Positions 1 to 64,000 of a stretch of DNA of 64,000 nt are shown piece after piece. The notes below the pieces were generated by a model. That model had not been told where the DNA came from. It did not search any database and was given only the letters and a program-made list of their open reading frames with translations. The position numbers and the translations under genes are program-made. This DNA comes from Candidatus Saccharimonadota bacterium (GTDB lineage: Bacteria > Patescibacteriota > Saccharimonadia > Saccharimonadales > SZUA-47): positions 641,449 to 705,448 of the forward strand of contig CP065013.1 of NCBI GenBank assembly GCA_016700315.1. Reading direction: 5' to 3'. Every line of letters starts with the position of its first letter. The stretch's first letter is position 1.

Positions 1-1
1 A

Positions 2-559
2 ATTGGCTATAAGCCCTGCGGCCCAAATGTCAGTGCAGAAGAAGTAGCTCTGCGAATGTTAAATGGCGAGACAATAGTTAAGCCAGGTGAAACCGCTGAA
101 TTTTTGAACGAAAACCCACAAGTAGAACTTGGCTTAAACAGATTCTATGAGCTTAGTAGCAGCGGCAACACGGCTTGGATAGACTACATCAGGAAAAATG
201 TTTCAATTACCAATGATGATGTACTTGACGGTGGTATAGACAGCGGTGTGAGGGCGCTCAAAGCTCGCACAGTTGCCTATGCGCTGGGTAACGATATGCG
301 TTTACAAAACCATCAATGTGACCCCAAAACTGGCGAGATTACTAGGCATGATGGTCCAAACAATAGATATAATAATCTTAAAGAGAATGACCAGGTGTGG
401 GTAATTGAATTAACTCCTGAACAGTTAGCAGATATGCAGGCTAGTGGAGCGAGTATCCCAGAAAATATAGTTATAATAGACGTAGATGACGAAACAAAAG
501 CCATTGTGTTGGAGCGTTTGGCTTGCAACAACCCTTTACTTGAACTCGTAAACTCATAA
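2..559 (+). CDS. hypothetical protein, 5' end outside window
   Basis: Reading frame is open from nt 2 to the stop at 557-559 (first ATG at 56). No recognisable motif. Confidence 0.45.
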   Translation: MGYKPCGPNVSAEEVALRMLNGETIVKPGETAEFLNENPQVELGLNRFYELSSSGNTAWIDYIRKNVSITNDDVLDGGIDSGVRALKARTVAYALGNDMRLQNHQCDPKTGEITRHDGPNNRYNNLKENDQVWVIELTPEQLADMQASGASIPENIVIIDVDDETKAIVLERLACNNPLLELVNS

Positions 560-711
560 TTCAAAGCATAAGCATTGTAAATATTCCTAAACCATTATGT
601 GATTGACTTATTTATTCCAGTTTCCTATACTTAAGTTAACCAAAATAACAGGGGCGGGTTGGTAAAACTAGCTAATTAAGCCGTCAAAATAAAAAAATAA
701 ACAAAAGTATG

Positions 712-740
712 TTGACAAAAATGCTAAGCAGTAGTATAAT
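712..740 (+). promoter_or_regulatory. sigma70-type promoter (TTGACA - 17 nt - TATAAT) upstream of the LPXTG protein gene
   Basis: TTGACA at 712-717 and TATAAT at 735-740, spaced 17 nt, about 55 nt upstream of the ATG at 794 (RBS GGAGAG). Confidence 0.5.
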
Positions 741-793
741 GCAATCAATAACTCTATAAAAAGCCGTGAGGGCCAGGAGTTGAAGGAGAGAAA

Positions 794-2803
794 ATGAAAA
801 GGATTTTTAATAAGTTTAAGACATTACTTGCTGCTGTGTTGGTAGTGGGTGCTGTTGGCGCAACTGGCCTTGCTTTGAAAAGCAGCGAAAGTGACGCCCT
901 AACAATTATTAGGAACTGTGACCCGACCGCAATCATATATTGTGGTGCAACTAGTGTTACCGAACTTAAGAATGATTATGCTAGCCGTGACGGTGGACGA
1001 TACCCAGATATCGCAGCTGTATATAGCTATTTTGGAATTTCAGCAAGTGATATCCAGAATATGGGTTCAACATTTAAAATGGGACAGGTTCACAAAGACG
1101 GTACTGTTTGGCTAAATGGTAAGCAAATTGGTTCAGGAGCAGTAACGGCTGGCCGTGTTAATAAACCCGGTAGTACTGCAATTCCTGGAACAAAAGCCTA
1201 TGCTCGAAGCACTCAAGTTGCTTTTGCGAGCGACGCGATCGAAGCCTTCATTGGCTTCCGCAACGGCTCGCCAGCCTGGGCAGTTCTAGCCGGTTGTGGT
1301 AACCCGATTAAATGGAATAAACCAGCTATTGAAATTGAAAAGACAGTACGAAACGCAGCTAACACTGCATGGGTTGAAAACGATACCTTTGCAAACGGCT
1401 CCACGATAACTTATCGATTGGTCGTAAAAAATACTGGTAAAGCCGCCGATACAAACGTTATCGTTAAAGACACTCTTCCTTCATACAACACCTTTGTTGC
1501 GGGTTCCGTTAAGGTAAACGGCGTCAGTAAAGGCGCTGCAGGCAACTCTCTTCTAACTTCAAGTGGTTTAAATCTAGGCACGGTTGCGGCTGGAACGAGC
1601 GTTGAAATTACATTCCAGGCCAAAGTGTCGGTCGCAACTGACAAGTGTGGTAATACCGCTTTCACTAACAAAGCAGTAGTCGATGGAGATAAAACTTCTG
1701 CTGACGAAGATACCGCTGGCGGAAACACGAATGTAGTTTGTGCAGTCGTAAAATGTGATGCATTAACAGCTAGCTCAACAACAGCGAAGCTCGGTGATAC
1801 TGTAAAGTACACGGCGAGTGCGACTCTGACAAATGCCACATTAAAATCTTACGAGTTTAAGGTTAACAACGTAGTGGTTCAGAACACAACTAGTAATGTT
1901 CTAGATCTCAAAACGACAAACGTTGGGACTTTCACAGTCAAAGTAACTGTCATGAGCGACAAGGGTAACGCCACTAGCGCAGCATGTGAGAAAACACTTA
2001 CTGTTACGCAGGAACCAGTTTTCAAATGTGACGAGCTTTCTCTAAGCGATTACGCGTTTGAGCTGGGCGAATCAACAACAGCGACTGCAAAAGCAAGCGC
2101 AACGGGTGCGACTATCAAGTCCTATGAGTTCCGTGTAAATGGTGAAGTTGTTCAGAATACCTCTAGTGCAAGCTACGTTTTCAAACCAACTGCCGTTGGA
2201 GAATACACAATCAAAGCAACCGTCATGACCGACAAGGGCAATGCCACTAGTGCAGCTTGTGAGAAGAAAGTTAAAGTTACACAAGTTGTAGATTTCAAGT
2301 GTGTCAACGTAACCGCAAGCAAACTAGGTCTAAAGATCGGCGAAACTTCAGTTATCACTGTTACAGCAAAACTTACCAACGCAACACTTAAATCTTATGA
2401 GTTCAGCGTAGATGGTGCAGTCGTACAGGATACTACTGCTAACAGCTTCAATTTCTCAAAAGATAAAGCGGGTGAGTACACTGTTTCTGTGAAGGTTGTA
2501 ACCGATAAGGGTAGCGATACAAATGCAAACTGCGTAGTAAAGATTAACGTCAGTGAAGAGCCAAAGTGCCCATACGACGAAACTTTGCCAGCAGATAGCC
2601 CAGATTGTAAGAAACCAGAAGTATGCCCATACAACGAGAATCTTCCAAAGGACAGTCCAGACTGTAAAAAGCCGCCAGTAGTATTAGGTGAGTCAACCTT
2701 GCCTGACACTGGTGCTGGGACAACCTTGATGGTATTCATAGTAGCTATGACGGCTGGTGCAGCGGTAGCTCACAGCACATATGCCCGACGAATCAGCCGC
2801 TAA
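794..2803 (+). CDS. LPXTG-anchored repetitive cell-surface protein
   Basis: N-terminal signal/TM segment (LLAAVLVVGAVGATGLAL). DUF11-like segment (TYRLVVKNTGKAADTNVIVKDTLP). Three 91-aa Ig-like repeats. C-terminal LPDTG, then a hydrophobic stretch and ARRISR, i.e. a sortase sorting signal. Confidence 0.8.
   Translation: MKRIFNKFKTLLAAVLVVGAVGATGLALKSSESDALTIIRNCDPTAIIYCGATSVTELKNDYASRDGGRYPDIAAVYSYFGISASDIQNMGSTFKMGQVHKDGTVWLNGKQIGSGAVTAGRVNKPGSTAIPGTKAYARSTQVAFASDAIEAFIGFRNGSPAWAVLAGCGNPIKWNKPAIEIEKTVRNAANTAWVENDTFANGSTITYRLVVKNTGKAADTNVIVKDTLPSYNTFVAGSVKVNGVSKGAAGNSLLTSSGLNLGTVAAGTSVEITFQAKVSVATDKCGNTAFTNKAVVDGDKTSADEDTAGGNTNVVCAVVKCDALTASSTTAKLGDTVKYTASATLTNATLKSYEFKVNNVVVQNTTSNVLDLKTTNVGTFTVKVTVMSDKGNATSAACEKTLTVTQEPVFKCDELSLSDYAFELGESTTATAKASATGATIKSYEFRVNGEVVQNTSSASYVFKPTAVGEYTIKATVMTDKGNATSAACEKKVKVTQVVDFKCVNVTASKLGLKIGETSVITVTAKLTNATLKSYEFSVDGAVVQDTTANSFNFSKDKAGEYTVSVKVVTDKGSDTNANCVVKINVSEEPKCPYDETLPADSPDCKKPEVCPYNENLPKDSPDCKKPPVVLGESTLPDTGAGTTLMVFIVAMTAGAAVAHSTYARRISR
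1745..2563 (+). repeat. 3 x 273-bp in-frame tandem repeat inside the surface protein gene
   Basis: The K-C codon pair recurs at 1751, 2024 and 2297 (period 273). Repeat peptides share ...KSYEF.V(N/D)G.VVQ(N/D)T...G(E/T)(Y/F)T(V/I)K(V/A)TVM(S/T)DKGNATSAACEK. Confidence 0.85.
2567..2680 (+). repeat. 2 x 57-bp in-frame tandem repeat (CPY(D/N)E(T/N)LP.DSPDCKKP)
   Basis: CPYDETLPADSPDCKKPEV is followed by CPYNENLPKDSPDCKKPPV. The Cys codons at 2567 and 2624 are 57 nt apart. Confidence 0.8.
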
Positions 2804-2895
2804 CAGTCTTGGTAAGAAAGCGAGCCTACTGCTACAATATAGGCAAGAGCAAGTGAGGTTCATTGACTGACCGCTACTCTTCAAAAAACCAAAAG

Positions 2896-2933
2896 GCACC
2901 CCCGAAGTAATTGCTTCGGGGGTGCTTATTTTT
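2896..2933 (+). terminator. rho-independent terminator
   Basis: 12-bp GC-rich stem (GCACCCCCGAAG / CTTCGGGGGTGC), 6-nt loop, then TTATTTTT. Confidence 0.7.
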
Positions 2934-2982
2934 GAGCTTAAATGTCTGGCTGCTACAATGGTAATAATAACTAGGAGTAAAG

Positions 2983-5685
2983 ATGCAGAAAAAATCAGTT
3001 TGGCAGCGTTTCGGAATCTTCTTTTATGATAAGTGGCGCTATACCTCATTGCTCATAGCTGTGGTAGCCGGTTTTGGTTTAGTCGCTTACACGACAATGA
3101 TGCGTAGGGAAGGGTTTCCTTCTGTTGAAATACCTGTCGGGTTTGTACAGGTGGTTTCGCTTGGGAGCGACGCCAAATCTAATGATCAGACCTTCGCGTT
3201 GCCGATAATCGAAGCCGCTAAACAAGCTAATGGTTTCAAAAAAGTCCAAGCTTCAAGTAGTGAACAGGGTAGTGCCGTTAGCATTACATTTAAAGACGGT
3301 ACAGATGTTCAATCGGAGCTAAATAAGCTTGAGGCAGGGCTGAAAGACAAATTACCGCAAAATGGCGCTCGGGTTGTTTATGTCAAAATCAATGCTAGTA
3401 AGTTTACGCCTGAGGGCGATGATTTACTAGTCAGCGTTCATGACGAATCATCTGATGCTGATGCGGTCGACAAAAAAGCAGCAGAGTTAGCGTCAATGAT
3501 CAAAAGTGCTGGTTTAAGTCAGGTTAAAGACGTCCATAATTTTCCTTCATTTGAGCGAAATGTTAACCCCGTAACTGGGGAGTCAAAGATTAGCCAAGTT
3601 AGGTTCGACAGATTCTATGATCAATCAAGCGATAAGTTCCTAACCTCTACACTAGTTGGAGTGACAGGGGTGGACAAGGCAGACCAACTAAAGCTTTATG
3701 ATCAGGTAAATGAGTTCCTGCACTCCGCAAGAGTCAAGGACGCAAATATAGATGGTGAGATCGCGCTTAGCTTTGCTGAGAATATTCGCGAGCAGATATC
3801 AGGGCTTCAACGAAACTTACTTGAAGGTTTAGCGGTTGTGCTACTTGTCAGCTTCATATTGATATCATTTAGAAGCTCAATCGTAACCGCTCTTTCCATG
3901 ACGATAACTGTGCTTGGTACCGTCGCCGTACTATATGCAATTGGCTATAGTCTAAATACGATCACACTGTTTTCGCTGGTGCTTTGCCTGGCACTGATAG
4001 TTGATGACACGACGATTATGGTAGAAGCAATTGATGCAGGCTTCAAAAAAGGCAAAAAATATCGCGATACGGTGCTAGAGGCTATTGGCAAGGTTATCCG
4101 CGCTTCCGCAACCGGGACACTGGCCACGATGTTGGCTTTTGCGCCGATGCTTTTTATTGGTGGCATACTAGGTAAATTCATCAAGGCCATACCTGTAACA
4201 ATAATCACTAGTCTTGGTGTAAGCCTGCTGGTGTCATTTATCTTTATTCCGCTATTAAAACGAGCGACATACGGCAAAATAATAAAGCATAAGAAAAGGG
4301 AGTTTCACCCAGCCGGTAAAATCGAAGAAGCTCTGGGCAATAGACTGTCGTCTACGCTCCGTTGGTCGGATCAAACTAGGCAAAGGCGCATACTAATGCG
4401 TCTTGGCGCTGTCATGGTCGGGCTTTCGTTCTTAGTGGCTGGCGGTCTAATATTTTCAAAAGTTAAGTTCAATATTTTTCCTAGCCCTAAAGACGGAACA
4501 GAAATTGTCGTTACGGCAAAAGTCAAGAACTCAGAAGCAGCTTCTATAGATTCAACTTCTGCAGTGACAGACCGTTCCTTATTGCTAATAAAAGACGTTT
4601 TAGGCGATGACCTAAGACATCTATCTTTAGTTGGTAACAGTGGCAGTGCCTCCTCTCAAGGTTACGGCGCGAACATCAGGCTATCGCCAATGAACGAGCG
4701 AAAGACTGGTTCGGTGGATTTGTCTCGTAAGCTTGAGACAGAGTTGAACGCAAGCGTACCAGAAATGTTTTTCAAGGTTACGCCTCAGGGAGCCGGTCCT
4801 CCTCCGGGCAGCTTTAGTGTTCAAGTAAATGCCGACAATGAACAGCAGGCCTATGTCTTGGCTAATGATGTGAAAAAGTTCCTCGAGACTACTTCAATCA
4901 AGCGACCTGATGGCAGTGAGGCTAAGTTTATTGAGTCTAGTGTGACACCATCGGTGATAGTTACTCGTAGTGGCAACCAAAGAGTGGTAACTGTAGATGC
5001 CAGGTTCAATGCTGATGACACCTCGGCATTGGTACAGCTGGGGCAAAAGCTAGTTGAGGACAAATATACGGCTGGCTACATTAAGTCGATTGGGGCAGAG
5101 CAGTCAAACATTTCCTTTGATTTTGGTTTCGAAGAAGAAAACCAGGAATCATTCGCCTCAATGGGTAAAGCCGCAGGGCCTTTGTTTCTAGCGATGTTCT
5201 TGATCATGGCGATTCTATTTAGGAGCTTGTTGCAGCCAATCTTGATTCTAACAGCTCTGCCTTTTGCCTTCTTTGGTGTAGCGGCTGGGCTATATTTAAC
5301 CAAAAATGAAATTAGCTTTTTCTCGATGCTTGGAGTTTTCGCGCTAATTGGGATTAGCCTTAACAACACGATCCTGCTAACCGACTATGCCAATCATTCC
5401 AGAGACAAGGGCCTAAAGCCTTCAGAAGCGATGGCTGCAGCCATCAAAGAACGTTTACGGCCTCTCCTCACCACCAGTATCACTAGTGTCTTGGCGCTTT
5501 TGCCGCTGGCGCTTAACGACCCATTCTGGGAAGGTTTAGCTTATGCGCTGATCTTCGGTTTGATATCTAGTACGCTTTTGGTGCTTCTGGTCTTCCCATA
5601 CTTTTACCTAATTGATGAGTCATTCAATAGCATTCTGGGCAGAGTTTTTAGGAAAGTCTTAAGGCACAAAACCAGAAAAGCTTAG
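2983..5685 (+). CDS. RND-superfamily efflux permease (AcrB-like, 900 aa)
   Basis: Two-fold pattern of one TM, a large loop and five TMs. Motifs LALIVDDTTIMVEAI and LIGISLNNTILLTDY are typical of RND TM4/TM10 regions. No adjacent membrane-fusion or outer-membrane partner. Confidence 0.7.
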   Translation: MQKKSVWQRFGIFFYDKWRYTSLLIAVVAGFGLVAYTTMMRREGFPSVEIPVGFVQVVSLGSDAKSNDQTFALPIIEAAKQANGFKKVQASSSEQGSAVSITFKDGTDVQSELNKLEAGLKDKLPQNGARVVYVKINASKFTPEGDDLLVSVHDESSDADAVDKKAAELASMIKSAGLSQVKDVHNFPSFERNVNPVTGESKISQVRFDRFYDQSSDKFLTSTLVGVTGVDKADQLKLYDQVNEFLHSARVKDANIDGEIALSFAENIREQISGLQRNLLEGLAVVLLVSFILISFRSSIVTALSMTITVLGTVAVLYAIGYSLNTITLFSLVLCLALIVDDTTIMVEAIDAGFKKGKKYRDTVLEAIGKVIRASATGTLATMLAFAPMLFIGGILGKFIKAIPVTIITSLGVSLLVSFIFIPLLKRATYGKIIKHKKREFHPAGKIEEALGNRLSSTLRWSDQTRQRRILMRLGAVMVGLSFLVAGGLIFSKVKFNIFPSPKDGTEIVVTAKVKNSEAASIDSTSAVTDRSLLLIKDVLGDDLRHLSLVGNSGSASSQGYGANIRLSPMNERKTGSVDLSRKLETELNASVPEMFFKVTPQGAGPPPGSFSVQVNADNEQQAYVLANDVKKFLETTSIKRPDGSEAKFIESSVTPSVIVTRSGNQRVVTVDARFNADDTSALVQLGQKLVEDKYTAGYIKSIGAEQSNISFDFGFEEENQESFASMGKAAGPLFLAMFLIMAILFRSLLQPILILTALPFAFFGVAAGLYLTKNEISFFSMLGVFALIGISLNNTILLTDYANHSRDKGLKPSEAMAAAIKERLRPLLTTSITSVLALLPLALNDPFWEGLAYALIFGLISSTLLVLLVFPYFYLIDESFNSILGRVFRKVLRHKTRKA

Positions 5686-5965
5686 AAATACGCGAACCAG
5701 TTGCTTAAAATGTACAGCGCCTGCAGGTAAGATGACAAGAACGATATAAGTCAGTTAAGTGAAATAGATTAGATGCTTGTTATTCATCAAAACGCCTGAC
5801 ATTTGCTGGAACCGTGCAAATACTAAGATACGACAAGTTGTACAACTGTTACTTTTCCCGAATGGAATTGTGTACGACTTTGAAACTGGTTTTGGAACCG
5901 CAGAAAAGATAAAATCTTATCTGTTAATAGAAAAAATGACGGATAATTCCGTCAAAAATTCTGAT

Positions 5966-6131
5966 TTGTTTATCTCACGGAGAATACTTTGTATAATCCG
6001 CCCGTTTGCCCTACTTCGCTAAAGCTTTGTAGAGCGGGGGATTAGCGAACTCCTTCGGAGTTCAAGATTTACACTGTAAATCCGCCAAGATAAAAACCCC
6101 AGGATAAATCCTGAGGTTCATATCTTGGTGA
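5966..6131. repeat. 166-bp direct repeat, copy B (distal from tRNA-Glu)
   Basis: 165/166 identical to 7190-7355. Contains a 14-nt copy of the tRNA-Glu 3' end (ATCTCACGGAGAAT on the + strand, 5972-5985). Confidence 0.9.
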
Positions 6132-6276
6132 ACTATGTTAAGTCGAAATCGAACGCAATCTGTACTGAGCTACTTGAAGTATACAGCTACATGAGAGCTA
6201 TAACAGCGATGGATAACATTCTCTTGCAGAGTAGAACCTACAGTATATCTTAGAGCTTGTCTTTCAACACTCTCAA

Positions 6277-7068
6277 CTACTTTGGCTGCCAGCCCTCCCA
6301 TGCACTAGCTATACCAGTCTCTGTCATATCTTTTGGTCGATAGCCAAGCAAGTCCGCAGCATCAAAATCAAACCTATCTTTATGCAGTGCTAAGAATCCT
6401 AACTGAGAAGTTAGTTCTTCAAAATAATGAGCATGGCTTAAGTATTCTGTTCTCATAAAACCGCTCTCGCCACCTCTCTGGCTCATTGGTCGCTCAAAGT
6501 CAGGTTTTGGATCGTAGCCCATTGCAAAGTAACCATCTTGCGTAATAAATGATTTCGTACCGTCTGGGCTACAAAATGTTAAGAGTGAATGCTTATCGGG
6601 CACTTGGTCAAGATAACCCTGAACGCCAGTAAGCAGTATGTCTCTAAAGCCCCAACCGTACATCATCTTGTGAAAATGGCTTTGGTAAACTTTTCGAAGA
6701 TGATCTGAATTAGAGCTTGTGAACATCTCCGCCTGATGTTCGGTGGGAGTTCTACTGACTGGTCCTGGGAAAAGCTCTTCTGGCTTAGGCTTTGCGATGT
6801 CAATTGTCAGGAAGCCCTCGCCTGTAAGTTGGGCATGTAATGCAGCAATCCGATCGCTATATTCACTATCTCTTAAGGCGTCCGAATCCGTTGGATAAGG
6901 TGAACCATAAATAGTTGTTTTCAATACTGAGCCAGCACGAGACATACCAATATAGTCCGAAATCGTTACGGCGTCATACCAAGCTTTCATCTCAGCTTCG
7001 GACACTTCGGGACTTTTCTCTATACCCTCTAATTCTTGAAGGAATCCTCTGGTTTCTCTCTCGCTCAT
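6277..7068 (-). CDS. hypothetical protein (263 aa), cargo between the 166-bp direct repeats
   Basis: Clean 263-aa ORF with no motif recognised. Lies between the repeat copies next to tRNA-Glu. Confidence 0.6.
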   Translation of the reverse strand: MSERETRGFLQELEGIEKSPEVSEAEMKAWYDAVTISDYIGMSRAGSVLKTTIYGSPYPTDSDALRDSEYSDRIAALHAQLTGEGFLTIDIAKPKPEELFPGPVSRTPTEHQAEMFTSSNSDHLRKVYQSHFHKMMYGWGFRDILLTGVQGYLDQVPDKHSLLTFCSPDGTKSFITQDGYFAMGYDPKPDFERPMSQRGGESGFMRTEYLSHAHYFEELTSQLGFLALHKDRFDFDAADLLGYRPKDMTETGIASAWEGWQPK

Positions 7069-7189
7069 AGCGATATTATCCTAATAAAAGATAGCCAATG
7101 CAAGCATGAGCAAAACGAAAAACAACAGATTACTTCGTCTGTTGTTTCCAAAATACACGGTGGTACTTATATTTCTTCTCTGTAATTTC

Positions 7190-7355
7190 TTGTTTATCTC
7201 ACGGAGAATACTTTGTATAATCCGCCCGTTTGCCCTACTTCGCTAAAGCTTTGTAGAGCGGGGGATTAGCGAACTCCTTCGGAGTTCAAGATTTACTCTG
7301 TAAATCCGCCAAGATAAAAACCCCAGGATAAATCCTGAGGTTCATATCTTGGTGA
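7190..7355. repeat. 166-bp direct repeat, copy A (abuts and overlaps the tRNA-Glu 3' end)
   Basis: 165/166 identical to 5966-6131. Its right end (GGTGA) overlaps the tRNA CCA/acceptor end. On the minus strand it contains a stem-loop followed by a T-run, a terminator for the tRNA. Confidence 0.9.
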
Positions 7356-7424
7356 TCTCACGGAGAATCGAACTCCGATTGCCAGGATGAAAACCTGGTG
7401 TCCTAACCGTTAGACGATGAGACC
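7350..7424 (-). tRNA. tRNA-Glu (anticodon UUC), CCA encoded
   Basis: Minus strand reads GGTCTCA TC GTCT AACGGTTA GGAC A CCAGG TTTTCAT CCTGG CAAT CGGAG TTCGATT CTCCG TGAGATC A CCA. This is a full cloverleaf of 75 nt. Confidence 0.85.
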
Positions 7425-7758
7425 TTGATATAACATTGTAAATGAACGGGGTTCGATTGGGAATCGACCTACCTAATTAGGCACTTTGTTGTGCTTTTGG
7501 GGTCCCTACAAAAACTTGTTTTTGTAGGGTGGTATGGATGAGACCACTTCGGAATGTGATGGTGTACTTTCCGTAGTGTCGACAAAACAAGTTTGCTCGA
7601 CACTACTAGAAACTTCACCAAGCTTCCTCGTTAGAAAAACTAAATCGGAATTTAGCTACCCCAAGAAACTTCGTTTGTTAAGATTTCTAACTAACTAGAT
7701 TTTCAACAACAAAATTATAACACAACAGAGGTAAAAGAGGAAGTGTATAATTAAAAGC

Positions 7759-8238
7759 ATGCACGTATTTTTTCATTTGATTTTTGCTTATGTGGGGCTT
7801 TGGCTTTTGACGAGAGAGTTTGGTAGAAAGTTCGAGCCGCGCAAACACTGGGGCTGGTTGGCCGTAGGCGTGGTTTTTGGGGTTTTGGCGGTACTTTCTT
7901 ACGATGTCTTTAGCGACTTGGTTGCCAATTGGATCTTACATTCTGTTGGTGGCGGCGCGGTAACGGCTCTAACTTACTTCTATTTCAAGGCTCACGTCAG
8001 GCCAAAATGGTCTTGGAGAGTGGATGCTGTCATGCTTTTTATGCTCGTATCGGCGCTCGGAGCAATCAACGAACTGGCTGAGTATGCTTACGAGTTAGCG
8101 CATCTTGGGACAATGAGCTTCGATACGCACGATACTTGGCGGGATCTAGTGGCAAATTCTGCCGGCGCACTGTTAACCTGGATTATCGTATCCTCACTTT
8201 TGAGAAAGAACTCCAACCCTGCTAGTAATAAAAGCTGA
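7759..8238 (+). CDS. hypothetical integral membrane protein (159 aa)
   Basis: About four hydrophobic helices. TATAAT at 7746-7751 lies only ~7 nt from the ATG, so the mRNA may be leaderless. Confidence 0.5.
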   Translation: MHVFFHLIFAYVGLWLLTREFGRKFEPRKHWGWLAVGVVFGVLAVLSYDVFSDLVANWILHSVGGGAVTALTYFYFKAHVRPKWSWRVDAVMLFMLVSALGAINELAEYAYELAHLGTMSFDTHDTWRDLVANSAGALLTWIIVSSLLRKNSNPASNKS

Positions 8239-9576
8239 TAATTTATTAACAGTTTCATTTAGTTTCCTTTCAACTGCTGATTCAGCCCAAATGCGGTAAA
8301 CAGGCTCGGTGCCTGAACCTCTAGTGTGGATTCTTACTACTCCCGCAACACTTTTTGCTGTATCGTTGATGAAGCTAATTGTTTCAGGGTCATTTGCTAT
8401 TTCTATTCCTGGGACTAGTTTGATGTTTTGCATTTTTTCATGCCACAAGGGTAACTCTTTGTATACGTTGGCAAATGTTTCGTCTAGGCTAGCGACTTTG
8501 CAGGCGAACCAAGCTGCCATATATACGCCGTCACCGCTCATTAGGTGGTCGGTGTCTATAAGGTGTCCGGTGAATTCGCCACCGCGCGTCCATTGACGAC
8601 CTTCTTGTTGCTTAATGATAAGGGCTTCAGTGACATTGCTATCACCGTTCTCGCAGTATTCAAAAGCTATGTTTTCTTCTCTTAGCTTTTTTACCAGACC
8701 ACTGTTAGTGTAATCAGTGCCAACTATCCCTGGCTGGCCTTGGGCAAGGTAGTACATAATATGGTTGCCTGTGATTTTGACGATCTTACCGTCAACCTTA
8801 CATACACCCATTACTCTGTCGCCGTCGCCATCATTAGCCAGCACACCCAAGAAGTCCTTGTCCGAAGCTTCGCTGTATTGTTCAATAAATCTTGTCGCTA
8901 GCGCAAGATCGTTGGCGCCGCAGCCGTCGTTGATCTTGCCACCCGGTTTGTCTATATGGATAACTCTAGCTCCTAGGGCTTTAAAGATTAGACTTGTGTA
9001 GTTTGCGGCTGCACCGTTGGCGGTGTCCAGAGCGATTGTCTTGTCTGCTAGGGGTCTTTCGCCAAAAGCAGATTTTAGTTTGTCTATAGTCTCAGTTAAG
9101 TAGGGTATGGATACTACATCGAAATATTTACCGTTTTGTTTGCTCCTGCTGCTACCCGCCATACCCCAAAACATATCTTCGATTACTCTGGCTTCTGCCT
9201 CGCTCGGCTTAAGCCCCTTTGGCCACAAAAACTTAAATCCGTTATATTCTTCCGGGTTATGACTAGCGGTGATAGAGATACCAAAAGCTCCTTCTTCAGA
9301 GCTTAATCTTTCAACCGAGGCACCAATGACGGGTGTCGGTGCTATGCCAAGGTCATAAACTTTTAAACCCTGATCGTAAGCGCCGCGCATTGCAGCGTCA
9401 GCTAAATCTCCCCCTGAAACTCGTGTGTCGCGGCCAAGGACAACTGTATCAGCGCCAGAAAACTCAGCACAAGCTGCAGCTAACCCATAAAATGTTGGAG
9501 GGCAAATCTCCCCAGGCACACCATGTTGCTTATATAGCCCTCTAACTCCGTCGGTTCCAAATAATGTTTTTGTCAT
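8194..9576 (-). CDS. phosphohexomutase (phosphoglucosamine / phosphomannomutase family)
   Basis: TASHNPEEYNGFKF (phospho-Ser loop), NDGDGDR (Mg loop), GGEFTGH (sugar loop), TRGSGTEPVYRI (phosphate loop). Confidence 0.85.
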   Translation of the reverse strand: MTKTLFGTDGVRGLYKQHGVPGEICPPTFYGLAAACAEFSGADTVVLGRDTRVSGGDLADAAMRGAYDQGLKVYDLGIAPTPVIGASVERLSSEEGAFGISITASHNPEEYNGFKFLWPKGLKPSEAEARVIEDMFWGMAGSSRSKQNGKYFDVVSIPYLTETIDKLKSAFGERPLADKTIALDTANGAAANYTSLIFKALGARVIHIDKPGGKINDGCGANDLALATRFIEQYSEASDKDFLGVLANDGDGDRVMGVCKVDGKIVKITGNHIMYYLAQGQPGIVGTDYTNSGLVKKLREENIAFEYCENGDSNVTEALIIKQQEGRQWTRGGEFTGHLIDTDHLMSGDGVYMAAWFACKVASLDETFANVYKELPLWHEKMQNIKLVPGIEIANDPETISFINDTAKSVAGVVRIHTRGSGTEPVYRIWAESAVERKLNETVNKLSAFITSRVGVLSQK

Positions 9577-9648
9577 GGTTAGAGATTATATGCATTTTCT
9601 GAAACAATTACCATGTTTTCGGCAACAATATTATGACAAAAAATAGAG

Positions 9649-10479
9649 TTATTGGTGCCTGGTGACAGACTCAACAGCACGCTTAAAGGACGCGGCCGCA
9701 TTGACAGCGTTGGTTGGGTCAGCAGTAATCGCATGGTTTACCAGTACCGCATCAGCTCCTAGCTCCAGTGCTAGCTTGGCGTGTTCCGGATTGCCTATTC
9801 CGCCCTCTGCTACGATCGTCACCTCTGGATAATTGCTATGTACGACATCACAAAATTTTCTAAACTCATCTGAGTTTATTGGCCCCGTAGACTGACCGAT
9901 ATATCCGAAGTAAGCCCTCAAGGCGGTGACACCGTATCCTGATATTAATCTTTCGGCAAGCGGAATTTCCTGGCTGATATAAGGGATAACACAAAGTTCT
10001 GATGCTGCTACTAGTAGGTTTGCTGTGGCAATCTCCACAGCCTCGTCGTTTGGCACGAGTACGGGTCTGCCTTCTATCATCACCTCTTCAAAAACTTCCA
10101 GCTTAACATATGGTGACCCAGTGGCCCTGGAGCCATCAAGAGCTCTTTCCACAGCCTGGTCTGCGCTTGTACTTCGGGCAGTGTTATTAAGTAGAACGTA
10201 CGGTCTGCCGAGTTCTCCTAGTCTATTCTTCAAAGCTTCAATGGTGGCGATCCTACTTTCACGGAAGGCTTCTAAGTCAACTTTGTTAAAAGCCGATGGT
10301 GCAGAAGCGATAAGAACCTGTGTACCGGATTCTTCTACAACATCCATTGCAGTTTTATCTGGCAGACCAACTATACATTCGTTTAGGGGCGTAAAAGCTG
10401 TTGGGGCCCACAATCGACTTTCGGCTTCGAAGTCCCCAATACGATATGTGCGGATATCGCCGCCTCTTGAGTTTGACAC
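9649..10479 (-). CDS. ThiG-like TIM-barrel protein (thiazole synthase family homolog)
   Basis: YVKLEVFEE resembles the ThiG imine-Lys motif KLEV. AEGGIGNPEHAKLALELGADAVLVNHAI matches the ThiG consensus DAGIG.P..A..AMELGADAVL.NTAI. No other thi genes in the window. Confidence 0.6.
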   Translation of the reverse strand: MSNSRGGDIRTYRIGDFEAESRLWAPTAFTPLNECIVGLPDKTAMDVVEESGTQVLIASAPSAFNKVDLEAFRESRIATIEALKNRLGELGRPYVLLNNTARSTSADQAVERALDGSRATGSPYVKLEVFEEVMIEGRPVLVPNDEAVEIATANLLVAASELCVIPYISQEIPLAERLISGYGVTALRAYFGYIGQSTGPINSDEFRKFCDVVHSNYPEVTIVAEGGIGNPEHAKLALELGADAVLVNHAITADPTNAVNAAASFKRAVESVTRHQ

Positions 10480-10535
10480 AGTAATAACTTAGTAATTATT
10501 TATAATTCTGTCAAATTATTATTTCGATAGCAAAG

Positions 10536-13511
<2,976 letters not shown>

Positions 13512-13604
13512 GGTCTAAATAGCTGATATGATTTTGCTTTAACTTACTTGTTGCCAACCAAAACCATCGATTATCAGAAACGTTCGTTAATTTATGCTAA
13601 GAGG

Positions 13605-14225
13605 CTAGTTTTTTGCAGTAGCTAATTGGTATAGGGCGTCGATGATTTCTTGGCCTACTACTTCGCGGTCTTTGTTGTCGTCAATAACTAGTAGCAAGTC
13701 TTTTTCCCTAAAATGATCTATAACAGCTTGGGTTTTGGCGTATTCTTCGAGACGTTTCTTTAGCGCCTCTCGGCCGTCGTCGGCACGCACACCCCGATCA
13801 TGAAGCTTTTTCGAGATTTCAAAATGATGCCAGACGCCTGCTTCCGGGAGGTCAAGTAAAATCACGGCTTTAATTTCGTGTCCGGAACTTAGGCAGGCGT
13901 TTTCGATGACCGCAACTTCTTCTGGCAGACGGCCGACTGAGCTGAGAAGTAGCGGTACGCCACTATACTCATGATGATTAAAAAACGGTGGGATAATCTG
14001 AAGAAAAAGCTCGCTGGGTATGATCCCACCTTCAGCCATTATTCGCTGGACCTCTTGATTACCATGATTGTGCCGCAAAATATCGCCACCAGAGACAACC
14101 TTGCCGCCGAGCAGTTCCGCAAGAGCTTGTGCTTGAGTGTCTTTTCCTGAAAAGGGCGGGCCGTAAAAATTGATCGAGCCGCTTCCGAGCCACTGTTTGA
14201 TTTTGTCTATTTTGTTTTTTTCCAT
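13605..14225 (-). CDS. adenylate kinase family protein (divergent P-loop)
   Basis: GPPFSGKDTQA (compare GPPGAGKGTQA), SGGDILR, RADDGREALKKRLEEY (compare R.DD..e.i.kRl..Y). The internal ATG at 14225 is preferred because TATAAT lies inside the longer ORF. Confidence 0.65.
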   Translation of the reverse strand: MEKNKIDKIKQWLGSGSINFYGPPFSGKDTQAQALAELLGGKVVSGGDILRHNHGNQEVQRIMAEGGIIPSELFLQIIPPFFNHHEYSGVPLLLSSVGRLPEEVAVIENACLSSGHEIKAVILLDLPEAGVWHHFEISKKLHDRGVRADDGREALKKRLEEYAKTQAVIDHFREKDLLLVIDDNKDREVVGQEIIDALYQLATAKN

Positions 14226-14314
14226 ATCAAAATTATAGCATTTGAACTCTACTAGCATAAGAGGTATCATAAAAGTAACGAAAACTAAATAACAATTTAA
14301 AAGGTGGGCTTTCT

Positions 14315-16687
14315 ATGTACAAATACTTAAAGTTTTTTGAAGAACTGTCAATCGGTGATATTCCCCAAGTTGGCGGCAAAAATGCTTCGCTGGGCGAAAT
14401 GTATCATCATTTGCGACCTCAAGGAGTTAATCTGCCGAACGGTGTTGCTACAACTGCTGATGCTTATCGCTACTTCCTAGAGCAAGCGGGGCTGAACGCA
14501 GGTATCGAAGAGGCCCTGTACGGTCTAGATGTTAGCAATGTACATGATTTAGCCTCTCGAGGTGCTCGGATTAGGCAGATGATTGTTGATGCTAAGTTGC
14601 CCGACGATTTTGAGGAAGAGATTAAGCGCGGTTATCGAGAATTATGTGAAAAATGCGGTCATGGTGACCGTGACATGGTGGTGGCAATTCGCTCGAGCGC
14701 TACAGCCGAAGATTTGCCAAATGCTTCGTTCGCCGGTCAGCAAGCAACCTTCCTCAACATCAAGGGGGAGCACCATGTATTAGAGTCAGTCAAAGAGTGC
14801 ATAGCATCATTGTTTACCGATCGCGCCATTGTCTACCGTGTTACCAATGGTTTTGATCACATGAAAGTAGCCTTAAGTGTTGGCATTCAACAAATGGTGG
14901 CTGTGAAAAGCGAATGTGCTGGCGTAATGTTTACTATCGATACAGAGTCGGGCTTCAAAAACGCCGTCGTCGTTAGTTCTATTTATGGTTTGGGCGAAAA
15001 CATCGTGCAAGGCCACGTTAGCCCGGACGAGTTTATTGTCTTTAAGCCAACCAGAGCAATCCTAAAGCGCCATTTGGGAACCAAAAAGATGAAAATGATC
15101 CCTGTTGGAGGCAGTAAAACCAAAAACATTGCTGTTTCGCAGGCCGACCAAGATCGCTACTCGATCAACGATGACCAAGTGCGCACACTGGCTGACTGGG
15201 GAATAAAAATTGAGCAGCACTATGGTCATCCGATGGATATTGAGTGGGCGCTAGATGAAGACGACAAACAGCTCTACATCGTGCAGGCGCGCGCCGAGAC
15301 TGTTCAGTCCCGCCGTGATGCCAATGTTGTCGAAGAGTACAAGCTGAAGGGCGAAGGAAACGTTATTGTTACTGGAACTAGTGTTGGCAATAAAATCGGT
15401 AATGGCCGAGCCAGCAAAATCATGAGCGTTAAAGATATTGATGACTTCAAAGAGGGTGACGTCTTGGTCACAGAAATGACAGATCCGGACTGGGTGCCAA
15501 TTATGAAGATTGCTAGCGCCATTGTGACCGACAAGGGCGGACGTACTTGTCACGCAGCAATTGTCAGCCGTGAGCTAGGTATACCTTGTGTAGTCGGTAC
15601 GGGTAACGCTTCCGAGATTATTAAGGACGGCCAATCAGTTACGGTGAGCTGCGGCGGCGGTGGCGACGAGGGTCATGTCTATGACGGCATTATTGAGTTC
15701 GAGGTACAACGAACTGACATCAAAGACCTCGAGCGACCAAAGACCAAGATAATGATGAATATTGGTTCGCCAGATCATGCCTTTGCCTACTCGCTAATAC
15801 CCAACGACGGTGTCGGTCTGGCCAGGGAAGAGTTTATTATCGACTCGCACATCAAGATTCACCCTCAAGCACTACTGCATTTCGACCAAGTTAAAGACAA
15901 AGCAGTTCGTGCTCAGATCAACAAACTAACCAAAGGTTACGATGATAAAGCTCAATACTTTATCGACAAATTGGCTGAAGGCATAGCGATAATCGGAGCT
16001 GCTTTTCACCCAAACCCTGTGATTGTGAGGTTTAGCGACTTTAAGACAAATGAGTACGCAAACCTAATTGGCGGCACACAATTTGAGCCTAGCGAAAACA
16101 ACCCGATGATCGGTTGGCGCGGGGCGAGTCGTTACTATAGCGAACAGTACCGTGATGCATTTAAGCTTGAATGCCAGGCTTTTCTGAAAGTCAGAAATGA
16201 AATGGGGTTAACTAATGTTAAGGCGATGGTGCCTTTCTGCCGTAGTATCGACGAAGCCAAAAAAGTCCAAGAAGTCATGGCTGAAACCGGACTAAGGCGT
16301 GGTGAAAACGGCTTTGAGCTTTACGTAATGGTCGAAATTCCAGCAAATGTCATACTGGCTGAGCAGTTTGCTGATCTATTTGATGGATTTTCTATCGGTA
16401 GCAATGACCTAACGCAGCTGACTCTTGGAGTAGACCGCGACAACCACACCGTGGCCCATGTTTACGATGAGAATAACGAAGCAGTTAAGATTTTGATCCG
16501 CGAGGCAGTTAGGGTAGCTAAGGCCAAGGGGCGCAAGATTGGTTTGTGTGGCCAAGCGCCGTCTGACTATCCAGAATTTGCTAGGTTTCTGGTTGAGACA
16601 GGGATCGATAGTATTTCGCTTGCTCCCGACACTATCGTTAAGACAACCATTGACCTAAAACAGACCGAGAATAATCTCGGTCGCTAA
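14315..16687 (+). CDS. ppsA: phosphoenolpyruvate synthase (pyruvate, water dikinase)
   Basis: Swivel phospho-His motif GGRTCHAAIVSRELGIPCVVG, C-terminal PEP-utilising barrel (GFSIGSNDLTQL), 790 aa. Confidence 0.9.
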   Translation: MYKYLKFFEELSIGDIPQVGGKNASLGEMYHHLRPQGVNLPNGVATTADAYRYFLEQAGLNAGIEEALYGLDVSNVHDLASRGARIRQMIVDAKLPDDFEEEIKRGYRELCEKCGHGDRDMVVAIRSSATAEDLPNASFAGQQATFLNIKGEHHVLESVKECIASLFTDRAIVYRVTNGFDHMKVALSVGIQQMVAVKSECAGVMFTIDTESGFKNAVVVSSIYGLGENIVQGHVSPDEFIVFKPTRAILKRHLGTKKMKMIPVGGSKTKNIAVSQADQDRYSINDDQVRTLADWGIKIEQHYGHPMDIEWALDEDDKQLYIVQARAETVQSRRDANVVEEYKLKGEGNVIVTGTSVGNKIGNGRASKIMSVKDIDDFKEGDVLVTEMTDPDWVPIMKIASAIVTDKGGRTCHAAIVSRELGIPCVVGTGNASEIIKDGQSVTVSCGGGGDEGHVYDGIIEFEVQRTDIKDLERPKTKIMMNIGSPDHAFAYSLIPNDGVGLAREEFIIDSHIKIHPQALLHFDQVKDKAVRAQINKLTKGYDDKAQYFIDKLAEGIAIIGAAFHPNPVIVRFSDFKTNEYANLIGGTQFEPSENNPMIGWRGASRYYSEQYRDAFKLECQAFLKVRNEMGLTNVKAMVPFCRSIDEAKKVQEVMAETGLRRGENGFELYVMVEIPANVILAEQFADLFDGFSIGSNDLTQLTLGVDRDNHTVAHVYDENNEAVKILIREAVRVAKAKGRKIGLCGQAPSDYPEFARFLVETGIDSISLAPDTIVKTTIDLKQTENNLGR

Positions 16688-16781
16688 AAGTTTGTTCGGG
16701 ATTTATTGTTGAGTTTTAGTCTACGAAATATCATCTATTTTCCCCTGTATTTTTCACGTAAATTAATGTAAAATTAGAAAA

Positions 16782-18221
16782 ATGAAATTACTCACAAAAC
16801 ACGTCGATCACCCGCATTCTTCGACACTAAAGCGGGCTAAAATCATTGCAACCGTAGGTCCTGCAACTGATTCTTATGAACAGATTTATAAACTAATCGA
16901 GGCGGGCGCTAATGGTCTGCGTCTCAATTTTAGTCACGGCACTTACGAAGAGCGAGCGAAACAGATCAAATGGATTAGAAAAGCTGCTACCGAGCTAGGA
17001 GAAAATGTTGCAATAATCCAGGACTTGCAAGGGCCAAAGATACGGCTTGGCGACTTCGAGGGTGTCTTAGAAGTTAAGAAGGGCCAGAGTCTGTCGTTCA
17101 AGTACAAGGCTGATTATCAAAGAACTGGCCATCTGCCAACGCAATATGATCTTAGCAAAAAAGTTAAACGCGGAGAGCGCGTTTTGCTTTTTGATGGCAA
17201 GGTGCAAACGACTGTAACTAGTGTACGTGATGGTGTACTTCATGTAACTGTAGAGAATGACGGATTTTTGATTGCCCGAAAGGGCATTAATCTACCCGAC
17301 ACCGACTTTGGCGGTGACATAATCACAGAAAAAGATAAATCTGATATTGCTTACGGATCAACAGTTGATATTGATTATGTGGCACTTAGTTTTGTTCAGA
17401 CTGCCAATGATATAAGAACACTTAGAACTAAACTGAATAATTTAAACAGTAAAGCTCGTATTATAGCCAAAATTGAAACAGCTGGAGCGGTAGAGAATAT
17501 CGAGGAAATTGTTATCGAAACCGATGCCGTCATGGTAGCGCGAGGTGACCTAGCCATTGAAACTCAACATGAACTAGTGCCAGTTGTGCAACGTAAAATC
17601 ATTGGACTCGGCCATTTACATAGTAAGCCAACGATTGTTGCTACCCAAATGATGGGTAGCATGGTTGAAAATCCTGAGCCATCTCGTGCTGAGGTATCTG
17701 ACGTTGCGACTGCTGTGCTAATTGGAGCCGACTGTGTCATGTTGAGTGACGAAACCGCAAACGGCAAATATCCTATTGAGGCTGTCAAGATGATGAAAAA
17801 AGTTATTCGCTATAGCGAGACAAACTTGCCTTTACAGCTTCGTCTTCATGATGGGGCTAACGAATTTAGCAAACAATCTGCCATATGTAATTCGATTATT
17901 ACATTAGCGAAACAACTCCCTGCTACGGCGATTGTCGCAGAAACAAAATCTGGGGCAACGGCGCTACAGATTGCTGCTCGTCGTCCGGAAATTAGCTTAC
18001 TTGCTGTCACTAGCGATGCAAGGGTAGCTAACCAATTGGCAATTTGTTATGGAGTCAAAAGCTATGTCAGAAAAGATGGAAAATACGCCGCAAGCAAGCT
18101 TACAGATTGGTTGCTCAAGCATAAAGTGCTCGAAAAAGGCGATATTGTTATTACCGCATCAGGTAAGTACCCCGGCGTCGTCGGTACAACTGATACTATA
18201 AAAGTGAGAGCTTTGGAATAA
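16782..18221 (+). CDS. pyk: pyruvate kinase
   Basis: KIIATVGPA, LRLNFSHG, MVARGDLAIE, VMLSDETANGKYP. Confidence 0.9.
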   Translation: MKLLTKHVDHPHSSTLKRAKIIATVGPATDSYEQIYKLIEAGANGLRLNFSHGTYEERAKQIKWIRKAATELGENVAIIQDLQGPKIRLGDFEGVLEVKKGQSLSFKYKADYQRTGHLPTQYDLSKKVKRGERVLLFDGKVQTTVTSVRDGVLHVTVENDGFLIARKGINLPDTDFGGDIITEKDKSDIAYGSTVDIDYVALSFVQTANDIRTLRTKLNNLNSKARIIAKIETAGAVENIEEIVIETDAVMVARGDLAIETQHELVPVVQRKIIGLGHLHSKPTIVATQMMGSMVENPEPSRAEVSDVATAVLIGADCVMLSDETANGKYPIEAVKMMKKVIRYSETNLPLQLRLHDGANEFSKQSAICNSIITLAKQLPATAIVAETKSGATALQIAARRPEISLLAVTSDARVANQLAICYGVKSYVRKDGKYAASKLTDWLLKHKVLEKGDIVITASGKYPGVVGTTDTIKVRALE

Positions 18222-18232
18222 GGAGTTTAGGG

Positions 18233-19534
18233 GTGGGGAAGTTTGGCTTCAAAACGGTTCGAGATATTGATCTGAAGGGCAAGCGAGTTTTGTTACGAGC
18301 TGACTACAACGTGCCACTTGATGGGTCAAATAAAATCACTAGTGATTATCGAATCAAAATGAGCTTACCGACGATTCAATACTTGCTAGATAAGAACTGC
18401 TCGGTTGTTATTTGCTCACATTTAGGTCGGCCAAAAGCTTTTGGGGATCCAAAGACTAGTTTAGAGCCTGTCGCGAAACGACTAGCCAAGCTCTTAGACC
18501 AGCCAGTGAAGTTTGTGAGTGACTGCGTCGGCGATGAAGTTCGCGAAAGCTGCTCAAAACTCGCTCGCGGCGAAGTTCTGCTACTAGAGAACCTGCGCTA
18601 CTACAAGGAAGAGGAAGAAAACGACGCTGCTTTTGCTAGGAAGCTAGTCGAAGCAACGGACGCCCAAGTTTTTGTACAAGACGGCTTTGGTGTCGTGCAC
18701 CGAGCCCATGCAAGCACTTCGGCTGTGACTAAGCTCCTGCCCTCGGTCGCCGGTCTCCTGTTAGAGAGAGAGGTCACTACTCTTGAGGGCATTATTGACA
18801 AACCGCAAAAACCGCTATTGGCAATTATCGGTGGTGCAAAAATCAGCGACAAAATAACTATTATCGAGAAATTCATTAGTCTAGCTGATGCGGTAGTGAT
18901 CGGTGGTGCAATGGCTAATACTTTCTTGAAAAGCGAGGGCGTAGAAGTTGGTGATAGTCTTTATGATAAAGAAGACCTACCGCTTGCCCGTAAGATTATC
19001 GCAGCTGCTCGTAAGGAGACAGCTAAAAGGAAATTTGTATTTTACTTGCCTCAGGACGGTGTTGTCGCCAAAAAATTGGACAGTAAATCGCCGACTCGAA
19101 TTGTTGACTGGGATGCTCACGTTATAGCCAGTGTAGAGAGTTACCCAAATAAGCCAAAGCGCTCGAGCGCCATTGTTGCAGAAGACGAGAAAATACTAGA
19201 TATTGGCCCATTTAGTGGGGCTTTTATCGCAGGGCTAATTCAGTTGTCTTCAACTGTACTCTGGAATGGGACGATGGGCGTGACAGAGGTTGTTGGAGTG
19301 CAGGGGCCGGTGGGGCCGTTTGCTCATGGTAGTGAGGTTGTGATTGAAGCTTTACTTGGAGAATTTGGCTGCAAGCCATTTAGTGTTATCGGAGGCGGAG
19401 ATACCACGGCCTACGTTGAAGAACGTGATTTAACGGCTCAGTTTGGACATGTGTCGACAGGCGGCGGCGCATCTTTAGAGGTTTTAAGTGGTAACAAACT
19501 GCCAGGTGTAGTAAGTTTACAAAAGAAAAGGTAA
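18233..19534 (+). CDS. pgk: phosphoglycerate kinase
   Basis: RADYNVPL, LLENLRYYKEEE, GGAKISDK, STGGGASLE. GTG start 6 nt after AGGAG. Confidence 0.9.
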   Translation: MGKFGFKTVRDIDLKGKRVLLRADYNVPLDGSNKITSDYRIKMSLPTIQYLLDKNCSVVICSHLGRPKAFGDPKTSLEPVAKRLAKLLDQPVKFVSDCVGDEVRESCSKLARGEVLLLENLRYYKEEEENDAAFARKLVEATDAQVFVQDGFGVVHRAHASTSAVTKLLPSVAGLLLEREVTTLEGIIDKPQKPLLAIIGGAKISDKITIIEKFISLADAVVIGGAMANTFLKSEGVEVGDSLYDKEDLPLARKIIAAARKETAKRKFVFYLPQDGVVAKKLDSKSPTRIVDWDAHVIASVESYPNKPKRSSAIVAEDEKILDIGPFSGAFIAGLIQLSSTVLWNGTMGVTEVVGVQGPVGPFAHGSEVVIEALLGEFGCKPFSVIGGGDTTAYVEERDLTAQFGHVSTGGGASLEVLSGNKLPGVVSLQKKR

Positions 19535-19550
19535 TATAAACTTAAGTATT

Positions 19551-19597
19551 ATGCACGGCGTTAGAAAAAAACTAGTCATCGGAAATTGGAAGAGTCA
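19551..19597 (+). repeat. 47-nt duplicate of the tpiA 5' end (46/47 identical to 19699-19745)
   Basis: ATGCACGGCGTTAGAAAAAAACTAGTCATCGGAAA(T/C)TGGAAGAGTCA occurs twice, 148 nt apart. Confidence 0.9.
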
Positions 19598-19698
19598 ACG
19601 CTTCGCTTATGAGGACAACCTACGGTTTTCCTCATCGCGCCGAGTGCGAAGTGAATTCGCCACTCGGGCTACTCTTTTCCCTTTATTAGGAGGATTTT

Positions 19699-20496
19699 AT
19701 GCACGGCGTTAGAAAAAAACTAGTCATCGGAAACTGGAAGAGTCACATGAACGTGCGTGAGTCTAGTTTACTGCTTAAGCGTCTTGACGATCATATCAAA
19801 GTTAATCGTACGGTTGAGATTGCTTTGGCACCAACTTTTTTGGCACTACAGCCGTTAAGCCTACAGATCAACAGACGGAAGTTCCGCCTTTGTGCACAAA
19901 ACGGCAACGACCAAGACGAAAGTGCTTTGACTGGGGAGGTTAGTTTTTCTATGATGCGAGGCCTTATTCACTACTCAATTATCGGGCATTCATCTAGACG
20001 ACTTTATTACGACGACAACTTAGATGCGGTGCGGAAGAAAATGGCGGCGGCTGTCCGAAATGGCATAGTGCCAGTTTTATGCGTCGGTGAAACCAAGCAA
20101 GAGCGCCTAGGCAAAGAGACTCGGCGTGTTCTGCACGATCAGCTAACAACGGCCCTCGCCGACCTAACAGCAGAGGAAGTTGCCGATGTTGTTATTACTT
20201 ATGAACCTGTTTGGGCGATTTCAACTTTTGATGGGGAAATACCAAAACCGGCTGTTGTTATAAGAGAAATAAAATATATTCGATCGCAGATAGCCGATCT
20301 CTATGGGCAAAATATAGCCGAGCAGGTACACGTTCTATACGGTGGTAGTGTTGACGATCATGATGCTGGATTTTTCATGTCTCTTCCGGGGTGTGATGGT
20401 GCGCTAGTTGGAGCGGCCAGCCTGAATTACCATAAGTTCACCAAGATTGTCGAAGCCGCAGCAGAATCAGCGCGTAAAACAGGGGATATAAAGTAA
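19699..20496 (+). CDS. tpiA: triosephosphate isomerase
   Basis: GNWKSHM, IGHSSRR (catalytic His), YEPVWAI (catalytic Glu), YGGSV. RBS AGGAGG 7 nt upstream. Confidence 0.85.
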   Translation: MHGVRKKLVIGNWKSHMNVRESSLLLKRLDDHIKVNRTVEIALAPTFLALQPLSLQINRRKFRLCAQNGNDQDESALTGEVSFSMMRGLIHYSIIGHSSRRLYYDDNLDAVRKKMAAAVRNGIVPVLCVGETKQERLGKETRRVLHDQLTTALADLTAEEVADVVITYEPVWAISTFDGEIPKPAVVIREIKYIRSQIADLYGQNIAEQVHVLYGGSVDDHDAGFFMSLPGCDGALVGAASLNYHKFTKIVEAAAESARKTGDIK

Positions 20497-21011
20497 TGGC
20501 TGAAAAAAAGATTCTTGACGTAGCTAAGCCAGGGACTACGCCGGCAGACGAGACAGCAAAACCAGTGATTGTCGGTCATCGTCCGAAGGTTCTCGATCCT
20601 ATGGTCAACGAAGAAAAACCCATGCCTAATCAAGATACAGCTTCAGAAACTCCAGCTTCAACTCAGGCCGTCGCAGTAAAGCCAGTATCTTCAGACCTTA
20701 AACACCAGTCGCAATTAGGGGAAGAAGCTCCTAAAACTGACGAAGCAGCAGACTTTAAAGAGGTAAAAGATGCGTCAAAAACTGCCGATGAAGAATTAGA
20801 AAAAGAGGCTGTGCTGCAAGCAGAGATTAAGGAACTCGTCGCTACCAAAAAATACTTCGTAGAGCCATCCAACCCCGCCAGGTCTTCAGCCACAGCATTT
20901 GTGCTAACTGCACTGTTTGTGGTGATAATAGGTCTTGCCGTGCTAGCTTTTTTACATGACGCTGGGGCAATTGATCTGGGCATCAAGTTGCCATTCGACC
21001 TAATCAGGTAA
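20496..21011 (+). CDS. hypothetical C-terminally membrane-anchored protein
   Basis: Low-complexity acidic N-terminal part and a single TM (AFVLTALFVVIIGLAVLAFL). Start overlaps the tpiA stop. Confidence 0.5.
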   Translation: MAEKKILDVAKPGTTPADETAKPVIVGHRPKVLDPMVNEEKPMPNQDTASETPASTQAVAVKPVSSDLKHQSQLGEEAPKTDEAADFKEVKDASKTADEELEKEAVLQAEIKELVATKKYFVEPSNPARSSATAFVLTALFVVIIGLAVLAFLHDAGAIDLGIKLPFDLIR

Positions 21012-21033
21012 CTTTCTGCTAAAATAGTTATTA

Positions 21034-23190
21034 GTGCAAGATGTATTAGAGGGACTTAATGACGAGCAAAAAAGGGCGGTCCAAACAACTGAGGGACCGC
21101 TTTTAATTCAAGCTGGCGCCGGTTCAGGCAAGACCAAAACCTTGACGCACCGCATTGCATATATTTTGCAACAAGGCTTAGCCCAGCCTGCCGAAATTCT
21201 GGCCGTGACATTTACTAACAAAGCGGCACGCGAGATGAGAGAGCGCATTGCTCACCTTATCGGCGGCAATCCGTCCGATCGATTCTTCTTGCCTTTCATG
21301 GGCACGTTTCATAGTGTCTGCGTTAGAATTTTACGCCAAGACGGTGAGCAAGTAGGTATTGCCAGAAACTTCGTTATCTACGATGAGCCTGATCGGACTA
21401 GTACCATCAAACAGGCCAGTAAACAACTACAAATAAACGATAAGGATTTTCCGGCAAATGTTCTTAGTCATATTATTTCCAGTGCTAAAAACGAAATGAT
21501 CGATCCGGCTGAATACGCTAGTCTTCCGGCCGGCTCACCAGCTCAACGAGTTGCCGCTCAAGTATACCCAGTTTACGAAAAGATCAAAAAAGAAGCTAAC
21601 GCACTGGACTTCGACGACCTAATTGGCTACACCGCAAGAATGCTGATTGATTCCAATGAGATTCGCTCGAAGTGGCAAAATCAATTTAAGTACGTTTTAG
21701 TCGATGAGTACCAAGACACCAACGGTACGCAATATAAGCTACTAAAGCTACTACTAGGAAAACACCAAAACATCGCCGCCATAGGTGACGACTGGCAATC
21801 AATTTATATGTTTAGAGGCGCGGATTTTCGAAATATATTACGGTTCGAAAAAGACTATCCCAACACTACGATTATCAAACTGGAACAAAATTATCGCAGC
21901 ACCAAACATATTTTGGACGCCGCTCATTCGATTATTACCAAGAACCAGCAGCGCAGCGATAAGAAGTTGTGGACGGCAGCTGCTGGCGGTAAGCCCGTTC
22001 AGGTTGTGGCTGTTGGCAGCTCGCGTCAAGAGGCTGAGACTATTGTCCGCCACGTCCAAGCAGCAGCCGGAACCGGCGCAAGAAACTACCGAGATTTTGC
22101 CATACTTTACCGCACTAACGCTCAAAGCCGTTCGCTAGAAGAAGTTTTGATACAGTACGGTGTGCCCTACCGCATCGTTGGAGGAGTGCGTTTTTATGAC
22201 CGTAAAGAGATCAAAGATATTGTTGCCTACCTTAGGCTTATTTATCAGCCAAATGATCGTGCTAGTTTTGAGCGCATAGTTAATGTGCCTACCCGTGGAG
22301 TTGGGGCAACATCAATCGCTAAGTTTTATGAATGGGCGGCAAGTACCGGCATGAGTTTGAGTCAGGCGCTCGAGCATGTAAGCCAGTCAACAGTCACAGC
22401 AAAGGCACTTAACGGGCTAGTAGAGTTAAACAATCTGATTACTCGCGCCAGAGAGAACATGGAAGAGATTTCAGCCTCAGAAACACTAAGGTTAGTGCTG
22501 CAGCGCACAGATTATCTTGACTATCTTGATGACGGCACGCCAGCTGGCGAGGCCCGCAAAGAGAATGTCAAGGAACTACTCAGTGTTACTCGCGAGTATT
22601 CTGAAGTTGGGTTGGCGGGGTTTTTGGAAGAAGTAGCGCTGGTCAGCGACGTCGATAAAGCAGATTTTGATGCCGATGCGCTGACGCTCATGACACTTCA
22701 CGCTGCCAAAGGCTTGGAATTTCCAGTGGTCTACATGGTTGGCATGGAGGAAACAATAATGCCGCATAGTCGTGCCATGTACGATGCCGGTGAGCTTGAG
22801 GAGGAAAGGCGGCTTTGCTACGTAGGTATGACCAGGGCGCGCGAAGAACTGTACTTGGTGCATGCTGCCTCAAGGCTACTTTATGGGGGATTACAGCATA
22901 ATCCGCCATCGCGATTTCTGAGCGAAGTCAGCGGTGAGGAAGTCCGTAGTGCTGGTTTTGGTAATTCTTTTGACAGTGGTGCTAATGCTAACTGGACACA
23001 GAAGTTAGGCGGAAAGATCAGTCAAGAACCCCGTTATGCGCCAGAGTTGATGGAAGGAGACCGTGTTCGACATCAGCTTTTTGGCGAAGGTGTAGTTGTT
23101 GAGTTGGACGGAGACAATGCGGCAATCTATTTCAAAAATAAAGGCACCAAAACGCTCAACATTACTTTTGCACCACTAGAGAAGCTTTAG
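21034..23190 (+). CDS. pcrA: ATP-dependent DNA helicase, UvrD/PcrA family
   Basis: AGAGSGKT (Walker A), VDEYQDTN, TLHAAKGLEFP, YVGMTRAREEL. Confidence 0.9.
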   Translation: MQDVLEGLNDEQKRAVQTTEGPLLIQAGAGSGKTKTLTHRIAYILQQGLAQPAEILAVTFTNKAAREMRERIAHLIGGNPSDRFFLPFMGTFHSVCVRILRQDGEQVGIARNFVIYDEPDRTSTIKQASKQLQINDKDFPANVLSHIISSAKNEMIDPAEYASLPAGSPAQRVAAQVYPVYEKIKKEANALDFDDLIGYTARMLIDSNEIRSKWQNQFKYVLVDEYQDTNGTQYKLLKLLLGKHQNIAAIGDDWQSIYMFRGADFRNILRFEKDYPNTTIIKLEQNYRSTKHILDAAHSIITKNQQRSDKKLWTAAAGGKPVQVVAVGSSRQEAETIVRHVQAAAGTGARNYRDFAILYRTNAQSRSLEEVLIQYGVPYRIVGGVRFYDRKEIKDIVAYLRLIYQPNDRASFERIVNVPTRGVGATSIAKFYEWAASTGMSLSQALEHVSQSTVTAKALNGLVELNNLITRARENMEEISASETLRLVLQRTDYLDYLDDGTPAGEARKENVKELLSVTREYSEVGLAGFLEEVALVSDVDKADFDADALTLMTLHAAKGLEFPVVYMVGMEETIMPHSRAMYDAGELEEERRLCYVGMTRAREELYLVHAASRLLYGGLQHNPPSRFLSEVSGEEVRSAGFGNSFDSGANANWTQKLGGKISQEPRYAPELMEGDRVRHQLFGEGVVVELDGDNAAIYFKNKGTKTLNITFAPLEKL

Positions 23191-23245
23191 CCCGCAGTAT
23201 CTATGGGCAACAAGCTCTATAGACTAGGCTATAATAAAACTACAA

Positions 23246-24463
23246 ATGAAATTTTTGCACAACAAAAAATTTGATACTTTCAATTTTCGCCATCCATACT
23301 TGTTGCCGACGGTAATGGTATTTGGTTTTGTTATAGCGGTTCTGGGGGCTTTTGTGGCTTATGGAGGGGAAACAATCGGCGCCAAAGATACGCGAATTGT
23401 AAAAATAACTGCCGACAACTCAATCCGTGAAGTACCGACTCGTGCCAAAACCGTCGGCGAGCTTCTCAAAGCCTCGAGCATAGAGATCAAGCCAACCGAC
23501 AAAGTCGTGCCAGGTATAGACACGCCAATTATCGAGGACAAACAAGAGATTGTGGTTTATCGTTCAAGGCCAGTTATAGTAATTGACGGAGCCAATCAGT
23601 ATGACGTTGTCAGTGCCGAGCAAGACCCCAAAGCGGTCGCCGCAGCTGCCGGTTTAAGTTTGGGCGACAAAGATATCGCTGCCAGTCAGGCTTCAGACGA
23701 ACCGCTTAGTAGTGGTTTGACCGCCGAAAAAATATCAGTTTTTAGAGCCATACCAGTAACGGCTATACTTTACGGTAAGATTTCGCAGTACAACACTCAG
23801 GCTAAAACAGTGGCCGAGTTTTTAAGAGAGAACCAAATTACTCTCAACGAAGGTGAGACGACTCAGCCAGAAGCAATCTATGCGGGGATTACGGCGGGTA
23901 TGCTGATTTCTGTGAATAGTAAAAACACCAAGATAGTTTCATCTGTCAGACCAATCCCATTCTCTATCGAAACAAAAACAGACCCTAGTTTGTCCCCTGG
24001 CCAGTCAAAAGTTATTAGTGCCGGTGTGGCGGGAGAGCGCGCTGTGATATACCAAGTAAGTTACGATGGCGACAAAGAAGTCGGAAGAGTTGAGCTGAGC
24101 ACGGTTACGACTAGGCCGCCGATCAATGAGGTGCGGGCCAAAGCTTCATTCCTACCTTCTACTCTTTCGGTCTCTGGCGATAAGCAGGCCTTAATGGCGG
24201 CGGCAGGTATTGCGCCAGAGTATTATGGCGCAGCTGACTATATCATAAGCCGTGAATCTGGCTGGCGCCCGGGCGCCGTGAATACCAGCAGTGGCGCCTA
24301 TGGTCTGTGCCAAGCGCTGCCAGCCAGCAAAATGGCAACAGCCGGTGCGGATTATCTCACCAACCCCGTCACTCAGCTGATCTGGTGCACTGGCTATGCT
24401 AATGGACGATATGGTGGCTGGGGGGGAGCCTACCAAGCCTGGCTCGCCCAACACTGGTGGTAA
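23246..24463 (+). CDS. membrane-anchored cell-wall hydrolase-like protein (DUF348 repeats, G5, Apf/IsaA-type transglycosylase-like C-terminus)
   Basis: N-terminal TM, repeated DUF348-like segments (TVGELLKA, TVAEFLRE), a G5-like segment (SAGVAGERAVIYQVSYDGDKEVGR), and C-terminal YIISRESGWRPGAVNTSSGAYGLCQALP. Confidence 0.65.
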   Translation: MKFLHNKKFDTFNFRHPYLLPTVMVFGFVIAVLGAFVAYGGETIGAKDTRIVKITADNSIREVPTRAKTVGELLKASSIEIKPTDKVVPGIDTPIIEDKQEIVVYRSRPVIVIDGANQYDVVSAEQDPKAVAAAAGLSLGDKDIAASQASDEPLSSGLTAEKISVFRAIPVTAILYGKISQYNTQAKTVAEFLRENQITLNEGETTQPEAIYAGITAGMLISVNSKNTKIVSSVRPIPFSIETKTDPSLSPGQSKVISAGVAGERAVIYQVSYDGDKEVGRVELSTVTTRPPINEVRAKASFLPSTLSVSGDKQALMAAAGIAPEYYGAADYIISRESGWRPGAVNTSSGAYGLCQALPASKMATAGADYLTNPVTQLIWCTGYANGRYGGWGGAYQAWLAQHWW

Positions 24464-24701
24464 GGGATATTTGCCGCGATCTTTTCTAATTAACAATAAA
24501 ACTTCTAGCTCAGTCAAATATCTCTCACCCATATTACATAGCTCACTGCAAATTGATTCTGCCAAGCTAATTCTCTCGTAAACTGAAAAGGCCCCGGGTA
24601 TTATAAAAATATGTTCAATACCACGCCGATTATTTAGAAGAAGGCTCTTGAAAGATAGCAGTGTTTAATGTAAATATATACTTAGTAAACAGGAGATCAG
24701 A

Positions 24702-25031
24702 ATGAGCACTGTAGAAACATATTATGACCAGGGTATAAATCATGAGATATTGAGCGCCGTTAGTTCATCACCTGTTCAGGTAGGAGCAGCGATTAGGGCT
24801 GACAGAGAGATCGATATGTCACAGGTGGTCTTTGGGTATATTGGAGATCGTAAAGTGAACCAAACCCAGAAGGAAGAAGCTATACATGAGATTATGGGAG
24901 GATTGTTGATGCAAGGGCAAGCTAACTTTTATGCTATTGTTCGGTTTCCAAAACTACACAAAGCAATGGGTAGATTTGTTATTGGTAATCGACTTTATAA
25001 AACTCCAGCAAAAGTCGTACTCGAAGATTAG
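24702..25031 (+). CDS. hypothetical protein (109 aa)
   Basis: ORF with RBS AGGAG 7 nt upstream. No motif recognised. Confidence 0.45.
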   Translation: MSTVETYYDQGINHEILSAVSSSPVQVGAAIRADREIDMSQVVFGYIGDRKVNQTQKEEAIHEIMGGLLMQGQANFYAIVRFPKLHKAMGRFVIGNRLYKTPAKVVLED

Positions 25032-25037
25032 TTTTTA

Positions 25038-25847
25038 GTGAGTGCAAATAAAATCGCTTCTGAACCTAAAAAAGCTCTTGGGCAGCATTGGCTTAATGAT
25101 GAGGTTGCTCTCAAGGCTATTGTTGATGCTGCCGAAGTCGTTTCTGAAGAGACAGTATTTGAAATTGGGCCGGGGCAGGGAGTTTTAACAGATGAGCTTT
25201 TGGCCCGGGGTGCCAAAGTTACTGCTCTTGAGTTCGACAACGAATTAGTCAAAAACTTGTTCCTAAGATACGCTATAGCAGAAGATAGGAACACGGAAAA
25301 TCGAGTTAAAATTTTAGAGGGGGACATCAGGACTTTTGATCTGAGGCAGTTACCCGCAGGCTATAAGATCGTGGCTAACATTCCTTATTATCTGACGAGT
25401 AATCTTGTTAGACTGCTCGGTGAGTCGAGCAATAAGCCTGAGCGGGCAGTGCTACTTGTGCAAAAGGAAGTAGCTGAGCGGATTTGTGCCAAACCGGGTC
25501 AAATGAGCATGTTAAGCGTGGTAGCGCAGTGGTATTTTGAATGCTCGCTGGGTGTAGTAGTTCCTGCTAAATCGTTCACCCCACCACCAAAAGTTGATAG
25601 TCAAGTTGTGATCATGAAGACTAAGATAGCGGCCAGTAATGTTGATGAAAAAAGTTTTTTTCGGTTGGTCAAAGCCGGTTTTTCAGAAAGGCGCAAAACT
25701 CTTTTGAATTCACTGAGTGGCGGACTGGGTCTAGGCAAAAACCAAGTCGAAATTATTCTGAAACAAGCCAAAATCGAACCAAGTCAGCGCGCACAAACCC
25801 TGTCGATCGAAGATTGGCTGAATCTTTATCGAGCCTTCTCTTCTTAG
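25038..25847 (+). CDS. rsmA: 16S rRNA (adenine1518/1519-N6)-dimethyltransferase
   Basis: LGQHWL, EIGPGQGVLT (SAM motif), ANIPYYLTS. Confidence 0.9.
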   Translation: MSANKIASEPKKALGQHWLNDEVALKAIVDAAEVVSEETVFEIGPGQGVLTDELLARGAKVTALEFDNELVKNLFLRYAIAEDRNTENRVKILEGDIRTFDLRQLPAGYKIVANIPYYLTSNLVRLLGESSNKPERAVLLVQKEVAERICAKPGQMSMLSVVAQWYFECSLGVVVPAKSFTPPPKVDSQVVIMKTKIAASNVDEKSFFRLVKAGFSERRKTLLNSLSGGLGLGKNQVEIILKQAKIEPSQRAQTLSIEDWLNLYRAFSS

Positions 25848-25897
25848 ATACTACCTAGCCGGGTTGCTTTATACCGAGGGGGGGTTAATATCAAAAA

Positions 25898-25940
25898 ATG
25901 TCAACATAAAAACCTTTGGTCGTGGTTTTTATGTTGACAT
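25898..25940. promoter_or_regulatory. perfect 17-bp inverted repeat (possible operator or terminator) upstream of the MFS gene
   Basis: ATGTCAACATAAAAACC, 9 nt, GGTTTTTATGTTGACAT. No strong T-run follows. Confidence 0.35.
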
Positions 25941-26020
25941 CGGTATTAATCACAGGAGTGGAGGGATCGGCGCTAAGTTAATCCTGGCGCATAAGTTATA
26001 ATTGGTTGAAGGAGAAAAAG

Positions 26021-27304
26021 TTGAAGAACAAACTACAGAAAAAAGCACCTAGTCCTTTGACTGCTGTCTTTACGACGATTTTTATAGACCTGCTCGGAGT
26101 CGGAATTTTGATACCAGTCATGCCGCTACTGGTAACGCCTGGGGAATACCGGATCACACCAGATTACTGGAGTATTAAGGGTGGGTTTATACTGCTCGGC
26201 TGGCTTACTGCTGCTTACCCGATTGCACAGTTTTTGGCCGCACCGATTCTTGGACAACTATCTGACCGTCATGGTCGAAAGCGAGTTCTGGCTTACTCAA
26301 TCTTTGGAACGGCGGTCGGCTACGCGATATTCGCTTACGGTATTTTATCTAAAAATATAGGCTTGCTTTTCTTGGGTAGAATAATTGATGGTCTTACCGG
26401 CGGTAATATTTCGGTTGCACAAGCTGCGGTGAGCGATGTCTCTACACCCGCTAACCGCGCCAAAAACTTTGGCCGAGTTGGGATGGCCTTTGGACTTGGT
26501 TTTGTGATTGGACCATACATCGGCGGCAAACTAGCCGACCCAAGCGTTGTAAGCTGGTTTCATACTTCTACGCCGTTTTGGTTTGCGATGTTTTTGAGTC
26601 TGGCCAACACGCTTTTCGTGCTATTTAAGTTTCCTGAGACTCACAGCAAGCCTTCGGGCGAGCCGATGGATTGGGCTCGTTCTATTACCAATGTTCGTCA
26701 TGCTGTGACCATGCCAGGTGTACGTGCTGTAATGCCGACAGTTTTCCTTTTTACTGGCGGTTTTACGTTCTTCACGACTTTCTTTGGAGTGATTTTGCGT
26801 CAAAAGTTTGGTTTCTCGCAAGGAAACATCGGCGACTACTTTGCCTATGTCGGAATTTGTATTGCTGCCGCTCAAGGATTGGTAGTGGCTGTGGTATCCA
26901 AAAAGCTGAAGGATTATCAGGTACTAAGATTTGCTGTCGCCGGAACGGCTGTGGCCTTGGCGCTTTACGCCTGGGTGTCGAACTATCACTGGCTGTTTGC
27001 TGTAGCGCCGCTGATGGCAATTTTTAACGGATTGTCTTTTGCTAATATGCCAACGATTGTTAGCCGAGTCGCTCCAGATGGCAACAGGGGGGAAGCACTT
27101 GGCATATCGTCGAGCGTGCAGGCACTGGCTCAAGGAATTTTGGCGGCTATGTCGGGCTATATTGCTTCTATTAGCCAGTCAAAAGTCGTATTAACTGGCG
27201 CGGCAGTTGTGCTGCTTGGACAAATCGCTTTTTGGGTATTTTTTGACCCCCAAAGACATCGTAAAACCGAGCACGATCATCCTGAATTCGCTGGTTCACA
27301 CTAA
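26021..27304 (+). CDS. MFS transporter (drug:H+ antiporter-like)
   Basis: Motif A GQLSDRHGRKRVL and about 12 TM helices. Start is uncertain: TTG at 26021 follows AAGGAG, and the track start at 26006 lies 3 nt after a TATAAT. Confidence 0.8.
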   Translation: MKNKLQKKAPSPLTAVFTTIFIDLLGVGILIPVMPLLVTPGEYRITPDYWSIKGGFILLGWLTAAYPIAQFLAAPILGQLSDRHGRKRVLAYSIFGTAVGYAIFAYGILSKNIGLLFLGRIIDGLTGGNISVAQAAVSDVSTPANRAKNFGRVGMAFGLGFVIGPYIGGKLADPSVVSWFHTSTPFWFAMFLSLANTLFVLFKFPETHSKPSGEPMDWARSITNVRHAVTMPGVRAVMPTVFLFTGGFTFFTTFFGVILRQKFGFSQGNIGDYFAYVGICIAAAQGLVVAVVSKKLKDYQVLRFAVAGTAVALALYAWVSNYHWLFAVAPLMAIFNGLSFANMPTIVSRVAPDGNRGEALGISSSVQALAQGILAAMSGYIASISQSKVVLTGAAVVLLGQIAFWVFFDPQRHRKTEHDHPEFAGSH

Positions 27305-27307
27305 TCA

Positions 27308-27487
27308 CTAGCGAGTCTGACGACTAAATACTAGACCGTCTGGACTAAATGCCTCTTTTAGGGTCGGCGCAAAACCTCTTAGAGCTACTCCCGCGACTTG
27401 CGCAAAAGTTATTACTTTTAAGCCGGTTTCGTGAATTAATCCGTGTACAGGTACTCCGTCAGGACTTTTGTAGGCTTCGTGGGGCAT
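27308..27487 (-). CDS. possible small protein (59 aa, below the track cutoff)
   Basis: Hand-translated as MPHEAYKSPDGVPVHGLIHETGLKVITFAQVAGVALRGFAPTLKEAFSPDGLVFSRQTR*. A weak AGGAA lies upstream. No motif recognised. Confidence 0.25.
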   Translation of the reverse strand: MPHEAYKSPDGVPVHGLIHETGLKVITFAQVAGVALRGFAPTLKEAFSPDGLVFSRQTR

Positions 27488-27597
27488 TTTTGTGTTCCTT
27501 TATATAATAATTTTGTAATACTCCTTATGTTTATGCTTGTCAAGTGCACATCGCCTGAGGCATACTGTGTTCATAAACAATCGGAGGGTTAAAAAGC

Positions 27598-28353
27598 GTG
27601 GAACAGGATAAAAAAACGAAACTAAGTATTTCGCTCGATTATAAATGGCTAAGTTTGTTTTTGGCTGCTGTTATTGCTGCTATGCTAATCGTCTGGAAAC
27701 CTTGGCAATCAAAGGCTGACAGCGGCAGTCGGACGATAGATGTAACTGGCCAGGCTACAGTTAAATCTCAGCCAGATCAGTTCGTGTTTTATCCATACTA
27801 CGAGTTCCAAAATACCAATAAAGATGCAGCACTCGCTCAGTTGAAAGCAAAAAGCACCGAGCTTGTGGCAAAACTCAAAGAGTTGGGTGTTGAGGACAAA
27901 GATATCAAGACTAACAGTGATGGCTATGACAGATACTACTTTGCGCCAGATTCAAGCAACACGCCAACTTACACCTTGCGGCTAGAAATTACAAACAACG
28001 ACAAAGATAAAACTCAAAAAGTTCAAGACTATTTGGTCAGTACGTCTCCAAAAGGTGCTGTTTCGCCACAAGCTGGTTTCAGTGAAGCAAAGCGTAAAGA
28101 ACTTGAGAGCCAAGCTCGCGACGAGGCTACCAAAGATGCTCGCAAAAAAGCCGATCAATCTGCCAAAAATCTTGGGTTTAGTGTAGGTAAGGTTAAGTCG
28201 GTTAGCGATGGGGCTGGTTTTGGCGGTGTTATGCCAATGTACGCCGAAGATAGTATCAAGGCTGTTGCTCCAGTAGCAGACTCAACTCTGCCCGTTCAGT
28301 CAGGTCAGAATGAAGTCAGCTATAGCGTCTCAGTAACTTACTTTTTGAAGTAG
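27598..28353 (+). CDS. SIMPL/DUF541-family secreted protein
   Basis: N-terminal TM or signal. GQATVKSQPDQ near the N-terminus and LPVQSGQNEVSYSVSVTYFL at the C-terminus fit the SIMPL pattern. Confidence 0.7.
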   Translation: MEQDKKTKLSISLDYKWLSLFLAAVIAAMLIVWKPWQSKADSGSRTIDVTGQATVKSQPDQFVFYPYYEFQNTNKDAALAQLKAKSTELVAKLKELGVEDKDIKTNSDGYDRYYFAPDSSNTPTYTLRLEITNNDKDKTQKVQDYLVSTSPKGAVSPQAGFSEAKRKELESQARDEATKDARKKADQSAKNLGFSVGKVKSVSDGAGFGGVMPMYAEDSIKAVAPVADSTLPVQSGQNEVSYSVSVTYFLK

Positions 28354-28423
28354 TATCGTTAGGGGCGGTAGCCCTCCACTCCGGCAATGAAAAAAGCCCG
28401 ATCAAAAGATCAGGCATTTTTCA

Positions 28424-28769
28424 TGGAGGAGCTGGCGGGTACCGCCCCCGCGTCCGTCTGTTAACTTATTGGATGACTACAAGCTTAGTTTGTTTAATTT
28501 TCTTTCCTTAAGTTAACTCTTAACAAACAAAATGTTAGCTAAAGGGCAACTTGATAATCTTAGCTTTACTCCTCAAATAGTGGAGCAAAGAGCGTTCAGA
28601 AAATTTGGCGCTAATAATTCTCTATCTGACGTCGAAAATATAGCGGCTGTCTAAATAATTAGGCAGCTTGTGCAGCGAACTGGCGAGCATTAAGTATGCT
28701 GTCAATTGCGCTAGCTAACTTAGATTTTGCATCTAGTTTTTTGATCCGGCTAAGGTGCAGATCAGCCCC
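28424..28769 (-). ncRNA. ssrA: tmRNA (ssrA)
   Basis: Minus strand starts GGGGCTGA. It ends GGACGCGGG-GGCGGTA-CCCGCCAGCTCC-T-CCA (compare E. coli GGACGCGGGUUCAACUCCCGCCAGCUCCACCA). The 5'/3' ends form a 7-bp acceptor stem with G3:U70. An internal frame ends ...NARQFAAQAA-TAA (stop at 28659-28661). A hairpin plus T-run terminator follows. Confidence 0.75.
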
Positions 28770-28978
28770 GCTTGCCATTCCAACTTATTAAACTAACGTC
28801 GAGCTTAAATTCAGCCCCTAGTCGTATGCTGCGCACTATCAATCGTCAAGAGCTTTGATATTGTACCCTTGCACACTCCTCTCAAGTTTACGAAATATCG
28901 CAAAAAATGAGAATAGTTTTATTATAGCACAAAGCTTGAGCAATTTCAAAAATAGAAAGTTTCTGGTACTTTAGAGGA

Positions 28979-29416
28979 ATGAATTACCCAGAGCAGTTTA
29001 GTCAGTTACGAGAGCTTTTGGCACGATTTCCAGACAATCCAGCCGATGATTGCGTCGAAACCTTTAATCAGATATCTGCTAACCTCTGGCCCTATCTATC
29101 TCAAACATTCGCGTTAAAAATCGGTAGAGCTGTGCTAAATCTGCCCTCGACTTACCGCGACGGGGAAGGCTATAAGCTGCCAAGAGACCGAGTCAATACC
29201 ACTGATATTTTAATTGTTGGTGACACTAAAACTAAAGTAGAGATAGAATCATTTGGAGCGGCCTTAATTGGTCCGATTGTTGTAGTAGAAAGATATTTCA
29301 ATATTCCGATTAAATCAACTAAATATGATAATATAACCGGTCTCTGGCCAGTTAATAGACAGCTCAAACAGAGGCCATCATTGTGGTGGATTGCAGGTGG
29401 TGGATATAATACTTAG
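28979..29416 (+). CDS. hypothetical protein (145 aa)
   Basis: ORF only. Confidence 0.4.
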   Translation: MNYPEQFSQLRELLARFPDNPADDCVETFNQISANLWPYLSQTFALKIGRAVLNLPSTYRDGEGYKLPRDRVNTTDILIVGDTKTKVEIESFGAALIGPIVVVERYFNIPIKSTKYDNITGLWPVNRQLKQRPSLWWIAGGGYNT

Positions 29417-29417
29417 C

Positions 29418-29594
29418 ATGAGTACAACCTCCGAAAAATGTCAGCAGAAACTGAGCTTTGACAGCAAGAAAGCGGCTATGACAGCTGCTACAGTTGCGAG
29501 CTTCCAGCATCATAGAGGAGAAAAAACCAAGCTGAAAGCCTACCAATGCAAGTCTTGCCAACTATGGCACTTAGCTACTAAATGGTTGGCCTAA
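29418..29594 (+). CDS. possible small Cys-containing protein (58 aa)
   Basis: MSTTSEKCQQK...YQCKSCQLWHLAT. An internal ATG is preferred over the overlapping track start. Confidence 0.3.
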   Translation: MSTTSEKCQQKLSFDSKKAAMTAATVASFQHHRGEKTKLKAYQCKSCQLWHLATKWLA

Positions 29595-30601
29595 TATTTT
29601 GTTGTGAGTTTGTATGCGGCGTATTTTAGGTCGGAGCCAGAGCTAAAACTCGCTCCATTGTATAGTACTGCTCCTGACTTGCCGCTAGATATATTGTAAG
29701 CAACAGCCGCTCTGACGCCTGTTATTGTACCAGTGTGACCCCAACCGCCAGGCATTTTCATTAACCCTAATCCATAAGCAGAGTTAGCAGTTGAACCCTT
29801 CATCGCCTGAGATGATAATGTTGGGCTAAGTAACTTCTTAAATGCGATGGGTAGTATAGATGCAGCATGTGGTGTTAAGAACCAAGCACCGGCTGGACCG
29901 AGAGCTTTATTTTTCCATGCCGCATAGCCATAGTACTTAAAATCCTGGGTAGTTAAAGCTTGCTCCGAATTAAGCATATACTCAGCAGAGCCGAGTCCAA
30001 GAGGCTGAAAAACCTTTTCGCTAGCCGCTTGTAGGTATGGTTTTTCAGCTTTTTGATCGATGAGTAAGCCTAGTATGGTGTAGTTAGTGTTTGAGTACTG
30101 ATAGGCGCGGCCTGGAGTGCTCTGTAGGCTAATGCTGGTTGCATTCTTAGCAATATTTCGCCAGTCGTAGTTATACTTTGCAGCCGTTGTTTGGCTGAAA
30201 TACCAGTTCTTTGAAACCTGAATACCGCTGGTATGATTCAGTAGCTGCCTTACTGTAATTTTGTTCCATCTAGTGTCGCTGGGTTTTTTCATTGTGCCGG
30301 CCGCCAGTTGGCCGATAAAAGGCGAGTCGAGACTAATTTTGCCCTCGTCTACTAAACTTAGAACTGTAAGCGAGGTTATCATTTTTGACACGCTAGCAAC
30401 GCCATAGCGCGTATTCGGCGAACTATTGAGGCAGGTTGATGATAAATCTGCTGCTTTTGTTGCGCCACTAAACTTAGAAACATTTACGCCGCTTGCAGTC
30501 ATGTAACACGAGCTAAGAGCCAAAACGGGGCTGGCAGCTATATTTATCAAAACCGATAACGTGACAATAAGTGTGGAAACGACACCAAAAAACTTCTTCA
30601 T
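29591..30601 (-). CDS. beta-lactamase-family serine hydrolase (PBP/DD-peptidase-like), probable lipoprotein
   Basis: SVSKMIT (SxxK), YSNTNY (YxN), GHTGTITG (HTG triad). Signal peptide with lipobox-like LSSC when started at the ATG at 30601. Confidence 0.75.
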   Translation of the reverse strand: MKKFFGVVSTLIVTLSVLINIAASPVLALSSCYMTASGVNVSKFSGATKAADLSSTCLNSSPNTRYGVASVSKMITSLTVLSLVDEGKISLDSPFIGQLAAGTMKKPSDTRWNKITVRQLLNHTSGIQVSKNWYFSQTTAAKYNYDWRNIAKNATSISLQSTPGRAYQYSNTNYTILGLLIDQKAEKPYLQAASEKVFQPLGLGSAEYMLNSEQALTTQDFKYYGYAAWKNKALGPAGAWFLTPHAASILPIAFKKLLSPTLSSQAMKGSTANSAYGLGLMKMPGGWGHTGTITGVRAAVAYNISSGKSGAVLYNGASFSSGSDLKYAAYKLTTKY

Positions 30602-30690
30602 AAACACAAGTATAACAGAAAAACCTAGAATTGCAAAATAATTGTTTAACAATGTGCGGTCTGGAGGGATAATGTGCTAAAATATAGTTA

Positions 30691-30722
30691 AACCAAATGG
30701 CTCTTTAGCTCAGTTGGTAGAG
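30691..30722 (+). repeat. tRNA-Phe 5' fragment plus 8-nt upstream flank, copy 1
   Basis: AACCAAATGGCTCTTTAGCTCAGTTGGTAGAG matches 31071-31102 (one flank mismatch), then diverges into GTGAGAAAGTCCAGTGGA... Confidence 0.85.
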
Positions 30723-30900
30723 TGAGAAAGTCCAGTGGATCCGCCAGCTGGCGGATCGCAAGGCCGGAAACTAATTTTGAACTTGTTTAAAATTAGTTGA
30801 GGCGGGGTCGCAACTGATTTGCTTGCAAGTCAGATTGTAACGAGGCCTGAAATTCGGCCGTCACTAGCGCAGAGACTGCTTTGTTTGTTAAACTAAAGCA

Positions 30901-30932
30901 AACCAAATGGCTCTTTAGCTTTAGTTGTGAGG
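30901..30932 (+). repeat. tRNA-Phe 5' fragment plus flank, copy 2 (degenerate)
   Basis: AACCAAATGGCTCTTTAGCTTTAGTTGTGAGG. Confidence 0.75.
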
Positions 30933-31078
30933 ATTGCCTGTGGCAGTCTGTAAGAGAACTTTTCAGGATACAACTTGTTGTATGCATGAAAATTCTGTGG
31001 GCAGGCGAAGCTTGCCAGAGCAGAGGGCCTCTGCTAGCAAAGAACGTACCTTTACTGATAAAATTTAGTTACCCAAAT

Positions 31079-31154
31079 GGCTCTTTAGCTCAGTTGGTAG
31101 AGCAGAGGCCTGAAGAGCCTTGTGTCCCCAGTTCAAGTCTGGGAGGAGCCACCA
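31079..31154 (+). tRNA. tRNA-Phe (anticodon GAA), CCA encoded
   Basis: GGCTCTT TA GCTC AGTTGGTA GAGC A GAGGC CTGAAGA GCCTT GTGTC CCCAG TTCAAGT CTGGG AGGAGCC A CCA. Confidence 0.9.
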
Positions 31155-31176
31155 AAATTATCAACAGATACGAAAA

Positions 31177-31207
31177 GTTCTAGAAAATATATTTTCTAGA
31201 ACTTTTT
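31177..31207. terminator. palindromic terminator (potentially bidirectional)
   Basis: GTTCTAGAAAATAT/ATTTTCTAGAAC followed by TTTTT. Confidence 0.65.
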
Positions 31208-31382
31208 AGTTTTCAATCTGTTATTTTAGTTCGAGTTTGTTGGGGTTGTATACGCGTGACTAAGAAAGAACTTTGTGAAGAGATTTTACGGGCTGCTAAG
31301 AATAGCTATAAAGAACTAGCGGATATACTCATTAGAATGATAAAGCAGAGCTAGATGCCTTACGGCTAGTTAAGTAACTAAG

Positions 31383-32363
31383 TTACTCCTTTAATTCAGC
31401 TTTTAAGATTACATCTAACGATTGTAAGCTACTAAATTCATAAAAACTTAGGTATGCAATAGACAGTGAGCGTGCATCGGTTTTGCGCAAGCTAAACCCA
31501 CGCCCAACAGATGCTAGTAGCAACGCATTTGCTAGCAAGCGCCCCGTCCTCTTGTTGCCATCTTCAAATGCTTGCAAGTACGGAATGAGTGAGAGCGCTA
31601 GTAAAGCCCTACCGTATGGTTGTGCTGCTTTACTAATTATGCCCAGTATCTTGTCTGCTTGTTCGCGTAATTGCTGTGGGCCAGATAGAAGCTTGTAGTT
31701 GCTTGCAGTAATACCCACTAGCTTCCTGCGCAGTCCTGATTCTATATCCAGGTTTTTACCTATAATTTTGTGTAGCTCTTCTAGAGTCGCAAAACTCACT
31801 GAACTTCTAAACAATTCTAGATTAGTCATAATAAATGCAATGGCATCTTTATGATTCAAAATCATTTGTGTTTCGAACTCTGTTCGGTTTTTTGCACGCA
31901 CGCCTTCAGTAAGCAACAACTGCGTGTCCAAAAGTGTATACGTATTACCTTCGAGCGAAGAGGACTTCCAGGAAAGTTCAACTGTAAGATGCTCGAGTTC
32001 TTTTGCAGATATTTTAGTTTCAGATACGTTTACGCCATACGGGAACAATGCGTCTAGCTCACTGCCATTAAGTGAGTCCAGCCAGTCTATGAATTGAAAT
32101 CTATATTGTGAATCGGGTCTTTGGTCATTGTCAAAAAGCTTAGCCGGCACGCTGGTCTGTAAAATGTTTTCATAGACACAGTTGTATTTTGGATTGTTAT
32201 TGCTTCCTTGTTTTGTAACTAGACCAAGCTCAACAAGGCGCTGAAGAGCACGTTGAACTGAACGTACATCGGGCGCATTAGGCTGCGCTGCTATTTGACT
32301 CGCCTGCATAAGCCCGTTCAATACATGAATCAGTGCAAACGAAGTGCCTTTGTTTAGTTTCAT
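31383..32363 (-). CDS. Fic-domain protein with N-terminal wHTH and a degenerate Fic motif
   Basis: The Fic core region reads QAFEDGNKRTGR, versus the consensus HxFx(D/E)GNGRxxR. A wHTH-like segment (RSVQRALQRLVELGLV) lies near the N-terminus. Confidence 0.7.
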   Translation of the reverse strand: MKLNKGTSFALIHVLNGLMQASQIAAQPNAPDVRSVQRALQRLVELGLVTKQGSNNNPKYNCVYENILQTSVPAKLFDNDQRPDSQYRFQFIDWLDSLNGSELDALFPYGVNVSETKISAKELEHLTVELSWKSSSLEGNTYTLLDTQLLLTEGVRAKNRTEFETQMILNHKDAIAFIMTNLELFRSSVSFATLEELHKIIGKNLDIESGLRRKLVGITASNYKLLSGPQQLREQADKILGIISKAAQPYGRALLALSLIPYLQAFEDGNKRTGRLLANALLLASVGRGFSLRKTDARSLSIAYLSFYEFSSLQSLDVILKAELKE

Positions 32364-32443
32364 ACGACAATTTTAACACGTATTTCATTTTTATTTGCAT
32401 TTTTGTCGCATGAGGGTCATCTATTTTTAGTGGTCTATATATT

Positions 32444-32869
32444 TCAATGCAGGAATACGTAGAGCCTTTCTAGTAATAGTGTAAGCACGAACCATGCTGG
32501 TATAAAATCTAGACGTATTAAATTATTCACAGAATACCTTGATCCCTTGTAATTATCCTCCCACGGACATTTTCCAAGTATCTTACGGAGGAAGAGTCCA
32601 AACTTGTACTCAAGTATGTAAAGAATTAAGGTATAAGCAACCCCTCTTATCAATAGATGAACAGCTTCGTAATAGTTTTCTGCAATAGCTAACAAGGGAT
32701 ATGCCAAGCCATAGATAGGTATCATCCATATATAGCTGTAACCTTTTAGGCTATTATCTTGAGACTTTCTAAATCTAGCTATTGCGGTAAAAACTACCTC
32801 TACGGTGACGCCAACACTAGCAAATATTACAAAGTAGACTATATCCTCCATCATAGGATGACTATACAT
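32444..32869 (-). CDS. hypothetical integral membrane protein (141 aa)
   Basis: Four hydrophobic helices. No motif recognised. Confidence 0.5.
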   Translation of the reverse strand: MYSHPMMEDIVYFVIFASVGVTVEVVFTAIARFRKSQDNSLKGYSYIWMIPIYGLAYPLLAIAENYYEAVHLLIRGVAYTLILYILEYKFGLFLRKILGKCPWEDNYKGSRYSVNNLIRLDFIPAWFVLTLLLERLYVFLH

Positions 32870-33190
32870 GAGTATCGACTATTGATCACGAGTTTCTTAC
32901 TGCACGGCATGAACCGCAGATGCAGTTTGAGGATTTATAGGTAAGAATGATGCGAGTTTATCTGAATCAAGGACTATTGCATCTACCTTTAGTTGTTCTA
33001 AACGATTGTTTAGCTCAATAAGGTCAAAGAAAATGTAGTGCCAGTTGCCCCTGTTAGAGTCCACCAGATAAGAACGTCAGCGATATTGTTGGCGTTTTTG
33101 TTTTTTTGGGACACAAGGTGAGCCTTGCGCTCGAGTAAGTATTCAAACATCCATATCAAACAATTAAGCTTTTTGCTATGCTTAAGCCAT

Positions 33191-33988
33191 ATGGCAAGCA
33201 ATATGAGTGTAGAACAGCAGTTGCTAGATAAATATTCTGGGGATATTGCTCAAATTACAGAAGTTCTAAGAAAACTCCAACACGAGATTCGTGACAGAAA
33301 AACAAAACGTGAGTACGGCGATGTAGTGGTTAATGTTCAGGGGGTCAACAAGGTTTACAAAGTCGGACGCGACAAAGTAGAGGCGTTAAAAAATGTTTCC
33401 CTAGAAGTGATGCAGGGTGAATTCTTAGCTCTAACCGGTACTAGCGGCTCTGGAAAGAGTACGTTGCTGCAGCTAATTGGCGGTCTGGATAAAGCCACTA
33501 GCGGTATTTTAACGGTTAATGGTGACGATATATCTAAACTCAAAGACCGTAAATTGGCCGAGTTTAGAGGTCGAACAATCGGATTTGTTTTTCAGTTCTT
33601 CTATTTGCAGCCGTTTTTGAATCTTGGACGCAACTTAGAAGTTCCGGGCATTTTTGCGCGCACTAAGCCTCGTTTGCGACAGGCAAAGGCGATGGAACTG
33701 GCGGAGAAAGTTGACCTTTCAGATCGAATCAAGCACTTACCAAATGAGCTGTCTGGTGGACAAATGCAGCGCGCTGCGATTGCTAGAGCCTTACTTAATA
33801 ATCCCAAAATAATCTTAGCCGATGAGCCAACGGGCAATCTTGATCGCAAAAACGCTTTTGCCATCATGGATCTTCTCTCGAGCGTTAGAGATACTTTCGG
33901 AACGACAGTTATTGTAGTAACGCACGATGCCGAACTAGCAGCTAGAGCTGATAGAGAAGTAAAACTGCAGGATGGAGAAATTGTATGA
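33191..33988 (+). CDS. ABC transporter ATP-binding protein (MacB/LolD/FtsE-like)
   Basis: GTSGSGKST (Walker A), LSGGQMQR (signature), ILADEPTGNLD (Walker B). The internal ATG at 33191 is preferred. Confidence 0.85.
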   Translation: MASNMSVEQQLLDKYSGDIAQITEVLRKLQHEIRDRKTKREYGDVVVNVQGVNKVYKVGRDKVEALKNVSLEVMQGEFLALTGTSGSGKSTLLQLIGGLDKATSGILTVNGDDISKLKDRKLAEFRGRTIGFVFQFFYLQPFLNLGRNLEVPGIFARTKPRLRQAKAMELAEKVDLSDRIKHLPNELSGGQMQRAAIARALLNNPKIILADEPTGNLDRKNAFAIMDLLSSVRDTFGTTVIVVTHDAELAARADREVKLQDGEIV

Positions 33989-35934
33989 TTCGAGTAGCAG
34001 ACTCTTTCTTGCTTGCCAGAACAAAACTAAACAGCAGAAAAATCCGGCTGATTATAACAATAATTGTTGCAGGACTACTCTTTGTCGGCTTGTTTTTGGC
34101 TTCTTTGATTTTCAATGGAGCGATGAAAAGTGTCGAAAAGTTTGGTGAAGATGGCTTCGGCAAAAGGTATATCACAAGAATCGATTCAAGCCCTTTTGGG
34201 GATGATTTTACGCTTCTAAGTGACTCAGACCTACTGGCAGACGCCAAACAAGCCGACAAAAATCTAGTAGAAGCTAAGACCGCTGAAGCAAGACGGTTAG
34301 GGATAGATTACGATCCTAAGACAGAAGTACTTTCTGTTAACGATCAAGCGATCGGCCCGATCGGTAAGCCAATGGTTCAAGAAACTCCTCAGAGTTCTCC
34401 GCTGATCAAAGCCAAAAGAGCCGAAGCTTCAAAAGCTTTTTTCGAGGCAACTGATGAAGTCGAAAAATCATATAAGACAGTCGGGTCGTACTGGATTGTT
34501 TCGCTTACAGGTATGAATTATGGGGCACCTTCACAGAACTTAGACTCAACTTCGATGTCCATAATCAGTGGCGGTAAGGAAGATTCAGAGGCGACTGGCA
34601 GCAGTATGATACAACCACCCTCAGGACTTAAAAGCTTTAGTCAGGGACTCAACGCCGCAAGTAGCGGTTTGCTAAGCGCTTTCTTGCTGCCGAATCAGGC
34701 TCTTAGCTCAGGGCCTGGTGAGCCGATAGCTGTAATTGCTCCGTTTTCTGCCGCAGAAGAAGCTTTGGGATTAGCTAAGCTACCACAGTCGAGTACAACA
34801 TCCGCGAGACTAGAACGACTTAAAGAGGTTCGGACAAAAGCTGCAGGCATAACTTTCCAGGTTTGTCTAAGGAACTCGACTTCATTGTCCAGACAATCCG
34901 AAGCGCAGTCGGTAGCAGAGCAGCTTGAGAGAAACAAGAATAACAAAGAATACATTAAGCCAGAACTAATTTACGCTAAGAGCGACAAACCTTGCGAGGA
35001 TGTTGTTGTTAGTAGAGACGTTCGCAGCGCTGACAGCAAAGCAATCGATCTAAAAAAGGAGCAGTTTGACGCGAAGTTTGGCAAGCAGCTTGCTAAACAG
35101 CGGATTGCAAGCTTCAAGATTGTGGGTATTGCGCCCGACCCACCAGATTTTTCTGGAGCTTTTTCGGTGTCTAGTCTTATATCGTCATTACTAGTCTCGA
35201 ATCTCGGCAGTGGCTGGTTTATGCCTTTGGAATCCAAAGATAAGATTCCGGAGTACTCTGAGATTTTTGATCAAATAGGTAAGGTCAACCAATTTTCAGT
35301 AAATAAGCTGTTTGAGTTTGCTTCAGCCGATGAGGCCAGGCGTTTTAGTAAAGAAAAAAGCTGCGATCTAGGCACTATATTTGGTGATCCAGCTCAGGCC
35401 ATAAATGGTTGTAAGGAACGGGGGACACCATTTTTTCTTAGCGGATTTGGCAGTAACAGTGTTGCGCTAGAAAGCGCCAAGAAATCATTCTCGGTTGGGT
35501 TTATTAGGGTGGCTTTGGTCGTTGCAGCAATATCTGTGATTATTACTATGGGGACGATAGGCAAAGTAATTGCCGATAGTCGGCGTGAAACGGCCGTGTT
35601 CCGCGCGATAGGTGCTAAGCGTTTAGATATTGCGCAGGTATATATGACCTATGCGCTAATGCTTGGAATAATTGTGGTTGTTTTTGCAGCAGGTGTGGCA
35701 TGGCTTTTGGCGTCTTTGGCACAATCTAGGTATGCCAGTTCGATCACAATTGATGCTCTGACTGCTTTTAATTCGACTAATTTGTCGAGAAAATTTGAAC
35801 TAGTTGGCATAGACTTTATGCAGCTCGCTAGCATATCCGTTTTGGTTTTGGCAGGGGCGCTTTTGAGCGCTGTTGGGCCGCTGGTCTCTAATCTCAAGCG
35901 CAACCCCATCAAAGACATGCGCGACGAGCGCTAA
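33985..35934 (+). CDS. ABC transporter permease, FtsX/MacB type with a large extracytoplasmic domain
   Basis: N-terminal TM, a soluble domain of about 450 aa, and a C-terminal FtsX-like three-TM bundle (RRETAVFRAIGAKRLDIAQVYMTYAL). Overlaps the ATPase stop. Confidence 0.75.
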   Translation: MIRVADSFLLARTKLNSRKIRLIITIIVAGLLFVGLFLASLIFNGAMKSVEKFGEDGFGKRYITRIDSSPFGDDFTLLSDSDLLADAKQADKNLVEAKTAEARRLGIDYDPKTEVLSVNDQAIGPIGKPMVQETPQSSPLIKAKRAEASKAFFEATDEVEKSYKTVGSYWIVSLTGMNYGAPSQNLDSTSMSIISGGKEDSEATGSSMIQPPSGLKSFSQGLNAASSGLLSAFLLPNQALSSGPGEPIAVIAPFSAAEEALGLAKLPQSSTTSARLERLKEVRTKAAGITFQVCLRNSTSLSRQSEAQSVAEQLERNKNNKEYIKPELIYAKSDKPCEDVVVSRDVRSADSKAIDLKKEQFDAKFGKQLAKQRIASFKIVGIAPDPPDFSGAFSVSSLISSLLVSNLGSGWFMPLESKDKIPEYSEIFDQIGKVNQFSVNKLFEFASADEARRFSKEKSCDLGTIFGDPAQAINGCKERGTPFFLSGFGSNSVALESAKKSFSVGFIRVALVVAAISVIITMGTIGKVIADSRRETAVFRAIGAKRLDIAQVYMTYALMLGIIVVVFAAGVAWLLASLAQSRYASSITIDALTAFNSTNLSRKFELVGIDFMQLASISVLVLAGALLSAVGPLVSNLKRNPIKDMRDER

Positions 35935-36180
35935 AGTTACTTCCTATTTGGCTTACAATACCGTCAGCATCGGGGCTTAATACATTTTAGCCCAACTAAG
36001 TAATTTTGTGATTGTCCGAGCCAGGTTTTTCATATATAATCTGTATCTGTTAGATATGGAATTAGGTTATTGTGCCCGACAAAAGAGGGGATTGTTTTGT
36101 CGGAAGGCCGCGAAAATTTTGTAACGTAATTGTAAACAAAAAGTCACGTCTTTTGTTTACATAACGGTAACTAAATTTTC

Positions 36181-36257
36181 GCGGGTTTAGCTCAGTTGTT
36201 TAGAGCGCTTCCTTGCCAAGGAAGAGGTCGAGAGTTAGAGTCTCTTAACCCGCACCA
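36181..36257 (+). tRNA. tRNA-Gly (anticodon GCC), CCA encoded
   Basis: GCGGGTT TA GCTC AGTTGTTTA GAGC G CTTCC TTGCCAA GGAAG AGGTC GAGAG TTAGAGT CTCTT AACCCGC A CCA. The T-loop has A56, and the D-loop has GT where GG is usual. Confidence 0.8.
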
Positions 36258-36258
36258 A

Positions 36259-36445
36259 GTTAAGGCCCCACCAAGCGTGGGGTTTTTACTTGGTTTGAAT
36301 TAAGTTACTCTCAGATTCTCGACCTAGAGGTCGAGAGTGAGAAAGTCCAGTGGACTTTTGCAAGGAAACTTACTGATGAAAACTTGTTTTCAATCACGTA
36401 ATTTCGGGCCCGCGGAACGTGGGAGAGTCTCTTAACCCGCACCAA
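36259..36445 (+). repeat. structured 165-nt insert ending in a 22-nt duplicate of the tRNA-Gly 3' end
   Basis: AGAGTCTCTTAACCCGCACCAA occurs at 36237-36258 and 36424-36445. The insert carries a hairpin followed by GTGAGAAAGTCCAGTGGA (also at 30721-30739) and a CUUG-tipped hairpin. Confidence 0.8.
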
Positions 36446-36600
36446 ATATCTGAATTATGAGCCGAAAGGCTCTTTTTCTTTGCCTCAACGATGGTTTTAG
36501 AGGGACCGTTTAGCACATAGGACAGCTTTTTATCCTTTAACTCAATGTTTGAAATCTCGTTATTTTGCAAAAATAGTATTTTAGTTATAAAATAAGATTT

Positions 36601-37311
36601 ATGTCCATTTATGATTGGGAGAGGGAATCCTTTACTCCTCCTTATGATCAATATTTAGAGGTTAATGAACTTCAAGCCCCGATTCAAGCAGAGCGTCGCT
36701 TGTTAGGAGGTTTCCTTAGAGGGTCAATATTGCCGCTATCTGTTGTTGCGGCTTGCGCTGTTTCTTTTACTGCCGGTAAAAGCTGGGCAGAACCGGATAC
36801 AAGCAGACGAGATGCGGCAGGGATCACTTCCGAACTAAAAGATCAGGCAAGATCGGTCGTAGAACTAGAAGGCTCTATTTCTTTCCTTGCACATAAACTT
36901 ACTGGAGAGGATGTCGCTGTACGTTGCGAGAACATAGGCAGGAGTAGCCAATTCGCTGGATACAAGGTCAGTGGTATGTACACAAGAACTGTTGCAGGCA
37001 AAAGTCCCAAGATTACACTGACACCAGAAATTTGCCTCGGCATTATCTATAACACATCTATGCCGTACTCTGCGGACGATCCGACTAAGTGGGGGGATAC
37101 GAATGCTATTCTATCCGTACGAGTTATTGCCCACGAAATTGCTCACGTTAGCGGGATCTCAGATGAGGGTGAAGCAAATTGCCGCGGTGCTGAGTATTTT
37201 CACGCTGTTGCACATGGGCTAGGTATCCGTGCGGCGATCGAGGTTGCCGATCCAAAGGAGCTGTATGCAAAAAGTGCTGCCCCTGCCATATATCATTCTG
37301 CTGGTTGCTAA
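36601..37311 (+). CDS. hypothetical membrane-anchored protein with an HExxH metallopeptidase motif
   Basis: One TM (ILPLSVVAACAVSF) and VIAHEIAHVSG. Confidence 0.5.
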   Translation: MSIYDWERESFTPPYDQYLEVNELQAPIQAERRLLGGFLRGSILPLSVVAACAVSFTAGKSWAEPDTSRRDAAGITSELKDQARSVVELEGSISFLAHKLTGEDVAVRCENIGRSSQFAGYKVSGMYTRTVAGKSPKITLTPEICLGIIYNTSMPYSADDPTKWGDTNAILSVRVIAHEIAHVSGISDEGEANCRGAEYFHAVAHGLGIRAAIEVADPKELYAKSAAPAIYHSAGC

Positions 37312-37345
37312 ACAAAACTATTAATGGGTTATAATAAGCTGTAAT

Positions 37346-37419
37346 GGCGCCTTGGCCGAGAAGTTAGGCAGAGGTCTGCAAAACCTCGTAGGCGGGAGCG
37401 TTACCCGCAGGTGCCTCCA
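37346..37419 (+). tRNA. tRNA-Cys-like (anticodon GCA, discriminator U), non-canonical T- and D-loops
   Basis: GGCGCCT TG GCC GAGAAGTTA GGC A GAGGT CTGCAAA ACCTC GTAG GCGGG AGCGTTA CCCGC AGGTGCC T CCA. The acceptor and anticodon stems pair well, but the T-loop lacks TTC. Confidence 0.6.
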
Positions 37420-37452
37420 AAGCTCTTTAAAAAATAATAAATTTGACAATTC

Positions 37453-37538
37453 GGGCGAGTGGTGGAATGGTTTACACAGAGGACTTAAAATCCTTGCCGC
37501 TAAAACGGTTGTGGGTTCGAATCCCACCTCGCCCACCA
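37453..37538 (+). tRNA. tRNA-Leu (anticodon UAA), long variable arm, CCA encoded
   Basis: GGGCGAG TG GTG GAATGGTTTA CAC A GAGGA CTTAAAA TCCTT GCCGCTAAAACGGTT GTGGG TTCGAAT CCCAC CTCGCCC A CCA. Confidence 0.9.
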
Positions 37539-37574
37539 TTTCAGAGAAAAAATCCAAATCTGCGCCCAGACTTT

Positions 37575-37683
37575 TGCATTTTTGGATTTTTACCCCCGCC
37601 GAATTTCTTTTTTGGATTTGGAAAAAGTCCGGTCGGGCAGTTTGCTGCCGCATTGCGGCAAATGTGCGGGAGTAGTGTGCGAC
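37575..37683. repeat. left arm of an imperfect ~105-bp inverted repeat flanking the aldehyde dehydrogenase gene
   Basis: ...CCCCCGCCGAATTT...GGATTTGGAAAAAGTC...CTGCCGC.TTGCGGCAAATG...AGTAGTG.GCG is the reverse complement of 39114-39219, roughly 80% identical by eye. Confidence 0.85.
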
Positions 37684-37714
37684 GTATCACTGATTAATAT
37701 GATATTATTTGACC

Positions 37715-39112
37715 ATGAAACTTGCCTCTACCAATCCAGCGGATAGTTACAAAATTATTGGTTATGTCGATGTATCTACACCAGAGGAAATAAAACAAAA
37801 GGTAGCCAGTGCTCAGAAAGTGAAGACCATATGGAAGGAGCTAGGCGTTACTGCTCGTATCGAACTTCTGCGCCCAATCCAAGCTGAATTTCGAGATCGT
37901 GCAACTGAGATCGCCGAGCTTATTAGCCTTGAAACAGGTAAGCCTATTGTCGAAGCACTGAGTGAAGCAGAACGCTATACTAATATTGAACTTGGCTGGT
38001 TCCTAGAAAACGGTTTGAAGGCTCTTGCTGGCGAAACTGTTTTCGAAGACGATGAGTCACGCCACTATATTGTCTACGAACCGCATGGCGTTGTCGCAGC
38101 AATCGCACCGTGGAACTTTCCTTTTGGCATGGCGATATGGGGCATTTTCCCTAATTTGATTGCCGGAAATACAGTTGTCTTTAAAATATCGGAAGAATGC
38201 CCATTAGTTGGTAAACTCATTGAACAGATTATCACCAGTCACAACTTGCCTGAAGGTGTGTTCGGCGAAGTGTACGGCGACGGCAAAGTCGGAAAGTTGC
38301 TTACAGAACAGGACATCGACCTTATATGGTTCACTGGTAGCACAGCCACAGGTAAGGCGCTGTACAAAACCGCAGCTAACAAATTCATAAAAGCTGTTCT
38401 TGAAATGGGTGGCTCGAGCCCTTGTGTTGTTTTTGATGATGTGGATATAGCTGAAGCAGCACCTATTATTTTTAGTGGGCGTTTCCAGCATAATGGCCAA
38501 GTGTGTAGCGCACTAAAACGCCTCATAGTGCACGAAGATATTGCTGATAAATTGTTATCCGAGCTAAAAATGCTTCTTGACCAACAGAAAATAGGTGATC
38601 CACTTAATCAAAGCTTTAATCGTGGTAGTTTAGTTGCTGAGCGGCAGGTGACACTCTTGCAAGAGCAATATAACGACGCACTTGTTAAAGGTGCCAAAAT
38701 CGCTGCTCAAACTAAAGTACCCAAAGACCTCAAAGGCGCGTTTTTCCCGCCCACACTCCTTACTAACGTCACAAGAGATATGCGCGTCTGGAAAGAAGAA
38801 GTCTTTGGGCCAATATTTCCAATTGTTACTTTTGCAACAGAGGCAGAAAGCGTGGAATTAGCTAACGATACACTTTATGGTTTGACTGCACGCGTTATGT
38901 CAAAAGACATTGATCGGGCCAGGAGAGTTGCAGCAAAAATTGATGCTGGTACAGTAAGCCTAAACCTTGAATCACGGTTCCTACCAGCTGATCCATTCGG
39001 GGGTTATAAAAATTCTGGTATGGGACGCGAACGCGGTATTCATGGGTTACGAGAATTATGCCAAATTAAAGTTATGCAGGAAAACAAAAGTATGCAAGCC
39101 GGCGAAGGTTAA
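37715..39112 (+). CDS. NAD(P)-dependent aldehyde dehydrogenase
   Basis: FTGSTATGK, LEMGGSSP (catalytic Glu region), GQVCSALKR (catalytic Cys), EEVFGP. ATG at 37715, or TTG at 37709. Confidence 0.85.
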   Translation: MKLASTNPADSYKIIGYVDVSTPEEIKQKVASAQKVKTIWKELGVTARIELLRPIQAEFRDRATEIAELISLETGKPIVEALSEAERYTNIELGWFLENGLKALAGETVFEDDESRHYIVYEPHGVVAAIAPWNFPFGMAIWGIFPNLIAGNTVVFKISEECPLVGKLIEQIITSHNLPEGVFGEVYGDGKVGKLLTEQDIDLIWFTGSTATGKALYKTAANKFIKAVLEMGGSSPCVVFDDVDIAEAAPIIFSGRFQHNGQVCSALKRLIVHEDIADKLLSELKMLLDQQKIGDPLNQSFNRGSLVAERQVTLLQEQYNDALVKGAKIAAQTKVPKDLKGAFFPPTLLTNVTRDMRVWKEEVFGPIFPIVTFATEAESVELANDTLYGLTARVMSKDIDRARRVAAKIDAGTVSLNLESRFLPADPFGGYKNSGMGRERGIHGLRELCQIKVMQENKSMQAGEG

Positions 39113-39113
39113 A

Positions 39114-39219
39114 CGCGCACTACTTCCTCGCATTTGCCGCAAAGCGGCAGCGAACCGACCGCCCAGACTTTTTCCAAATCCAAAAAAATTCGGCGGGGGA
39201 AAGTTCAAAAAATATGCAA
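39114..39219. repeat. right arm of the inverted repeat flanking the aldehyde dehydrogenase gene
   Basis: Begins 2 nt after the ALDH stop codon. Reverse complement of 37575-37683. Confidence 0.85.
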
Positions 39220-39328
39220 TAGTCGGGGCGGTCGGGGCGTAGTGGGCGCAAGCCTGCACCCACTTGCGTTACTCACCATTTTTCCTCAAAATAGGTTCTA
39301 GCGGAGTTGTAGAACTTCACCAAATATG

Positions 39329-39352
39329 AAGCCAGCATAAGCTGGTTTTTTT
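39329..39352 (+). terminator. rho-independent terminator downstream of the ALDH cassette
   Basis: AAGCCAGC ATAA GCTGGTTT followed by TTTT. Confidence 0.55.
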
Positions 39353-39407
39353 GTTGATTAGAGTAAACTTGAGAGGAAAAATAAATATTTTGTTATACTA
39401 AAAACAG

Positions 39408-40850
39408 ATGAAAAAAGCATACTACGTTACAACTTCTATACCATATGTGAATGGCGACCCTCACATTGGTTTTGGCATGGAGATTATCCAAGCTGATGTA
39501 CTGGCACGCTATGCCAGGCAGCAGGGTAATGAGGTGCTATTCTCCACCGGAACAGATGAACACGGCACAAAAGTAGCCGAAAAGGCGATCGAGGAAAACA
39601 AAGACGTTGTTGAATTTGTACAAGAAAAGTCTGACAGTTTTAGAGAGCTATGCAAAGCGCTGAACATCAGCAATGATCGCTTTATTCGTACCACTGACAA
39701 AGGTCATGAGCAGCGCTCGCAGATTATCTGGCAGAATCTAAAAAAAGGCGACATTTACAAAGGTAAGTACGTAGGTTGGTATGATGTTCGACAGGAGGAA
39801 TTTGTCACCGAGAGCCAGGCCGATCCAGAACGTATGAAGCCCGATCATCCTCAAGCCTACCGCAAACTCGAAGAAGAAAACTACTTCTTTAAGCTCAGTG
39901 CCTACACCGAAGAAGTTAAGCAAGCCATTAAAAGTGGTAAGTTTGAGATTATCCCTCAAAAACGCCGTAATGAGATTTTGGCAGTGCTAGAGAAAGGCTT
40001 AGAAGACATTAGTGTGTCTAGGCCAAAAGACAAGATAAGTTGGGGTGTGCCTGTGCCGGGTGATGACACCCAAGTAATGTACGTTTGGTTTGAGGCGCTG
40101 ATGAACTACATCACGGTACTTGGTTACCCGGAATTCGATGATTTTAAGAGGTTCTGGCCAGCCAACGTGCAAGTAATCGGCAAAGATATTATTCGTTTTC
40201 ATGCGGCGATTTGGCCTGCAATGCTACTGAGTCTTGGACTTAGTTTACCTAAAAAGCTTTATGTTCACGGATTCATAAATGTTGACGGCCAAAAAATGAG
40301 CAAAAGTATAGGCAATGTTATTGCACCAAAAGAGATCCTTGGTAAGTACGGCGTAGATACATACCGCTACTTTTTCCTACGCCACACTAGCAGTAGTGAC
40401 GACGGTGATTTTACATGGGACAAGTTGGCTAAGGCTTACAACGGCGAACTGGCTAACGAACTTGGGAATGCTGTTAGCCGTGTGGCAAGCATGATAACGC
40501 GTTACCAAGCAGGCGTGATAGGCGACGTGCCAGAAAGCAAGCACGATCGTCGTGAGTATGACGCAGCAATGGAAAAATGCCAATTCGACATTGCGCTCTC
40601 GGAGGTTTGGGAGCAAGTTCGGGGTCTAAATCAGTTTATCGACGAAACCAAGCCCTGGGTGATAGCAAAGGAGCAAGATCCGGAGCATCTACAAGATGTA
40701 CTGGCGCAGGCCGTCAGCGATCTGCTACAGGTAGCTGAGCTATTGGTACCGTTCATGCCAGACACAGCAAGCAAGATTGAGCATATTTTTGTTAAAGGCG
40801 TAGTGCGCATGCCGAAAGAGAATTTATTCCCAAGACTTGAAATCGGGTGA
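39408..40850 (+). CDS. metG: methionyl-tRNA synthetase (short form)
   Basis: PYVNGDPHIGF (HIGH), QKMSKSIGN (KMSKS), 480 aa. Confidence 0.9.
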   Translation: MKKAYYVTTSIPYVNGDPHIGFGMEIIQADVLARYARQQGNEVLFSTGTDEHGTKVAEKAIEENKDVVEFVQEKSDSFRELCKALNISNDRFIRTTDKGHEQRSQIIWQNLKKGDIYKGKYVGWYDVRQEEFVTESQADPERMKPDHPQAYRKLEEENYFFKLSAYTEEVKQAIKSGKFEIIPQKRRNEILAVLEKGLEDISVSRPKDKISWGVPVPGDDTQVMYVWFEALMNYITVLGYPEFDDFKRFWPANVQVIGKDIIRFHAAIWPAMLLSLGLSLPKKLYVHGFINVDGQKMSKSIGNVIAPKEILGKYGVDTYRYFFLRHTSSSDDGDFTWDKLAKAYNGELANELGNAVSRVASMITRYQAGVIGDVPESKHDRREYDAAMEKCQFDIALSEVWEQVRGLNQFIDETKPWVIAKEQDPEHLQDVLAQAVSDLLQVAELLVPFMPDTASKIEHIFVKGVVRMPKENLFPRLEIG

Positions 40851-41147
40851 GTTGATAGTTGATAGAAGAGACAAGAAGCAAGAGACAAGAGATAAGACGC
40901 AAGAGTCATGAGCCAAGAGCCAAGAGCCAAGAGCCAAGAGCTAGGGACTAGGGTCTAGGGTCTAGGGTCTAGCAGGTATTACCCCGTACCCTGTACTGCG
41001 TACCCCGTACCTCCTAGGGACTAGGGTCCAGGGTCTAGGGACCAGTTTATAGTTTATAGTTAATACTTGATACTATCTTTGTTTAGAATTTAGTGCTTAG
41101 GATTTAGAATTTATGCTAACTACTTGCTACTTTCTACTAACTACTTT
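40851..41147. repeat. heptamer-mosaic element A (abutting runs of 7-nt tandem repeats)
   Basis: Runs: GTTGATA x2; AGAGACA-like x7; GCCAAGA x4; CTAGGGT/CTAGGGA x5; CCGTACC-like x5; TAGGGNC x4; TTTATAG x2; TTAGAAT-like x4; CTACT-type x4. Starts 1 nt after the metG stop. Confidence 0.9.
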
Positions 41148-41170
41148 TAAATGTCAGGAGGGCGCTATAG

Positions 41171-41944
41171 ATGGAATTATTTGATACGCATTGCCATGTT
41201 CATTTTGCGGATTATAAAATTGACGTCCAGCAGGTCAGTAAAAACTCGCTGGCCGCAGGCGTAAAATATCAGATGCTAGTGGGCTGTACCTTAGAGGACA
41301 GTATCGCAGCCTTTGATTATGCCAAAAAAACAGGCGATCTAAAAAGCTATATCAGTATTGGACTGCATCCACACGAAGGTTCAGTATATGCTGGCGATGA
41401 GCTGGCGTTGGCTGAATTTAGCGAGCTTGCTACGCGTCCCGAGGTGGTTGCAATTGGCGAAACGGGTTTAGATTATTACTATAACCACTCTGATCGAATA
41501 ACTCAGGAGAAACTTTTTCGTTTTCAGCTTGATCTGGCCGCAAAGCATGATTTGCCGCTTATTTTTCATGTACGCAGCGCTTTTACTGAATTTTTTGAGA
41601 TACTTGATACTTACCAAAATATCCGAGGCGTGGTACACTGTTTTAGCTCAGGTGAGGCAGAGCTTCACGAAATTCTTAAACGGGGTCTGTATGTTGGGCT
41701 AAATGGCATTATGACATTTACGCACGACCAGGGGCAGCTCGCAGCGGCCAAAAAAGTACCACTGGATCGGTTACTTCTTGAAACTGATTCGCCATACTTG
41801 ACTCCTAAGCCCTTTCGTGGTACAATCTGTGAGCCCAAGCATGTGGCAGTAACGGCCGAGTTTTTAGCTTCATTAAGAGGAGAAAAACTCGAAGATTTAG
41901 TAGCTACTACCACGGCAAATGCAATAAAATTATTCAAACTATGA
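41171..41944 (+). CDS. tatD: TatD-family metal-dependent hydrolase
   Basis: DTHCHV, GETGLDYYY, HCFSSG, ETDSPYLTP. Confidence 0.85.
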   Translation: MELFDTHCHVHFADYKIDVQQVSKNSLAAGVKYQMLVGCTLEDSIAAFDYAKKTGDLKSYISIGLHPHEGSVYAGDELALAEFSELATRPEVVAIGETGLDYYYNHSDRITQEKLFRFQLDLAAKHDLPLIFHVRSAFTEFFEILDTYQNIRGVVHCFSSGEAELHEILKRGLYVGLNGIMTFTHDQGQLAAAKKVPLDRLLLETDSPYLTPKPFRGTICEPKHVAVTAEFLASLRGEKLEDLVATTTANAIKLFKL

Positions 41945-42309
41945 AACAACCCAAACTACCAAAAATACTCAGCCGAACCGAGAGTGATCCCGGGCTTGTT
42001 TATGAAGGCAGAAAAAATCGCGAAACTATTCTTAGGCATTCAGTATTCCTTTTGAAAAGAAGCGTTAATGGCATGTACGAAAAACGAGGACAATTTGGTA
42101 GTTTTGTAAAGGCCGGAGACAACCCGGTAGTAGAGCGCCAGGCCTCCAATGTAATCGATATTTCTACTCAACGTCAGCTCGGCGGCATAACTGCTCCCGC
42201 GGAGCCTGCAATTGGTCATGATGACTATTTGAGCGGACTTCAGGCAGCGGTCGAAGCTGCTGCCAACGAAAGCACCGCAGCCATTACTCCACTAGATAAA
42301 GCAGCTTAA
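41941..42309 (+). CDS. hypothetical protein (122 aa)
   Basis: ORF overlapping the tatD stop. No motif recognised. Confidence 0.4.
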   Translation: MKQPKLPKILSRTESDPGLVYEGRKNRETILRHSVFLLKRSVNGMYEKRGQFGSFVKAGDNPVVERQASNVIDISTQRQLGGITAPAEPAIGHDDYLSGLQAAVEAAANESTAAITPLDKAA

Positions 42310-42315
42310 GGACAT

Positions 42316-42684
42316 TTGATGTTAAACCAGTTGTTCAAAGTTTCGAAGAACGATGACACCGTGTCAAAACGAGCGGCGATTCAACGCAGTTTGCTTCGAA
42401 AAGAGGCAGCCATTGGTGGTGAGCTTTTTGGCCCGGTTCCTGAAGGCGGCCGAAGAGAGTTTTTCTGTCTTGATGAGCATACTTGGATTTGGCATGAAGA
42501 ATGGCTAGACCAGAGCGGTCAGCGCCGAATTCGTACGACTCGTTACGTTATACGCGAGGATTCGATAATCAAAAAACAGGATAACGGTGAGTATCATTTG
42601 GTGAGTTTGTCTGAGGCTGAGAACTTGCTTAAAGCTGCCGAAACCTATCAGCGCCGAGTATCAAAAGAAGTTTACGGAGTTTAG
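42316..42684 (+). CDS. hypothetical protein (122 aa)
   Basis: ORF with AAGGA upstream. No motif recognised. Confidence 0.45.
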   Translation: MMLNQLFKVSKNDDTVSKRAAIQRSLLRKEAAIGGELFGPVPEGGRREFFCLDEHTWIWHEEWLDQSGQRRIRTTRYVIREDSIIKKQDNGEYHLVSLSEAENLLKAAETYQRRVSKEVYGV

Positions 42685-42687
42685 GCA

Positions 42688-43815
42688 TTGGCGGTCTATC
42701 TGGATTATGCAGCCGCGACACCGGTCGATAAGACGGTGTTGGCAGCGATGATGCCTTATTACAGCGAAAAATTCTACAATCCGTCTGCTATTTATTTGGC
42801 GGCACGAGAATGTCGAATTGAACTAGAAGATTTCAGGGCTAGAACCGCAAAGGTAATCGGAGCCAGTCGTAATGAGATAGTTTTTTGTGCTGGTGCAAGC
42901 GAAGCCAACAATCTAGCATTAAATGGGGTGGTTGGAGCTTATGGAGGGAATGTTATAAGCTCGGCCATTGAGCATGATTCGGTTATAAAAAATCATAATT
43001 TATTACCTCGACAACAGCTGACTGTAGACAAGAAAGGTCGGCTAAATATCACTAACTTGAAGAGTAGGATAGATGACCAAGTTAGCCTAATTTCGGTTGC
43101 GCATATTAGTAATGAATTGGGAGTGGTACAGCCGCTTAACGCAGTTAGCGAGCTGGTCGCTGAAGTTCGTAAAGACCGTCAAAAAAGAGGTGTTAAGCTA
43201 CCGCTTTTGCTTCACACAGACGCATCACAATCGCTGTATTTAGATGTGCATGTTAGCCGCTTAGGTGTTGATCTAATGACAATAAGCGGTGGTAAGATGT
43301 ACGGGCCTAAGCAATCGGCGGCCCTGTATGTCCGTGCTGGCATTGTGCTAACGCCACAAATAGTTGGCGGTGGTCAGGAGTTTGGTTTGAGAGCTGGGAC
43401 TGAATCATTGGCGCAGATATGTGGTTTTACTACGGCTTTGGAGTTAGCGAATAAACGGGCTCAATTGGAGAACAGACGACTTTCTGACCTGCGGGCGATA
43501 TTCGTGAACAATCTTGAAAATCTAGGCGGGCAAGTTTTAGGTCATGAAAAATACCACACGCCTCATATTGTAAGTGTTCGTTTTTCGGGCTTCGACAACG
43601 AGCGGTTAGTAATGGAGTTGGATGAAGCTGGCGTACAAGTTGCAAGTGGATCTGCCTGCAAAGCATCTAGCGGAGAGAGCTCAACAGTTCTTAAAGCGAT
43701 CGGACTATCCGAAAAAGAAGCCGGCGAAGTGCTGCGGTTCTCGTTTGGATTAATGACTACTGAAGAGCACATAAGCCAGGCAATCTTAGCTCTGACAAAG
43801 ATTCTAAGAGACTGA
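42688..43815 (+). CDS. cysteine desulfurase (class V aminotransferase, NifS/IscS-like)
   Basis: HTDASQ, SGGKMYGPK (PLP-Lys), SGSACKAS (active-site Cys loop). Confidence 0.85.
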   Translation: MAVYLDYAAATPVDKTVLAAMMPYYSEKFYNPSAIYLAARECRIELEDFRARTAKVIGASRNEIVFCAGASEANNLALNGVVGAYGGNVISSAIEHDSVIKNHNLLPRQQLTVDKKGRLNITNLKSRIDDQVSLISVAHISNELGVVQPLNAVSELVAEVRKDRQKRGVKLPLLLHTDASQSLYLDVHVSRLGVDLMTISGGKMYGPKQSAALYVRAGIVLTPQIVGGGQEFGLRAGTESLAQICGFTTALELANKRAQLENRRLSDLRAIFVNNLENLGGQVLGHEKYHTPHIVSVRFSGFDNERLVMELDEAGVQVASGSACKASSGESSTVLKAIGLSEKEAGEVLRFSFGLMTTEEHISQAILALTKILRD

Positions 43816-43965
43816 ATGCCTTTTAGCAAAGTTGTTAATAACAAAAAAGACGACATAAAAACTACGATCGTAGAAAAAATGTCGTCATTATATTTTGTAG
43901 GGGCTTGCAAAAAGACTTAAGGAGGGTATACTAGCATTGTAGGATTAAAAACAAAAAACAAAAAA

Positions 43966-44814
43966 ATGAAATTTCTCAAAATGTCACACTTGATAACACG
44001 GAGGCGTATTAGTGCTTTGTTTGGTCTTTTTGCTCTGATTATTATTTCGTTAAGCCACCCTTTAAGCGCTCAATCTGTAACTCAAGGTTATACTTTTGAT
44101 GGTGTAGCGCAGCGTGGGATGGTTGTATCTTTGAAACAAGACGACGCTAGTAAGATCGAGCTTTCTACCCTAGACAATGCTACGCAGGCACACGGAGTGA
44201 TTGTTGATCCGAATGATTCGCCGGTGACTATCAGTAGCGAGAATCAAAAAGTCTTTGTTGCTACAGTCGGCCGTTACGATGTTTTAGTTAGCGACCAGAA
44301 CGGACCGATTGCACCAGGTGATTACTTAACGCTTTCAGCAGTCGAAGGTATCGCAATGAAAGCCGACGAAAATCAATATGTAAGTGTCGGCAAAGCGCTG
44401 ACGGCGTTTGATGGCAAAACTACGGTTGTAAGCACAGTAGATCTCAAGGATTCTTCTGGAGGCGTCCAAAAAGTTAGCATTGGGCGTGTTCAGTTAGACA
44501 TTGGCATCGGCTCAAATCCGCTGGCCCGTCCCAAGCAATCCAATTTGCCTGAATATCTGCAAAAAATGGCCGATGGCATCGCCGACAAGCCAGTCAATTC
44601 AATCCGTATTTATCTGGGTCTTATATTGTTGGCTGTGTCAGGGACTATCGCTGGCAGCCTAATCTACGGCGGTGTTAGAAGTAGTTTAATTTCAATTGGT
44701 CGCAATCCTTTAAGCAAAAAATCCATCATTCGCGGCTTGATACAGGTTATCATTACTAGCATTATGATTTTGGTTGTGGGCATTTTTGGGGTATATTTAT
44801 TAATAAAGCTTTAG
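43966..44814 (+). CDS. hypothetical secreted-domain protein with a C-terminal two-TM hairpin resembling ATP synthase subunit c
   Basis: Signal/TM, a beta-rich domain of about 190 aa, then SGTIAGSLIYGGVRSSLISIGRNPLSKKSIIRGLIQVIITSIMILVVGIFGVYLLI. Compare the subunit c loop I(A/G)RQPE....IRG. There is no acidic residue in helix 2. Confidence 0.45.
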   Translation: MKFLKMSHLITRRRISALFGLFALIIISLSHPLSAQSVTQGYTFDGVAQRGMVVSLKQDDASKIELSTLDNATQAHGVIVDPNDSPVTISSENQKVFVATVGRYDVLVSDQNGPIAPGDYLTLSAVEGIAMKADENQYVSVGKALTAFDGKTTVVSTVDLKDSSGGVQKVSIGRVQLDIGIGSNPLARPKQSNLPEYLQKMADGIADKPVNSIRIYLGLILLAVSGTIAGSLIYGGVRSSLISIGRNPLSKKSIIRGLIQVIITSIMILVVGIFGVYLLIKL

Positions 44815-44850
44815 CTATATTTTTAAATTTTTGGTGGGAGTAAAAAAAGT

Positions 44851-45468
44851 ATGAGTCTCGGTGTTTTGGTGGGAGCACTTATGGCAATAGCGGCTGCCGT
44901 TGGCGGCTTTGTTTGGTACTATCTAAAAAATGACGACGTAAAGGCCGGGAGTACTGTTAAAGATGACTATGCATCACTAGCCCAAAAAGATGTAGAACAT
45001 ATCTTTAATGATCAGTTTCGTGAAGAGTTAAGAAATCGAGGACGCTTGCACTTTGAAAAGATAATTGGTGAAAACGCCATGTTCTTACAGCAAGATCTAC
45101 GGCTTACAACCTCTCAGCTTAATGAATTTATGAAAACTGAGATTACGCGTACTCTCAAAGAAGAGTTTGCGCGCTATGAGGAGTCAATTAATGATGCGAA
45201 ACAATTGGCAATCGACTCTATCCAAAAGACTCAAAAGACAATCGAAGAACAGCGTGAGGCATTAACTAAACAGATTGAAGTACAGTTGTCAGCCGAAAAA
45301 AGCCGACAACTGGCAAGATTCGAAAAACACATGGCCGATATCGTCAATCATTACGTCTTGCAGGCTATTGGCGATCAAATTGACCTAAACGACCAGCTTG
45401 ACTTTATTCTCGGAAACCTCGAGGAAAACAAGCAAGCTCTAATTCAGGATATTACCGAGGGGGCGTAA
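44851..45468 (+). CDS. F-type ATPase subunit b-like (one TM plus a long coiled coil)
   Basis: N-terminal TM followed by a charged helix of about 170 aa. Position upstream of delta/alpha. Confidence 0.55.
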   Translation: MSLGVLVGALMAIAAAVGGFVWYYLKNDDVKAGSTVKDDYASLAQKDVEHIFNDQFREELRNRGRLHFEKIIGENAMFLQQDLRLTTSQLNEFMKTEITRTLKEEFARYEESINDAKQLAIDSIQKTQKTIEEQREALTKQIEVQLSAEKSRQLARFEKHMADIVNHYVLQAIGDQIDLNDQLDFILGNLEENKQALIQDITEGA

Positions 45469-45474
45469 GAGGCA

Positions 45475-46143
45475 GTGGAAAAAGTCGATTTCATACTACC
45501 CTTAAGCGTAGCGACACCAACTGATTTGGGACGGTTGTTACGTGAGGCTGAGTCTCTACACGATTTTCTAGAGCAAGCTGCAATCCGTAAGACAGGCGAA
45601 CCGATGAAGATGCCTAAGACTAGCCGAATGCTAGACGAACTAATGCAGACCAACAAAATGAACGGATTACAAAGTACAGAACGCCAAAAACTGATTAAAT
45701 GGCTAACCGCAATTAAGAAAAAAGCCCCAGTTGTACATATTAGTTTTGGCGCTGACCCTAGCCCAGTATTTCTACAAAAACTAGTAGCTTGGTTCCGCCA
45801 AAATATTCATCAATTCTTGATGATTCGGGTCGGTTTGCAGCCAAACATAGGTGCAGGTTGTATGATCAGGACCAACAATAAGGTTTTTGATATGAGCCTG
45901 AGGCAATATTTCAAGAAGCACTATCAGTACTTCGTCGATCATCTGCACGCTGTTATGGAAGATCCCAAGTCGAGCCAAGAGTCACCAGCCACCAGCCAAC
46001 AGCTAACAGCCGACGGCCAACGGCCACCAGCCGACGGCCAACAGCCACCGGCCAGCAGTCACCTGCCAACAGCCGACGGCCAACAGCAACCGGTCGATAG
46101 TCAGCAGTCGTCGGTAAACAGTAAACAAGGTACTAAAAAGTGA
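45475..46143 (+). CDS. F-type ATPase subunit delta (OSCP)-like with a heptamer-repeat-encoded C-terminal tail
   Basis: [22 protein letters not shown]...[31 protein letters not shown] fits the delta C-terminal domain pattern (..vDpsliGG..i..g....D.S....L). The last ~55 aa are 7-aa periodic. Confidence 0.55.
45968..46135 (+). repeat. in-frame heptamer array (~23 units, CCAACAG/CCGACGG type) inside the delta-like gene
   Basis: CCAAGAG TCACCAG CCACCAG CCAACAG CTAACAG CCGACGG CCAACGG CCACCAG CCGACGG CCAACAG ... TAAACAG TAAACAA. Confidence 0.9.
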
Positions 46144-47567
46144 GCGCTGGCCAACACTTTGACAAACTAGTAGCAGCCGGCAATCCGGTTGGTGAAGTTG
46201 TTGCAGTCGATAAGTTCTTGGTGCGGATTCATGGCCTGCAGCCGTGCCAGATTCACGCTCTCGTATTATTTGATGATGGCAGCAAGGGCTTTGTTCATCA
46301 GGTGCTAAAAGACGAGGTAATCGTGCTGCATCTTGGCGATCACAACCTAACAGTCGGGATGATCGCAGTAATCCAGCATCAAGAACTTGTCAGTAAAGTC
46401 GGCAAAGATTTTATCGGCAGAGTCATATCGGTCCAAGGCGAGCCATTAGATGGAAAAGGTCCGATTGCAGCTGATAGCGTTTGGCCTGTGTTCCGTACTG
46501 CGCCGCCATTGTACGCCAGGAAGCTGTTAGACACACAGCTAGAAAGCGGAGTGATTGCGATTGACTCATTGTTCCCGATTGTCCGTGGACAGCGTATGGC
46601 ACTACTGGGTGACAGTAAGTCTGGCAAAAGTACTCTCGTAACTCAACTTACTATAAACCAACAAAACACTGATCAAGTGGTTGTGTTTGTGTTAATTGCC
46701 AAGAGACGTACCGATGTTGATACGCTATTGAGTCGCCTCAATGACAGCAAAGGCCTGGACAAGGCAGTGGTTATAGTCTCGACAATGTTTGAGAGTTTGA
46801 TAGCCAGCTATATCGCTCCTTACGTAGGTGTGGCGATGGCCGAGTACCTTTGGCAGGAGCTGGGCCAGGATACGATCATTATTTATGACGATCTTACTAG
46901 TCATGCCCACGCATACCGAGAGGTGGCTCTCATGAGTGGCGTTAGCCCAGGTCGAGATAGCTATCCTGGAGACATGTTCTACGCCCATTCTAGCCTTTTG
47001 GAGCGCGCCGGGCGCCTTGACAGCAACGCTGCTCATCTAACTAGTATCCCGCTAGTCAACGCCGCAGGAGGCGACATTACAGCCTACCTGCCAACAAACA
47101 TCATGTCTATTACTGATGGACAGTGGATTTTGGACATGGATATTTTCCGAAACGGGATTAGGCCGGCCCTAAACATTGGTCTGTCGGTGACTCGTGTTGG
47201 TGGAGTCGGTCATAATAAACGCCAAAAAGGTTTGGCTGCGCAAACGCTAAAGATACTAGCAGATTATCGTCAAGCCGAAGAGTTTTCTCACTTCGGAAGC
47301 GAACTTGCACTTGAGGCAAAGCATGCGCTTGAAGTTGGCAAAAATCTCTTTTCGGTAATGACACAGAGCCCGACAGATACCTATTCTTTTGTGGCGCAGG
47401 AACTGATGCTTGATATTGTGCTTAATCTAAAAACAGAGGAAAAACTCGATGTCTCGCAGCTAAAACTCAATGTGAAAGAATTCGCCGCCAAAATTACCAA
47501 AGACGAGGAATTTGAGAAAGTGCGCGATGAGCTGAAGGCTAAATGCATAGTGGAGCTAAAGAAATAA
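46140..47567 (+). CDS. atpA: F-type ATPase subunit alpha (divergent)
   Basis: [16 protein letters not shown] (P-loop position), [61 protein letters not shown]. Confidence 0.85.
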
Positions 47568-47570
47568 TAT

Positions 47571-47693
47571 GAGAATAAAGAGTATTGAGTATAGAGACAG
47601 CAAGAAGGTTGAATTTTCAATTTTCAATTCTCAATTCTCAATTTTCAACAACTTACGTCTATCTACCATCTACCATCTACCATCTGCTACTTT
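47571..47693. repeat. heptamer-mosaic element B between atpA and atpG
   Basis: TTTTCAA/TTCTCAA x5, CTACCAT x3 and related 7-mers fill the 144-nt intergenic gap. Confidence 0.85.
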
Positions 47694-47711
47694 AACGTCG
47701 GAGGCGTCAAG

Positions 47712-49873
<2,162 letters not shown>

Positions 49874-49875
49874 TT

Positions 49876-50217
49876 ATGGGTGATCTAACGACAGACAAGC
49901 CAGCCAAGGACGTTTCCAGCGGTAAGCCGACCGATAAAACAGCCACTGATCTGCCAAAACAGAACATACCAGCTGGTAAAATGCATGTAAAAATTTATGC
50001 ACCATTTAAAACATATTTTAATGGACTAGCGGAGAGCGTCAGTGCTGAAAATTTGACTGGACCTTTTGATATTCTGGCAGGTCACAAAAACTTTATGACA
50101 CTACTTAGCCCATGTGAGATTATGATCCGAAACGACAAGAAGGAAAGCCGTATCAAAATAAACCAGGCAGTCATGCACGTAAAATCCAACGAGATAATTG
50201 TCTTTTTGGATGTTTAG
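49876..50217 (+). CDS. atpC: F-type ATPase subunit epsilon-like (N-terminal extension, no C-terminal helices)
   Basis: MHVKIYAPFKTYFNGLAESVSAENLTGPFDILAGHKNFMTLL matches the epsilon beta-sandwich pattern (..P....f.g.v..v......G.fgiL.gH.p.lt.L). Confidence 0.6.
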   Translation: MGDLTTDKPAKDVSSGKPTDKTATDLPKQNIPAGKMHVKIYAPFKTYFNGLAESVSAENLTGPFDILAGHKNFMTLLSPCEIMIRNDKKESRIKINQAVMHVKSNEIIVFLDV

Positions 50218-51257
50218 TCAATTACGATAAAGTCGAATGAGAACGAACTAGGGCTTGGCGCATTAACGCAGGCGATAGAAAAACCAGTCGAAGTCCTAGA
50301 AACTACATACCAGCCGATATTGGCAGCACTTGATCCAACAGGAGTAATAATGACGTGCGGTATGCCGTTAAAAGCTTTGGCAAATGTGATTTGGGCTAAC
50401 ACACCGGCTGGGGAGCCGGTGCCAACGTTTACGCCTACTGTTCCAGCGGTATCGGTGCCGCTTATCGAGACAGTACCGCCGCTACCTAGCGCGGTTCCGC
50501 CGTTTACTCTTGGAGTGCTGCCGCCTGCATCTATGTGGTTGCTAATCTGTAGGTCGCCGCTTAAGTTTATTCTATCGATATTGATACTGGGCGCACTTAT
50601 TGGGCCGGCAAAGTTGGCTGATCCAGATACAGTTAGGCCTTTTTGGACTATCAGCTGACCGTTGATTGTGCCATCTCCCGATAGCCCAAGCTGATTCATG
50701 GTTACATCATCAAGCGTAGACTTACCGGAAACACTAATGCCGGGCAAAGACAATGCGCCGCCAACTTTAATGATGCCAGCGACGTCAAGATCGCCGCGGA
50801 TAAGGGTAGTGCCGTTAAAAACGGTGTTAGATTCGATCGTCAAAAGGGACTTAGGGTCGCCAACTTTGATTTCGTTGCTAGATAGTTCCTTGAGCTTTTC
50901 TGGAGTTAGGGTCTGCGTCTGAGTAGTTGGCTTTTGCTCGGCCTTTTTGCCTTGTAAGTAAGCGATAGCACTAATTACGGCTGCGACTATAACTATAAAA
51001 ATAAACAGTACGAGGTATAGGTTTAAACTGCTGATAAAATTTCGGATTTTACCGTTGGAACTCTTCTTTGGCGCCTCGCCGCCAGCTTTTTGGGGCGCGG
51101 CCTGTCCTCCGGTTGCATCCTGAACTTCCGGTGTTGCATCGGGGCTAGTTTCGGTAGACGGCTCTGTGGCAGCTGGTGCTGGTTCTGAGGTCGTCGATGC
51201 AGTCTGGTCAGGGACCGGACTCGCTTGTGCTGGTGTTTCTGGTTTTTTTTCTTCCAC
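50214..51257 (-). CDS. membrane-anchored surface protein: disordered P/T/E-rich N-terminus, TM, beta-helix-like repeats, H-type-lectin-like C-terminus
   Basis: TM LYLVLFIFIVIVAAVISAIAYL. Gly-rich repeats of ~20 aa (G.L.V.G...). C-terminal FAKAFNGIPHVIITPVG...SRTSTGFSI...FSFDFIV. Confidence 0.5.
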   Translation of the reverse strand: MEEKKPETPAQASPVPDQTASTTSEPAPAATEPSTETSPDATPEVQDATGGQAAPQKAGGEAPKKSSNGKIRNFISSLNLYLVLFIFIVIVAAVISAIAYLQGKKAEQKPTTQTQTLTPEKLKELSSNEIKVGDPKSLLTIESNTVFNGTTLIRGDLDVAGIIKVGGALSLPGISVSGKSTLDDVTMNQLGLSGDGTINGQLIVQKGLTVSGSANFAGPISAPSINIDRINLSGDLQISNHIDAGGSTPRVNGGTALGSGGTVSISGTDTAGTVGVNVGTGSPAGVLAQITFAKAFNGIPHVIITPVGSSAANIGWYVVSRTSTGFSIACVNAPSPSSFSFDFIVID

Positions 51258-51397
51258 CCTTGTTTCTCTCTATTTCAATCTAGCTATTATTATAAGACAT
51301 ATACGTTCAAAAACATAAACAGTTTGCCATATTTTAACTCAGTTGAGATAATTACATCGTAACGTCTTCTGACAAAACATAAACGTCACGGAGAAGA

Positions 51398-52090
51398 ATG
51401 TCCAGATACGAATACCAAAGGAGTTATTACCATAAACGCTTAAAGGCCCGCAAGGTGAGGCTGGTAGCGATGGTATTTGCTATGGGTTTAGTTTTGTTTT
51501 TTGCTTTTCTAATCTATGATCGCTTCAAACAGAAACCGATTGAAGACAAAAAACCCGAAAGTACAACTAGCGTTTCTGCCAATGAAGGTGCCCAAGTAAG
51601 GCTTTTTACTACAGAATTTTTCCAATTTCAAGCAGATAACAAGTGGGTCGAAATCCCTGAGGCAAGCACCAAAAATAAGTTTGTTTTTAAGGCTAAAAAT
51701 GGCCCGCTGGTTGAGCACCAACTAGCAGTCTATGTCAACGAAATTCCACCTCCGTCAGACTACTTCGGTACTCGGCTGGTAGCAGTAGATGTTCTGCCAG
51801 AAGGGCGGTTTACCAATATAGATAGTGTTTCAGAACATTGCAAAAAAGCTGCTCCTGCTGGGGCCAAAAATGAGCCGCTATTGCTAAAGTTTTTGGACGT
51901 GAAGATTAATTGCAACGTTGGCGGTACTAACTATAGGGTATTGGTCGGTGTTAGAAATGGGACCAACTCTATAGAGATGAAACGGCCAAATGGCGAGAAT
52001 GCAACATATACTTTGGTTTATGACGACGTGACGGCTAACCCTTCCGGTAATCAGATCGGCTACATTTTGCCGACCTTTCAGACAAGGTAA
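51398..52090 (+). CDS. hypothetical N-terminally anchored protein (230 aa)
   Basis: Single TM (LVAMVFAMGLVLFFAFLIY) followed by a soluble domain. Confidence 0.45.
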   Translation: MSRYEYQRSYYHKRLKARKVRLVAMVFAMGLVLFFAFLIYDRFKQKPIEDKKPESTTSVSANEGAQVRLFTTEFFQFQADNKWVEIPEASTKNKFVFKAKNGPLVEHQLAVYVNEIPPPSDYFGTRLVAVDVLPEGRFTNIDSVSEHCKKAAPAGAKNEPLLLKFLDVKINCNVGGTNYRVLVGVRNGTNSIEMKRPNGENATYTLVYDDVTANPSGNQIGYILPTFQTR

Positions 52091-52126
52091 AAAGGCTTAT
52101 GGTATGATTTATTTGAGTAGAATACT

Positions 52127-52912
52127 ATGCGAACAATAAAAAGTTTTTGGCCAAAAAAATCAGCTATGCTCGTTGCCGTGCTCCTTATGGCTAGTTTTTC
52201 TAATGCTTACGCCCAGTATTCATCTGGTAGTTATAAGGTTGAAGAGGCCACCTTTGGAACAGGAGGTGAGTTAGATACCAGCTCGGCTAGTTACCGAGCG
52301 CAGGGTGCTGCAGGAGTTTTGGGGGTAGGCGATGCCTCTAGCGCAAGCTACGACGCCACAGCCGGGCTAATAACCCCCAACCAAGAGTACTTAGAGTTAA
52401 ATGTCGAAAATGTGACGATTAATCTGGGCGAACTTGACCCTACAACCACTAAGTTTGGGGCGGCTCAAGGAGGGGTGTGTAACTGCTCATTTTTTGTAAG
52501 AACCTATCTGTCAGATCAATATGTAGTAACAACTATGAGCGAGCCGCCAACTAGCGAAGCTGGGGTAATCCTGGCCGCCAAAACAACGCTCGGTATCCCT
52601 AGTTCAAGCGATGCAGTCGAGGAGTTCGGTATCAATCTCGTTGCCAATACAAGCCCTGGTTCGATGGGGGCAAACCCGGTTAACGTTCCTGACGGAACTT
52701 TTGCCGATGGGAAGGCAGAAACTGGCTACGATACGGTCAATCAATACAAGTACAACAAGGGCGACATTATCGCGCGTAGCGCTGCTACCTCAAGCAATCA
52801 AGCTACCGGCCAGACCAATTACACCATAAGCTACATTGTTAAAAGTAAAACTACCACTCCTGCTGGGCTTTACTCTATGTCACATGATATTGTGGCGACC
52901 GCACTTTATTAG
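52127..52912 (+). CDS. secreted beta-rich surface protein P1 (single conserved C-domain; WxL/fimbrial-like pattern)
   Basis: Signal peptide ...SNAYA/Q. Motifs LELNVENVTINLGELDP, EEFGINLVAN and C-terminal PAGLYSMSHDIVATALY parallel the C-terminal halves of P2-P4. Confidence 0.6.
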   Translation: MRTIKSFWPKKSAMLVAVLLMASFSNAYAQYSSGSYKVEEATFGTGGELDTSSASYRAQGAAGVLGVGDASSASYDATAGLITPNQEYLELNVENVTINLGELDPTTTKFGAAQGGVCNCSFFVRTYLSDQYVVTTMSEPPTSEAGVILAAKTTLGIPSSSDAVEEFGINLVANTSPGSMGANPVNVPDGTFADGKAETGYDTVNQYKYNKGDIIARSAATSSNQATGQTNYTISYIVKSKTTTPAGLYSMSHDIVATALY

Positions 52913-53288
52913 GGACGAGTTTATTTAAGAGCCAAGATTAGGTTTGAGGTTATAGGTTAGAGGTTATAGTGATTAGAGCTACGGACTAGTAGTTAGTAGT
53001 TGGTAGTTAGTAGTTGGTAGTTAGTAGTTAGTAGTTAGCAAATATTACCCCGTACCCTGTACTGCGTACCCCGTACCTCCTAGGGCCTAGGGACGAGTTT
53101 ATAGTTTATAGTTGATGGTTTATGGAAGAGCCGTGAGGCAAGAGACAAGACGCAAGAGTCATGAGCCAAGAGCTAGGGACTAGGAGCTAGGGTCTAGCGA
53201 ATACTACCCCGTACCCCGTACTGCGTACCGTCTAGGGACTAGGGTCTAGTTTCGAATTTCGTCCTCACTCCTCACGACTCACTACAAT
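52913..53288. repeat. heptamer-mosaic element C (~54 heptads)
   Basis: Runs of NNAGGTT x4; TAGTAGT/TGGTAGT x7; CCGTACC-like x4; CCTAGG x2; TTATAGT x3; AGAGNCA x6; GGGACTA-like x4; GTACCCC x3; CTAGGGN x2; ACTCCTC-like x3. Shares 43 identical nt with element A. Confidence 0.9.
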
Positions 53289-53300
53289 CCTGTGGATAAG

Positions 53301-53309
53301 TGCTATAAA
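53301..53309 (+). promoter_or_regulatory. possible extended -10 (TGCTATAAA) for P2
   Basis: The same TGCTATAAA nonamer, preceded by CTGTGGATAA, occurs upstream of P3 (55133-55141). Confidence 0.3.
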
Positions 53310-53405
53310 ATATCAAAATTAGCTTGCAATGCCCAAAACGCTCGTGCTAGACTACAGCCGTTAGTTACAAAAACTAAAAAACAAAATAAAAAAAGGAGAC
53401 CCCTT

Positions 53406-54686
53406 ATGACAAGTACGAAAAACTTCGTACGTCGCAATACTTTTGCGGCCGTTGCGGCGATGTTTGTCTGTGCAGCAATGCTACCGGCACTGCTTTCACG
53501 CCGCGCCAATGCTGCTGTTCAGATGACTGAGCGGCAAATAAAACTATCAACATCTAAAGTAAGCGCAACAGATGTTACGCACACAGTAAGCTTCAAGGTC
53601 GCTACGACTGGAGCCGTGCAAGGTATCGTTGTTGATTATTGTACTAGCCCGCTAGTAGATACATCATGTACTGCTCCGACAGGTTTGGATACCAAAGCGC
53701 CTACAACCTTGGTTCTTGCTAACCAATCAGGTATTTCAGGCTTTTCGATCGTAACAGGCAGCTCTAGCTCCAACAAGGTAGTATTAACTAATGGTTCTGG
53801 CGGATCTATTTCAGCTGGAACAACAGTCAGCTTCGATCTTGGATCTAGTGGCGGTACAGACGGAGAAACCAACCCTTCAACTAATGGTAGTTTCTATGCT
53901 CGTATTGTAACTTATGCCACTGCGGCTGGTGCAACAGGTTACGTATCTAACGCCATCAATACCGGTGGTACGGCTGTTGACGCTGGCGGTGTAGCCATGA
54001 GCACAGCTAACCAACTTACCGTTAACGCTCGCGTTCAGGAAGTCTTGGTCTTCTGTGTTGGTACTGATGACGCTAACGCAGCTAACGATTGTTCAGACAT
54101 TTCTGGTACGACCGTTGACCTTGGAGTAGTTCAAAGCGGCACGCCGAGTATTTCCCCTGTTGCAACAAGTAGCGGTGGTAACAATAAGAATGGTCTAGCC
54201 ATGATACGTACAAACGCCGTCAACGGTGTAGTAGTGGATTACTTTGCAGAAGCCGTAACTGGCGATAGTGGTTCAACCCACATGGGTGCGCTGCGTGTAT
54301 CTGGTTCAACCTGTACTGGCGACGGTACAATTGCTACTGGTAGCAAAACTGACCAATGTTTTAACAGCTCAGGAACAACTCAAGCAGTCTTTGGTACGAG
54401 TGACGAAGGTTTCGGTATGACCTCATCCAGTGTTGATACAACAAATGGTACTACTACTAACTTAGTGCGTGACACTGAGTATGATGGTGACGGCACTAAC
54501 GGTGCTGGTAATGGTTGGGCATGGGCTCAAACTACTCCAGATCGTCTAGCCAGCTCCACAGCTTCAGGTGTTAAAGTTGTAGACGACGAAATGCTGATCT
54601 TGCGCTTTGCTGCTCAGGCAGCTGTAACGACTCCAACTGGTCAATACGGCGTAACAAGCACTTACGTAGCAACCTCTAGCTTCTAA
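53406..54686 (+). CDS. secreted surface protein P2 (variable N-domain plus conserved C-domain)
   Basis: ATG at 53406, 8 nt after AGGAG. Signal peptide ...RRANA/A. N-terminal strand RQIKLSTSKVSATDVTHTVSF and Cys pairs. C-terminal GQYGVTSTYVATSSF. Confidence 0.7.
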   Translation: MTSTKNFVRRNTFAAVAAMFVCAAMLPALLSRRANAAVQMTERQIKLSTSKVSATDVTHTVSFKVATTGAVQGIVVDYCTSPLVDTSCTAPTGLDTKAPTTLVLANQSGISGFSIVTGSSSSNKVVLTNGSGGSISAGTTVSFDLGSSGGTDGETNPSTNGSFYARIVTYATAAGATGYVSNAINTGGTAVDAGGVAMSTANQLTVNARVQEVLVFCVGTDDANAANDCSDISGTTVDLGVVQSGTPSISPVATSSGGNNKNGLAMIRTNAVNGVVVDYFAEAVTGDSGSTHMGALRVSGSTCTGDGTIATGSKTDQCFNSSGTTQAVFGTSDEGFGMTSSSVDTTNGTTTNLVRDTEYDGDGTNGAGNGWAWAQTTPDRLASSTASGVKVVDDEMLILRFAAQAAVTTPTGQYGVTSTYVATSSF

Positions 54687-54703
54687 AAGCTTAACGTTCG
54701 AAC

Positions 54704-54735
54704 AAAAGCTCCGCGAATTAATGCGGAGCTTTTTA
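54704..54735 (+). terminator. rho-independent terminator after P2
   Basis: AAAAGCTCCGC GAATTAAT GCGGAGCTTTT followed by TAT. Confidence 0.7.
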
Positions 54736-54749
54736 TGTGTATGCGTTTA

Positions 54750-55098
54750 GCTAATAGGGGTATAGGACGAGTTTATAGTTTATAGTTGATAGTTGATAGA
54801 AGAGCCAAGATTAGGTTAGAGGTTATAGGAAGAGCCAAGATTAGGTTAGAGGTTTATGGAAGAGACAAGATTAGGTTAGAGGTTAGAGGTTATAGTGATT
54901 AGTAGGACTACGGACTAGTAGTTAGTAGGTAGTAGTTAGTAGGTAGCAAGTATTACGCCGTACCGCGTACCTCGTACCACGTACCGACTAGGGACTAAAG
55001 TCTAGGGAACAGGGTCTATTTTAGAATTTAGTGCTTTGGATTTAGGATTTTATACTTCATGCTTGCTACCAACTACCATCTACCAACTTACCTCATTA
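54750..55098. repeat. heptamer-mosaic element D (contains a 3 x 30-nt higher-order repeat at 54801-54890)
   Basis: GTTTATA x2; GTTGATA x2; AGAGCCAAGATTAGGTTAGAGGTT(A)TAGGA x3; GTAGTTA/GTAGGTA x4; GTACCNC x5; CTAGGGA-like x4; GGATTT-type; CTACCA x3. Confidence 0.9.
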
Positions 55099-55132
55099 CT
55101 GTGGATAAAGGGTTGCGCTTAAGCTTAAAACT

Positions 55133-55141
55133 TGCTATAAA
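55133..55141 (+). promoter_or_regulatory. possible extended -10 (TGCTATAAA) for P3
   Basis: Conserved with 53301-53309. Confidence 0.3.
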
Positions 55142-55255
55142 GATAGAGCATAACCTAAAACAAAAACATTAATTAAATCAATATTCCAACTACTACAGTG
55201 TAGCGGTCGTGCGCTAGTGAGTAGTAGCTCGGAGTAGCGTTTAAAAGGAGCGCTT

Positions 55256-56506
55256 ATGAATAAAACTAACGCCCTCAGTAAGAGGGTGCAACTGCTCGCT
55301 TTTGCGGGCCTGATGGTTGCTGCTGCAATTCTGCCGGCATTTGCAAAAATGCGCGTAGAAGCTTATGCACAGCCAAGTGAAAGGTCGATTAATATATCGA
55401 CTTCAGAAGCGGGTGCGACTGACGTGACTTATACGGTTTCGTTCAAGCCTGCGACTACAATTACAGCACAAGGTATTGTGGTAGAAATTTGCGATAGTCC
55501 TTTAGTGGGAACAGTCTGTTCTTCGGCTGGTGGTTCAAGTGGCTTCGACAGTAACGAGGCGAACTTAGCAGTGACAGCTACAGGGCTAACTTTGGATGCG
55601 GCAACAGATACAAATACGATCGTACTCACGGGTAGTGCGAGCCTCACAGCGGGCACAGCGTACACAATAACTCTCGGAAATACCGGCGGTAACGATGGCG
55701 TAACAAACCCATCTGCTGCAGGTAGCTTCTATGGAAGGATCATCACTTACACTAGCAGTGCGACTGCCGTGGCATACGATTCTTCTACAACGGGTGCAAA
55801 TAACCCTGGCGCTGCAACAGACGCTGGCGGTGTAGCCATGAGCACAGCTAACCAACTTACCGTTAACGCTCGCGTTCAGGAAGTATTGGTCTTCTGTGTT
55901 GGTACTGATGACGCAAACGCAGCTAATGACTGTTCAGATATAACTGGTAATACAGTAGATTTGGGAGTTGTTCAGGCGGGTGCTTTGAGCACTTCGCCAG
56001 TAGCTACAAGTCAGGGCGGCAACAACAAGAATGGTCTAGCCATGGTGCGTACAAACGCTGTAAATGGTGTGACTATAGACTACTTTGCTGAAGCAGTAAC
56101 CGGCGACACAGGCTCAACCCACATGGGTGCGCTCCGTGTCTCTGGAGCAACTTGTACTGGCGACGGTACCTTTGCTACAGGTAGCAAAACCGACCAATGT
56201 TTTAACAGTATGGGGCTTACCCAAACTGCGATTACTGACGAAGGCTTTGGTATGACGCTTGACCCTGTTGACACCTCTAACGGTACGACAGCCAACCTAA
56301 CTCGCGATACTCAATACGACGGTGTCGCAGGCGGATTTGCTTGGTCTGCAACCACAACCGATACTATTGCTAGCTCAACGGCATCTGGCGTAAAAGTTGT
56401 TGACGATGAGTTGATGACTTTGCGCTTTGCTGCACAAGCTGCTGTAACAACCCCAACCGGTCAATATGGTGTTACGAGCACCTATATTGCTACAGCATCT
56501 TACTAA
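55256..56506 (+). CDS. secreted surface protein P3 (paralog of P2)
   Basis: Signal peptide ...VEAYA/Q. The C-terminal ~230 aa are roughly 85-90% identical to P2 (a 65-nt identical DNA run starts at 53989/55820). The N-terminal ~170 aa are divergent. Confidence 0.75.
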   Translation: MNKTNALSKRVQLLAFAGLMVAAAILPAFAKMRVEAYAQPSERSINISTSEAGATDVTYTVSFKPATTITAQGIVVEICDSPLVGTVCSSAGGSSGFDSNEANLAVTATGLTLDAATDTNTIVLTGSASLTAGTAYTITLGNTGGNDGVTNPSAAGSFYGRIITYTSSATAVAYDSSTTGANNPGAATDAGGVAMSTANQLTVNARVQEVLVFCVGTDDANAANDCSDITGNTVDLGVVQAGALSTSPVATSQGGNNKNGLAMVRTNAVNGVTIDYFAEAVTGDTGSTHMGALRVSGATCTGDGTFATGSKTDQCFNSMGLTQTAITDEGFGMTLDPVDTSNGTTANLTRDTQYDGVAGGFAWSATTTDTIASSTASGVKVVDDELMTLRFAAQAAVTTPTGQYGVTSTYIATASY

Positions 56507-56580
56507 AAGCTAACAATTGTTTTTGGGCACGATAAAGATAAACGTTTTAGGAAAATGCATTTAATACTACAATATAAGCA

Positions 56581-57636
56581 ATGAGACATAGGTCTAGTAA
56601 TGCGGTTGTGGTATTTGGGCGGGCAGGAATCTGTTTCCTGCTCGCTCTTTTAATTGTCAATTTTGGCCCGCGCGCCGACGCTGCTGATTTTCAGAACAGG
56701 TCGATAAGGTTGTCTTCGCCATCTGCGGGAGAGGCTTCTAATCACACCTTTAGCTTTACGAACCCGACCGTTTCGGTAGTTGGATCAATCGTATTACAAT
56801 ATTGCGCCAATAGTCCGCTTTTTATTGATCCTTGCGCCGCGCCAGCAGGGCTTGATGCGACAGCAGCTAGTTTGGCCAGCCAAACCGGCAATGTCGGATT
56901 CGTAAAGGACGCCTCGAGTACAGCCAGTCGTATCGTACTTTCCAGAGCGCCGGCCGGCAGCCTGAGCATCAATAGCAGCTATACCTTAAATAATGTGATC
57001 AACCCAACCCTTGCCGACCAAACATTCTTCGGACGCATAAGCATGCACGCAAGTAGTGACGGCAGCGGGCCAGCAATCGATCAAGGTGCGGTAGCATTTT
57101 CGACCAGTGGGTCGTTTAATATAGGCGCCTACGTCCCGCCTTTTCTGATCTTTTGTGTAGGTGTTACTGTGGCACCTGATTGTTCGTCTACCACAGGTAA
57201 TTTAATAGATTTTGGCGTACTGGCACCTACTATAACGGCTTTGGCAACTACGCAGTTTGCTGGAGCAACAAACGATTTTACAGGCTACCAAGTTTTTGTA
57301 AACGGCCAAACTATGACATCAGGTAACAATGCTATTCCAGAGCTGACTATTCCAGGATCAAGCAGCCAGGGCGTTAGTCAGTTTGGGCTAAATCTGCGCT
57401 TAAACAACGCGCCAGTAGTTGGCAATAACCCATCCGGAAGCGGCACAGCAGTGGTTGATCCTAAATATAACACTTCTAATCTTTTTGCTTTTGGCGATGG
57501 CGATAAGGTCGTTAGTTCGCCCATCACAACTGATTTCAATGTCTTCACCCAAAGCTATTTAGTTAACGTCTCAGCCTTACAAAAGCCAGGCGTTTATGCG
57601 ACAACTCTTTTATATACAGCTGTTGCTAGTTTTTGA
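56581..57636 (+). CDS. secreted surface protein P4 (distant paralog of P2/P3)
   Basis: Signal peptide ...PRADA/A. RSIRLSSPSAGEASNHTFSF, YCANSPLFIDPCAAPAGL, LIFCVGVTVAPDCSSTTGNLIDFGVL, C-terminal PGVYATTLLYTAVASF. Confidence 0.7.
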   Translation: MRHRSSNAVVVFGRAGICFLLALLIVNFGPRADAADFQNRSIRLSSPSAGEASNHTFSFTNPTVSVVGSIVLQYCANSPLFIDPCAAPAGLDATAASLASQTGNVGFVKDASSTASRIVLSRAPAGSLSINSSYTLNNVINPTLADQTFFGRISMHASSDGSGPAIDQGAVAFSTSGSFNIGAYVPPFLIFCVGVTVAPDCSSTTGNLIDFGVLAPTITALATTQFAGATNDFTGYQVFVNGQTMTSGNNAIPELTIPGSSSQGVSQFGLNLRLNNAPVVGNNPSGSGTAVVDPKYNTSNLFAFGDGDKVVSSPITTDFNVFTQSYLVNVSALQKPGVYATTLLYTAVASF

Positions 57637-57660
57637 GTAGTAAGTCCGCCTAAGTCGGAC

Positions 57661-57922
57661 TAGGAACGAGGGGGGAGTTAGCGGTTAGTAGCAAGTAGTT
57701 AGTAGTAAGTAGCAAGCGTTAAATTCTAAATTCTAAAATAGACCCTGGACCCTGGACCCTAGTCCCTGGTCCCTAGCTCTTGGCTCTACTTGAACAGTAC
57801 GCAGTAAGAGGTACGCGGTACGGGGTAATATTTGCTAACTACCAACTACCAACTACCAACTACCAACTACTAACTACTGGTCCATTGCCCTAATCACTCT
57901 AACCTATAACCTCTAACCTAAT
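57661..57922. repeat. heptamer-mosaic element E (reverse-complement orientation relative to A, C and D)
   Basis: Contains GGTACGGGGTAATATTTGCTAACTACC, the reverse complement of the GGTAGTTAGCAAATATTACCCCGTACC module in C, plus GACCCTG/GTCCCTA, AACTACC x5 and TAACCT runs. Confidence 0.9.
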
Positions 57923-58017
57923 AGCAAGAAACAGTTGTGAATTTTATAATGCTGCTTGCGCTTTTTCTAACTCTCTATTATGCTAGTGGTAAGTATCATT
58001 TTAAAGTGAGGGAAAGA

Positions 58018-58992
58018 ATGAAAAAAACAAAACAAATTATTGCAGCATTGTTCATGGCTTTTGGCTTGTTCATACAGCCAGCAATAGTACTAGCACAACA
58101 ACAAGCACAAACAGGTAGTGGCTTGAGCATTTCGCCAACTAGGACCGATCTAGTGGTGGATGCTGGAACTTCTGCTGATTTAACAATATCAATCAAGAAC
58201 GTAACTGGTGGCGGCGTTACAGCCAAAGCTTTTGTCAATGATTTCCAGAGCGACAACGTGTCTGGCGAGCCAAAGTTAATTGTTGATCCTAACCAACAAG
58301 TCGTAGGAAGTATCAAGAAGTTCTTGAATGGATTAAACGATGTGCCACTCGCTAAAGGCGAATCAAAAGATGTCAAAATGAGTGTTAATATTCCTGCTGA
58401 TACGCCCCCAGGCGCTTACTATGGGGTTATACGCTTCCAAGCTGTTCCTGTCGATCAGGCAGCTCCTGGTGATGGCCAGGTGGCGTTGACAGCAAGTGTT
58501 GGTTCGATTGTTCTGATTGAAGTCCCAGGAAATATTACTGAGAAAATCCGCGTTAACAAAGTCGGTGCTTATGCTGGCAATGTCTCCCGCAGTATCATGA
58601 CTGCAAAGCCTACAGAAGTTGGTATTGAGATCGAAAACCTCGGTAACGGCTTTGCTAAGCCATTCGGTCGTGTAGAAGTTAAGAACATGTTTGGTAAGCT
58701 AGTAAAAGCTTATGAGCTAAACAACTCTAACCCTCGTGGAGTGGTCTTGCCAGAGTCTAAACGCTTGTTCAAGGATTCTGTGGAGGGCGTTAATCTTCCT
58801 GGCCGCTACACAATATCGTCAAACATCTCATACGGTAGAGGCGGAGATATCATTAGTGCTACCAAGACATTCTGGTATCTGCCATTCTGGTTTGTGGCAA
58901 TTTTGCTTGTAGTGCTGTTCGCGCTAATCTTCAGCGCATGGCTACTTTACCGACGCTATATCTCGCAGTCAGTAACAAAGCGTAAGAAATAG
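58018..58992 (+). CDS. DUF916/DUF3324-like cell-surface protein with a C-terminal TM anchor (P5)
   Basis: Signal peptide. LSISPTRTDLVVDAGTSADLTISIKNV..., PGAYYGVIRF, LPGRYTISSNISY, then TM FWFVAILLVVLFALIFSAWLLY plus RRY. This is the architecture of CscA-type proteins in Firmicute WxL loci. Confidence 0.55.
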   Translation: MKKTKQIIAALFMAFGLFIQPAIVLAQQQAQTGSGLSISPTRTDLVVDAGTSADLTISIKNVTGGGVTAKAFVNDFQSDNVSGEPKLIVDPNQQVVGSIKKFLNGLNDVPLAKGESKDVKMSVNIPADTPPGAYYGVIRFQAVPVDQAAPGDGQVALTASVGSIVLIEVPGNITEKIRVNKVGAYAGNVSRSIMTAKPTEVGIEIENLGNGFAKPFGRVEVKNMFGKLVKAYELNNSNPRGVVLPESKRLFKDSVEGVNLPGRYTISSNISYGRGGDIISATKTFWYLPFWFVAILLVVLFALIFSAWLLYRRYISQSVTKRKK

Positions 58993-59014
58993 ATACGGCT
59001 CGAGAGTCAAACAG

Positions 59015-59048
59015 CAACAGTTCCGCGATACGCGGGACTGTTGTTTTT
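59015..59048 (+). terminator. rho-independent terminator after P5
   Basis: CAACAGTTCCGCG ATA CGCGGGACTGTTG followed by TTTTT. Confidence 0.7.
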
Positions 59049-59077
59049 ATAGAGGTTTTCGTCTAAAGTAATTACTA

Positions 59078-59947
59078 ATGAGCATAAGCATTAAAGGTGT
59101 CGTATTGTCTCTGTTGGTAGCGGTTTTTGTTCCTGCTTCTGTTTTTGCTGCTAGCGAGCAGGGTTCGGTTGGTTTGACCGGTACGATACCCGCCGACCCG
59201 CCAAAAGTTGGGGCTACAATTAGTACGCCGACCAGCGGCCAGACTTTTACGCAGATACCCGTGAAGGTCAATGGAATTTGCCCTAAAGATCTGCTGGTCA
59301 AGCTTTTCAAGAACAATGTCTTTGCTGGTAGTCAACAGTGTACAACGGGCAGCTTCTCGATCGAAATCGATCTTTTTAGTGGTGCAAACGAGTTAGTCGC
59401 AAGAGTTTATGATGATTTAGATCAGCAGGGCCCCGACTCAAATACAGTTAGCGTCACCTTTAACGACACCAAACCGCCGGGTGCCGGCTCGCGCGTTACT
59501 GTAACTACTAACTTTGCTAAGCGCGGTACAAACCCAGGCTCGCCGCTGACATGGCCGATTCTGATTAGTGGTGGAGCAGGTCCATACGCTGTCAGTGTAG
59601 ACTGGGGTGATGGTAAAAAAGCCGATCTAATAAGTCGGTCTTTTCCTGGGGGGATGGATCTGACGCACGTTTATGACACGCCCGGTGTCTATAATGTAAC
59701 AATTAAGGTCAGTGATAAAGATGGCACGACCGCCTTTTTACAGGTGGTTGGGGTGGCTAACGGTCCTTTGAGTCAGACTAACGACGGCACTGCTGGAGGC
59801 ACCAACACAACTACTACAAAAACTAAGATTGTTATATGGCCACTTTTCTTTTTGATCCCTTTTGTTATTACAACTTTTTGGCTGGGCCGAAAGCATCAGC
59901 TGAAGGTTATCAAGTCCAAAATAGCCCGCGGCGAACGCCCTTTCTGA
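59078..59947 (+). CDS. PKD-domain surface protein with a C-terminal TM anchor (P6)
   Basis: Signal peptide. PKD signature VDWGDGKK...THVYDTPGVYNVTIKVSDKDG. C-terminal TM IVIWPLFFLIPFVITTFWL followed by basic residues. Confidence 0.7.
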   Translation: MSISIKGVVLSLLVAVFVPASVFAASEQGSVGLTGTIPADPPKVGATISTPTSGQTFTQIPVKVNGICPKDLLVKLFKNNVFAGSQQCTTGSFSIEIDLFSGANELVARVYDDLDQQGPDSNTVSVTFNDTKPPGAGSRVTVTTNFAKRGTNPGSPLTWPILISGGAGPYAVSVDWGDGKKADLISRSFPGGMDLTHVYDTPGVYNVTIKVSDKDGTTAFLQVVGVANGPLSQTNDGTAGGTNTTTTKTKIVIWPLFFLIPFVITTFWLGRKHQLKVIKSKIARGERPF

Positions 59948-60498
59948 TAAAACAGGCACCAGAAAGCACAAGCGAACAAGTAGCTTGTTCTTTCTGATTA
60001 TTGGCTATCTTGCGTTTTTGTTCTTACGGTACTCACTGCACCGTACCTGGTGTACGGCTCGTTGCGTTCGGTAAGGCAAATACGCAACCTAGCTCAATCC
60101 TGATTCATCAGGGGTGGCTTACCCTCCGCCTTGTCCGAAACGAGTTCGAACTTCGGCCCTCCCGCCTAAAGTTCGCCTGACGGCTCGTTTAACCATGGCG
60201 CTTGGCGGTTCGCAGTCATAAAATCCGAACTAGCTCAATCCTAATAGCCTAGAAGTGAGAATGGACTTTATCACCAATTGCAGTTAGTAGTAGCTTGAAC
60301 TTCGCCATCAAACAAACAGCTCTAAAATTTAGCGAGCCATTTGCATAACAAAGAGCCTAGATGTGGGTTCTTCAGGTATTAAAAGAGTTCGGGTGTTAAT
60401 TGTAAATCATAACGAGATTTGCGTTGCAATATTATTAAAAAACTAGAAAAACTTCGTATTACTACAATAATTGTAAGATTTGATGCTACAATTTAGCC

Positions 60499-61227
60499 AT
60501 GGATAATATGGGGCCAAAGCCAAGATTACATTTATTTGGATTTCTTGACGAAACAGGTTTATTGCACAACCCAATTGATAGGGTTTTCGGGCTTGGGTTT
60601 ATTTGTACTCCAAACACTAAAGAGCTGCATAGAGCAATAATCACACTAAAGAACAAAAGGAGATTCCATAAGGAATTCAAGTTCTCTGATATTAGTAAGC
60701 AAAACCTGCCCATTTATGTGGAGTTGATTGATATATTTTTTGCCTGCACTAATGCTAGGTTTCATTCTTTGGTAATAGATAAGGCATCGCTATCTGTGAC
60801 AGAGCTTAAGAAGTCACATCAAAAAGCATATAATAAGTTTGCTGCAGAGCTTATCTCTAATGCGATAGACAAAGGGAATTCACATCAGAGCGAGTATATA
60901 ACTGTTCTGGCTGACGATGTTTCGACCAGAAAAGACGATAAGTTTGAAAAAACAGTTAGGGAAAGGATACGAAAAGATCACAGGCGTAATGCTTTATTCG
61001 GAATAGCGAGATTCGAGTCTCATGCCGTTTCTGAGATTCAGCTAGTAGACGTTCTTTTGGGCTTAGTGGCCTATAGTTTCAAAATTAAGTATGGGATTAT
61101 TAATGGTTCTGGTGCAAAATTGCGTTTACTGAAACATTTGCAGCTAAGCCTTAAGGTAGATATCATGGCAAAAACACAAGTTATCCAGCTTAGAAAAGGG
61201 GACAGGTTTGAGGTTGTCGAAAAATGA
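60499..61227 (+). CDS. DUF3800-family protein
   Basis: N-terminal FGFLDETG (compare y.DESG) and C-terminal ESHAVSEIQLVDVLLG (compare dS..s.giQlaDl.a). Confidence 0.6.
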   Translation: MDNMGPKPRLHLFGFLDETGLLHNPIDRVFGLGFICTPNTKELHRAIITLKNKRRFHKEFKFSDISKQNLPIYVELIDIFFACTNARFHSLVIDKASLSVTELKKSHQKAYNKFAAELISNAIDKGNSHQSEYITVLADDVSTRKDDKFEKTVRERIRKDHRRNALFGIARFESHAVSEIQLVDVLLGLVAYSFKIKYGIINGSGAKLRLLKHLQLSLKVDIMAKTQVIQLRKGDRFEVVEK

Positions 61228-61345
61228 AAAATAGATGGCGCTTTGGGTCCTACAATCAACAAGGATCAACCCACGCACTTCCATCTACAATTAGAGGTTA
61301 CACTATTATATCAAAAAAGTCAATCAGAATGCGTGGTGCTAGCTA

Positions 61346-62389
61346 ATGAAAAAGGTGTTCGTAGGGCTATCTGGTGGTGTTGATAGTTCCGTTGCGGCTT
61401 TGCTTTTAAAAGAGCAGGGCTACGACGTGGTCGGCGCGCATATGAAAAACTGGACTAAAAGTTTGCCGGGTTTTGCTTGTCCTTGGCGGGAGGATTATCA
61501 GGACGCCAAAAGAGTCGCCGTGCAGTTAGGTATACCATTTGAGTTATTTGATTTTGAGCAGCAGTACTTCGACAAGGTTGTGCAGTATATGCTCGATGAG
61601 TTTAAGCGAGGTGTTACACCAAACCCTGATGTCATGTGTAATCAAGAAATTAAGTTTAAGCTGTTTTTAGACATGGCGCTTGACCGTGACGCAGATTTTA
61701 TAGCTACAGGACACTACGCAGCCATCAGCCATCAGCCTTCGGCCGTCAGTTTAAGTATGGCTAAGGACGCGAACAAAGATCAAACCTACTTTCTGTACCG
61801 CGTAACGGAAAAGGCGCTCAAAAAGACTCTTTTTCCGCTGGGAGATCTAACTAAGAAAGAGGTGCGAGGAATTGCCAAAAAGGCCGGGCTAGTTACGGCC
61901 GACAAAAAAGAATCTATGGGCATTTGTTTTGTCGGTAAAGTTGGCATCAAGGAGTTTTTGAGCCAATACATCGAAACTAAACCCGGTAAGATAAAAGACC
62001 AGAACGGTGTGGTTCTTGGTGAGCATGACGGCGCAATTTTTTACACAATTGGGCAACGTAACGGGCTCGGTGTTGGCGGCGGTTTGCCGTATTACGTTAC
62101 GGGTAAGAATATGACTAAAAACGAAGTATACGTAACTAGCCAACTTGATGACCCTAAACTGTGGCTTAGTAAAGTTCGTCTAAATAGTATTCATCTCATC
62201 AACCATAAACTACCAACTATCAACCATAAACCCTTGCTCGTTCGGACACGCCATCGCGGCCCCCTTGTGCCTGCCAAGCTAGAAGGCAATAAGCTTATTT
62301 TCGATGAGCCGCAAAGAGCACTTACTCCAGGCCAATCTGCAGTTTTTTACAACGGTCAAATCTGCCTCGGCGGCGGAATAATTACTTAG
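61346..62389 (+). CDS. mnmA: tRNA 2-thiouridine(34) synthase
   Basis: VGLSGGVDSSVAA (PP-loop), NPDVMCNQEIKF, ATGHYA, KDQTYFLY, MGICFVG. Confidence 0.9.
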   Translation: MKKVFVGLSGGVDSSVAALLLKEQGYDVVGAHMKNWTKSLPGFACPWREDYQDAKRVAVQLGIPFELFDFEQQYFDKVVQYMLDEFKRGVTPNPDVMCNQEIKFKLFLDMALDRDADFIATGHYAAISHQPSAVSLSMAKDANKDQTYFLYRVTEKALKKTLFPLGDLTKKEVRGIAKKAGLVTADKKESMGICFVGKVGIKEFLSQYIETKPGKIKDQNGVVLGEHDGAIFYTIGQRNGLGVGGGLPYYVTGKNMTKNEVYVTSQLDDPKLWLSKVRLNSIHLINHKLPTINHKPLLVRTRHRGPLVPAKLEGNKLIFDEPQRALTPGQSAVFYNGQICLGGGIIT

Positions 62390-62416
62390 AGACAAATCCA
62401 TGCTAGAATAACAGAT

Positions 62417-64000
62417 ATGACAGCGCAGGAAATTAGAAACAAGTATTTAGATTTTTTTTCTAAACGTGGACATGCCCAAATTCCGCGTGCTTTGTTGGTA
62501 CCATATAACGACCCAACTACTCTTTTTACTGGCTCCGGCATGCAGCCGCTAATTCAGTATTTGCTAGGCGAGCCTCATCCAGAAGGCACCAAATTAGTCG
62601 ATAGCCAGACTTGTCTTAGGGCTCAGGACATAGATGAGGTTGGTGACAACCGCCACACAACTTTCTTTGAAATGCTTGGTAATTGGAGTTTGGGCGACTA
62701 TTTTAAGGCCGAGCAGTTGCCTTGGTTTTTTGAATTTTTGACAGATGTGGTTGGCTTGGATCCGAACAAACTCTATGTCACGACTTTTATTGGTGATAAG
62801 GATAACGGGATCCCACGAGACACAGAAAGTGCTGAACTTTGGGCTGGATTGTTCAAGCAAAAAGGTATCGAGGCTAAAGCCGTCGAAATAGGCTCTGAAG
62901 CAGATGGCTACGCCAAAGGTATGCAAGGTGGCCGTATTTTTTATTATGACGCTAGCAAAAACTGGTGGTGCAGAGCTGGCAAAATTGGCGATATGCCGGC
63001 AGGTGAGCCCGGGGGGCCAGACAGCGAAGTTTTCTACGAATTTGACTTTGTAGAACATGATCCAAAATGGGGCCAAAACTGTCACCCAAACTGTGACTGT
63101 GGTCGCTACATGGAAATTGGTAACAGTGTTTTCATGGAGTATTTACGCACAGAGAAAGGCTTTGAAAAGCTACCGAAGCAAAATGTTGACTTCGGTGCTG
63201 GCCTGGAGCGTATCGCCGCTGCTGCGATAAACAGTCCAGACATGTTCAAGATCAGCGTCATCTGGCCAATAGTCGAGAAACTCGAAGCTATCAGCGGTGT
63301 GAAATATGATTTTACTCCCGGTGATTTGGGATACGAGAAGATGCCGGATTGCTGGCTAGATACTATGAAGTCGATGCGTGTGATCGCTGATCATTTGCGG
63401 GCAGCAACTTTCTTGGCTGTCGATGGAGTAAGCCCGAGCAACAAAGAGCAGGGTTATGTGATGCGCCGACTCTTGCGCCGTGCTATTCGCTTTGCATTTG
63501 ATCTGGGTATTGAACAGAACTTCTTAGAACAGATCGTGCCAGTTATTGCCGATATTTACCATGCAGATTTCCCGGAAGTTGCCGCCAATCGCCAGCAAGT
63601 TATCGAAACGCTAGTCAAGGAAGAAAAAGTCTTCCGCCAGACTCTAAGAAAAGGCCTGAAAGAGTTTGAGAAAATATTCCAATCGAGTCAAGAGTCAGGA
63701 GTCATGAGTCAAGGAGAAGCTCTGTTTAGGCTTTATGACACCTATGGTTTTCCTATTGAATTAAGCGTTGAGGAAGCTTCTAAACGAGGCATTGAATTAG
63801 AATCAGATTGGCGTGAGCAATTTGACGGCAAAATGGCTGAGCAAAAAGCGCGTAGTCAGACAGCGAGCAAGGGAGTGTTCAAAGGTGGGCTTGGTGGCCA
63901 AACCATGCAGCACAAGAAATACCACACGGCAACTCATCTAATGTATCAAGCGCTGCGCGATGTGCTTGGCGACCATGTTATTCAGCGCGGCAGTAACATT
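62417..64000 (+). CDS. alaS: alanyl-tRNA synthetase, 3' end outside window
   Basis: Hand-translated: MTAQEIRNKYLDFFSKRGHAQIPRALLVPYNDPTTLFTGSGMQ..., FEMLGNWSLGDYFK, GGPDSEVFYEF, GNSVFMEY. The frame is open to nt 64000 and is absent from the track because no stop lies in the window. Confidence 0.9.
   Translation, partial: MTAQEIRNKYLDFFSKRGHAQIPRALLVPYNDPTTLFTGSGMQPLIQYLLGEPHPEGTKLVDSQTCLRAQDIDEVGDNRHTTFFEMLGNWSLGDYFKAEQLPWFFEFLTDVVGLDPNKLYVTTFIGDKDNGIPRDTESAELWAGLFKQKGIEAKAVEIGSEADGYAKGMQGGRIFYYDASKNWWCRAGKIGDMPAGEPGGPDSEVFYEFDFVEHDPKWGQNCHPNCDCGRYMEIGNSVFMEYLRTEKGFEKLPKQNVDFGAGLERIAAAAINSPDMFKISVIWPIVEKLEAISGVKYDFTPGDLGYEKMPDCWLDTMKSMRVIADHLRAATFLAVDGVSPSNKEQGYVMRRLLRRAIRFAFDLGIEQNFLEQIVPVIADIYHADFPEVAANRQQVIETLVKEEKVFRQTLRKGLKEFEKIFQSSQESGVMSQGEALFRLYDTYGFPIELSVEEASKRGIELESDWREQFDGKMAEQKARSQTASKGVFKGGLGGQTMQHKKYHTATHLMYQALRDVLGDHVIQRGSNI

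Follow-up and report, generated by a model that had tools for sequence, protein, structure and literature searches.

Results and discussion

We propose that positions 37539–39322 of the analysed window (the whole 64-kb stretch of Candidatus Saccharimonadota DNA) are what is left, after loss of the recombinase, of a small Saccharibacteria integrative element that inserts at tRNA 3′ ends, and that the aldehyde dehydrogenase (ALDH) gene within this segment is leftover cargo, a reading to which we assign a probability of about 78%. The features of the locus are given in Table 1.

Table 1. Features of the tRNA-Leu(UAA)–metG locus, in window coordinates.
Feature	Position	Strand	Role and evidence
tRNA-Cys(GCA)	37346–37419	+	Host gene 5′ of target tRNA; ARAGORN; Rfam tRNA 40.7 bits
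tRNA-Leu(UAA)	37453–37538	+	Integration target; ARAGORN
Left core copy, CACCA	37534–37538	+	3′ terminal 5 bp of tRNA-Leu(UAA)
Entire inserted segment, 1,784 bp	37539–39322	+	Missing from conspecific strains; BLAST against L013 and L016
24-nt lead	37539–37562	+	Candidate remnant of X start (recombinase-side att half)
Left arm (IR-A)	37563–37681	+	Degenerate; outer stem truncated
Unique spacer	37682–37714	+	Probable ALDH promoter inside; read from sequence
ALDH CDS, 465 aa	37715–39112	+	Cargo gene; Pfam PF00171, E = 1.7e-131
Right arm (IR-A)	39114–39235	-	Holds hairpin 2 (39131–39150) and long hairpin 1 (39155–39235)
Tail, 87 nt	39236–39322	+	Outer IR-A portion in intact elements; presumed P half of att site
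Right core, CACCA	39318–39322	+	Distal end of tail
Native intrinsic terminator	39328–39359	+	Host DNA outside insert; terminator scan; L013 sequence
metG, methionyl-tRNA synthetase	39408–40850	+	Host flank; Pfam PF09334, E = 4e-105

Presence and absence of the ALDH unit among near-identical strains

The ALDH unit is a strain-variable insertion, carried by some near-identical strains and lacking in others. Two independent contigs of the same species, L013 (Logan ERR15976586) and L016 (ENA ERZ28613422), have 99% identical flanks and lack exactly the inserted segment, with the CACCA end of tRNA-Leu(UAA) fused to the native terminator upstream of metG. In BLAST comparisons, positions 1782–2760 of L013 correspond to 36560–37538 of the window and positions 2756–4372 to 39318–40934; the two matches overlap by 5 nt (CACCA), and 37538 is joined to 39318/39323. 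The MetG protein is identical in both empty-site contigs and in the insert-bearing contig L012. The occupied left junction was recovered from other samples (L001–L003 and L005), as was the occupied right junction (L012 and L017–L021), and a single cargo orientation is seen in the window species (L001–L005 and L012). A direct 5-bp repeat, CACCA, flanks the insert, which begins one base past the CACCA of tRNA-Leu(UAA); intact elements of L042 and L038 use the same isoacceptor as their target. A terminator-like hairpin followed by a T-run (39328–39349; terminator scan) lies in host DNA beyond the right arm, and the L013 sequence places this native terminator directly 3′ of tRNA-Leu in the empty site. 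The original prediction of an insertion at a tRNA hot spot, with the real terminator outside the right arm, is therefore borne out.

The same pair of alleles would be expected if the ALDH cassette were ancestral and the empty strains had lost it through deletion between the two CACCA pentamers, with no insertion in the lineage, and 5-bp microhomology at both ends is the expected trace of a deletion by illegitimate recombination. However, such a deletion would have to start precisely at the final base of the tRNA and recreate tRNA-CCA plus the intrinsic terminator exactly, the order normally found where a tRNA gene is unoccupied. Many elements at other tRNAs have this right-hand CACCA as the conserved end of their tail. 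In addition, distant ALDH homologues (72–74% identity; L022 and L023) occur at other loci in tight two-ALDH operons without arms, so ALDH genes are not generally accompanied by the arms. Site-specific excision would yield the same product and would itself support mobility. Taken with these points, an ancestral cassette is very unlikely in our assessment.

Structure of the inverted-repeat arms

The ALDH gene is closely bracketed by its arms, with the ATG (37715) 33 nt past the end of the left arm and the right arm beginning 1 nt past the stop codon (39112). A repeat search returned two inverted pairs, 37608–37681 with 39114–39187 (74 nt, 86% complementary) and 37590–37610 with 39182–39202 (21 nt, 90% complementary), and a MAFFT alignment extended the arms, with small indels, to ~37563–37681 (119 nt) and ~39114–39235 (122 nt); identity was 82% across 134 aligned positions. 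Inverted arms around ALDH had been predicted, and they are real (82–86% identical), although slightly longer than the ~105 bp first suggested. The three conserved blocks quoted at that time were all found once per arm and have no other 0-mismatch copy in the 64-kb window; when mismatches were allowed, the observed match count was reached by no shuffle. Direct-repeat similarity between the two arms extends over 13 nt at most, and the outermost 24 nt (left) and 87 nt (right) of the insert showed no inverted-repeat relation in the MAFFT alignment. The 64-kb window contains no further arm or tail copies and no other comparable long inverted repeats.

Every arm comprises a long imperfect hairpin (hairpin 1) and a second small hairpin (hairpin 2), a structure that the original prediction did not describe. 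The RNA fold of the left arm is weakly better than shuffles (z = -1.8), and that of the right arm has z = -4.0 on both strands. A small conserved protein encoded by the arms was considered and rejected, as ORFs across the arms use different frames in different elements; the arms are thus non-coding. Many arms terminate in ...CGGTGGT, which is core-like.

An alternative reading is that the arms act as RNA, through 5′/3′ pairing of the ALDH mRNA or as 3′-end, terminator or stability hairpins or small RNAs, and serve regulation rather than mobility. Hairpins 1 and 2 do covary (77.9% of cells pair, compared with 38–58% when the partner is slid), with fifteen pairs changed on both sides and the observed value reached in 0 of 500 shuffles. 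Arm conservation is also 80–88% between elements with recombinases of only about 52% identity, and both the fold of the right arm and the non-coding nature of the arms would suit such a role. Against this, a search of Rfam 15 over 36000–41000 (E ≤ 1) returned three tRNAs and nothing else, the hairpins are not followed by a U-tract, and a promoter/terminator consensus scan gave no match within the arms, the sole recognisable terminator being the native one outside the insert. The conserved mismatches of hairpin 1 are C·T or G·A, with no G·U wobble on either strand, and mosaic arms (L025, L043 and the right arm of L039) disrupt hairpin 1 yet persist. The presence/absence polymorphism would also be left unexplained. 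Furthermore, the cargo promoters probably lie inside the arm boundary, which would put the 5′ arm outside the mRNA and makes 5′/3′ pairing unlikely. We regard a regulatory role in place of mobility as quite unlikely, while noting that an RNA role of the arms is compatible with the remnant reading.

As to these promoters, TGATATTAT (37700–37708), 6 nt before the ALDH ATG, resembles an extended -10 box, and a comparable TGnTATAAT precedes the cargo genes of L036 and L043, immediately within the boundary of the arm. The ALDH promoter is probably located inside the left-arm boundary and would give a leaderless transcript. The consensus promoter scan was blank in the ALDH spacer because there is no -35 box.

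A family of serine recombinase elements in Saccharibacteria

The arms are not unique to this locus and recur elsewhere around unrelated genes. When one genome per species was scanned for the arm pattern, 22 loci were found, of which 19 are labelled Saccharibacteria or Saccharimonas and nine have paired inverted arms 1.2–2.2 kb apart. Wherever a recombinase is in view, the arms of other genomes sit in the layout of a recombinase-bearing element; the remaining copies are recombinase-less cassettes, contig-end arms, or single arms of unexamined context. The intact element is 4–6 kb long and is arranged as tRNA-3′CCA / X – LSR – X′ / tail′ – arm′ – cargo (1–3 genes) – arm – tail / host, where LSR denotes a large serine recombinase gene whose 3′ end lies inside X and points to the tRNA. 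Block maps, tRNA calls and junction sequences agree on this layout across loci. The recombinase is enclosed by one inverted repeat (IR-B, X/X′, about 86–171 nt) and the cargo by another (IR-A, tail plus arm, about 160–490 nt), so that the tail is found inverted on both sides of the cargo. IR-A and IR-B meet at a 5–6 bp core, CACCA, which is also the tRNA end, and the internal X′/tail′ junction of the canonical layout repeats the presumed attachment site in inverted form. Inside one element, the copies of IR-A and of IR-B are about 98–100% identical. For IR-A, identity is 97.8–100% within nine recombinase-bearing elements, the exception being the recombinase-bearing L026a (91%), compared with 80–96% between elements and 82% in the window.

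With regard to an invertible DNA switch (inverton), cargo orientation relative to the recombinase differs between L007 and L008, and between L036 and L042/L038, where path choice by the assembler is possible given perfect repeats of 90–180 nt. L088 (which has a 1.7-kb terminal inverted repeat), L097 and L082 were not accepted as circles or palindromes, as an assembler walking a perfect inverted repeat gives the same picture. L026a and L039 do not represent a cargo inversion, their orientation being the same once both are aligned on the tRNA or recombinase side. The core-like arm ends do not support a fixed, site-specific inner limit at which cargo is exchanged, as the repeat stops ~45 nt earlier in L036, L038 and L042.

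The family recombinase combines PF00239, PF07508 and PF13408 (resolvase catalytic domain, recombinase domain and zinc ribbon). The top NCBIfam match of the family recombinase is CcrB (E = 4e-31), but all scores fall below the Ccr equivalog cutoffs (CcrB 108 bits against 900, CcrC 79 against 900 and CcrA 76 against 700), and a CcrB score this far under its cutoff indicates that the enzyme is not a Ccr. We also assembled a recombinase-anchored metagenome set, independent of the arm pattern, with at least 587 relatives among the 600 candidate stretches listed; 80 loci were retained among the matches listed. Among the matches listed, the relatives form more than 120 protein clusters at ≥ 66% identity, a tRNA on the opposite strand abuts the recombinase 3′ end in 53 of 59 loci (25 isoacceptors), the X repeat (IR-B) is present in 43 of 50 recombinase loci, and 13 of the 27 loci with enough upstream sequence have an adjacent IR-A. 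A tail-like motif adjoins X in 10 of the 11 metagenome loci examined. In L082, L090, L094 and L119, the recombinase is followed by another tail′–arm′ in place of a tRNA, which suggests arrays. IMG/VR viral contigs queried with the arm pattern and the recombinase gave no matches, so the element is not evidently phage-borne. We found no description of this element family in the searchable literature on serine recombinases, inverted repeats and integrative elements of Saccharibacteria/Patescibacteria. These loci apparently represent a widespread and undescribed family of small serine-recombinase mobile elements of Saccharibacteria.

Cargo differs from locus to locus and includes LD-carboxypeptidase, IMPase with NUDIX, methyltransferase with NUDIX or with HD, HAD with EamA, AraC with glyoxalase, and PfkB with MBL genes. 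The ALDH of the window matched no NCBIfam equivalog at its cutoff, and its nearest relatives are from Saccharibacteria/Patescibacteria. L007 and L008 carry an 86% identical ALDH between arms that are mutually 98% identical and adjoin tail–X–LSR.

The layout of the intact elements bears on the original prediction that the arms are the termini of a mobile unit, either terminal inverted repeats or a MITE pair, moved by a transposase in trans in the manner of a foldback or composite transposon. As in such transposons, long inverted repeats here close around a single gene in transposase-free DNA, and the unit has neither a transposase nor a recombinase of its own, in line with the transposase-free cassette first suggested (tblastn of the L007 recombinase against the 64-kb window gave no match, best E = 1.5). 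The 5-bp direct repeat at the indel and the recurrence of the arms around other genes in other genomes would also fit. However, the repeats are not at the ends of the insert, since the indel ends 24 nt and 87 nt outside the arms, and no target-site duplication occurs at the arm ends. The 5-bp repeat consists of the tRNA CCA end and the conserved tail end: because the same CACCA ends the tail at unrelated loci, it is an attachment core rather than a target-site duplication, and a core of CTCCA where the target tRNA ends in CTCCA (L031 and L045) is likewise the behaviour of an att core. Dispersed arm copies are lacking in the 64-kb window, and the arms have no conserved DDE transposase next to them. 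Among the genes in the ORF lists, only the site-specific serine recombinase is conserved, and wherever it is in view in other genomes the arms lie within its layout. The predicted mobilisable cassette thus stands as the cargo module of an integrative element, whereas a MITE-pair or foldback mechanism is unsupported and, in our view, extremely unlikely.

Origin of the recombinase-less copy

In the window, homologous arms flank the ALDH gene on both sides and the proximal tail′ is missing, which, together with their 82% identity, fits a decayed copy. The lack of the family recombinase makes this copy a recombinase-less derivative and not an autonomous member. The 87-nt tail, which the original prediction did not include, is part of the inserted unit; it ends in GGTTCTAGCGGAGTTGTAGAACTTCACCA, similar to a tRNA T-loop-to-CCA segment, and its 24-nt motif at 39288–39311 (TACAACnnCGCTnGAACCTATTTT ... 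CACCA tail) has an exact copy in L007, L008, L036, L038, L042 and L049. The lead and the arm start form an AT-rich hairpin (inverted repeat of 37548–37563 with 37576–37591). By eye, the lead is similar to the X start of L032 and L038 and to the palindromic spacer of L043, and it probably represents what is left of the first part of an X-type sequence.

Other recombinase-less copies occur in the family. L039 reads tRNA-Gly, about 42 nt, arm, cargo, arm and tail, and the 2.55-kb cargo that it shares with the recombinase-bearing L026 is 96.7% identical. The final 27 nt of an arm directly follow the CCA of tRNA-Leu(UAA) in L024. L026b is a recombinase-less cassette in tandem behind a recombinase-bearing element, and the recombinase-less L043 has half an arm at its tRNA-proximal end. 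L039 and L024 are the closest parallels to the window copy.

We suggest the following history for the remnant. The anatomy of intact elements and the empty site indicate that the LSR would recombine tail/X, in which the tail half resembles a tRNA T-loop-to-CCA segment, with the tRNA 3′ end and downstream DNA. From junction comparisons, we infer the attachment sites of the element and a crossover within the CACCA core. An ALDH-carrying element of the L007 type would have integrated at tRNA-Leu(UAA), with the insertion and its exact boundaries visible in the empty-site comparison. A later loss, reaching from near the X start through the recombinase, X′ and tail′, and paralleled in L039 and L024, would have left tRNA / 24-nt lead – arm – ALDH – arm′ – tail / native terminator – metG. 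The arms in this product are the cargo-bracketing repeat of the family, decayed here to about 82% identity, and a promoter of its own, located just inside the left arm, would drive ALDH. No recombinase-bearing progenitor was seen in the window's own species, and neither an excised circle nor an excision junction was detected. The lead resembles X of the L032/L038 subfamily and the tail is of the L007/L036 type, and this difference in subfamily means that the history may include tandem accretion rather than one simple deletion. Decay in situ is also insufficient on its own, given that arms of 82% identity lie beside host flanks 99% identical to those of empty-site strains. Strain variants L001 and L004 have mosaic right arms, which suggest recombination with other elements.

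The copy could alternatively be a still-mobile non-autonomous satellite, in which the tRNA/lead and tail/host junctions are functional hybrid att sites, and a family recombinase from elsewhere in the genome or community would, with a directionality factor, excise and re-integrate the cassette in trans. Presence and absence among strains with 99% identical flanks, direct CACCA cores at both ends, a lead like the X start, and an intact tail whose 24-nt motif exactly matches intact elements would all be expected of a satellite, as would the recurrence of recombinase-less cassettes (L026b in tandem, L039, L024 and L043) and the arrays suggested by recombinases followed by tail′–arm′. The tRNA-proximal truncations are nonetheless irregular (the window copy keeps a 24-nt lead and L039 about 42 nt, whereas L024 has just 27 nt of arm and L043 half an arm), and look like independent decay rather than a conserved satellite design. 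In addition, a single recombinase may not bind both ends if, as it appears, lead and tail come from different subfamilies. The circle junction tail-CACCA-lead (tail-CACCA-TTTCAGAG) was not seen, and the 64-kb window is without a recombinase. A mobile satellite is therefore rather unlikely, and we favour the remnant reading.

Comparison with known systems

Several known systems share parts of this anatomy. In SCCmec and the ccr-less psi-SCC elements of staphylococci, an LSR also inserts a cargo cassette site-specifically at the 3′ end of a conserved housekeeping gene, and recombinase-less remnants and tandem arrays pile up at one site. The target here is the CCA end of many tRNA genes, whereas that of SCC is rlmH, and the Saccharibacteria elements are only 4–6 kb long with 1–3 cargo genes. 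We know of nothing in SCC elements that corresponds to the two pairs of long, near-perfect inverted repeats enclosing the recombinase and the cargo.

Tycheposons of Prochlorococcus, in which 474 of 501 elements use tyrosine recombinases, have partial tRNA copies as att repeats and carry a replication module; degenerate elements gather beside the tRNA, and tandem integrations occur (bioRxiv 10.1101/2020.12.28.424599). They likewise are small cargo-carrying integrative elements of a streamlined genome that target several tRNA 3′ ends, but the Saccharibacteria element has an LSR, a core of about 5 bp, no replication gene, and modules set in long inverted repeats. The window copy, with cargo between two hybrid att sites and no recombination genes of its own, is also comparable to CIMEs. 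CIMEs are cis-mobilizable, att-flanked remnants of integrative elements without an integrase; they originate from Firmicutes ICEs and IMEs with a tyrosine or serine integrase, and experiments have demonstrated that accretion can mobilise them. In the window, by contrast, the tRNA-proximal end is irregularly truncated and mobilisation is only putative.

The yeast 2-micron plasmid and plastid genomes, comparable in architecture alone, also have two unique regions split by long identical inverted repeats. An excised circle of the Saccharibacteria element, if formed, would consist of a recombinase half and a cargo half between inverted arm–tail–core–X copies of about 330–400 bp each, which stay identical to each other inside one element. 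Unlike the 2-micron plasmid with its tyrosine recombinase FLP, the element has a serine recombinase and no replication function, and its recombinase half was not seen flipped, with the same orientation to the tRNA in the 53 of 59 loci (among the matches listed).

Integron attC cassettes are similar in being promoter-proximal units of one to few genes with highly variable cargo, bounded by imperfect palindromes of 60–140 nt with conserved mismatches. The window arms are, however, inverted rather than direct, a serine recombinase is the sole conserved enzyme in place of an IntI tyrosine recombinase, and no R″/R′ (GTTRRRY) core was noticed in the arms by eye. The cargo genes apparently have their own promoters, and mobility is bounded by CACCA cores and not by hairpins.

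Possible roles of the arms and implications for gene gain

The mirror orientation of the arms means that recombination between them can flip the cargo only and never delete it. We give roughly even odds to the view that the arms serve as hairpin-rich, mirror-oriented boundary modules and as portable homology for cargo swaps between elements. It is a more tentative and unlikely proposal that the double inverted repeats have a function of their own and are no by-product, which would make the family a new kind of mobile element, with the window cassette as an exchangeable unit and the recombinase and cargo modules each flanked by inverted copies of a complete att site and hairpin arms. If the design were functional, the excised element would carry two identical inverted attachment sites. 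One purpose could then be natural recombinase-mediated cassette exchange or inversion, in which cargo is swapped or flipped without deletion. Another could be strand symmetry, where either single strand entering naturally competent cells would fold into a dumbbell, with one double-stranded att site and the same cis-elements whichever strand enters.

Near-perfect nested inverted repeats break assemblies and may hide such cargo in metagenome bins. The family recombinases, with their short tRNA-mimicking att sites, are candidate genetic tools for organisms that are very hard to manipulate. Saccharibacteria and other CPR bacteria have tiny genomes, and to our knowledge, their routes of gene gain are poorly characterised. 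The locus points to one concrete route, in which minimal elements of 4–6 kb bring one LSR and 1–3 genes of metabolic or housekeeping type to tRNA CCA ends, and where loss of the recombinase leaves single genes such as ALDH behind as strain-variable cargo.

Results and discussion

To examine the site of the aldehyde dehydrogenase (ALDH) gene, public assemblies were queried with the exact MetG protein of the window. It was found again on a contig identical to the window (L012) and on two independent contigs without the insert, L013 (Logan ERR15976586) and L016 (ENA ERZ28613422). Both have flanks 99-100% identical to those of the window, with base 37538 joined straight to 39318/39323. The insert is bounded by two copies of CACCA, the left of which is the CCA end of tRNA-Leu; in the empty site, this tRNA is immediately followed by the terminator that sits past the insert in the window (junction ...CTCGCCCACCA/AATATGAAGCCAGC). 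Since a de Bruijn mis-join is impossible from a 5-nt overlap, we consider the empty site to be real. Other samples contain the occupied junctions too, the left one in L001-L003 and L005 and the right one in L012 and L017-L021, and runs carrying the cassette include SRR14092359, SRR14092372, SRR20818728, SRR35215089 and ERZ15185725. An excised circle would show the junction ...GTTGTAGAACTTCACCA/TTTCAGAGAAAAAATCC.

The inverted repeat first seen around the ALDH gene is genuine: a repeat search returned two inverted pairs, and joining and extending them with MAFFT gave arms with small indels that share 82% identity over 134 aligned positions. Their three conserved blocks each occur once per arm and, at zero mismatches, nowhere else in the window; the count of block matches at the allowed mismatches was reached by no shuffle. 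The ALDH unit is an insertion, and the arms are not its ends. The insert extends past them by 24 nt on the left and 87 nt on the right, so the original prediction of a MITE pair or foldback element, which took the arms for termini, does not hold.

Positions of the features discussed, in the window and in contigs from other genomes or metagenomes
Feature	Sequence	Position	Remark
tRNA-Gly(GCC), last 20 nt	window	36238-36257	GAGTCTCTTAACCCGCACCA
Exact repeat of these 20 nt	window	36425-36444	187 nt downstream
tRNA-Cys	window	37346-37419	upstream of ALDH unit
tRNA-Leu(UAA)	window	37453-37538	upstream of ALDH unit
CACCA, left	window	37534-37538
Insert	window	37539-39322	1,784 bp, absent from L013 and L016
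Lead	window	37539-37562	24 nt
Arms	window	~37563-37681 and 39114-39235	after MAFFT
First inverted pair	window	37608-37681 / 39114-39187	74 nt, 86% complementary
Second inverted pair	window	37590-37610 / 39182-39202
ALDH gene, between arms	window	37715 (ATG) to 39112 (stop)	465 aa; PF00171, E = 1.7e-131
Tail	window	39236-39322	87 nt
CACCA, right	window	39318-39322
Canonical terminator	window	39328-39349	plus T-run; downstream of ALDH unit
metG	window	39408-40850	downstream of ALDH unit
Tandem arrays	window	52939-53172, 54799-54946, 57676-57877	7-, 14- and 30-nt repeats
Dehydrogenase genes	L013	1-1781
Conjugation-/T4SS-like genes	L023	1-5962
Two-ALDH operon	L023	6001-8775
Recombinase frame entering tRNA antisense	L031	4553-6169	spans entire tRNA
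Recombinase frame entering tRNA antisense	L032	71-1768	spans entire tRNA
Recombinase frame entering tRNA antisense	L037	2898-4568	spans entire tRNA
Recombinase frame entering tRNA antisense	L036	3873-5453
Recombinase frame entering tRNA antisense	L042	553-2133
Repeat with G-rich loop	L063	3123-3275
Repeat with G-rich loop	L072	2802-2972
Repeat with G-rich loop	L081	2141-2338
Repeat with G-rich loop	L082	1-487
Repeat with G-rich loop	L086	87-391
Repeat with C-rich loop	L112	1381-1542
Terminal inverted duplication	L088	1-1717 / 4228-5945	1.7 kb, 99.9% identity, includes recombinase gene
Terminal inverted duplication	L097	1-476 / 2057-2532	X, tail and arm on either side of recombinase

Arms confined to this locus would have spoken against mobility. 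We found instead that they are not unique and surround unrelated genes elsewhere. The pattern CCCCCGCCGAATTT-N10-20-AAAAGTC, taken from the arms, was sought in prokaryotic genomes, one for each species, and matched 22 loci, 19 of them titled Saccharibacteria or Saccharimonas and three labelled otherwise. One of these three, L041, was rejected as a chance match; another, L045, labelled 'Arachnia', carries the complete element layout described below, and its label is probably a binning error. Paired, inverted arms spaced 1.2-2.2 kb apart occur at nine of the 22 loci. The genes between arms at other loci are related neither to ALDH nor to one another, and include LD-carboxypeptidase, inositol monophosphatase with NUDIX, methyltransferase with NUDIX or HD, HAD phosphatase with an EamA transporter, an AraC regulator with glyoxalase, PfkB kinase with an MBL hydrolase, and proteins of unknown function.

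Block mapping, tRNA calls, junction sequences and self-BLAST yielded a canonical layout, which reads tRNA 3' CCA / X - LSR - X' / tail' - arm' - cargo - arm - tail / host. The large serine recombinase (LSR) has approximately 520-560 aa with domains PF00239, PF07508 and PF13408, and among solved structures the A118 integrase is nearest (E = 8e-6). Its top NCBIfam match, CcrB, falls far under the cutoff, and membership of the Ccr family was rejected on this basis. In the layout loci, the X/X' repeat around the recombinase (IR-B) measures 129-167 nt with a constant inner gap of ~1,550 nt, while the tail-plus-arm repeat around the cargo (IR-A) measures 161-272 nt; the two overlap by ~5 nt at the core CACCA/TGGTG, which is CTCCA/TGGAG in L031 (at a tRNA-Thr ending ...GCTCCA) and its relative L045. 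The recombinase frame continues beyond X and the core, reading antisense to the target tRNA, so the C-terminal 14-28 residues of the recombinase would differ between the integrated and excised states. The tail end, GGTTCnAGC...N...CACCA, resembles the T-loop-to-CCA segment of a tRNA, as expected if the element and chromosomal attachment sites have matching halves in the tail and the tRNA end, respectively. The internal X'/tail' junction is an exact inverted copy of this presumed attachment site. IR-A copies are 97.8-100% identical within nine recombinase-bearing elements and 80-96% identical between elements, which indicates that the two copies evolve in concert.

Metagenome contigs were also searched with a recombinase alignment, without use of the arms; at least 587 relatives were found and 80 loci kept. 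A tRNA on the opposite strand abuts the recombinase 3' end at 53 of the 59 loci with at least 120 nt downstream. IR-B is present at 43 of 50 loci with enough upstream sequence, and an adjacent IR-A at 13 of 27 with at least 3 kb upstream. The target tRNAs represent 25 isoacceptors, and the IR-A cargo spans ~1.5-3.4 kb. Distant members have other arm sequences of similar design: the tail is conserved, there are hairpins rich in GC, and one long hairpin has a G- or C-rich loop. In the cargo-bracketing repeat of distant members we observed a markedly G-rich hairpin loop of 20-25 nt containing Shine-Dalgarno-like motifs (AGGAGG/GGGAGGAA); the loop in L112 is the C-rich complement of this, and window-type arms have the C-rich loop motif CCCCCGCCG.

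A protein search for the recombinase returned more than 120 clusters at 66% identity or above, many on contigs of 1.7-2.1 kb (matches P0121-P0240), as would result from assemblies breaking at IR-B. Public assemblies break systematically in the family repeats, and ALDH contigs of 1.4-1.7 kb (L009-L011, L004-L006) end at mirror positions in both arms. Cargo and recombinase genes would consequently often be missing from metagenome bins or misbinned, of which the 'Arachnia' contig is a likely example. The terminal inverted duplications of L088 and L097 are either palindromes that the assembler made out of perfect repeats or traces of elements in an excised or rearranged state.

We consider it probable (roughly 0.78) that the window locus is a recombinase-less derivative of this tRNA-targeting LSR element family. 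Its tail and arm type match the clade of L007 and L008, whose cargo is an ALDH 86% identical to that of the window, and whose arms (136 nt, with 98% mutual identity) lead on to tail, X and recombinase. Missing from the window cassette are the recombinase, X', the proximal tail' and X itself, save for the lead, which by eye resembles the X start in elements of the L032/L038 type; no family recombinase was found in the 64 kb of the window. Other copies without a recombinase include L039, arranged as tRNA-Gly, ~42 nt, arm, cargo, arm and tail, whose 2.55-kb cargo is shared with the recombinase-bearing L026 at 96.7% identity; L024, where the final 27 nt of an arm separate the CCA of tRNA-Leu(UAA) from the cargo, beyond which lies an entire distal arm; and L043 and L026b. 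Such cassettes could be satellites mobilised in trans, but no two of their tRNA-proximal truncations are alike, which favours repeated decay, a kind of cargo domestication, over a designed satellite. The window copy is a decayed member of the family. In its strain variants L001 and L004, the right arms are mosaic, with outer halves from other arm types, indicating recombination of arms with those of other elements in the population; such exchange would explain why the window arms are only 82% identical although the host flanks are 99% identical to those of empty-site strains.

Each window arm contains one long imperfect hairpin and one small GC hairpin. Among arm types, hairpins 1 and 2 show covariation (pairing in 77.9% of cells, versus 38-58% with a slid partner), with both-sided changes in 15 pairs and the observed value reached in 0 of 500 shuffles, counts that few independent arm types underlie. 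Conserved mismatches are C.T, which is not a wobble on either strand, and hairpin 1 is broken in mosaic arms. The arms have no Rfam match, no ORF conserved across them and no terminator signature. They might act through 5'/3' pairing of the ALDH mRNA. From sequence, however, cargo genes seem to have their promoters immediately within the interval bounded by the arms: TGATATTAT is found 6 nt before the ALDH ATG and, taken as the promoter, would yield a leaderless transcript. The ALDH mRNA would then probably not include the 5' arm, and this speaks against such pairing. We prefer to read the arms as mirror-image boundary modules: owing to their inverted orientation, recombination between them would be harmless, inverting the cargo and never deleting it, and conserved arms could provide portable homology for cargo exchange. 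Our confidence in any specific role is low. Cargo orientation relative to the recombinase varies among close relatives (L007 versus L008; L036 versus L042/L038). The orientation of the recombinase relative to the tRNA is constant, suggesting that assemblers usually resolve these repeats; the cargo differences may reflect an arbitrary assembler path, IR-A being longer than IR-B.

Other features were observed around the locus. The duplicated tRNA-Gly(GCC) 3' end is, on its sequence, the classic signature of an old tyrosine-integrase-style integration, now a ~167-nt remnant; the remnant and the ALDH cassette single out the tRNA-Gly/Cys/Leu cluster as a hot spot for insertion. Where the window has tRNA-Gly and this remnant, upstream of 36560, L013 has a Zn-alcohol dehydrogenase (PF08240/PF00107) and part of a short-chain dehydrogenase; these lie immediately upstream of a 236-aa gene and end beside a tRNA-like 3' fragment (...GGTTCGAACCCGGTCGGTGCCTCCA, minus strand). 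This region is a second strain-variable segment, ~1 kb from the ALDH cassette. The tandem arrays (TAGTAGT, AACTACC, GAAGAGCCAAGATTAGGTTAGAGGTTATAG) bear no relation to the ALDH arms; they are in inverted orientation, ~2.7-4.8 kb apart, and surfaced in the repeat search as inverted pairs of 67-123 nt. In L023, a 73%-identical ALDH belongs to a two-ALDH operon directly downstream of conjugation-/T4SS-like genes (PrgI, TraC-like, DUF87/TraG P-loop ATPase, M23 peptidase and a VirD4/TrwB-like protein), which are notable on a Saccharibacteria-type contig.

Conclusion

The family is functionally a site-specific serine-integrase integrative element that leaves recombinase-less remnants at its target. 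A mobile cargo unit at a tRNA hot spot was correctly anticipated; its movement is attributed to a serine-recombinase attachment system rather than to the inverted repeats. Assignment to integron cassettes, MITEs or foldback elements was rejected by membership tests. The literature searched does not describe near-perfect inverted repeats nested around each module, and we know of no described counterpart. The closest parallels are SCC and psi-SCC elements, CIMEs and tycheposons. Tycheposons, too, target tRNA genes and carry cargo, but they have replication modules, and the recombinase is of the tyrosine type in 474 of 501 (bioRxiv 10.1101/2020.12.28.424599). The present family offers a set of compact tRNA-targeting serine integrases, together with an architectural puzzle, and constitutes an abundant means of gene acquisition in CPR bacteria that appears to be undescribed.

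Follow-up and report, generated by a model that had tools for sequence, protein, structure and literature searches.

What fills the 320 nt that separate metG (class I methionyl-tRNA synthetase, 39408-40850) from the TatD-family gene that follows it (41171-41944), and how did it come to be there? The question was addressed within the window, by which we mean the whole 64,000-nt stretch of DNA that was analysed, and by comparison with other assemblies of the same species and with related lineages. The MetRS and TatD identities of the flanking genes were confirmed with Pfam, and the MetRS of the window has the same sequence as QQS64622.1, encoded on a 988,272-bp contig of a Candidatus Saccharibacteria MAG. 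An earlier inspection of the letters alone, here called the sequence-only reading, had described the spacer as a series of abutting heptamer runs. This description held: TRF found nine period-7 arrays, placed end to end over 40850-41146. The units, which had been said to be repeated 2-7 times, actually reach up to about 11 repeats. In the 5' part they are AGTTGAT (x2.3), an AAGAGCC type (x10.9), CTAGGGT (x4.6), and TACCCCG (x4.6), and in the 3' part CTAGGGA (x4.1), AGTTTAT (x3.1), TTTAGAA (x4.6), and ACTACTT (x4.0).

The metG stop codon lies inside the first degenerate unit of the element, GTGAGTT, and the C-terminus of the MetRS is 4 residues shorter than that of the nearest relative and 6 shorter than those of two others. 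At the other edge, about 24 nt separate the element from the tatD ATG, and the AGGAGG Shine-Dalgarno sequence is intact. The element and its parts are as follows.

40851 to 41147, plus strand: element A, a nine-array heptamer mosaic filling the metG-tatD spacer (TRF, sequence).
40866 to 40941, plus strand: AAGAGNC-type sub-array of A, with degenerate 5' units and four perfect AGCCAAG units at its 3' end.
40941 to 40972, plus strand: CTAGGGT x4.6 sub-array of A, with a canonical G-quadruplex motif (G3N4 x4) at 40944-40967.
40970 to 40990, plus strand: non-periodic core junction TAGCAGGTATTACCCCGTACC of A, present once per super-unit and marking the homology between copies.
40980 to 41011, plus strand: TACCCCG-type sub-array of A, GTAC-containing and C-rich.
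41014 to 41045, plus strand: second CTAGGGN x4 sub-array of A, with the second G-quadruplex motif at 41017-41040.
41044 to 41147, plus strand: AT-rich tail of A, made of AGTTTAT x3, TTTAGAA x4.6, and CTAACTA/ACTACTT x4.

The same period recurs elsewhere in the window. When the 64 kb were scanned for identity at a sliding lag k, 1386 bp were flagged with k = 7 and 0 bp with k = 4-6 or 8-11, so that heptamers alone give the signal. No period-7 region or perfect heptamer dimer is located before 40.8 kb, and period-7 arrays are thus missing from the first 40 kb. Two weak period-7 runs in mnmA (61719 and 62197) were considered and discarded, because their alignment to solved MnmA structures needs no insertion. 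The arrays outside element A are the following.

45973 to 46093, plus strand: in-ORF array of the AGCCAAC type, about 16-17 units, within the ORF 45475-46143 directly upstream of atpA.
47612 to 47685, plus strand: arrays of the atpA-atpG spacer, AATTTTC x5.3 and ATCTACC x3.6, outside the core-bearing family.
52913 to 53288, plus strand: element B, two super-units in tandem, whose cores are at 53036 and 53195.
54750 to 55098, plus strand: element C, between a terminator-like hairpin with a T-run (about 54701-54732) and the promoter-like region of the next gene.
57660 to 57930, minus strand: element D, the same family reversed, with its core at 57817-57837 (minus strand) and a G-quadruplex motif at 57743-57773 (minus strand).

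Five copies within 17 kb had been counted in the sequence-only reading. Four of these, A, B, C, and the reversed D, proved to be members of one mosaic family, while the fifth is the separate array of the atpA-atpG spacer, which consists of other units, has no core, and holds only a CTACCAT-type unit in common with the A-D family. To these 4-5 heptamer copies of the window, at least one more is added from an unlinked region: a further family copy lies at 12522-12935 of L013, another assembly of the species, flanked by genes for a class I tRNA synthetase and a DUF3048 protein, in a part of the contig to which nothing in the window corresponds. The elements had also been regarded as intergenic, which is correct for those in spacers but leaves out the array at 45973-46093, which is in coding sequence and encodes a low-complexity C-terminal tail.

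The copies A to D are homologous by descent. Their non-periodic core, TAGCRRRTAYTACSCCGTACC, had 5 matches in the window versus 0 in shuffles, with one per super-unit, and it is from the two cores found in B that this element is recognized as a tandem dimer. The 43 nt at 40977-41019 (A) are identical to those at 53043-53085 (B), and the 26-mer AAGACGCAAGAGTCATGAGCCAAGAG is present at both 40894 (A) and 53147 (B); both matches, already claimed from the letters, are exact. The order of the variant units in the TACCCCG-type sub-array of A (40980-41011) also matches element B exactly, and collinear BLAST blocks connect the copies of the family. The usual order of modules is, on the 5' side, purine-rich AGTTKAT, AAGAGNC, then either TAGGGNC or TAGGTTA with TAGTAGT, and then the core, which is followed by TACCCCG-type units, CTAGGGN, and an AT-rich tail (AGTTTAT or TTTAGAA, then CTACYAA).

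The shared module order proposed earlier holds only within collinear blocks, the family being a mosaic and not one order throughout. Element A resembles the second half of B joined to the tail of C, and the first half of B resembles C and D; C, D, and the copy L013b end in tails homologous to the AT-rich tail of A. The left ends of A, B, C, D, and L013b fall in different modules, and dimeric forms are represented by B and L013b. With homology at the core, one inverted copy, and an unlinked copy in L013, the elements are a dispersed family and not a single local duplication, and the sequence-only interpretation of a dispersed family of heptamer runs is supported.

Some readings of the element could be set aside at this stage. 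RNA folding of element A was worse than that of shuffled sequences on both strands (z = +1.38 and +1.52), and no Rfam family was found at E<=1 over 40-58.5 kb, which together rule out a structured RNA or hairpin element. Transposon-like termini were likewise rejected, as A and B have no inverted repeats and the inverted arms seen in C and D consist only of the TAGTAGT and CTACCAA modules, which are mutual reverse complements. The restriction-site reading, suggested by CTAG and GTAC, was dropped with observed/expected ratios of about 1 for both outside the arrays. The sequence TGTGGATAA, a perfect DnaA box, occurs at 53291 and 55100, upstream of two paralogous genes and in regions that are themselves paralogous; a replication origin was nevertheless discarded, given that DnaA boxes in the window are at chance level (13 versus 13.8 expected) and the GC skew undergoes no sustained switch of sign across it.

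The variation in unit number between strains that the sequence-only reading had proposed to look for was found. Independent assemblies of the same species, 98-99% identical, were compared over alignments of 11-19 kb, and 27 of the 30 indels lay in or beside arrays, with two more inside C; 10 of the 30 were multiples of 7 (7, 14, 21, or 28 nt). Mismatch density was also 4-7 times higher inside the arrays. Element A of the window is identical in two independent ENA assemblies, L002 (by alignment) and L016 (unit by unit), and a short allele of A is present in L012, L013, and L014, with AGCCAAG x2 instead of x4 and without the stretch between the two TAGGG runs, the GTACC module included. The strain-variable part of the 40866-40941 sub-array is its perfect part (4 versus 2 units). 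Element C has three alleles among the strains, two of them found in two assemblies each. In B, the TAGTAGT tract has lost 14 and 21 nt between strains, and about 100 nt of the L031 allele are replaced by C-like sequence; a CTACCAA tract differs by +28 nt. The tracts that vary between strains (AGCCAAG, TAGTAGT, and CTACCAA) are the perfect ones. The in-ORF array (45973-46093) differs in length only by 21 or 42 nt, so that the reading frame is kept, as expected for slippage under the constraint of the frame.

Short-read contigs of this species break off inside element A or no more than about 100 nt from its edges, and the arrays explain the fragmentation of the short-read assemblies of this lineage. 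The L013 contig joins metG to another gene, a PEGA gene, through the element, and an L012 scaffold has an N gap with duplicated flanks. Because short-read assemblies of such repeats are fallible, some of the "alleles" may be misassemblies; the main ones are each present in two or more independent assemblies. Contig breaks inside the arrays and the two irregularities just mentioned are what would be expected if the elements were an artefact of sequencing or assembling a repeat-rich region. This explanation is highly improbable, however, as the NCBI-derived window and two ENA assemblies agree on the sequence of A, the short allele of A was recovered three times, and two of the three alleles of C were each recovered twice.

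Outside the species, the identity of TatD homologues falls from 98% directly to 73%. In relatives with TatD identities of 73, 69, 67, and 63%, the metG-tatD junction is, respectively, 10 nt, an overlap, an overlap, and 27 nt, versus 320 nt here. With 0-27 nt in four related lineages, element A must have been gained in an ancestrally tight operon junction. Similarly, a sister species (89% FtsA identity) does not have D in the orthologous spacer, while the adjacent promoter-like region is conserved. The gain of the elements is recent, and none of the relatives compared showed the core-bearing mosaic of this species. The sister species has arrays of its own, (CTGTAAA)4-5, located directly upstream of the alaS and obg start codons and within a few nt of them, and the 67% relative (L028) has unrelated (ATCAGCC)3 and (GAAAGCC)4 arrays in its atpA-atpG spacer, while no heptamer arrays were seen in 20 kb sampled from the 63%-identity relatives. 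The different kinds of arrays across relatives indicate that heptamer arrays occur in several members of the clade and turn over fast. In wider searches, the junction pattern had one match among the GTDB representative genomes, in a Gemmatimonadales MAG that has CTAGGG arrays of a different origin, and the core pattern had four matches among JGI metagenome contigs, all in non-periodic sequence and taken to be chance.

The family could be a non-autonomous mobile element, similar to MITEs, BOX, or BIME, that is inserted by a trans-acting enzyme and in which the heptamer arrays would be variable inner modules. BOX of Streptococcus pneumoniae and BIME/REP of E. coli are dispersed intergenic mosaics of palindromic or structured modules, and the present family resembles them in its small set of modules, variable internal number of tandem modules, and occurrence in both orientations. 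Presence or absence at orthologous sites, as in MITE and BOX families, was also observed, A being absent from four lineages and D from the sister species. The dispersed copies with a common core, the insertion of A into a junction of ancestrally 0-27 nt, the empty site of D, the dimeric forms (B and L013b), and a run of C5-6 past the right end of three copies (D, L013a, and L013b) would all be accommodated. We nonetheless consider such an element unlikely, because in this family the modules are direct heptamer arrays with positive fold z-scores and no stable secondary structure, A and B have no terminal inverted repeats, the left end is different in every copy, no recognizable target-site duplication was found at the A or D junctions in comparison with relatives, and the relationships between copies are patchwork and do not extend over whole elements. 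Moreover, viral contigs gave no match to two core or junction patterns, and plasmids gave none to element A. The differing left ends, the lack of inverted repeats in A and B, and the C-like patch in L031 were counted in favour of recombination over transposition.

The arrays are placed as follows relative to expression signals. Element A and the atp array are within operons, and the latter, like A, stops about 24 nt before a start codon with the Shine-Dalgarno sequence intact. The first unit of B shares bases with the TAG that ends the upstream ORF, and its right end precedes the TGTGGATAA motif and the extended -10-like sequence TGCTATAAA, upstream of a secreted-protein paralog. C and D are upstream of promoter-like regions with the -35-like sequence TTGCGC; in C, the hairpin with its T-run and the downstream TTGCGC-N17-TATAAA were both read by eye, neither being listed by the consensus scan. 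From these positions, the arrays appear to occupy whatever space is free of signals.

The arrays might instead be cis-regulatory, with array length or a G-quadruplex tuning transcription, mRNA stability, or translation in the manner of a rheostat or contingency locus. In Haemophilus influenzae, a single type of 7-nt unit between the promoter and the start codon of hmw1A and hmw2A grades expression, and the likeness lies in 7-nt simple sequence repeats (SSRs) with strain-variable unit number upstream of surface-protein genes. B, C, and D are followed by paralogous genes whose products have N-terminal signal peptides, and the arrays are hypervariable between strains. The position of A and the atp array inside operons requires that they be transcribed or else provide a promoter, and two weak sigma-70-like consensus matches are present in the AT-rich tail of A (41060-41089 and 41082-41110). 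Only three canonical G-quadruplex motifs exist in the 64 kb, two in A (plus strand, the sense strand) and one in D (minus strand), and the G3N1-7 x4 motif is formed by TAGGGNC modules only (40944-40967, 41017-41040, and 57743-57773). Four-unit TAGGGNC runs recur, which recalls the four-unit preference of the G-quadruplex-forming heptamers GGGNATC and GGGGAYT of Xanthomonas and Nostoc (Rehm et al. 2015; PMC4692102) and the 49 copies of a 4x GGGACCG element in Geobacter metallireducens (PMC2700814). As in those repeats, each 7-nt unit of the TAGGGNC modules contributes one G3 tract, four units being frequent, and the modules are located between co-oriented genes with a variable number of units.

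The unit sequence is different from those of Xanthomonas, Nostoc, and Geobacter, with no tandem GGGAATC, GGGGACT, or GGGGATT and no GGGACCG unit in the window, and only some of the modules here are G-rich, with the quadruplex itself a prediction. Unlike the hmw repeats, the present arrays are multi-unit mosaics upstream of putative promoters. Several observations make a regulatory role improbable. The number of TAGGG units per run varies from 2 to 5, and the same family is found in housekeeping operons too. The promoter-like regions of C and D are downstream of the array, that of D being the one conserved in the sister species, and changes in unit number would therefore leave both the -35/-10 spacing and the 5' UTR unaltered. 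Finally, none of the orthologous junctions that were inspected in related species has the arrays, so that there is no conserved function.

The omega repressor binds contiguous heptads of plasmid pSM19035, and 7-bp units are a known geometry for such ribbon-helix-helix proteins. By analogy, the contiguous 7-bp units could be arrays of binding sites for proteins that read DNA in 7-bp steps, with a part in nucleoid organization or partition, and the clustering of copies within 17 kb would suit this role. We regard it as very unlikely, since no fewer than nine unit sequences are found in each element, strains differ freely in the number of units and in the modules present, related species do not have the arrays, and no candidate protein was identified.

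Among known repeats, the sequence-only reading had named the STRR of heterocystous cyanobacteria as the closest, and in kind this is right, although neither the unit sequences nor the cyanobacterial host agree. These repeats, the subject of a report by Mazel et al. in 1990, are said to have the units CCCCAGT (STRR1), TTGGTCA (STRR2), and CAACAGT (STRR3). Like them, the arrays described herein are made of tandem 7-nt units, mostly intergenic, dispersed on both strands, and with no known function. No tandem dimer of the STRR1-3 units, in any rotation or on either strand, is present in the window, its host is a member of the Saccharibacteria/CPR with a genome of about 1 Mb and not a cyanobacterium, and many different units are concatenated here around a conserved non-periodic core.

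A correspondence in behaviour was found with the mixed heptamer assemblages in the intergenic regions of Microcystis, Gramella, Aequorivita, and Elizabethkingia, which have indels in 7-nt steps, are absent from close relatives, and cause contigs to end in repeats (MacGregor 2015; PMC4679880). Here too, several different heptamer direct repeats are present per intergenic region, strains differ by 7-nt-step indels, close relatives have short, repeat-free spacers, near-identical assemblages recur at separate loci, and contigs break off within the repeats. TAACTGA and mixed heptamer repeats are also known in Beggiatoaceae and Cyanothece, TAACTGA being mostly a few nt upstream of start codons (PMC4679880); the window has no tandem TAACTGA, and its arrays end about 24 nt before start codons and do not abut them. 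According to the account given in the same paper, heptanucleotides are the commonest of the long SSRs of prokaryotes, a class with units of 5-11 nt, and a polymerase-related cause was suggested (Mrazek et al. 2007, via PMC4679880). The arrays of the window have the features of that class, as they are longer than chance and show slippage-like polymorphism in unit number, with indels of 7, 14, 21, 28, and 42 nt. Since assemblages that behave in the same way are known from Microcystis and some Bacteroidetes, the mosaics are of a known, poorly understood kind and not a new type of system. What is notable is the host, a member of the CPR of about 1 Mb, together with the insertion into housekeeping operons and the ordered super-unit of multiple arrays with a conserved core. 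A full-text search found no paper joining "Saccharibacteria" and "simple sequence repeats."

The best explanation of the mosaics is that they are recently gained, fast-changing, mutation-driven, and largely non-adaptive filler. More specifically, they are probably STRR-like assemblages of heptanucleotide microsatellites that grow by slippage, spread by recombination, and are tolerated rather than selected. The first step would be the gain and loss of whole units by perfect heptamer tracts, which is observed here and is as slipped-strand mispairing predicts; inside the ORF, a change survives only when it amounts to 3 or 6 units. Point mutation of a unit followed by its re-expansion may then generate adjoining sub-arrays of related units, as in the putative series AGCCAAG, AGCTAGG, GACTAGG, GTCTAGG. 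In a third step, blocks of several sub-arrays with the core TAGCRRRTAYTACSCCGTACC would be copied to other spacers, in either orientation and also in tandem. The copying is seen in the comparison of A to D; as for its mechanism, heptamer microhomologies may prime ectopic recombination, gene conversion, or template switching, with no transposase involved, and the outcome would be a mosaic family evolving in concert. Selection, lastly, would only trim the edges, so that arrays begin at a stop codon or past a terminator and end before a promoter or about 25 nt before a start codon, sparing the ribosome-binding site. The only G-quadruplex motifs of the window and the main structural variation between strains would be side effects of this process.

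Other considerations count against the reading as filler. In a streamlined genome of about 1 Mb, 300-400 bp of useless DNA would be expected to be purged, especially from the metG-tatD and atp operons, and the presence of arrays in every sampled strain could reflect a function. Three of the copies are next to genes whose products have signal peptides, in keeping with a contingency-locus role. The copies are clustered, the first 40 kb having none, and a trans-acting enzyme may lie behind the copying.

A bolder variant, to which we give little credence, would see in the family a transposase-independent "self-copying satellite" of one Saccharibacteria lineage, whose super-units invade spacers by template switching, rearrange the chromosome, and seed in-frame insertions. 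If so, super-units formed by the core and its flanking arrays would enter even tight operon junctions through heptamer microhomology, the copies would be recombination hotspots that rearrange the chromosome (compare the L013 contig with metG joined to a different gene), and low-complexity insertions would be seeded in frame in essential proteins. Structural evolution in a CPR genome that is minimal in other respects would then have heptamer arrays as one of its main drivers.

With tolerated microsatellite assemblages as the preferred reading, the mosaics extend the known range of heptamer assemblages to the Candidate Phyla Radiation, beyond cyanobacteria, Beggiatoaceae, some Bacteroidetes, Xanthomonas, and Geobacter. 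A host of about 1 Mb runs counter to the reported link of long-unit SSRs with large genomes (PMC4692102). In this region, the arrays account for nearly all the indel variation between strains and may be of use as strain markers of the VNTR type. Related alleles in the species, together with empty sites in its sister species, offer a natural system in which to ask why slippage favours 7 nt and how such arrays spread.

Heptamer arrays were found in several settings besides the mosaic that fills the metG–tatD spacer (element A, 40851–41147), both inside coding sequences and in other genomes, as listed below (bare coordinates are window positions).

45973–46093: AGCCAAC-type heptamer array inside ORF 45475–46143, upstream of atpA.
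63685–63716: GAGTCAA run of four units within the alanyl-tRNA synthetase gene alaS.
5002–5041 and 17232–17279 of contig L045 (sister species, Logan SRR26912394): arrays of 4–5 CTGTAAA units shortly before the start codons of alaS and obg.
9410–9526 of contig L028 (relative with 67% TatD identity, NCBI GCA_030154765.1): (ATCAGCC)x3 and (GAAAGCC)x4 in the atpA–atpG spacer.
353–481 of contig L001 (Gemmatimonadales MAG, DASTSO010000073.1): (CTAGGGA)x4 and, 50 nt away in inverted arrangement, (CCCTAGC)x7.7.

The array of ORF 45475–46143 codes for a C-terminal tail of low complexity, and the length of this ORF varies between strains (222, 215, or 208 aa), that is, in 21-nt steps. The run in alaS encodes the peptide QSSQESGVMSQGE, and the corresponding segment is 6 residues shorter in the sister species, which points to an apparent in-frame expansion of a heptamer run inside an essential gene.

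In the sister species, the CTGTAAA arrays fill the short spacers before alaS and obg, and they are similar to the TAACTGA repeats of Beggiatoaceae in their position close to start codons, but not in sequence. The atpA–atpG spacer contains heptamer arrays, unrelated to each other, both in the more distant relative and in the window; the contig of another relative, L039, stops precisely at the atpA 3' end. The Gemmatimonadales arrays lie in a high-GC genome of an unrelated phylum; their heptamer is identical to that of the G-rich TAGGGNC modules of the window, of which they are apparently independent.

Positions 52127–57636 are occupied by a tandem family of paralogous genes, with identities of 62%, about 33%, and about 30%. 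Three of the four translated products combine a signal-peptide-like N-terminus with a common C-terminal motif (…TTPxGxY…A(S/L)(Y/F)*), and none of the products had a Pfam match. Two of the paralogs are preceded by a perfect TGTGGATAA, the DnaA-box sequence, at 53291 and 55100, in both cases adjoining the extended −10-like motif TGCTATAAA.

Just upstream of metG is a region of strain-variable gene content (37538–39318), which includes an aldehyde dehydrogenase gene (37709–39112), so named from the Pfam match of the corresponding gene in the same-species contig L002. Three further contigs of the species (L012, L013, and L015) lack this segment and have different genes in its place. On the other side of metG, L013 (ENA ERZ27309396, contig k141_59523) carries a short-allele copy of element A (7951–8215), which diverges at TTTAGAATTTAG, and the next gene is not tatD but one with a PEGA domain. 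This junction reflects either a rearrangement mediated by the element or a chimeric assembly. A C5–6 run follows the right ends of three copies of the family, namely this one, a further copy in L013 (12522–12935), and the reverse-oriented copy D of the window (57660–57930).

Among contigs L003–L011 and L015–L021, nearly all the tatD-carrying short-read (Logan) ones start 48–88 nt upstream of the tatD ATG, and six metG-carrying contigs (L015 and L017–L021) end 45–103 nt past the metG stop codon. Assemblies of this lineage are thus systematically broken by the heptamer mosaics.

Follow-up and report, generated by a model that had tools for sequence, protein, structure and literature searches.

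Heptanucleotides are, according to Mrazek et al. 2007 as summarised in PMC4679880 and PMC4692102, the most abundant class of long simple sequence repeats (SSRs) in many prokaryotes and are ascribed to polymerase slippage; the same summaries describe the repeats found inside genes as having units mostly divisible by three (Mrazek, Guo and Shah 2007). Protein termini are the sites that best tolerate SSR indels, frameshifts included (Lin and Kussell 2012, PMC3315296). The closest precedent for the locus described here is given by the translated TAACTGA heptamers of Beggiatoaceae. In marine Beggiatoaceae and cyanobacteria these heptamers are tandem, mostly intergenic and located near start codons (MacGregor 2015, PMC4679880). 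When present inside ORFs in the stop-free orientation they encode a 7-residue repeat, LSVISYQ, at the very start or end of proteins, as at the C-terminal ends of MurG and a glycosyl hydrolase, outside the conserved domains (PMC4679880). The cyanobacterial STRR heptamers (Calothrix, Nostoc) and the GGGAATC/GGGGAYT repeats of Xanthomonas and Nostoc consist of short blocks of differing heptamers strung along intergenic regions (PMC4692102), and the tandem repeats found in the ORFs of Borgs are perfect, have units divisible by three and create disordered regions (Schoelmerich et al. 2023, PMC9879509).

The locus analyzed here is an array of about 21 heptamers at the 3' end of an ATP synthase gene within a 64,000-nt stretch of Saccharibacteria DNA (the window). 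Like TAACTGA, it is a 7-nt tandem repeat that is translated to give a 7-residue repeat at the protein periphery. The two differ in unit sequence and phylum and in copy number (2–6 there, about 21 here). The orientation of the present array is not forced, CCAACAG being open in six frames, and its host is an ATP synthase stator subunit with a stop codon that overlaps the start of the next gene. It also has a series of population alleles, whereas none was reported for TAACTGA (PMC4679880). With prokaryotic long SSRs in general the array shares a head-to-tail 7-nt unit, the behavior of a between-strain indel hotspot and a location at a protein terminus; in contrast to the repeats of the in-gene surveys, its non-triplet unit stays in frame over 21 copies. 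As in the Borgs, tandem repeats of the DNA within an ORF give a new, fast-evolving and (by prediction) disordered low-complexity segment, and intergenic repeats are found in the same genome. Unlike the perfect, triplet-compatible Borg repeats, the array has a 7-nt unit and imperfect copies, and only three-unit steps preserve its frame.

The block structure of the STRR and GGGAATC repeats resembles that of several composite intergenic elements of the window, whereas the delta array is coding, is C/A-rich on its sense strand and belongs to an unrelated phylum. The CCAACAG unit is none of the units characteristic of the TAACTGA and STRR families (CCCCAGT, TTGGTCA and CAACAGT among them). The last of these is the STRR3 unit, to which CAACAGC, a rotation of CCAACAG, is identical at six of seven positions, a likeness we treated as coincidence. 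In our literature search no paper brought Saccharibacteria or Patescibacteria together with heptanucleotide or heptameric repeats.

Results

A delta/OSCP-like stator subunit hosts the array

The 222-residue ORF that carries the array (45475–46143, forward strand) is identical to NCBI protein QQS64629.1 (locus tag IPO96_03590), and nearly all of its homologues come from Saccharimonadia MAGs. It lies in an operon with the gene order b-like (205 residues, without a Pfam match), delta-like, alpha, gamma and beta; in the contigs of a close relative (L001) and of the sister species (L002) the epsilon gene is next. The match to Pfam OSCP (PF00213) fell below the cutoff (E=0.011, 16.3 bits versus 22.3) and aligned residues 49–146 with profile positions 69–165. 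A profile of 32 homologues gave 12 matches in the PDB, all of them to OSCP/delta proteins, at E values of 0.04–0.7. In the AlphaFold2 (AF2) model residues 1–162 form a core having pLDDT values mostly above 90. The best matches (about 38) of a Foldseek search of the PDB were all OSCP/delta chains, with probabilities up to 1.00 and E values from 1.2e-3. The TM-scores were low (0.2–0.3), probably owing to domain orientation and to the tail. We accepted the ORF as a delta/OSCP-like stator subunit. The features of the gene and of its junction with atpA are as follows.

45475–45960, forward strand: delta/OSCP-like stator subunit core, residues 1–162 (operon position, Pfam, PDB profile, AF2 and Foldseek)
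45961–46143, forward strand: tail-coding region, residues 163–222 plus the TGA stop, rich in Q, S, P, D and A (AF2, composition and blastn)
45975–46121, forward strand: heptanucleotide array of about 21 units, consensus CCAACAG with the variants CCGACGG, CCACCAG and TCACCAG (TRF, in-register alignment and recoding test)
45995–46036, forward strand: length-polymorphic segment, its exact edges being ambiguous within the repeat
46122–46139, forward strand: non-repeat last delta codons with the presumed atpA ribosome-binding site AAGG at 46127–46130 (read off the sequence)
46140–46143, forward strand: GTGA, the overlap of the delta TGA stop with the atpA GTG start (sequence, and the homologous ATGA of the sister species contig L002)
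46140–47567, forward strand: atpA, the F1 alpha subunit gene, directly downstream of delta (Pfam ATP-synt_ab, E=8.8e-66)

The 60 tail residues include 12 Q, 10 S, 8 P, 5 D and 5 A. AF2 gave the tail pLDDT values of 53–63 and no secondary structure, and it is predicted to be disordered. The array falls within these last 60 codons, and the frame contains no stop before 46141. The original prediction had the array ending exactly at the overlap with atpA. This was incorrect: the periodicity runs out at 46121, 19 nt short of the GTG, and it is the ORF rather than the array that ends in GTGA. The intervening codons contain the Shine-Dalgarno-like motif AAGG, which lies 9 nt before the GTG and is a putative atpA ribosome-binding site. 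Judging from the overlap, atpA is presumably translationally coupled to delta.

The 7-nt period is a property of the DNA

TRF reported a period-7 array of 16.4 copies at 45973–46087 with secondary periods of 28 and 42; matches within the array were 71–75% and hence the repeat is imperfect. When the sequence was set in register from 45975, 21 consecutive units up to 46121 fit YCRNCRG/CCAACAG, with G at position 7 in all 21, C at position 5 in 19 and C at position 2 in 18. Regularity is greatest at 45989–46086 and both edges are degenerate. The predicted array is therefore real, with a count of about 21 units in place of the 23 or so proposed.

Base matching of the array with itself was 0.65–0.70 at lags of 7, 14, 21, 28, 35 and 42, compared with 0.10–0.42 at other lags. 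Lag-7 matching in mononucleotide shuffles was 0.30 ± 0.04 and never exceeded 0.44 (n=5000). As a stricter control the same 47 residues were recoded synonymously with the codon usage of the same genome, which gave a lag-7 matching of 0.39 ± 0.04 with a maximum of 0.54 (n=2000) and a lag-21 matching of 0.50. The observed values were 0.66, 0.70 and 0.68 at lags 7, 14 and 21, respectively. As lag 21 is not stronger than lag 7, the repeat has its period of 7 in the DNA and does not reflect a 21-nt period set by the protein. Thus, the periodicity is a property of the DNA that is far above chance and exceeds what the peptide demands, and the array consists of head-to-tail 7-nt copies, as expected of a heptanucleotide SSR. 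Since 7 and 3 have no common factor, the translation has a 7-residue period; lag matching and the translation of the ORF agree on this, and the proposal of a DNA heptamer translated in frame into a 7-residue periodic tail was borne out.

These values bear directly on the view that 21-nt duplications built the tail as a heptad-repeat domain at the protein level, which selection on the peptide then kept for a specific stator function. Such a domain would fit the clear 7-residue period, the presence of some low-complexity tail on most orthologs and the existence of alleles that differ by whole 7-residue units. It would not give lag-7 and lag-14 matching equal to that at lag 21, given that the recoded peptide reached only 0.39 at lag 7. 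In addition, the tail is predicted to be disordered, the substitutions found in it between strains are all nonsynonymous and no ortholog has a homologous repeat. We consider this view very unlikely, as the DNA periodicity has already largely refuted it.

All six frames of a perfect CCAACAG array are free of stop codons, and the three sense frames encode an identical cyclic peptide. In the actual array the other forward frames contain one or two stops each, one of which (the TAA within the unit CTAACAG) is private to the window strain and missing from every other allele. The assertion that the array is stop-free only in the delta frame is therefore literally true of the window strain and is a weak one.

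Over the whole window (45% G+C), lag-7 periodic stretches covered 222 positions versus 0.1 expected, and all 14 lag-7 periodic regions fell at 40.9–63.7 kb.

Tails of orthologs are unrelated and lack the 7-nt period

Tails were extracted from 80 GTDB Saccharimonadia loci plus the contigs close to the window. Those of the 80 loci ranged from 0 to 186 residues and were rich in P, A, Q, E and T with unrelated sequences. None of the 80 had a 7-nt periodicity: lag-7 matching was 0.15–0.34 versus 0.61–0.63 for the window and its close relative L001. In the sister species (contigs L002–L006) the delta core is 84% identical in amino acid sequence and the operon is about 76% identical in nucleotide sequence to those of the window. 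Its tail has 33 residues and a lag-7 matching of 0.27, and blastn of the window against the sister species gave no alignment of the tail, the break falling exactly between 45955 and 46138. A residual 7-nt period was sought in the tails of the sister species contig L002 and of two relatives of 61–64% identity (L007 and L008) and none was found (lag-7 matching 0.23–0.28), so the seed of the array was not traced. Metagenome contigs gave 0 matches in an exact-pattern scan with the invariant 5' array edge, and a protein-based scan of such contigs returned only two distant relatives of 38–40% identity, with neither extra alleles nor intermediates.

By these sequence comparisons the array is confined to one species-level lineage. 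This agrees with the proposal that it extended a coding region, for the extension is lineage-specific and absent from both the sister species and the 80 other orthologous loci. The comparisons also speak against an ancient conserved low-complexity domain, since the tails show no conservation among orthologs and all of the ortholog tails lack the 7-nt period. That most orthologs keep a tail of some kind hints at a function that may be independent of sequence.

The original prediction offered as its other origin the absorption of an intergenic element by the coding region, and here the junction argues otherwise. The sister species contig L002 has the same 4-nt stop/start overlap, as ATGA, with GAGGTGA at the matching Shine-Dalgarno position, and the delta-atpA junction is −4 or −1 in most of the 80 Saccharimonadia loci. 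As the sister species shares both the overlap and the place of the ribosome-binding site, and such junctions are usual, the most likely history is expansion of the array within a tail-coding region that already existed and was variable, the end codons, ribosome-binding site and overlap being retained. Read-through into an intergenic array or spacer is less likely.

Purifying selection differs sharply between the tail and the remainder of the operon. Between the window and the L001 contig, orf282, the b-like gene, the delta core, atpA and atpG together differ by 21 synonymous changes and no nonsynonymous ones, whereas the tail has 3 nonsynonymous changes and no synonymous ones. The exact probability of a 21:0 versus 0:3 split is about 1/2024. 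Hence, the amino acid sequence of the tail seems to be under little or no purifying selection and the rest of the operon under strong purifying selection.

Natural alleles differ by multiples of three heptamers

The 90%-identity cluster of the delta-like protein has 27 members and the alleles are described from the 15 that were listed. The full-length forms among the listed members have 222, 215 and 208 residues, whereas entries of 166 and 159 residues are the 222- and 215-residue forms called from an internal Met. The commonest form among those listed is that of 215 residues, which is shorter by one 7-residue unit and was present in 26 contigs or more (its variants in 26, 6, 5, 2 and 2). The 208-residue form lacks two 7-residue units and occurs in at least 10 contigs. 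At the DNA level the 215-residue allele (L091–L094) lacks 21 nt, or 3 units, placed at 46002–46022, and the 208-residue allele (L087–L089) lacks 42 nt, or 6 units, placed at 45995–46036. Both gaps are in heptamer register, as expected of changes in microsatellite copy number. They are nearly the sole indels in 5–9 kb of sequence having at least 99.2% identity (99.2–99.5%) to the window, the others being 3 nt at 47621 in an intergenic array (L087) and two in the contig L090. In the L001 contig, 99.18% identical and without gaps over 8977 nt, the copy number is unchanged and the array has four substitutions. The expectation that length polymorphism would proceed in steps of three heptamers was thus borne out in nature: the alleles differ by 21 and 42 nt with both frame and GTGA kept.

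Short-read assemblers can collapse repeats, and some cluster members (those of 166 and 159 residues) are merely N-terminally shortened gene calls; hence we considered whether assembly or gene calling could have produced the array artificially. Within the 222-residue alleles no exact internal repeat is longer than 18–19 nt, which is below the k-mer length for collapse, and thus collapse at k=31 is unlikely. On this ground, and because the shorter alleles appear in many independent assemblies and from different pipelines, we rejected collapse as their source. The array itself is present in NCBI, JGI, ENA and Logan assemblies from many runs and the frame is free of stops up to 46141, which leaves an artefact scarcely credible.

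One of the 15 listed members is out of frame and the other 14 are in frame. The exception, the JGI contig L090, has a 34-nt deletion, which is not a multiple of 7, and encodes a frameshifted 217-residue delta protein that reads 22 nt into atpA. The contig also carries a 64-nt insertion that breaks the b-like gene, and we treated it as a copy that is defective or misassembled. When slips of ±1 and ±2 units were simulated, the resulting proteins had 203, 210, 211 or 218 residues, with residues 1–162 intact and a similar tail, the stops falling at 46100 or 46117, 23–40 nt upstream of the atpA start. None of these lengths was found among the 15 listed cluster members (27 in total). As only two in-frame length changes are available, and the chance that both would be in frame without selection is about 0.11, selection on the frame is suggestive only.

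A coding repeat with a non-triplet unit recalls the phase-variable contingency loci, such as CAAT in lic1 and CTCTT in opa, where perfect tracts near the 5' end of a gene switch the protein off. In a locus of this type slippage of the delta array would toggle expression of delta or atpA. The array does share with these loci a non-triplet coding repeat and a length that would change by slippage; out-of-frame slips would break the stop/start overlap, and the frameshifted 217-residue allele runs past the atpA start. The delta tract differs in being imperfect and at the 3' end of a housekeeping gene, where it cannot remove the core: every simulated slip spares the 162 residues. Moreover, the common alleles are in frame (14 of the 15 listed), and the exceptional contig, as noted, has a deletion that is no heptamer multiple plus a second lesion in the operon. 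We regard phase variation as highly improbable, marginally more so than a heptad-repeat domain.

Probable growth of a microsatellite within a dispensable tail

The reading we prefer, and consider probable, is that of a heptanucleotide microsatellite that grew by slippage in the dispensable tail-coding region of delta and is translated as a disordered tail. The CCAACAG array of about 21 units would have grown through replication slippage within the 3' tail-coding part of the gene in one Saccharibacteria species. Three units make seven codons and would thereby give a 7-residue periodic C-terminal tail rich in Q, P, S, A and D and predicted to be disordered. The array would be tolerated because the unit is stop-free in all frames and the core lies upstream of it. 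Its length still changes, with common natural alleles that differ by multiples of three units (21 nt); only three-unit steps would hold the end codons, the atpA ribosome-binding site and the GTGA overlap in place. Slippage as the mechanism is our inference, drawn from the literature and from indels that keep the heptamer register. Selection would act on frame and overlap, and the tail itself would be nearly neutral: its amino acid sequence seems little constrained and, if active at all, it most likely serves as a non-specific flexible extension, much like the unrelated low-complexity tails on other Saccharimonadia delta subunits. As the array is imperfect (71–75% matches), it is not a young, highly mutable tract.

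Microsatellite growth of this kind is ordinary and calls for no new mechanism; it is the setting that is unusual, with a unit of 7 nt, about 21 copies, a host gene for an essential stator subunit and an overlap that acts as a frame filter. It would be a clean natural case in which a microsatellite with a non-triplet unit has lengthened an essential and otherwise strongly conserved protein by a disordered segment, and in which reading frame and stop/start overlap restrict the surviving alleles to three-unit steps. The 208-, 215- and 222-residue allele series could mark strains in the Saccharibacteria population of the window, and the locus offers a small test case for the tolerance of ATP synthase stator tails. 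It also draws notice to the abundant heptamer arrays of some Saccharimonadia genomes.

Heptamer arrays at other gene junctions

The window contains further heptamer arrays, one set of which is in the ATP synthase operon itself.

47604–47692, forward strand: intergenic arrays AATTTTC (5.3 copies) and ATCTACC (3.6 copies) in the 144-nt atpA-atpG spacer (TRF and periodicity scan)
40845–41175, 52910–53295, 54755–55105 and 57635–57940 (the last in reverse orientation): four composite intergenic elements (TRF and blastn-short)

With the atpA-atpG arrays, the same 7-nt process is seen to act one junction further along the operon. In most relatives this junction is a −4 overlap, and the spacer of the sister species contig L002 has ATTAACT and a 21-mer, unlike the AATTTTC and ATCTACC of the window. 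The composite elements are made of successive blocks of differing heptamers (AGTTGAT, AAGAGCC, CTAGGGT, TACCCCG, AGTTTAT, TAGTAGT, AGGTTAG and others) and share among themselves stretches of 50–85 nt at 89–98% identity. The sister species lacks the element at 40845–41175, its orthologous junction measuring 40 nt.

Assignment of the delta array to the same class of intergenic elements, as originally predicted, was not supported. None of the stretches shared by the four elements is shared with the tail, and blastn-short (E≤1e-3) gave no match of the tail to the four elements or to the atpA-atpG spacer; accordingly, we rejected the tail as a copy of a dispersed composite element. The tail has a single unit family, CCAACAG with one- and two-base variants, and not the multiple blocks of the elements.

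In other Saccharimonadia the ATP operon junctions longer than 100 nt often contain heptamer arrays of unrelated units (L007, L026 and L053), and one locus (L017) has two inverted heptamer arrays in its delta-atpA spacer. Given this wide occurrence of junction arrays with unrelated units, a 7-nt repeat-forming tendency is widespread in the class and acts at gene junctions, and the tail array is one more outcome of it rather than an element copy.

An array at a junction could be primarily a cis-acting nucleic acid element for atpA, either a platform for an RNA- or ssDNA-binding protein that reads heptamers or a determinant of translation or mRNA processing. The tail would then be a by-product, the peptide being forced on delta because the delta-atpA overlap leaves no spacer. 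The positions of the arrays lend themselves to such an element: those of the window stop about 10–25 nt before start codons (41146/41171, 47685/47712 and 57920/57937, and the coding array at 46121/46140), much as the Beggiatoaceae TAACTGA repeats lie just upstream of start codons (PMC4679880). Any array that fills a spacer must end near the next start, however, and thus position is uninformative. Arrays do recur at operon junctions of several Saccharimonadia, the inverted pair of L017 being at the delta-atpA spacer itself, but the units are wholly different among junctions and species, which leaves no common recognition sequence, and most Saccharimonadia have no array at the delta-atpA junction. 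The unconstrained amino acid sequence of the tail speaks for a by-product, and the copy number that differs among strains counts against an element.

The array region also folds better than shuffles (z=−3.5). We set this aside as evidence of a structured element because the CCGACGG units and GGCC junctions are self-complementary and beat shuffles trivially. A scan of the whole window at Rfam gathering thresholds found only tmRNA and tRNAs, none of them in the operon, and a scan for promoter and terminator consensus sequences found none within the array. We think a cis-acting role for the array unlikely, albeit less so than a heptad-repeat domain or phase variation.

A broader proposal, which we likewise think unlikely and to about the same degree, is that a lineage-specific process or element seeds heptamer arrays at junctions, opening spacers in an ATP synthase operon whose genes ancestrally overlapped and building new coding sequence where no spacer opens, the arrays perhaps being read by a heptamer-binding factor that tunes the downstream gene. 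If this were true, the delta tail would be a protein segment caught in birth from a regulatory repeat.

Apart from these arguments for and against a cis-acting role, and with slippage of a single unit family remaining our preferred account of the tail array, one small resemblance to the composite elements was seen. The first two tail units (GAGCCAAGAGTCA, 45972–45984) resemble the AAGAGCC/AAGAGTC blocks with 0–2 mismatches, and no further units do so. The consensus CCAACAG is one base from CCAAGAG and, by our estimate (about 15 units, 7 rotations and 2 strands), this one-base difference could have arisen by chance.

Distribution of heptamer repeats

By scanning the whole window for base matching at a distance of 7 nt (the lag-7 scan), we found that all 14 heptamer-periodic regions lie in its final 23 kb (40800-64000). 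The same scan detected no heptamer-periodic region in positions 1-40800, despite the many spacers of 150-700 nt found there. Four of the intergenic stretches of the window carry composite heptamer elements.

Composite heptamer elements (window coordinates)
40845-41175, element 1, intergenic
52910-53295, element 2, intergenic
54755-55105, element 3, intergenic
57635-57940, element 4, intergenic, in reversed orientation relative to the other three

All four are built of differing heptamers, block after block, within long intergenic stretches. Upon mutual comparison the elements were found to have in common stretches of 50-85 nt at 89-98% identity, and in the sister species the junction orthologous to that of element 1 consists only of a 40-nt spacer that lacks the element. 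The four look like a dispersed family that spread recently. A literature search found no description of composite heptamer elements in Saccharibacteria.

Heptamer runs of 4-5 copies (CAGCCAT, CATCAAC, and GAGTCAA) are also present within otherwise conserved genes, the MnmA-like and AlaRS-like ORFs.

Heptamer runs inside genes (window coordinates)
61717-61749, inside the MnmA-like ORF (61346-62389)
62197-62232, inside the same MnmA-like ORF
63685-63713, inside the AlaRS-like ORF, which continues beyond the window end

When translated, the AlaRS-like run gives SSQESGVMSQ. The delta tail also begins with SSQES, encoded by a DNA string nearly identical to that of the AlaRS-like run.

Heptamer arrays at ATP operon junctions

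The genes of the ATP operon overlap at their junctions (-4 or -1) in the majority of the 80 Saccharimonadia loci. Where junctions are widened to 100-200 nt, heptamer arrays of unrelated units are often present.

Junction heptamer arrays (L numbers denote homologous loci)
Window 47604-47692, arrays in an ATP operon spacer
L007 9422-9513, array in an ATP operon spacer
L026 5853-5990, array in an ATP operon spacer
L053 9595-9689 and 10559-10700, arrays in ATP operon spacers
L017 5984-6133, two inverted arrays (AAATCAC... and GTGATTT...) in the delta-atpA spacer of about 160 nt

The inverted arrays of L017 could form a long hairpin between delta and atpA.

Surroundings and folding of the delta array

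Directly 5' of the delta-like gene are two ORFs of 282 and 205 residues (window 43966-45468), neither having a significant Pfam match; the 205-residue ORF occupies the position of subunit b. Neither an ATP-synt_A nor an ATP-synt_C gene was observed among the tested ORFs adjoining the operon.

In L090 (JGI 3300045389), a contig of the window's own species, the array has lost 34 nt at its 3' edge (equivalent to window 46082), and the resulting frameshift gives a 217-residue delta product that runs into atpA. The b-like gene of this contig is split by a 64-nt insertion (equivalent to window 45209). L090 represents a degenerate copy or else an assembly error.

The RNA of window 45960-46160 folds at -59.8 kcal/mol versus -45.7 +/- 4.0 for shuffled sequences (z = -3.5), an excess probably owing to the self-complementarity of both the CCGACGG units and the GGCC junctions.

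Follow-up and report, generated by a model that had tools for sequence, protein, structure and literature searches.

A composite heptanucleotide repeat family in spacers of a Saccharimonadales genome

The heptamer region between P1 and P2

The window, that is, the whole 64-kb stretch of Saccharimonadales DNA analyzed here, carries three genes named P1, P2 and P3 (Table 1). P2 is 63% identical to P3 (55256-56506) and is followed by a terminator hairpin at 54708-54734. The spacer between P1 and P2 contains the region 52913-53288, which the initial annotation described as a mosaic of ~54 heptads, the largest of its kind in the window, and as part of a duplicated module together with a promoter-like box and a surface-protein paralog.

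Table 1. Positions of genes, repeat elements and promoter candidates in the window.
Feature	Position	Strand	Basis
Element A, metG stop to tatD ribosome-binding site	40850-41150	+	TRF, sequence reading
(AGCCAAC)x16 array, in-frame C-terminal tail of atpH-like ORF 45475-46143	45973-46093	+	TRF, translation
Short heptamer arrays (AATTTTC)x5 and (ATCTACC)x3.6, atpA-atpG spacer	47612-47685	+	TRF
P1, 261 aa, no Pfam match	52127-52912	+	Pfam scan
Mosaic unit B, first half of the region	52913-53098	+	TRF, periodicity, colinearity, sequence reading
Mosaic unit C, second half of the region	53096-53288	+	Colinear with element A, 103 nt at 76%
Box CTGTGGATAA upstream of P2	53290-53299	+	Perfect copy
TGCTATAAA, extended -10-like element adjoining the box	53301-53309	+	Sequence reading; consensus scan makes no call
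Alternative P2 promoter candidate: TTGCAA, 18 nt, TG-C-TAGACT	53324-53353	+	Sequence reading, inference only
P2, 426 aa, predicted secreted or surface protein	53406-54686	+	Sequence
Element D, P2 terminator hairpin to P3 box	54760-55098	+	TRF, colinearity
P3 promoter region (predicted)	55099-55141	+	Sequence reading
Element E, inverted, same module order, upstream of gene 58018-58992	57660-57925	-	Core match on minus strand
(GAGTCAA)x4.5 run inside alaS	63685-63716	+	TRF

The heptad mosaic is real. Adjacent 7-nt units with at most one mismatch cover 74% of the 376 nt, compared to 2% on average and 13% at most in 500 dinucleotide-preserving shuffles. The effect is specific to period 7, as periods 5, 6 and 8-12 each cover at most 6% of the region. 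The lag-7 self-match is 0.65-0.74 in 100-nt segments against a window-wide mean of 0.26, and TRF finds eight period-7/14 arrays inside the region. The count of ~54 heptads, on the other hand, is simply the length divided by seven; recognizable units in tandem runs number ~37-40, and the remainder consists of junctions or degenerate units.

The region is comprised of two tandem copies of a composite element, units B and C, and for this reason it is indeed the largest heptamer element in the window. Unit B starts at the stop codon of P1, with TAG forming part of the first unit. It opens with a GGACGAG-TTTAT lead, AAGAGCC, AAGATTA, (GGTTAGA/GGTTATA)x4, and GTGATTAGAGCTACGGAC, and continues with (TAGTAGT/TGGTAGT)x7, the core TAGCAAATATTACCCCG-(TACCCNG)x4, and (CTAGGGN)x2. 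Unit C opens with (AGTTTAT/AGTTGAT)x4, seven AAGAGCC-like units, (CTAGGGN)x3, and the core TAGCGAATACTACCCCG-(TACCCCG)x3.5, and closes with (CTAGGGN)x2.5, TTTCGAA TTTCGTC, and (CTCACTC)x3. The proposed resemblance of this second half to element A is confirmed, as the two are colinear and have the module order in common: positions 40894-40996 match 53119-53221 over 103 nt with 76% identity. In addition, positions 40970-41057 match 53036-53123 over 88 nt with 83% identity. The array is not an assembly artefact, as it is reproduced in independent JGI and ENA assemblies of strains L031 and L036.

Box and promoter candidates upstream of P2 and P3

The window contains two exact copies of CTGTGGATAA, at 53290 and 55099, each followed by TGCTATAAA; hence, the box does recur after element D upstream of P3, as had been noted. 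It is also conserved more widely, since TGTGGATAA and an extended -10 (TGnTATAAA) precede P2/P3-type genes at four other Saccharimonadales loci. In ~117 kb, comprising the window and five loci of relatives, four of them with the P2/P3 region, we found six exact copies of TGTGGATAA, all in one orientation. Of these, five immediately precede P2/P3-type genes; the remaining copy stands in L035, in the gap downstream of P2, 86 nt before an uncalled ATG. As a cis-element, the box is ancestral to the P2/P3 gene family. While the box stands as a conserved entity, it is not one unit: the TGTGGATAA site and the -10 element are separable and their spacing is variable. The gap between CTGTGGATAA and TGCTATAAA is 1 nt at the first copy and 24 nt at the second, and because of this difference a single-box pattern with a gap of 0-6 nt matches only once.

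We saw no good -35 element in the sequence upstream of TGCTATAAA at 53301. Motifs of the same TGnTATAAA type are also found upstream of the P2/P3 orthologs. The alternative candidate promoter of P2 is placed relative to the box much as in L032 (box, 30 nt, TTGCTT-17-TGCTATAAAT). The predicted P3 promoter region includes CTGTGGATAA at 55099-55108, TTGCGC at 55113-55118, a 17-nt spacer, and TG-C-TATAAA at 55133-55141. In L035, a P3-like arrangement is found both upstream of P2 and downstream of it, before the uncalled ATG; L034 has a variant. As the array is upstream of the box and the -35 region, changes in the number of units leave the promoter geometry unaltered.

The reverse complement of the box, TTATCCACA, is a perfect DnaA-box consensus, and because such a box stands beside TAG-rich repeats, we considered a replication origin with a DnaA-trio. 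This candidate was rejected: each spacer has a single perfect TTATCCACA, the repeat period is 7 and not 3, the cumulative GC skew is monotonic across the window with no inflection, and the same box is found upstream of P2/P3 orthologs in other species.

Copies, strain alleles and empty sites

The composite element recurs as elements A, D and E, the last one inverted, with a common module order around the core TAYTACSCCGTACC. One copy of the composite takes ~190-330 bp and contains at least eight heptanucleotide unit families (AGTTTAT, AAGAGCC, GGTTAGA, TAGTAGT, TACCCCG, CTAGGGN, TTTAGAA, CTAACTA) in a conserved order around the core TAGCRRRTAYTACSCCGTACC. The core pattern is present in five mosaic copies, with 0 expected by chance in the 64-kb window, and the copies have long colinear segments in common at 76-94% identity. 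Their left ends have TAGGGACGAGTTTAT in common, and a partial inverted match is present at two right ends (unit C, TCGTCC; element E, CTCGTTCCTA). In element A, the 5' part consists of AGTTGAT, AAGAGCC x11, CTAGGGT x4, and the core, and the 3' part of CTAGGGN x4, AGTTTAT x4, TTTAGAA x5, and CTAACTA x4. A single 7-nt register through the whole of element A can be rejected, as its CTAGGG modules are 73 nt apart, which is no multiple of 7, and are out of phase. Therefore, this element combines several arrays and is not a single array that has diversified.

The mosaics are found between metG and tatD, between P1 and P2, between P2 and P3, and upstream of the gene starting at 58018, and thus are associated with more than one gene class. 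In total, six period-7 regions fall within 40.8-58 kb of the window, five of them intergenic and one in frame in atpH. Period-7 sequence covers 1.8% of the window, compared to 0-0.2% in the relatives L032 and L033. The elements stop 20-60 nt upstream of the ribosome-binding sites of tatD and atpG. The run inside alaS is a 6-aa insertion relative to the AlaRS of L032, and its GAGTCAA unit belongs to the same family as AAGAGTC/ATGAGCC of the mosaic.

The inter-strain comparison suggested in the initial annotation confirmed that the heptad copy number differs between strains. Between identical flanks, conspecific assemblies show differences in steps of 7 and 21 nt as well as exchanged modules, although a part of this variation comes from short-read metagenome assemblies, in which repeat collapse is conceivable. 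Against collapse, the common direct repeats are only ~15 nt long, L011, L013 and L014 agree with one another, and L036 is close to the window. The changes include a 73-nt deletion between CTAGGGACTAGGGTC direct repeats. The variable arrays are flanked by constant sequence: P1 shows 100% identity, and the flanks with the promoter and terminator do not vary. The strain alleles of unit B differ by 7 nt and 21 nt, and unit C of L031 has an extra core and five CTAGGG units in place of the AAGAGCC module. At element A, 87 bp including the core are missing in L011, L013 and L014, and the copy number of CCAAGAG is 4, 3 or 2 among strains. In L036 and L037, one module of element D has been replaced (+41 nt) and 7 nt are deleted, again with identical flanks. 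The heptamer arrays between atpA and atpG vary among strains as well. In L022 and L023, the atpH tail is 21 nt shorter, which corresponds to three heptads or 7 aa; given the 7-nt unit, only 21-nt steps keep the reading frame.

Empty sites are seen in relatives. The metG-tatD spacer is 10 bp in L017, a relative at 85% in MetRS, and 320 bp in this genome; the atpH of L017 is without the heptamer-coded tail (195 aa compared to 222 aa here), and its atpA-atpG spacer has different 7/21-nt units at the same site. The gene order is kept in L032, where the P1-P2 spacer takes 168 bp and the P2-P3 spacer 123 bp, and in L033, where they take 114 and 120 bp, respectively; the P1-P2 spacer of L035 is 104 bp. 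All of these spacers contain the box and promoter and no arrays. In L032, two P2-type genes are found in tandem. Since the relatives are array-free and conspecific arrays differ between identical flanks, the arrays are young, lineage-specific and hypervariable. The box and promoter are ancestral and can be separated from the arrays.

These data do not agree with the suggestion that array, box and paralog were duplicated as one module. Not only do relatives have P2-type genes with box and promoter and without arrays, but the element family is also found between metG and tatD, as a shorter version in the atpA-atpG spacer, and as related runs inside coding sequence. Moreover, P1 is not a detectable paralog of P2 (E = 0.08).

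Searches for the core pattern in GTDB representative genomes yielded four matches, three chance-like and one in a small unrelated heptamer run; the junction pattern had four matches in JGI metagenomes, all by chance, and two patterns gave one chance match and no matches in IMG/VR. As these scans produced only chance-like matches, the mosaic appears to be lineage-restricted. Arrays of (CTAGGGT)n are found in 13 unrelated IMG/VR contigs, and compound heptamer arrays are also present in spacers of an unrelated Patescibacteria MAG (L005) and of a GC-rich IMG/VR contig (L046), both of which have arrays of ~four units directly upstream of start codons.

Nature and origin of the repeat

Heptanucleotides are the commonest class of long simple sequence repeats in many bacteria, which is blamed on polymerase slippage (Mrazek et al. 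2007, as summarized in PMC4679880). The arrays described here have the traits of heptanucleotide SSRs: head-to-tail 7-nt units, dispersed and mainly intergenic loci, and polymorphism in the unit number. As in the heptanucleotide SSR/STRR family (Mazel et al. 1990 and Mrazek et al. 2007, in the summaries given by PMC4679880 and PMC4692102), several unit families coexist in one genome at many loci, and slippage is the attributed cause. Unlike in STRRs, a non-repeated core is surrounded here by at least eight unit families whose order is conserved, and it is this composite that is dispersed; the host is a Saccharimonadales with a reduced genome instead of a cyanobacterium with a large one, and the unit sequences are unrelated to STRR1-3. 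We therefore rejected strict STRR membership because of the differing units and host. The most fitting description of the arrays is that of an STRR-like family of heptanucleotide repeats, which spreads by copying or recombination and changes by slippage.

A CRISPR array is rejected, as the units are contiguous with no spacers. A contingency (phase-variation) SSR was also rejected, as the array ends upstream of the box and of both candidate promoters, and the coding arrays change in frame-preserving 21-nt steps. Structured RNA or DNA can be dismissed as well. The folding z-scores of whole elements as RNA are +1.05, +0.04 and +0.89 relative to shuffles, those of the cores as DNA range from +0.85 to +2.09, with one at -0.89, and Rfam has no match for the arrays, its only matches in the window being five tRNAs and one tmRNA.

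We consider it probable that 52913-53288 is two tandem copies of a lineage-specific composite heptamer repeat, driven by slippage and recombination, near-neutral, and situated outside the ancestral P2/P3 control region. The family would have been copied into several non-coding spacers in both orientations, presumably by recombination, gene conversion or a transposition-like process; no transposase, terminal inverted repeat or target-site duplication as a trace of copying machinery was found within the window. Modules would expand and contract by replication slippage in 7-nt steps and be swapped by recombination between copies, so that nearly identical strains carry different alleles. Copies may persist where they are harmless, downstream of a stop codon or terminator and ahead of the promoter or ribosome-binding site that follows, or, if in frame, in tolerant protein tails, where they change by 21-nt steps. 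We thus infer that the mosaic is near-neutral. Comparison of the orthologous spacers indicates that the array is not a part of the ancestral P2/P3 control region; this region would consist of the TGTGGATAA box and the extended -10 immediately downstream, which are older than the array. We see no sign of a dedicated regulator in the array. Any effect on expression is probably incidental, for instance, if the array lengthens a 3'UTR or an inter-cistronic spacer by unstructured sequence free of terminators, or if it displaces the upstream context.

Several functional roles have to be weighed against this explanation. The initial annotation proposed an upstream regulatory or insulating region of the surface-protein paralogs. 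Such a region could present a regulator or nucleoid protein with a platform of heptads, or it could buffer against read-through originating in P1. Expression would then be tuned by the number of copies, as in the Vibrio cholerae ctxAB promoter with its TTTTGAT heptads (bioRxiv 10.1101/2021.05.14.444153), where one unit sequence at one locus is bound by known regulators, and the tandem heptads also stand immediately before the promoter in strain-variable number. Heptad arrays before promoters are thus a known device; moreover, the arrays B+C, D and E end just before predicted promoters of secreted or surface-protein genes, they differ from strain to strain, and no terminator is predicted between P1 and the array. 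Still, unlike at ctxAB, the heptads here belong to many unit families and are spread over many unrelated loci, including the housekeeping operons metG-tatD and atpA-atpG, and orthologous P2/P3 loci retain box and promoter without heptads. At least eight unit sequences per element are hard to square with a single DNA-binding protein, element E runs opposite to the gene that follows it, and unit changes upstream of the box and -35 do not affect promoter spacing, all of which makes the regulatory role unlikely. We are slightly more skeptical of a role at the RNA level, in which unstructured stop-codon-rich spacers or tracts binding S1, CsrA or Csp-type proteins, in 3'UTRs or inter-cistronic regions, would modulate downstream translation initiation or mRNA stability. 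The operon-internal arrays must be transcribed through, with no intrinsic terminators predicted in the two such spacers scanned (metG-tatD and atpA-atpG). The arrays fold no better than shuffled sequence, the elements end 20-60 nt before the tatD and atpG ribosome-binding sites, and L005 and L046 have their arrays directly before start codons. PMC4679880 puts forward the same role for TAACTGA direct repeats, which are found in marine Beggiatoaceae, cyanobacteria and Bacteroidetes and are likewise short intergenic heptamer arrays at many unrelated genes and sometimes inside ORFs, rich in stop codons and obscure in function. Those repeats have a single unit sequence in mostly 2-6 copies directly before start codons, unlike the mosaics here, which are 190-380 bp long and are found upstream of promoters or between cistrons. 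Since B+C, D and E are upstream of predicted promoters, they can be 3'UTR at most; element E is also oppositely oriented, relatives manage without arrays, and sequence and length are hypervariable.

The lowest probability goes to non-B-DNA, with (CTAGGGN)4 and (TACCCCG)4 as active parts forming G-quadruplexes or i-motifs, as in the G-quadruplex-forming GGGNATC / GGGGA(C/T)T heptamers of Xanthomonas and Nostoc with their four-unit preference (PMC4692102). CTAGGGN units are indeed G3N4 heptamers, often in ~four units, between co-oriented ORFs and near stop codons. All three canonical G3N1-7 x4 motifs of the 64-kb window (0.3 expected) fall in CTAGGGN modules, two in element A and one in element E, with 4, 4 and 5 units, and (CTAGGGT)n arrays recur in the IMG/VR contigs mentioned above. 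However, only one module family has G-tracts, and neither 52913-53288, with CTAGGG modules of 2, 3 and 2.5 units, nor element D has a four-tract motif. ViennaRNA with G-quadruplex energies places none in any minimum-free-energy structure, and a natural allele does without the entire first CTAGGGT module and the core. As a general explanation, G-quadruplexes fit only some modules and copies and were rejected. A non-autonomous transposable element of the MITE, REP or BIME type, mobilized in trans by a transposase encoded elsewhere, is about as doubtful as the RNA-level role. BIME/REP sequences of enterobacteria are interspersed mosaics of short modules in extragenic spacers of operons, in both orientations and variable between strains, much like the elements here; REP units, which RAYT transposases mobilize, are hairpin-forming imperfect palindromes. 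Dispersed copies in both orientations, clean empty sites in relatives, TAGGGACGAGTTTAT at the left ends, and the partial inverted match at two right ends, TCGTCC and CTCGTTCCTA, fit such an element. Unlike REPs, the arrays are tandem direct repeats with no excess folding (RNA/DNA z ~0 to +2) and no palindromic hairpin-forming units. The inverted-repeat search gave no consistent terminal inverted repeats, only internal module complementarity, no target-site duplication is visible between the filled and empty metG-tatD sites, and the Pfam scan of the 30 window ORF proteins found no transposase or RAYT. MITE/REP membership was thus rejected.

A functional reading with similarly little credence is that the mosaic is a portable cis-module of ultrasmall episymbiotic bacteria that rewires downstream gene expression; no firmer is its proposed working as a heptad-phased scaffold recruiting a DNA- or RNA-binding protein, or as a weak promoter in the TTTAGAA module. 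As this module has sigma-70-like matches (TTTAGA-17-TAGAAT), it may carry a promoter. If the cis-module were real, the rewired genes would include surface-protein paralogs mediating host contact, and slippage-driven allele switching would create population-level variation, a contingency regulation independent of frame or promoter spacing. Saccharibacteria have streamlined ~1-Mb genomes, in which non-coding DNA is scarce; as 1.5 kb of non-coding repeat in 24 kb is unexpected there and surprising as pure junk, a function is conceivable. Another point against the near-neutral repeat is that three of the five copies adjoin surface-protein genes.

The repeat family, young, fast-evolving and taking up ~2% of a 24-kb stretch, shows that streamlined genomes are not immune to repeat proliferation; in two proteins, AlaRS and an ATP-synthase subunit, it even adds residues in frame. 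Like the tandem repeats of Borg elements, which create disordered protein segments (PMC9879509), the tail of atpH and the insertion in alaS are young repeats read in frame as low-complexity peptides, the differences being the 7-nt unit and the location in chromosomal genes of a bacterium. Our literature search found no paper linking heptamer or tandem repeats with Saccharibacteria or Patescibacteria. The family can serve as a natural marker of strains and gives access to the rates of slippage and of recombination in uncultivated bacteria. Setting the arrays apart from the TGTGGATAA box and extended -10 pinpoints a candidate control element of a Saccharimonadales-specific surface-protein family. 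The elements also break short-read assemblies, with many Logan contigs breaking off inside them, and could be mis-annotated as regulatory regions or small ORFs.

Composition of the P1-P2 spacer and its dispersed copies

Consecutive short tandem arrays of 7-nt units fill the 376 nt that separate the stop of P1, a 261-aa ORF, from the motif CTGTGGATAAGTGCTATAAAAT. TRF identified eight arrays of period 7 or 14 in this spacer, and its lag-7 self-match is 0.65-0.74 in 100-nt windows, compared with a mean of 0.26 over the whole window. Heptads standing side by side with no more than one mismatch cover 74% of its bases, while 500 dinucleotide-preserving shuffles yielded a mean of 2% and a maximum of 13%; periods 5, 6 and 8-12 cover at most 6%. 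The spacer is thus a heptamer mosaic, as the initial annotation had it, and of the periods compared 7 nt alone gives high coverage. The ∼54 heptads counted there are the length divided by seven and do not hold as a unit count, but ∼37-40 units do lie in recognisable runs, the remainder being junctions.

The window contains six strongly period-7 regions, all within 40.8-58 kb.

Coordinates of heptamer regions, neighbouring ORFs, box copies and promoters
Feature	Position	Details
Element A	40850-41150	metG stop to tatD
Heptamer array	45973-46093	3' end of atpH-like ORF
Heptamer array	47612-47685	atpA/atpG spacer
P1	52127-52912	
P1-P2 spacer	52913-53288	array part of the spacer, 376 nt; unit B 52913-53098, unit C 53096-53288; TRF units AGGTTAG, TAGTAGT x7.4, TACCCCG x4.6, AGTTTAT x4, AAGAGCC x6.9, CTAGGGA, TACCCCG x3.6, TCCTCAC x3.1
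Motif CTGTGGATAAGTGCTATAAAAT	53290-53311	
P2 candidate promoter 1	53301-53309	TGCTATAAA, without -35
P2 candidate promoter 2	53324-53353	TTGCAA-18-TG-C-TAGACT
P2	53406-54686	
Element D	54760-55098	P2 terminator to P3
P3 promoter	55099-55141	box - GGG - TTGCGC - 17 nt - TG-C-TATAAA
P3	55256-56506	
Element E	57660-57925	inverted
TGTGGATAA sites	53291-53299, 55100-55108	in relatives: L032 8467; L033 8250; L035 5920, 7362

The degenerate pattern of the non-repeated core, TAYTACSCCGTACCNNGTAC, has five matches in the window with none expected, one each in elements A, D and E (the last on the minus strand) and two in the P1-P2 spacer. The copies share a module order that starts with (AGTTTAT/AGTTGAT)n - (AAGAGCC)n, proceeds through one of two alternative middle blocks, [(AAGATTA GGTTAGA GGTTATA)n - GTGATTAG..ACGGAC - (TAGTAGT)n] or (CTAGGGT)n, and ends with TAGCRRRTAT-(TACCCCG)n - (CTAGGGN)n - (TTTAGAA)n - (CTAACTA/CTACCAA)n. 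In a repeat search of the window, element A was colinear with the first core of the spacer over 88 nt (83%), with the spacer's second half over 103 nt (76%) and with D over 31 nt (94%), and the B/C junction was colinear with the beginning of D over 59 nt (81%). The colinear matches and the two cores mean that the spacer consists of unit B followed by unit C. Hence, its second half does reproduce the order of element A, and it is the largest heptamer element in the window because two units stand in succession.

Several of the unit families differ by one or two substitutions (AGTTGAT, AGTTGGT, AGTTAGT, GGTTAGA), and modules on the right are in some cases the reverse complement of one on the left (CTAACTA and TAGTTAG; CTCACGA and GTGAGGC). 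A single-register array for the whole element was ruled out, as in A the distance between the two CTAGGG modules, 73 nt, is no multiple of 7. The TTTAGAA module of A (41082-41110) carries a sigma-70-like match, TTTAGA-17-TAGAAT, directed towards tatD, with a weaker counterpart in element D.

Variation among strains and related species

Array alleles differ between assemblies whose flanking proteins are identical or 99% identical. In the metG-tatD spacer, CCAAGAG is present in 4, 3 or 2 copies, and three strains (L011, L013, L014) have a further 73-nt loss between two CTAGGGACTAGGGTC direct repeats, which takes out the core together with the first CTAGGGT module. The P1-P2 spacer is shorter by exactly 21 nt, or three TAGTAGT units, in L036 and by one GGTTNGA unit in L022 and others; in L031, the GGTTAGA module is shorter, the TAGTAGT/TGGTAGT units come in another order, and the AAGAGCC module is replaced by an extra AAGTATTACCCCGTACCGA core and five CTAGGG units. 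A module replacement makes the P2-P3 spacer 41 nt longer in L036 and L037, with an additional 7-nt deletion in L037, while the flanks (terminator, box, promoter, 5'UTR) are identical to those of the window save one G. The atpH tail of L022 and L023 is 21 nt (7 aa) shorter with the frame kept. Heptad copy number thus varies between strains in steps of 7 and 21 nt, along with module swaps, and the changes are concentrated in the arrays. Many Logan contigs run 32-63 nt beyond P1 into the array and stop there, or stop at other array edges, the expected product of a multi-copy repeat; among the short-read contigs of this species, L001, L012, L015, L016 and L022-L030 break inside or at the edge of heptamer elements. 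The elements thus break up assemblies, and MAGs will contain too few of them.

The gene order atp operon - P1 - P2 - downstream paralogue(s) - mnmA is kept in three relatives, L032 (GCA_964536485.1), L033 and L035 (GCA_964610775.1); the L033 contig stops within the gene after P2, and a fourth locus, L034, spans P2 through mnmA only. The P1-P2 spacers of the three are 168, 114 and 104 bp long, respectively, and the P2-P3 spacers of L032 and L033 are 123 and 120 bp; in L035, a 1.4-kb stretch after P2 has no called gene. Heptamer arrays are absent from the P1-P2 and P2-downstream spacers of these three relatives and from the P2-to-mnmA region of L034. Period-7 TRF coverage is 1.8% in the window and 0-0.2% in L032 and L033. 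In L017, whose MetRS is 85% identical, the metG-tatD gap is 10 bp, compared with 320 bp in the window. Its atpA-atpG spacer (8260-8436, called as a 58-aa ORF) carries other 7/21-nt repeats (AATGACT AAGGGCC AACTGTT), which points to a complete turnover of the repeats at this site between sister species.

The box and the control region of P2 and P3

Box and promoter occur in the spacers of the relatives as TAAAAACTGTGGATAAAC...GCTTGTG-17-TGATATAAAT in L033, TTGTGGATAAC...TTGCTT-17-TGCTATAAAT in L032, and CTGTGGATAAACCTATTGCGC-17-TAGTATAAA upstream of P2 in L035, with CTGTGGATAAATAGCTTGCAT-..-TGGTATAAG ahead of an uncalled ATG downstream of P2 in the same genome; L034 has the variant CTGTGGAAAAAT...TGTATAAAA. 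The exact TGTGGATAA is found six times, always in one orientation, in ∼117 kb of the window and relative loci, with about one copy expected by chance. Five of the six immediately precede P2/P3-type genes; the remaining copy stands 86 nt before the uncalled ATG in the post-P2 gap of L035. The box is therefore conserved beyond the window, at 1 to 30 nt from the -35 element, and in these loci it is specific to the P2/P3 family. A single box motif before both P2 and P3 had been proposed; both halves are indeed present at each gene, but they are separable, with a gap of 1 nt upstream of P2 and 24 nt upstream of P3. A simple consensus promoter scan called neither of the P2 candidate promoters.

Since box and promoter are present in array-free spacers, the box with the extended -10 element probably represents the ancestral control region of the P2/P3 gene family, and in the window the arrays have been added ahead of this region, behind the preceding stop codon or terminator. 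The proposal that array, box and paralogue form one duplicated module fails, as the relatives keep genes, box and promoter without arrays.

Read on the opposite strand, TGTGGATAA gives TTATCCACA, a perfect match to the DnaA-box consensus. A role as a replication-origin marker was ruled out: cumulative GC skew rises monotonically across the window, so this sequence marks no origin. As for the factor binding the box, DnaA acting as a transcription factor and a dedicated regulator are both possibilities.

Nature and distribution of the repeat family

The best-supported reading, which we hold to be somewhat probable, is that the P1-P2 spacer and its kin are an STRR-like family of composite repeats specific to this lineage. 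The family would be copied into tolerated spacers, with recombination or gene conversion between copies as the simplest route given the module swaps, and would change by 7-nt slippage and recombination, now and then invading coding sequence in 21-nt steps, as in the atpH tail and a 6-aa alaS insertion. The position beside P2 and P3 would then reflect available spacer and no ancestral regulatory design. An upstream regulatory array, a less likely reading, would accord with the location next to the box, yet at least one tested feature speaks against it; the relatives have the same genes with array-free spacers.

The other alternatives are less likely too, each being at odds with one or more tested features. 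One of them is action at the RNA level, as a spacer or by protein binding. Whole-element RNA folds gave z = +1.05, +0.04 and +0.89 and DNA folds of the five cores z = +0.85, +1.47, +1.52, +2.09 and -0.89, which puts the elements, if anything, below shuffled sequence in structure. No Rfam family matched them, and a terminator scan of two spacers inside operons, metG-tatD and atpA-atpG, predicted no intrinsic terminators. G4 elements are suggested by the canonical G-quadruplex motifs of the window, three in all with 0.3 expected, each in a CTAGGGN module of A or E; the P1-P2 spacer has none, and folding with G-quadruplex energies placed no G4 in any minimum-free-energy structure. A transposase-driven MITE would explain dispersed copies, but the elements have no terminal inverted repeats or target-site duplications, and a Pfam scan of 30 window ORFs yielded no transposase.

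Core and junction patterns gave chance-like matches only in GTDB representative genomes, JGI metagenomes and IMG/VR, and by these searches the mosaic appears to be confined to one species-level lineage. Heptamer arrays as a general phenomenon are wider. Among long SSRs, heptanucleotides are described as the most frequent class in many bacteria and were ascribed to polymerase slippage (Mrazek, 2007, as cited in PMC4679880), and specific heptamer families are known in Nostoc and Xanthomonas (PMC4692102) and in Beggiatoaceae (PMC4679880). Our literature search found no paper linking heptamer or tandem repeats to Saccharibacteria or Patescibacteria. Compound heptanucleotide repeats are already known as a kind; the host here is an unexpected one. 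An unrelated Patescibacteria group bacterium MAG (L005, JBAYJJ010000013.1, 4044-6230) has six successive short spacers between co-directional genes with arrays of about four units, one unit type per spacer (AATTCAA, AATTTTG, CGTACAA, GTACGTT, AACATGT, ATGATAC). (CTAGGGT)n of 3-9 units occurs in 13 IMG/VR contigs (L039-L051) with GC of 30-62%. Among individual contigs, L043 has a 49-unit CTAACC(C) array, and L046 (IMGVR_UViG_3300047678_000392, GC 62%) has compound arrays of CCCCAGA, CCCTAGA, CCCCTAG and AACAACT at 3780-3850 and 4455-4525, directly upstream of start codons and also inside an ORF.

Housekeeping genes surround the elements (metG, tatD, a cysteine-desulfurase-like gene, the ATP synthase operon, mnmA, alaS and glycolytic genes), and those MetRS homologues that have names are called Candidatus Saccharimonadales or Saccharibacteria. 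P2 and P3, predicted surface proteins, are 63% identical, and ORF 56581-57636 is a 34% paralogue; P1-P2 relatedness was not detectable (E = 0.08), and none of the four has a Pfam family. P2 and P3 share a block of 37 residues at 100% identity (P2 residues 196-233; 53958-54257 and 55799-56098), which suggests gene conversion between tandem paralogues.

In the atpH-like ORF (45475-46143), a 16-unit AGCCAAC array is read in frame as a Q/P/A-rich C-terminal tail; the L017 homologue, with 195 aa compared with 222 aa, lacks it. A GAGTCAA x4.5 run in alaS (63685-63716), of the same unit family as the mosaic AAGAGTC/ATGAGCC, corresponds to a 6-aa insertion (SSQESG..) when the protein is set against the L032 AlaRS. 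Two weak period-7 runs are also seen inside the mnmA ORF (61346-62389; CAGCCAT x4.4, 61719-61749) and near its 3' end (CATCAAC x5, 62197-62232). Finally, a full-length tmRNA that an ARAGORN scan of the window did not report was identified with Rfam on the minus strand at 28424-28818 (91.5 bits).
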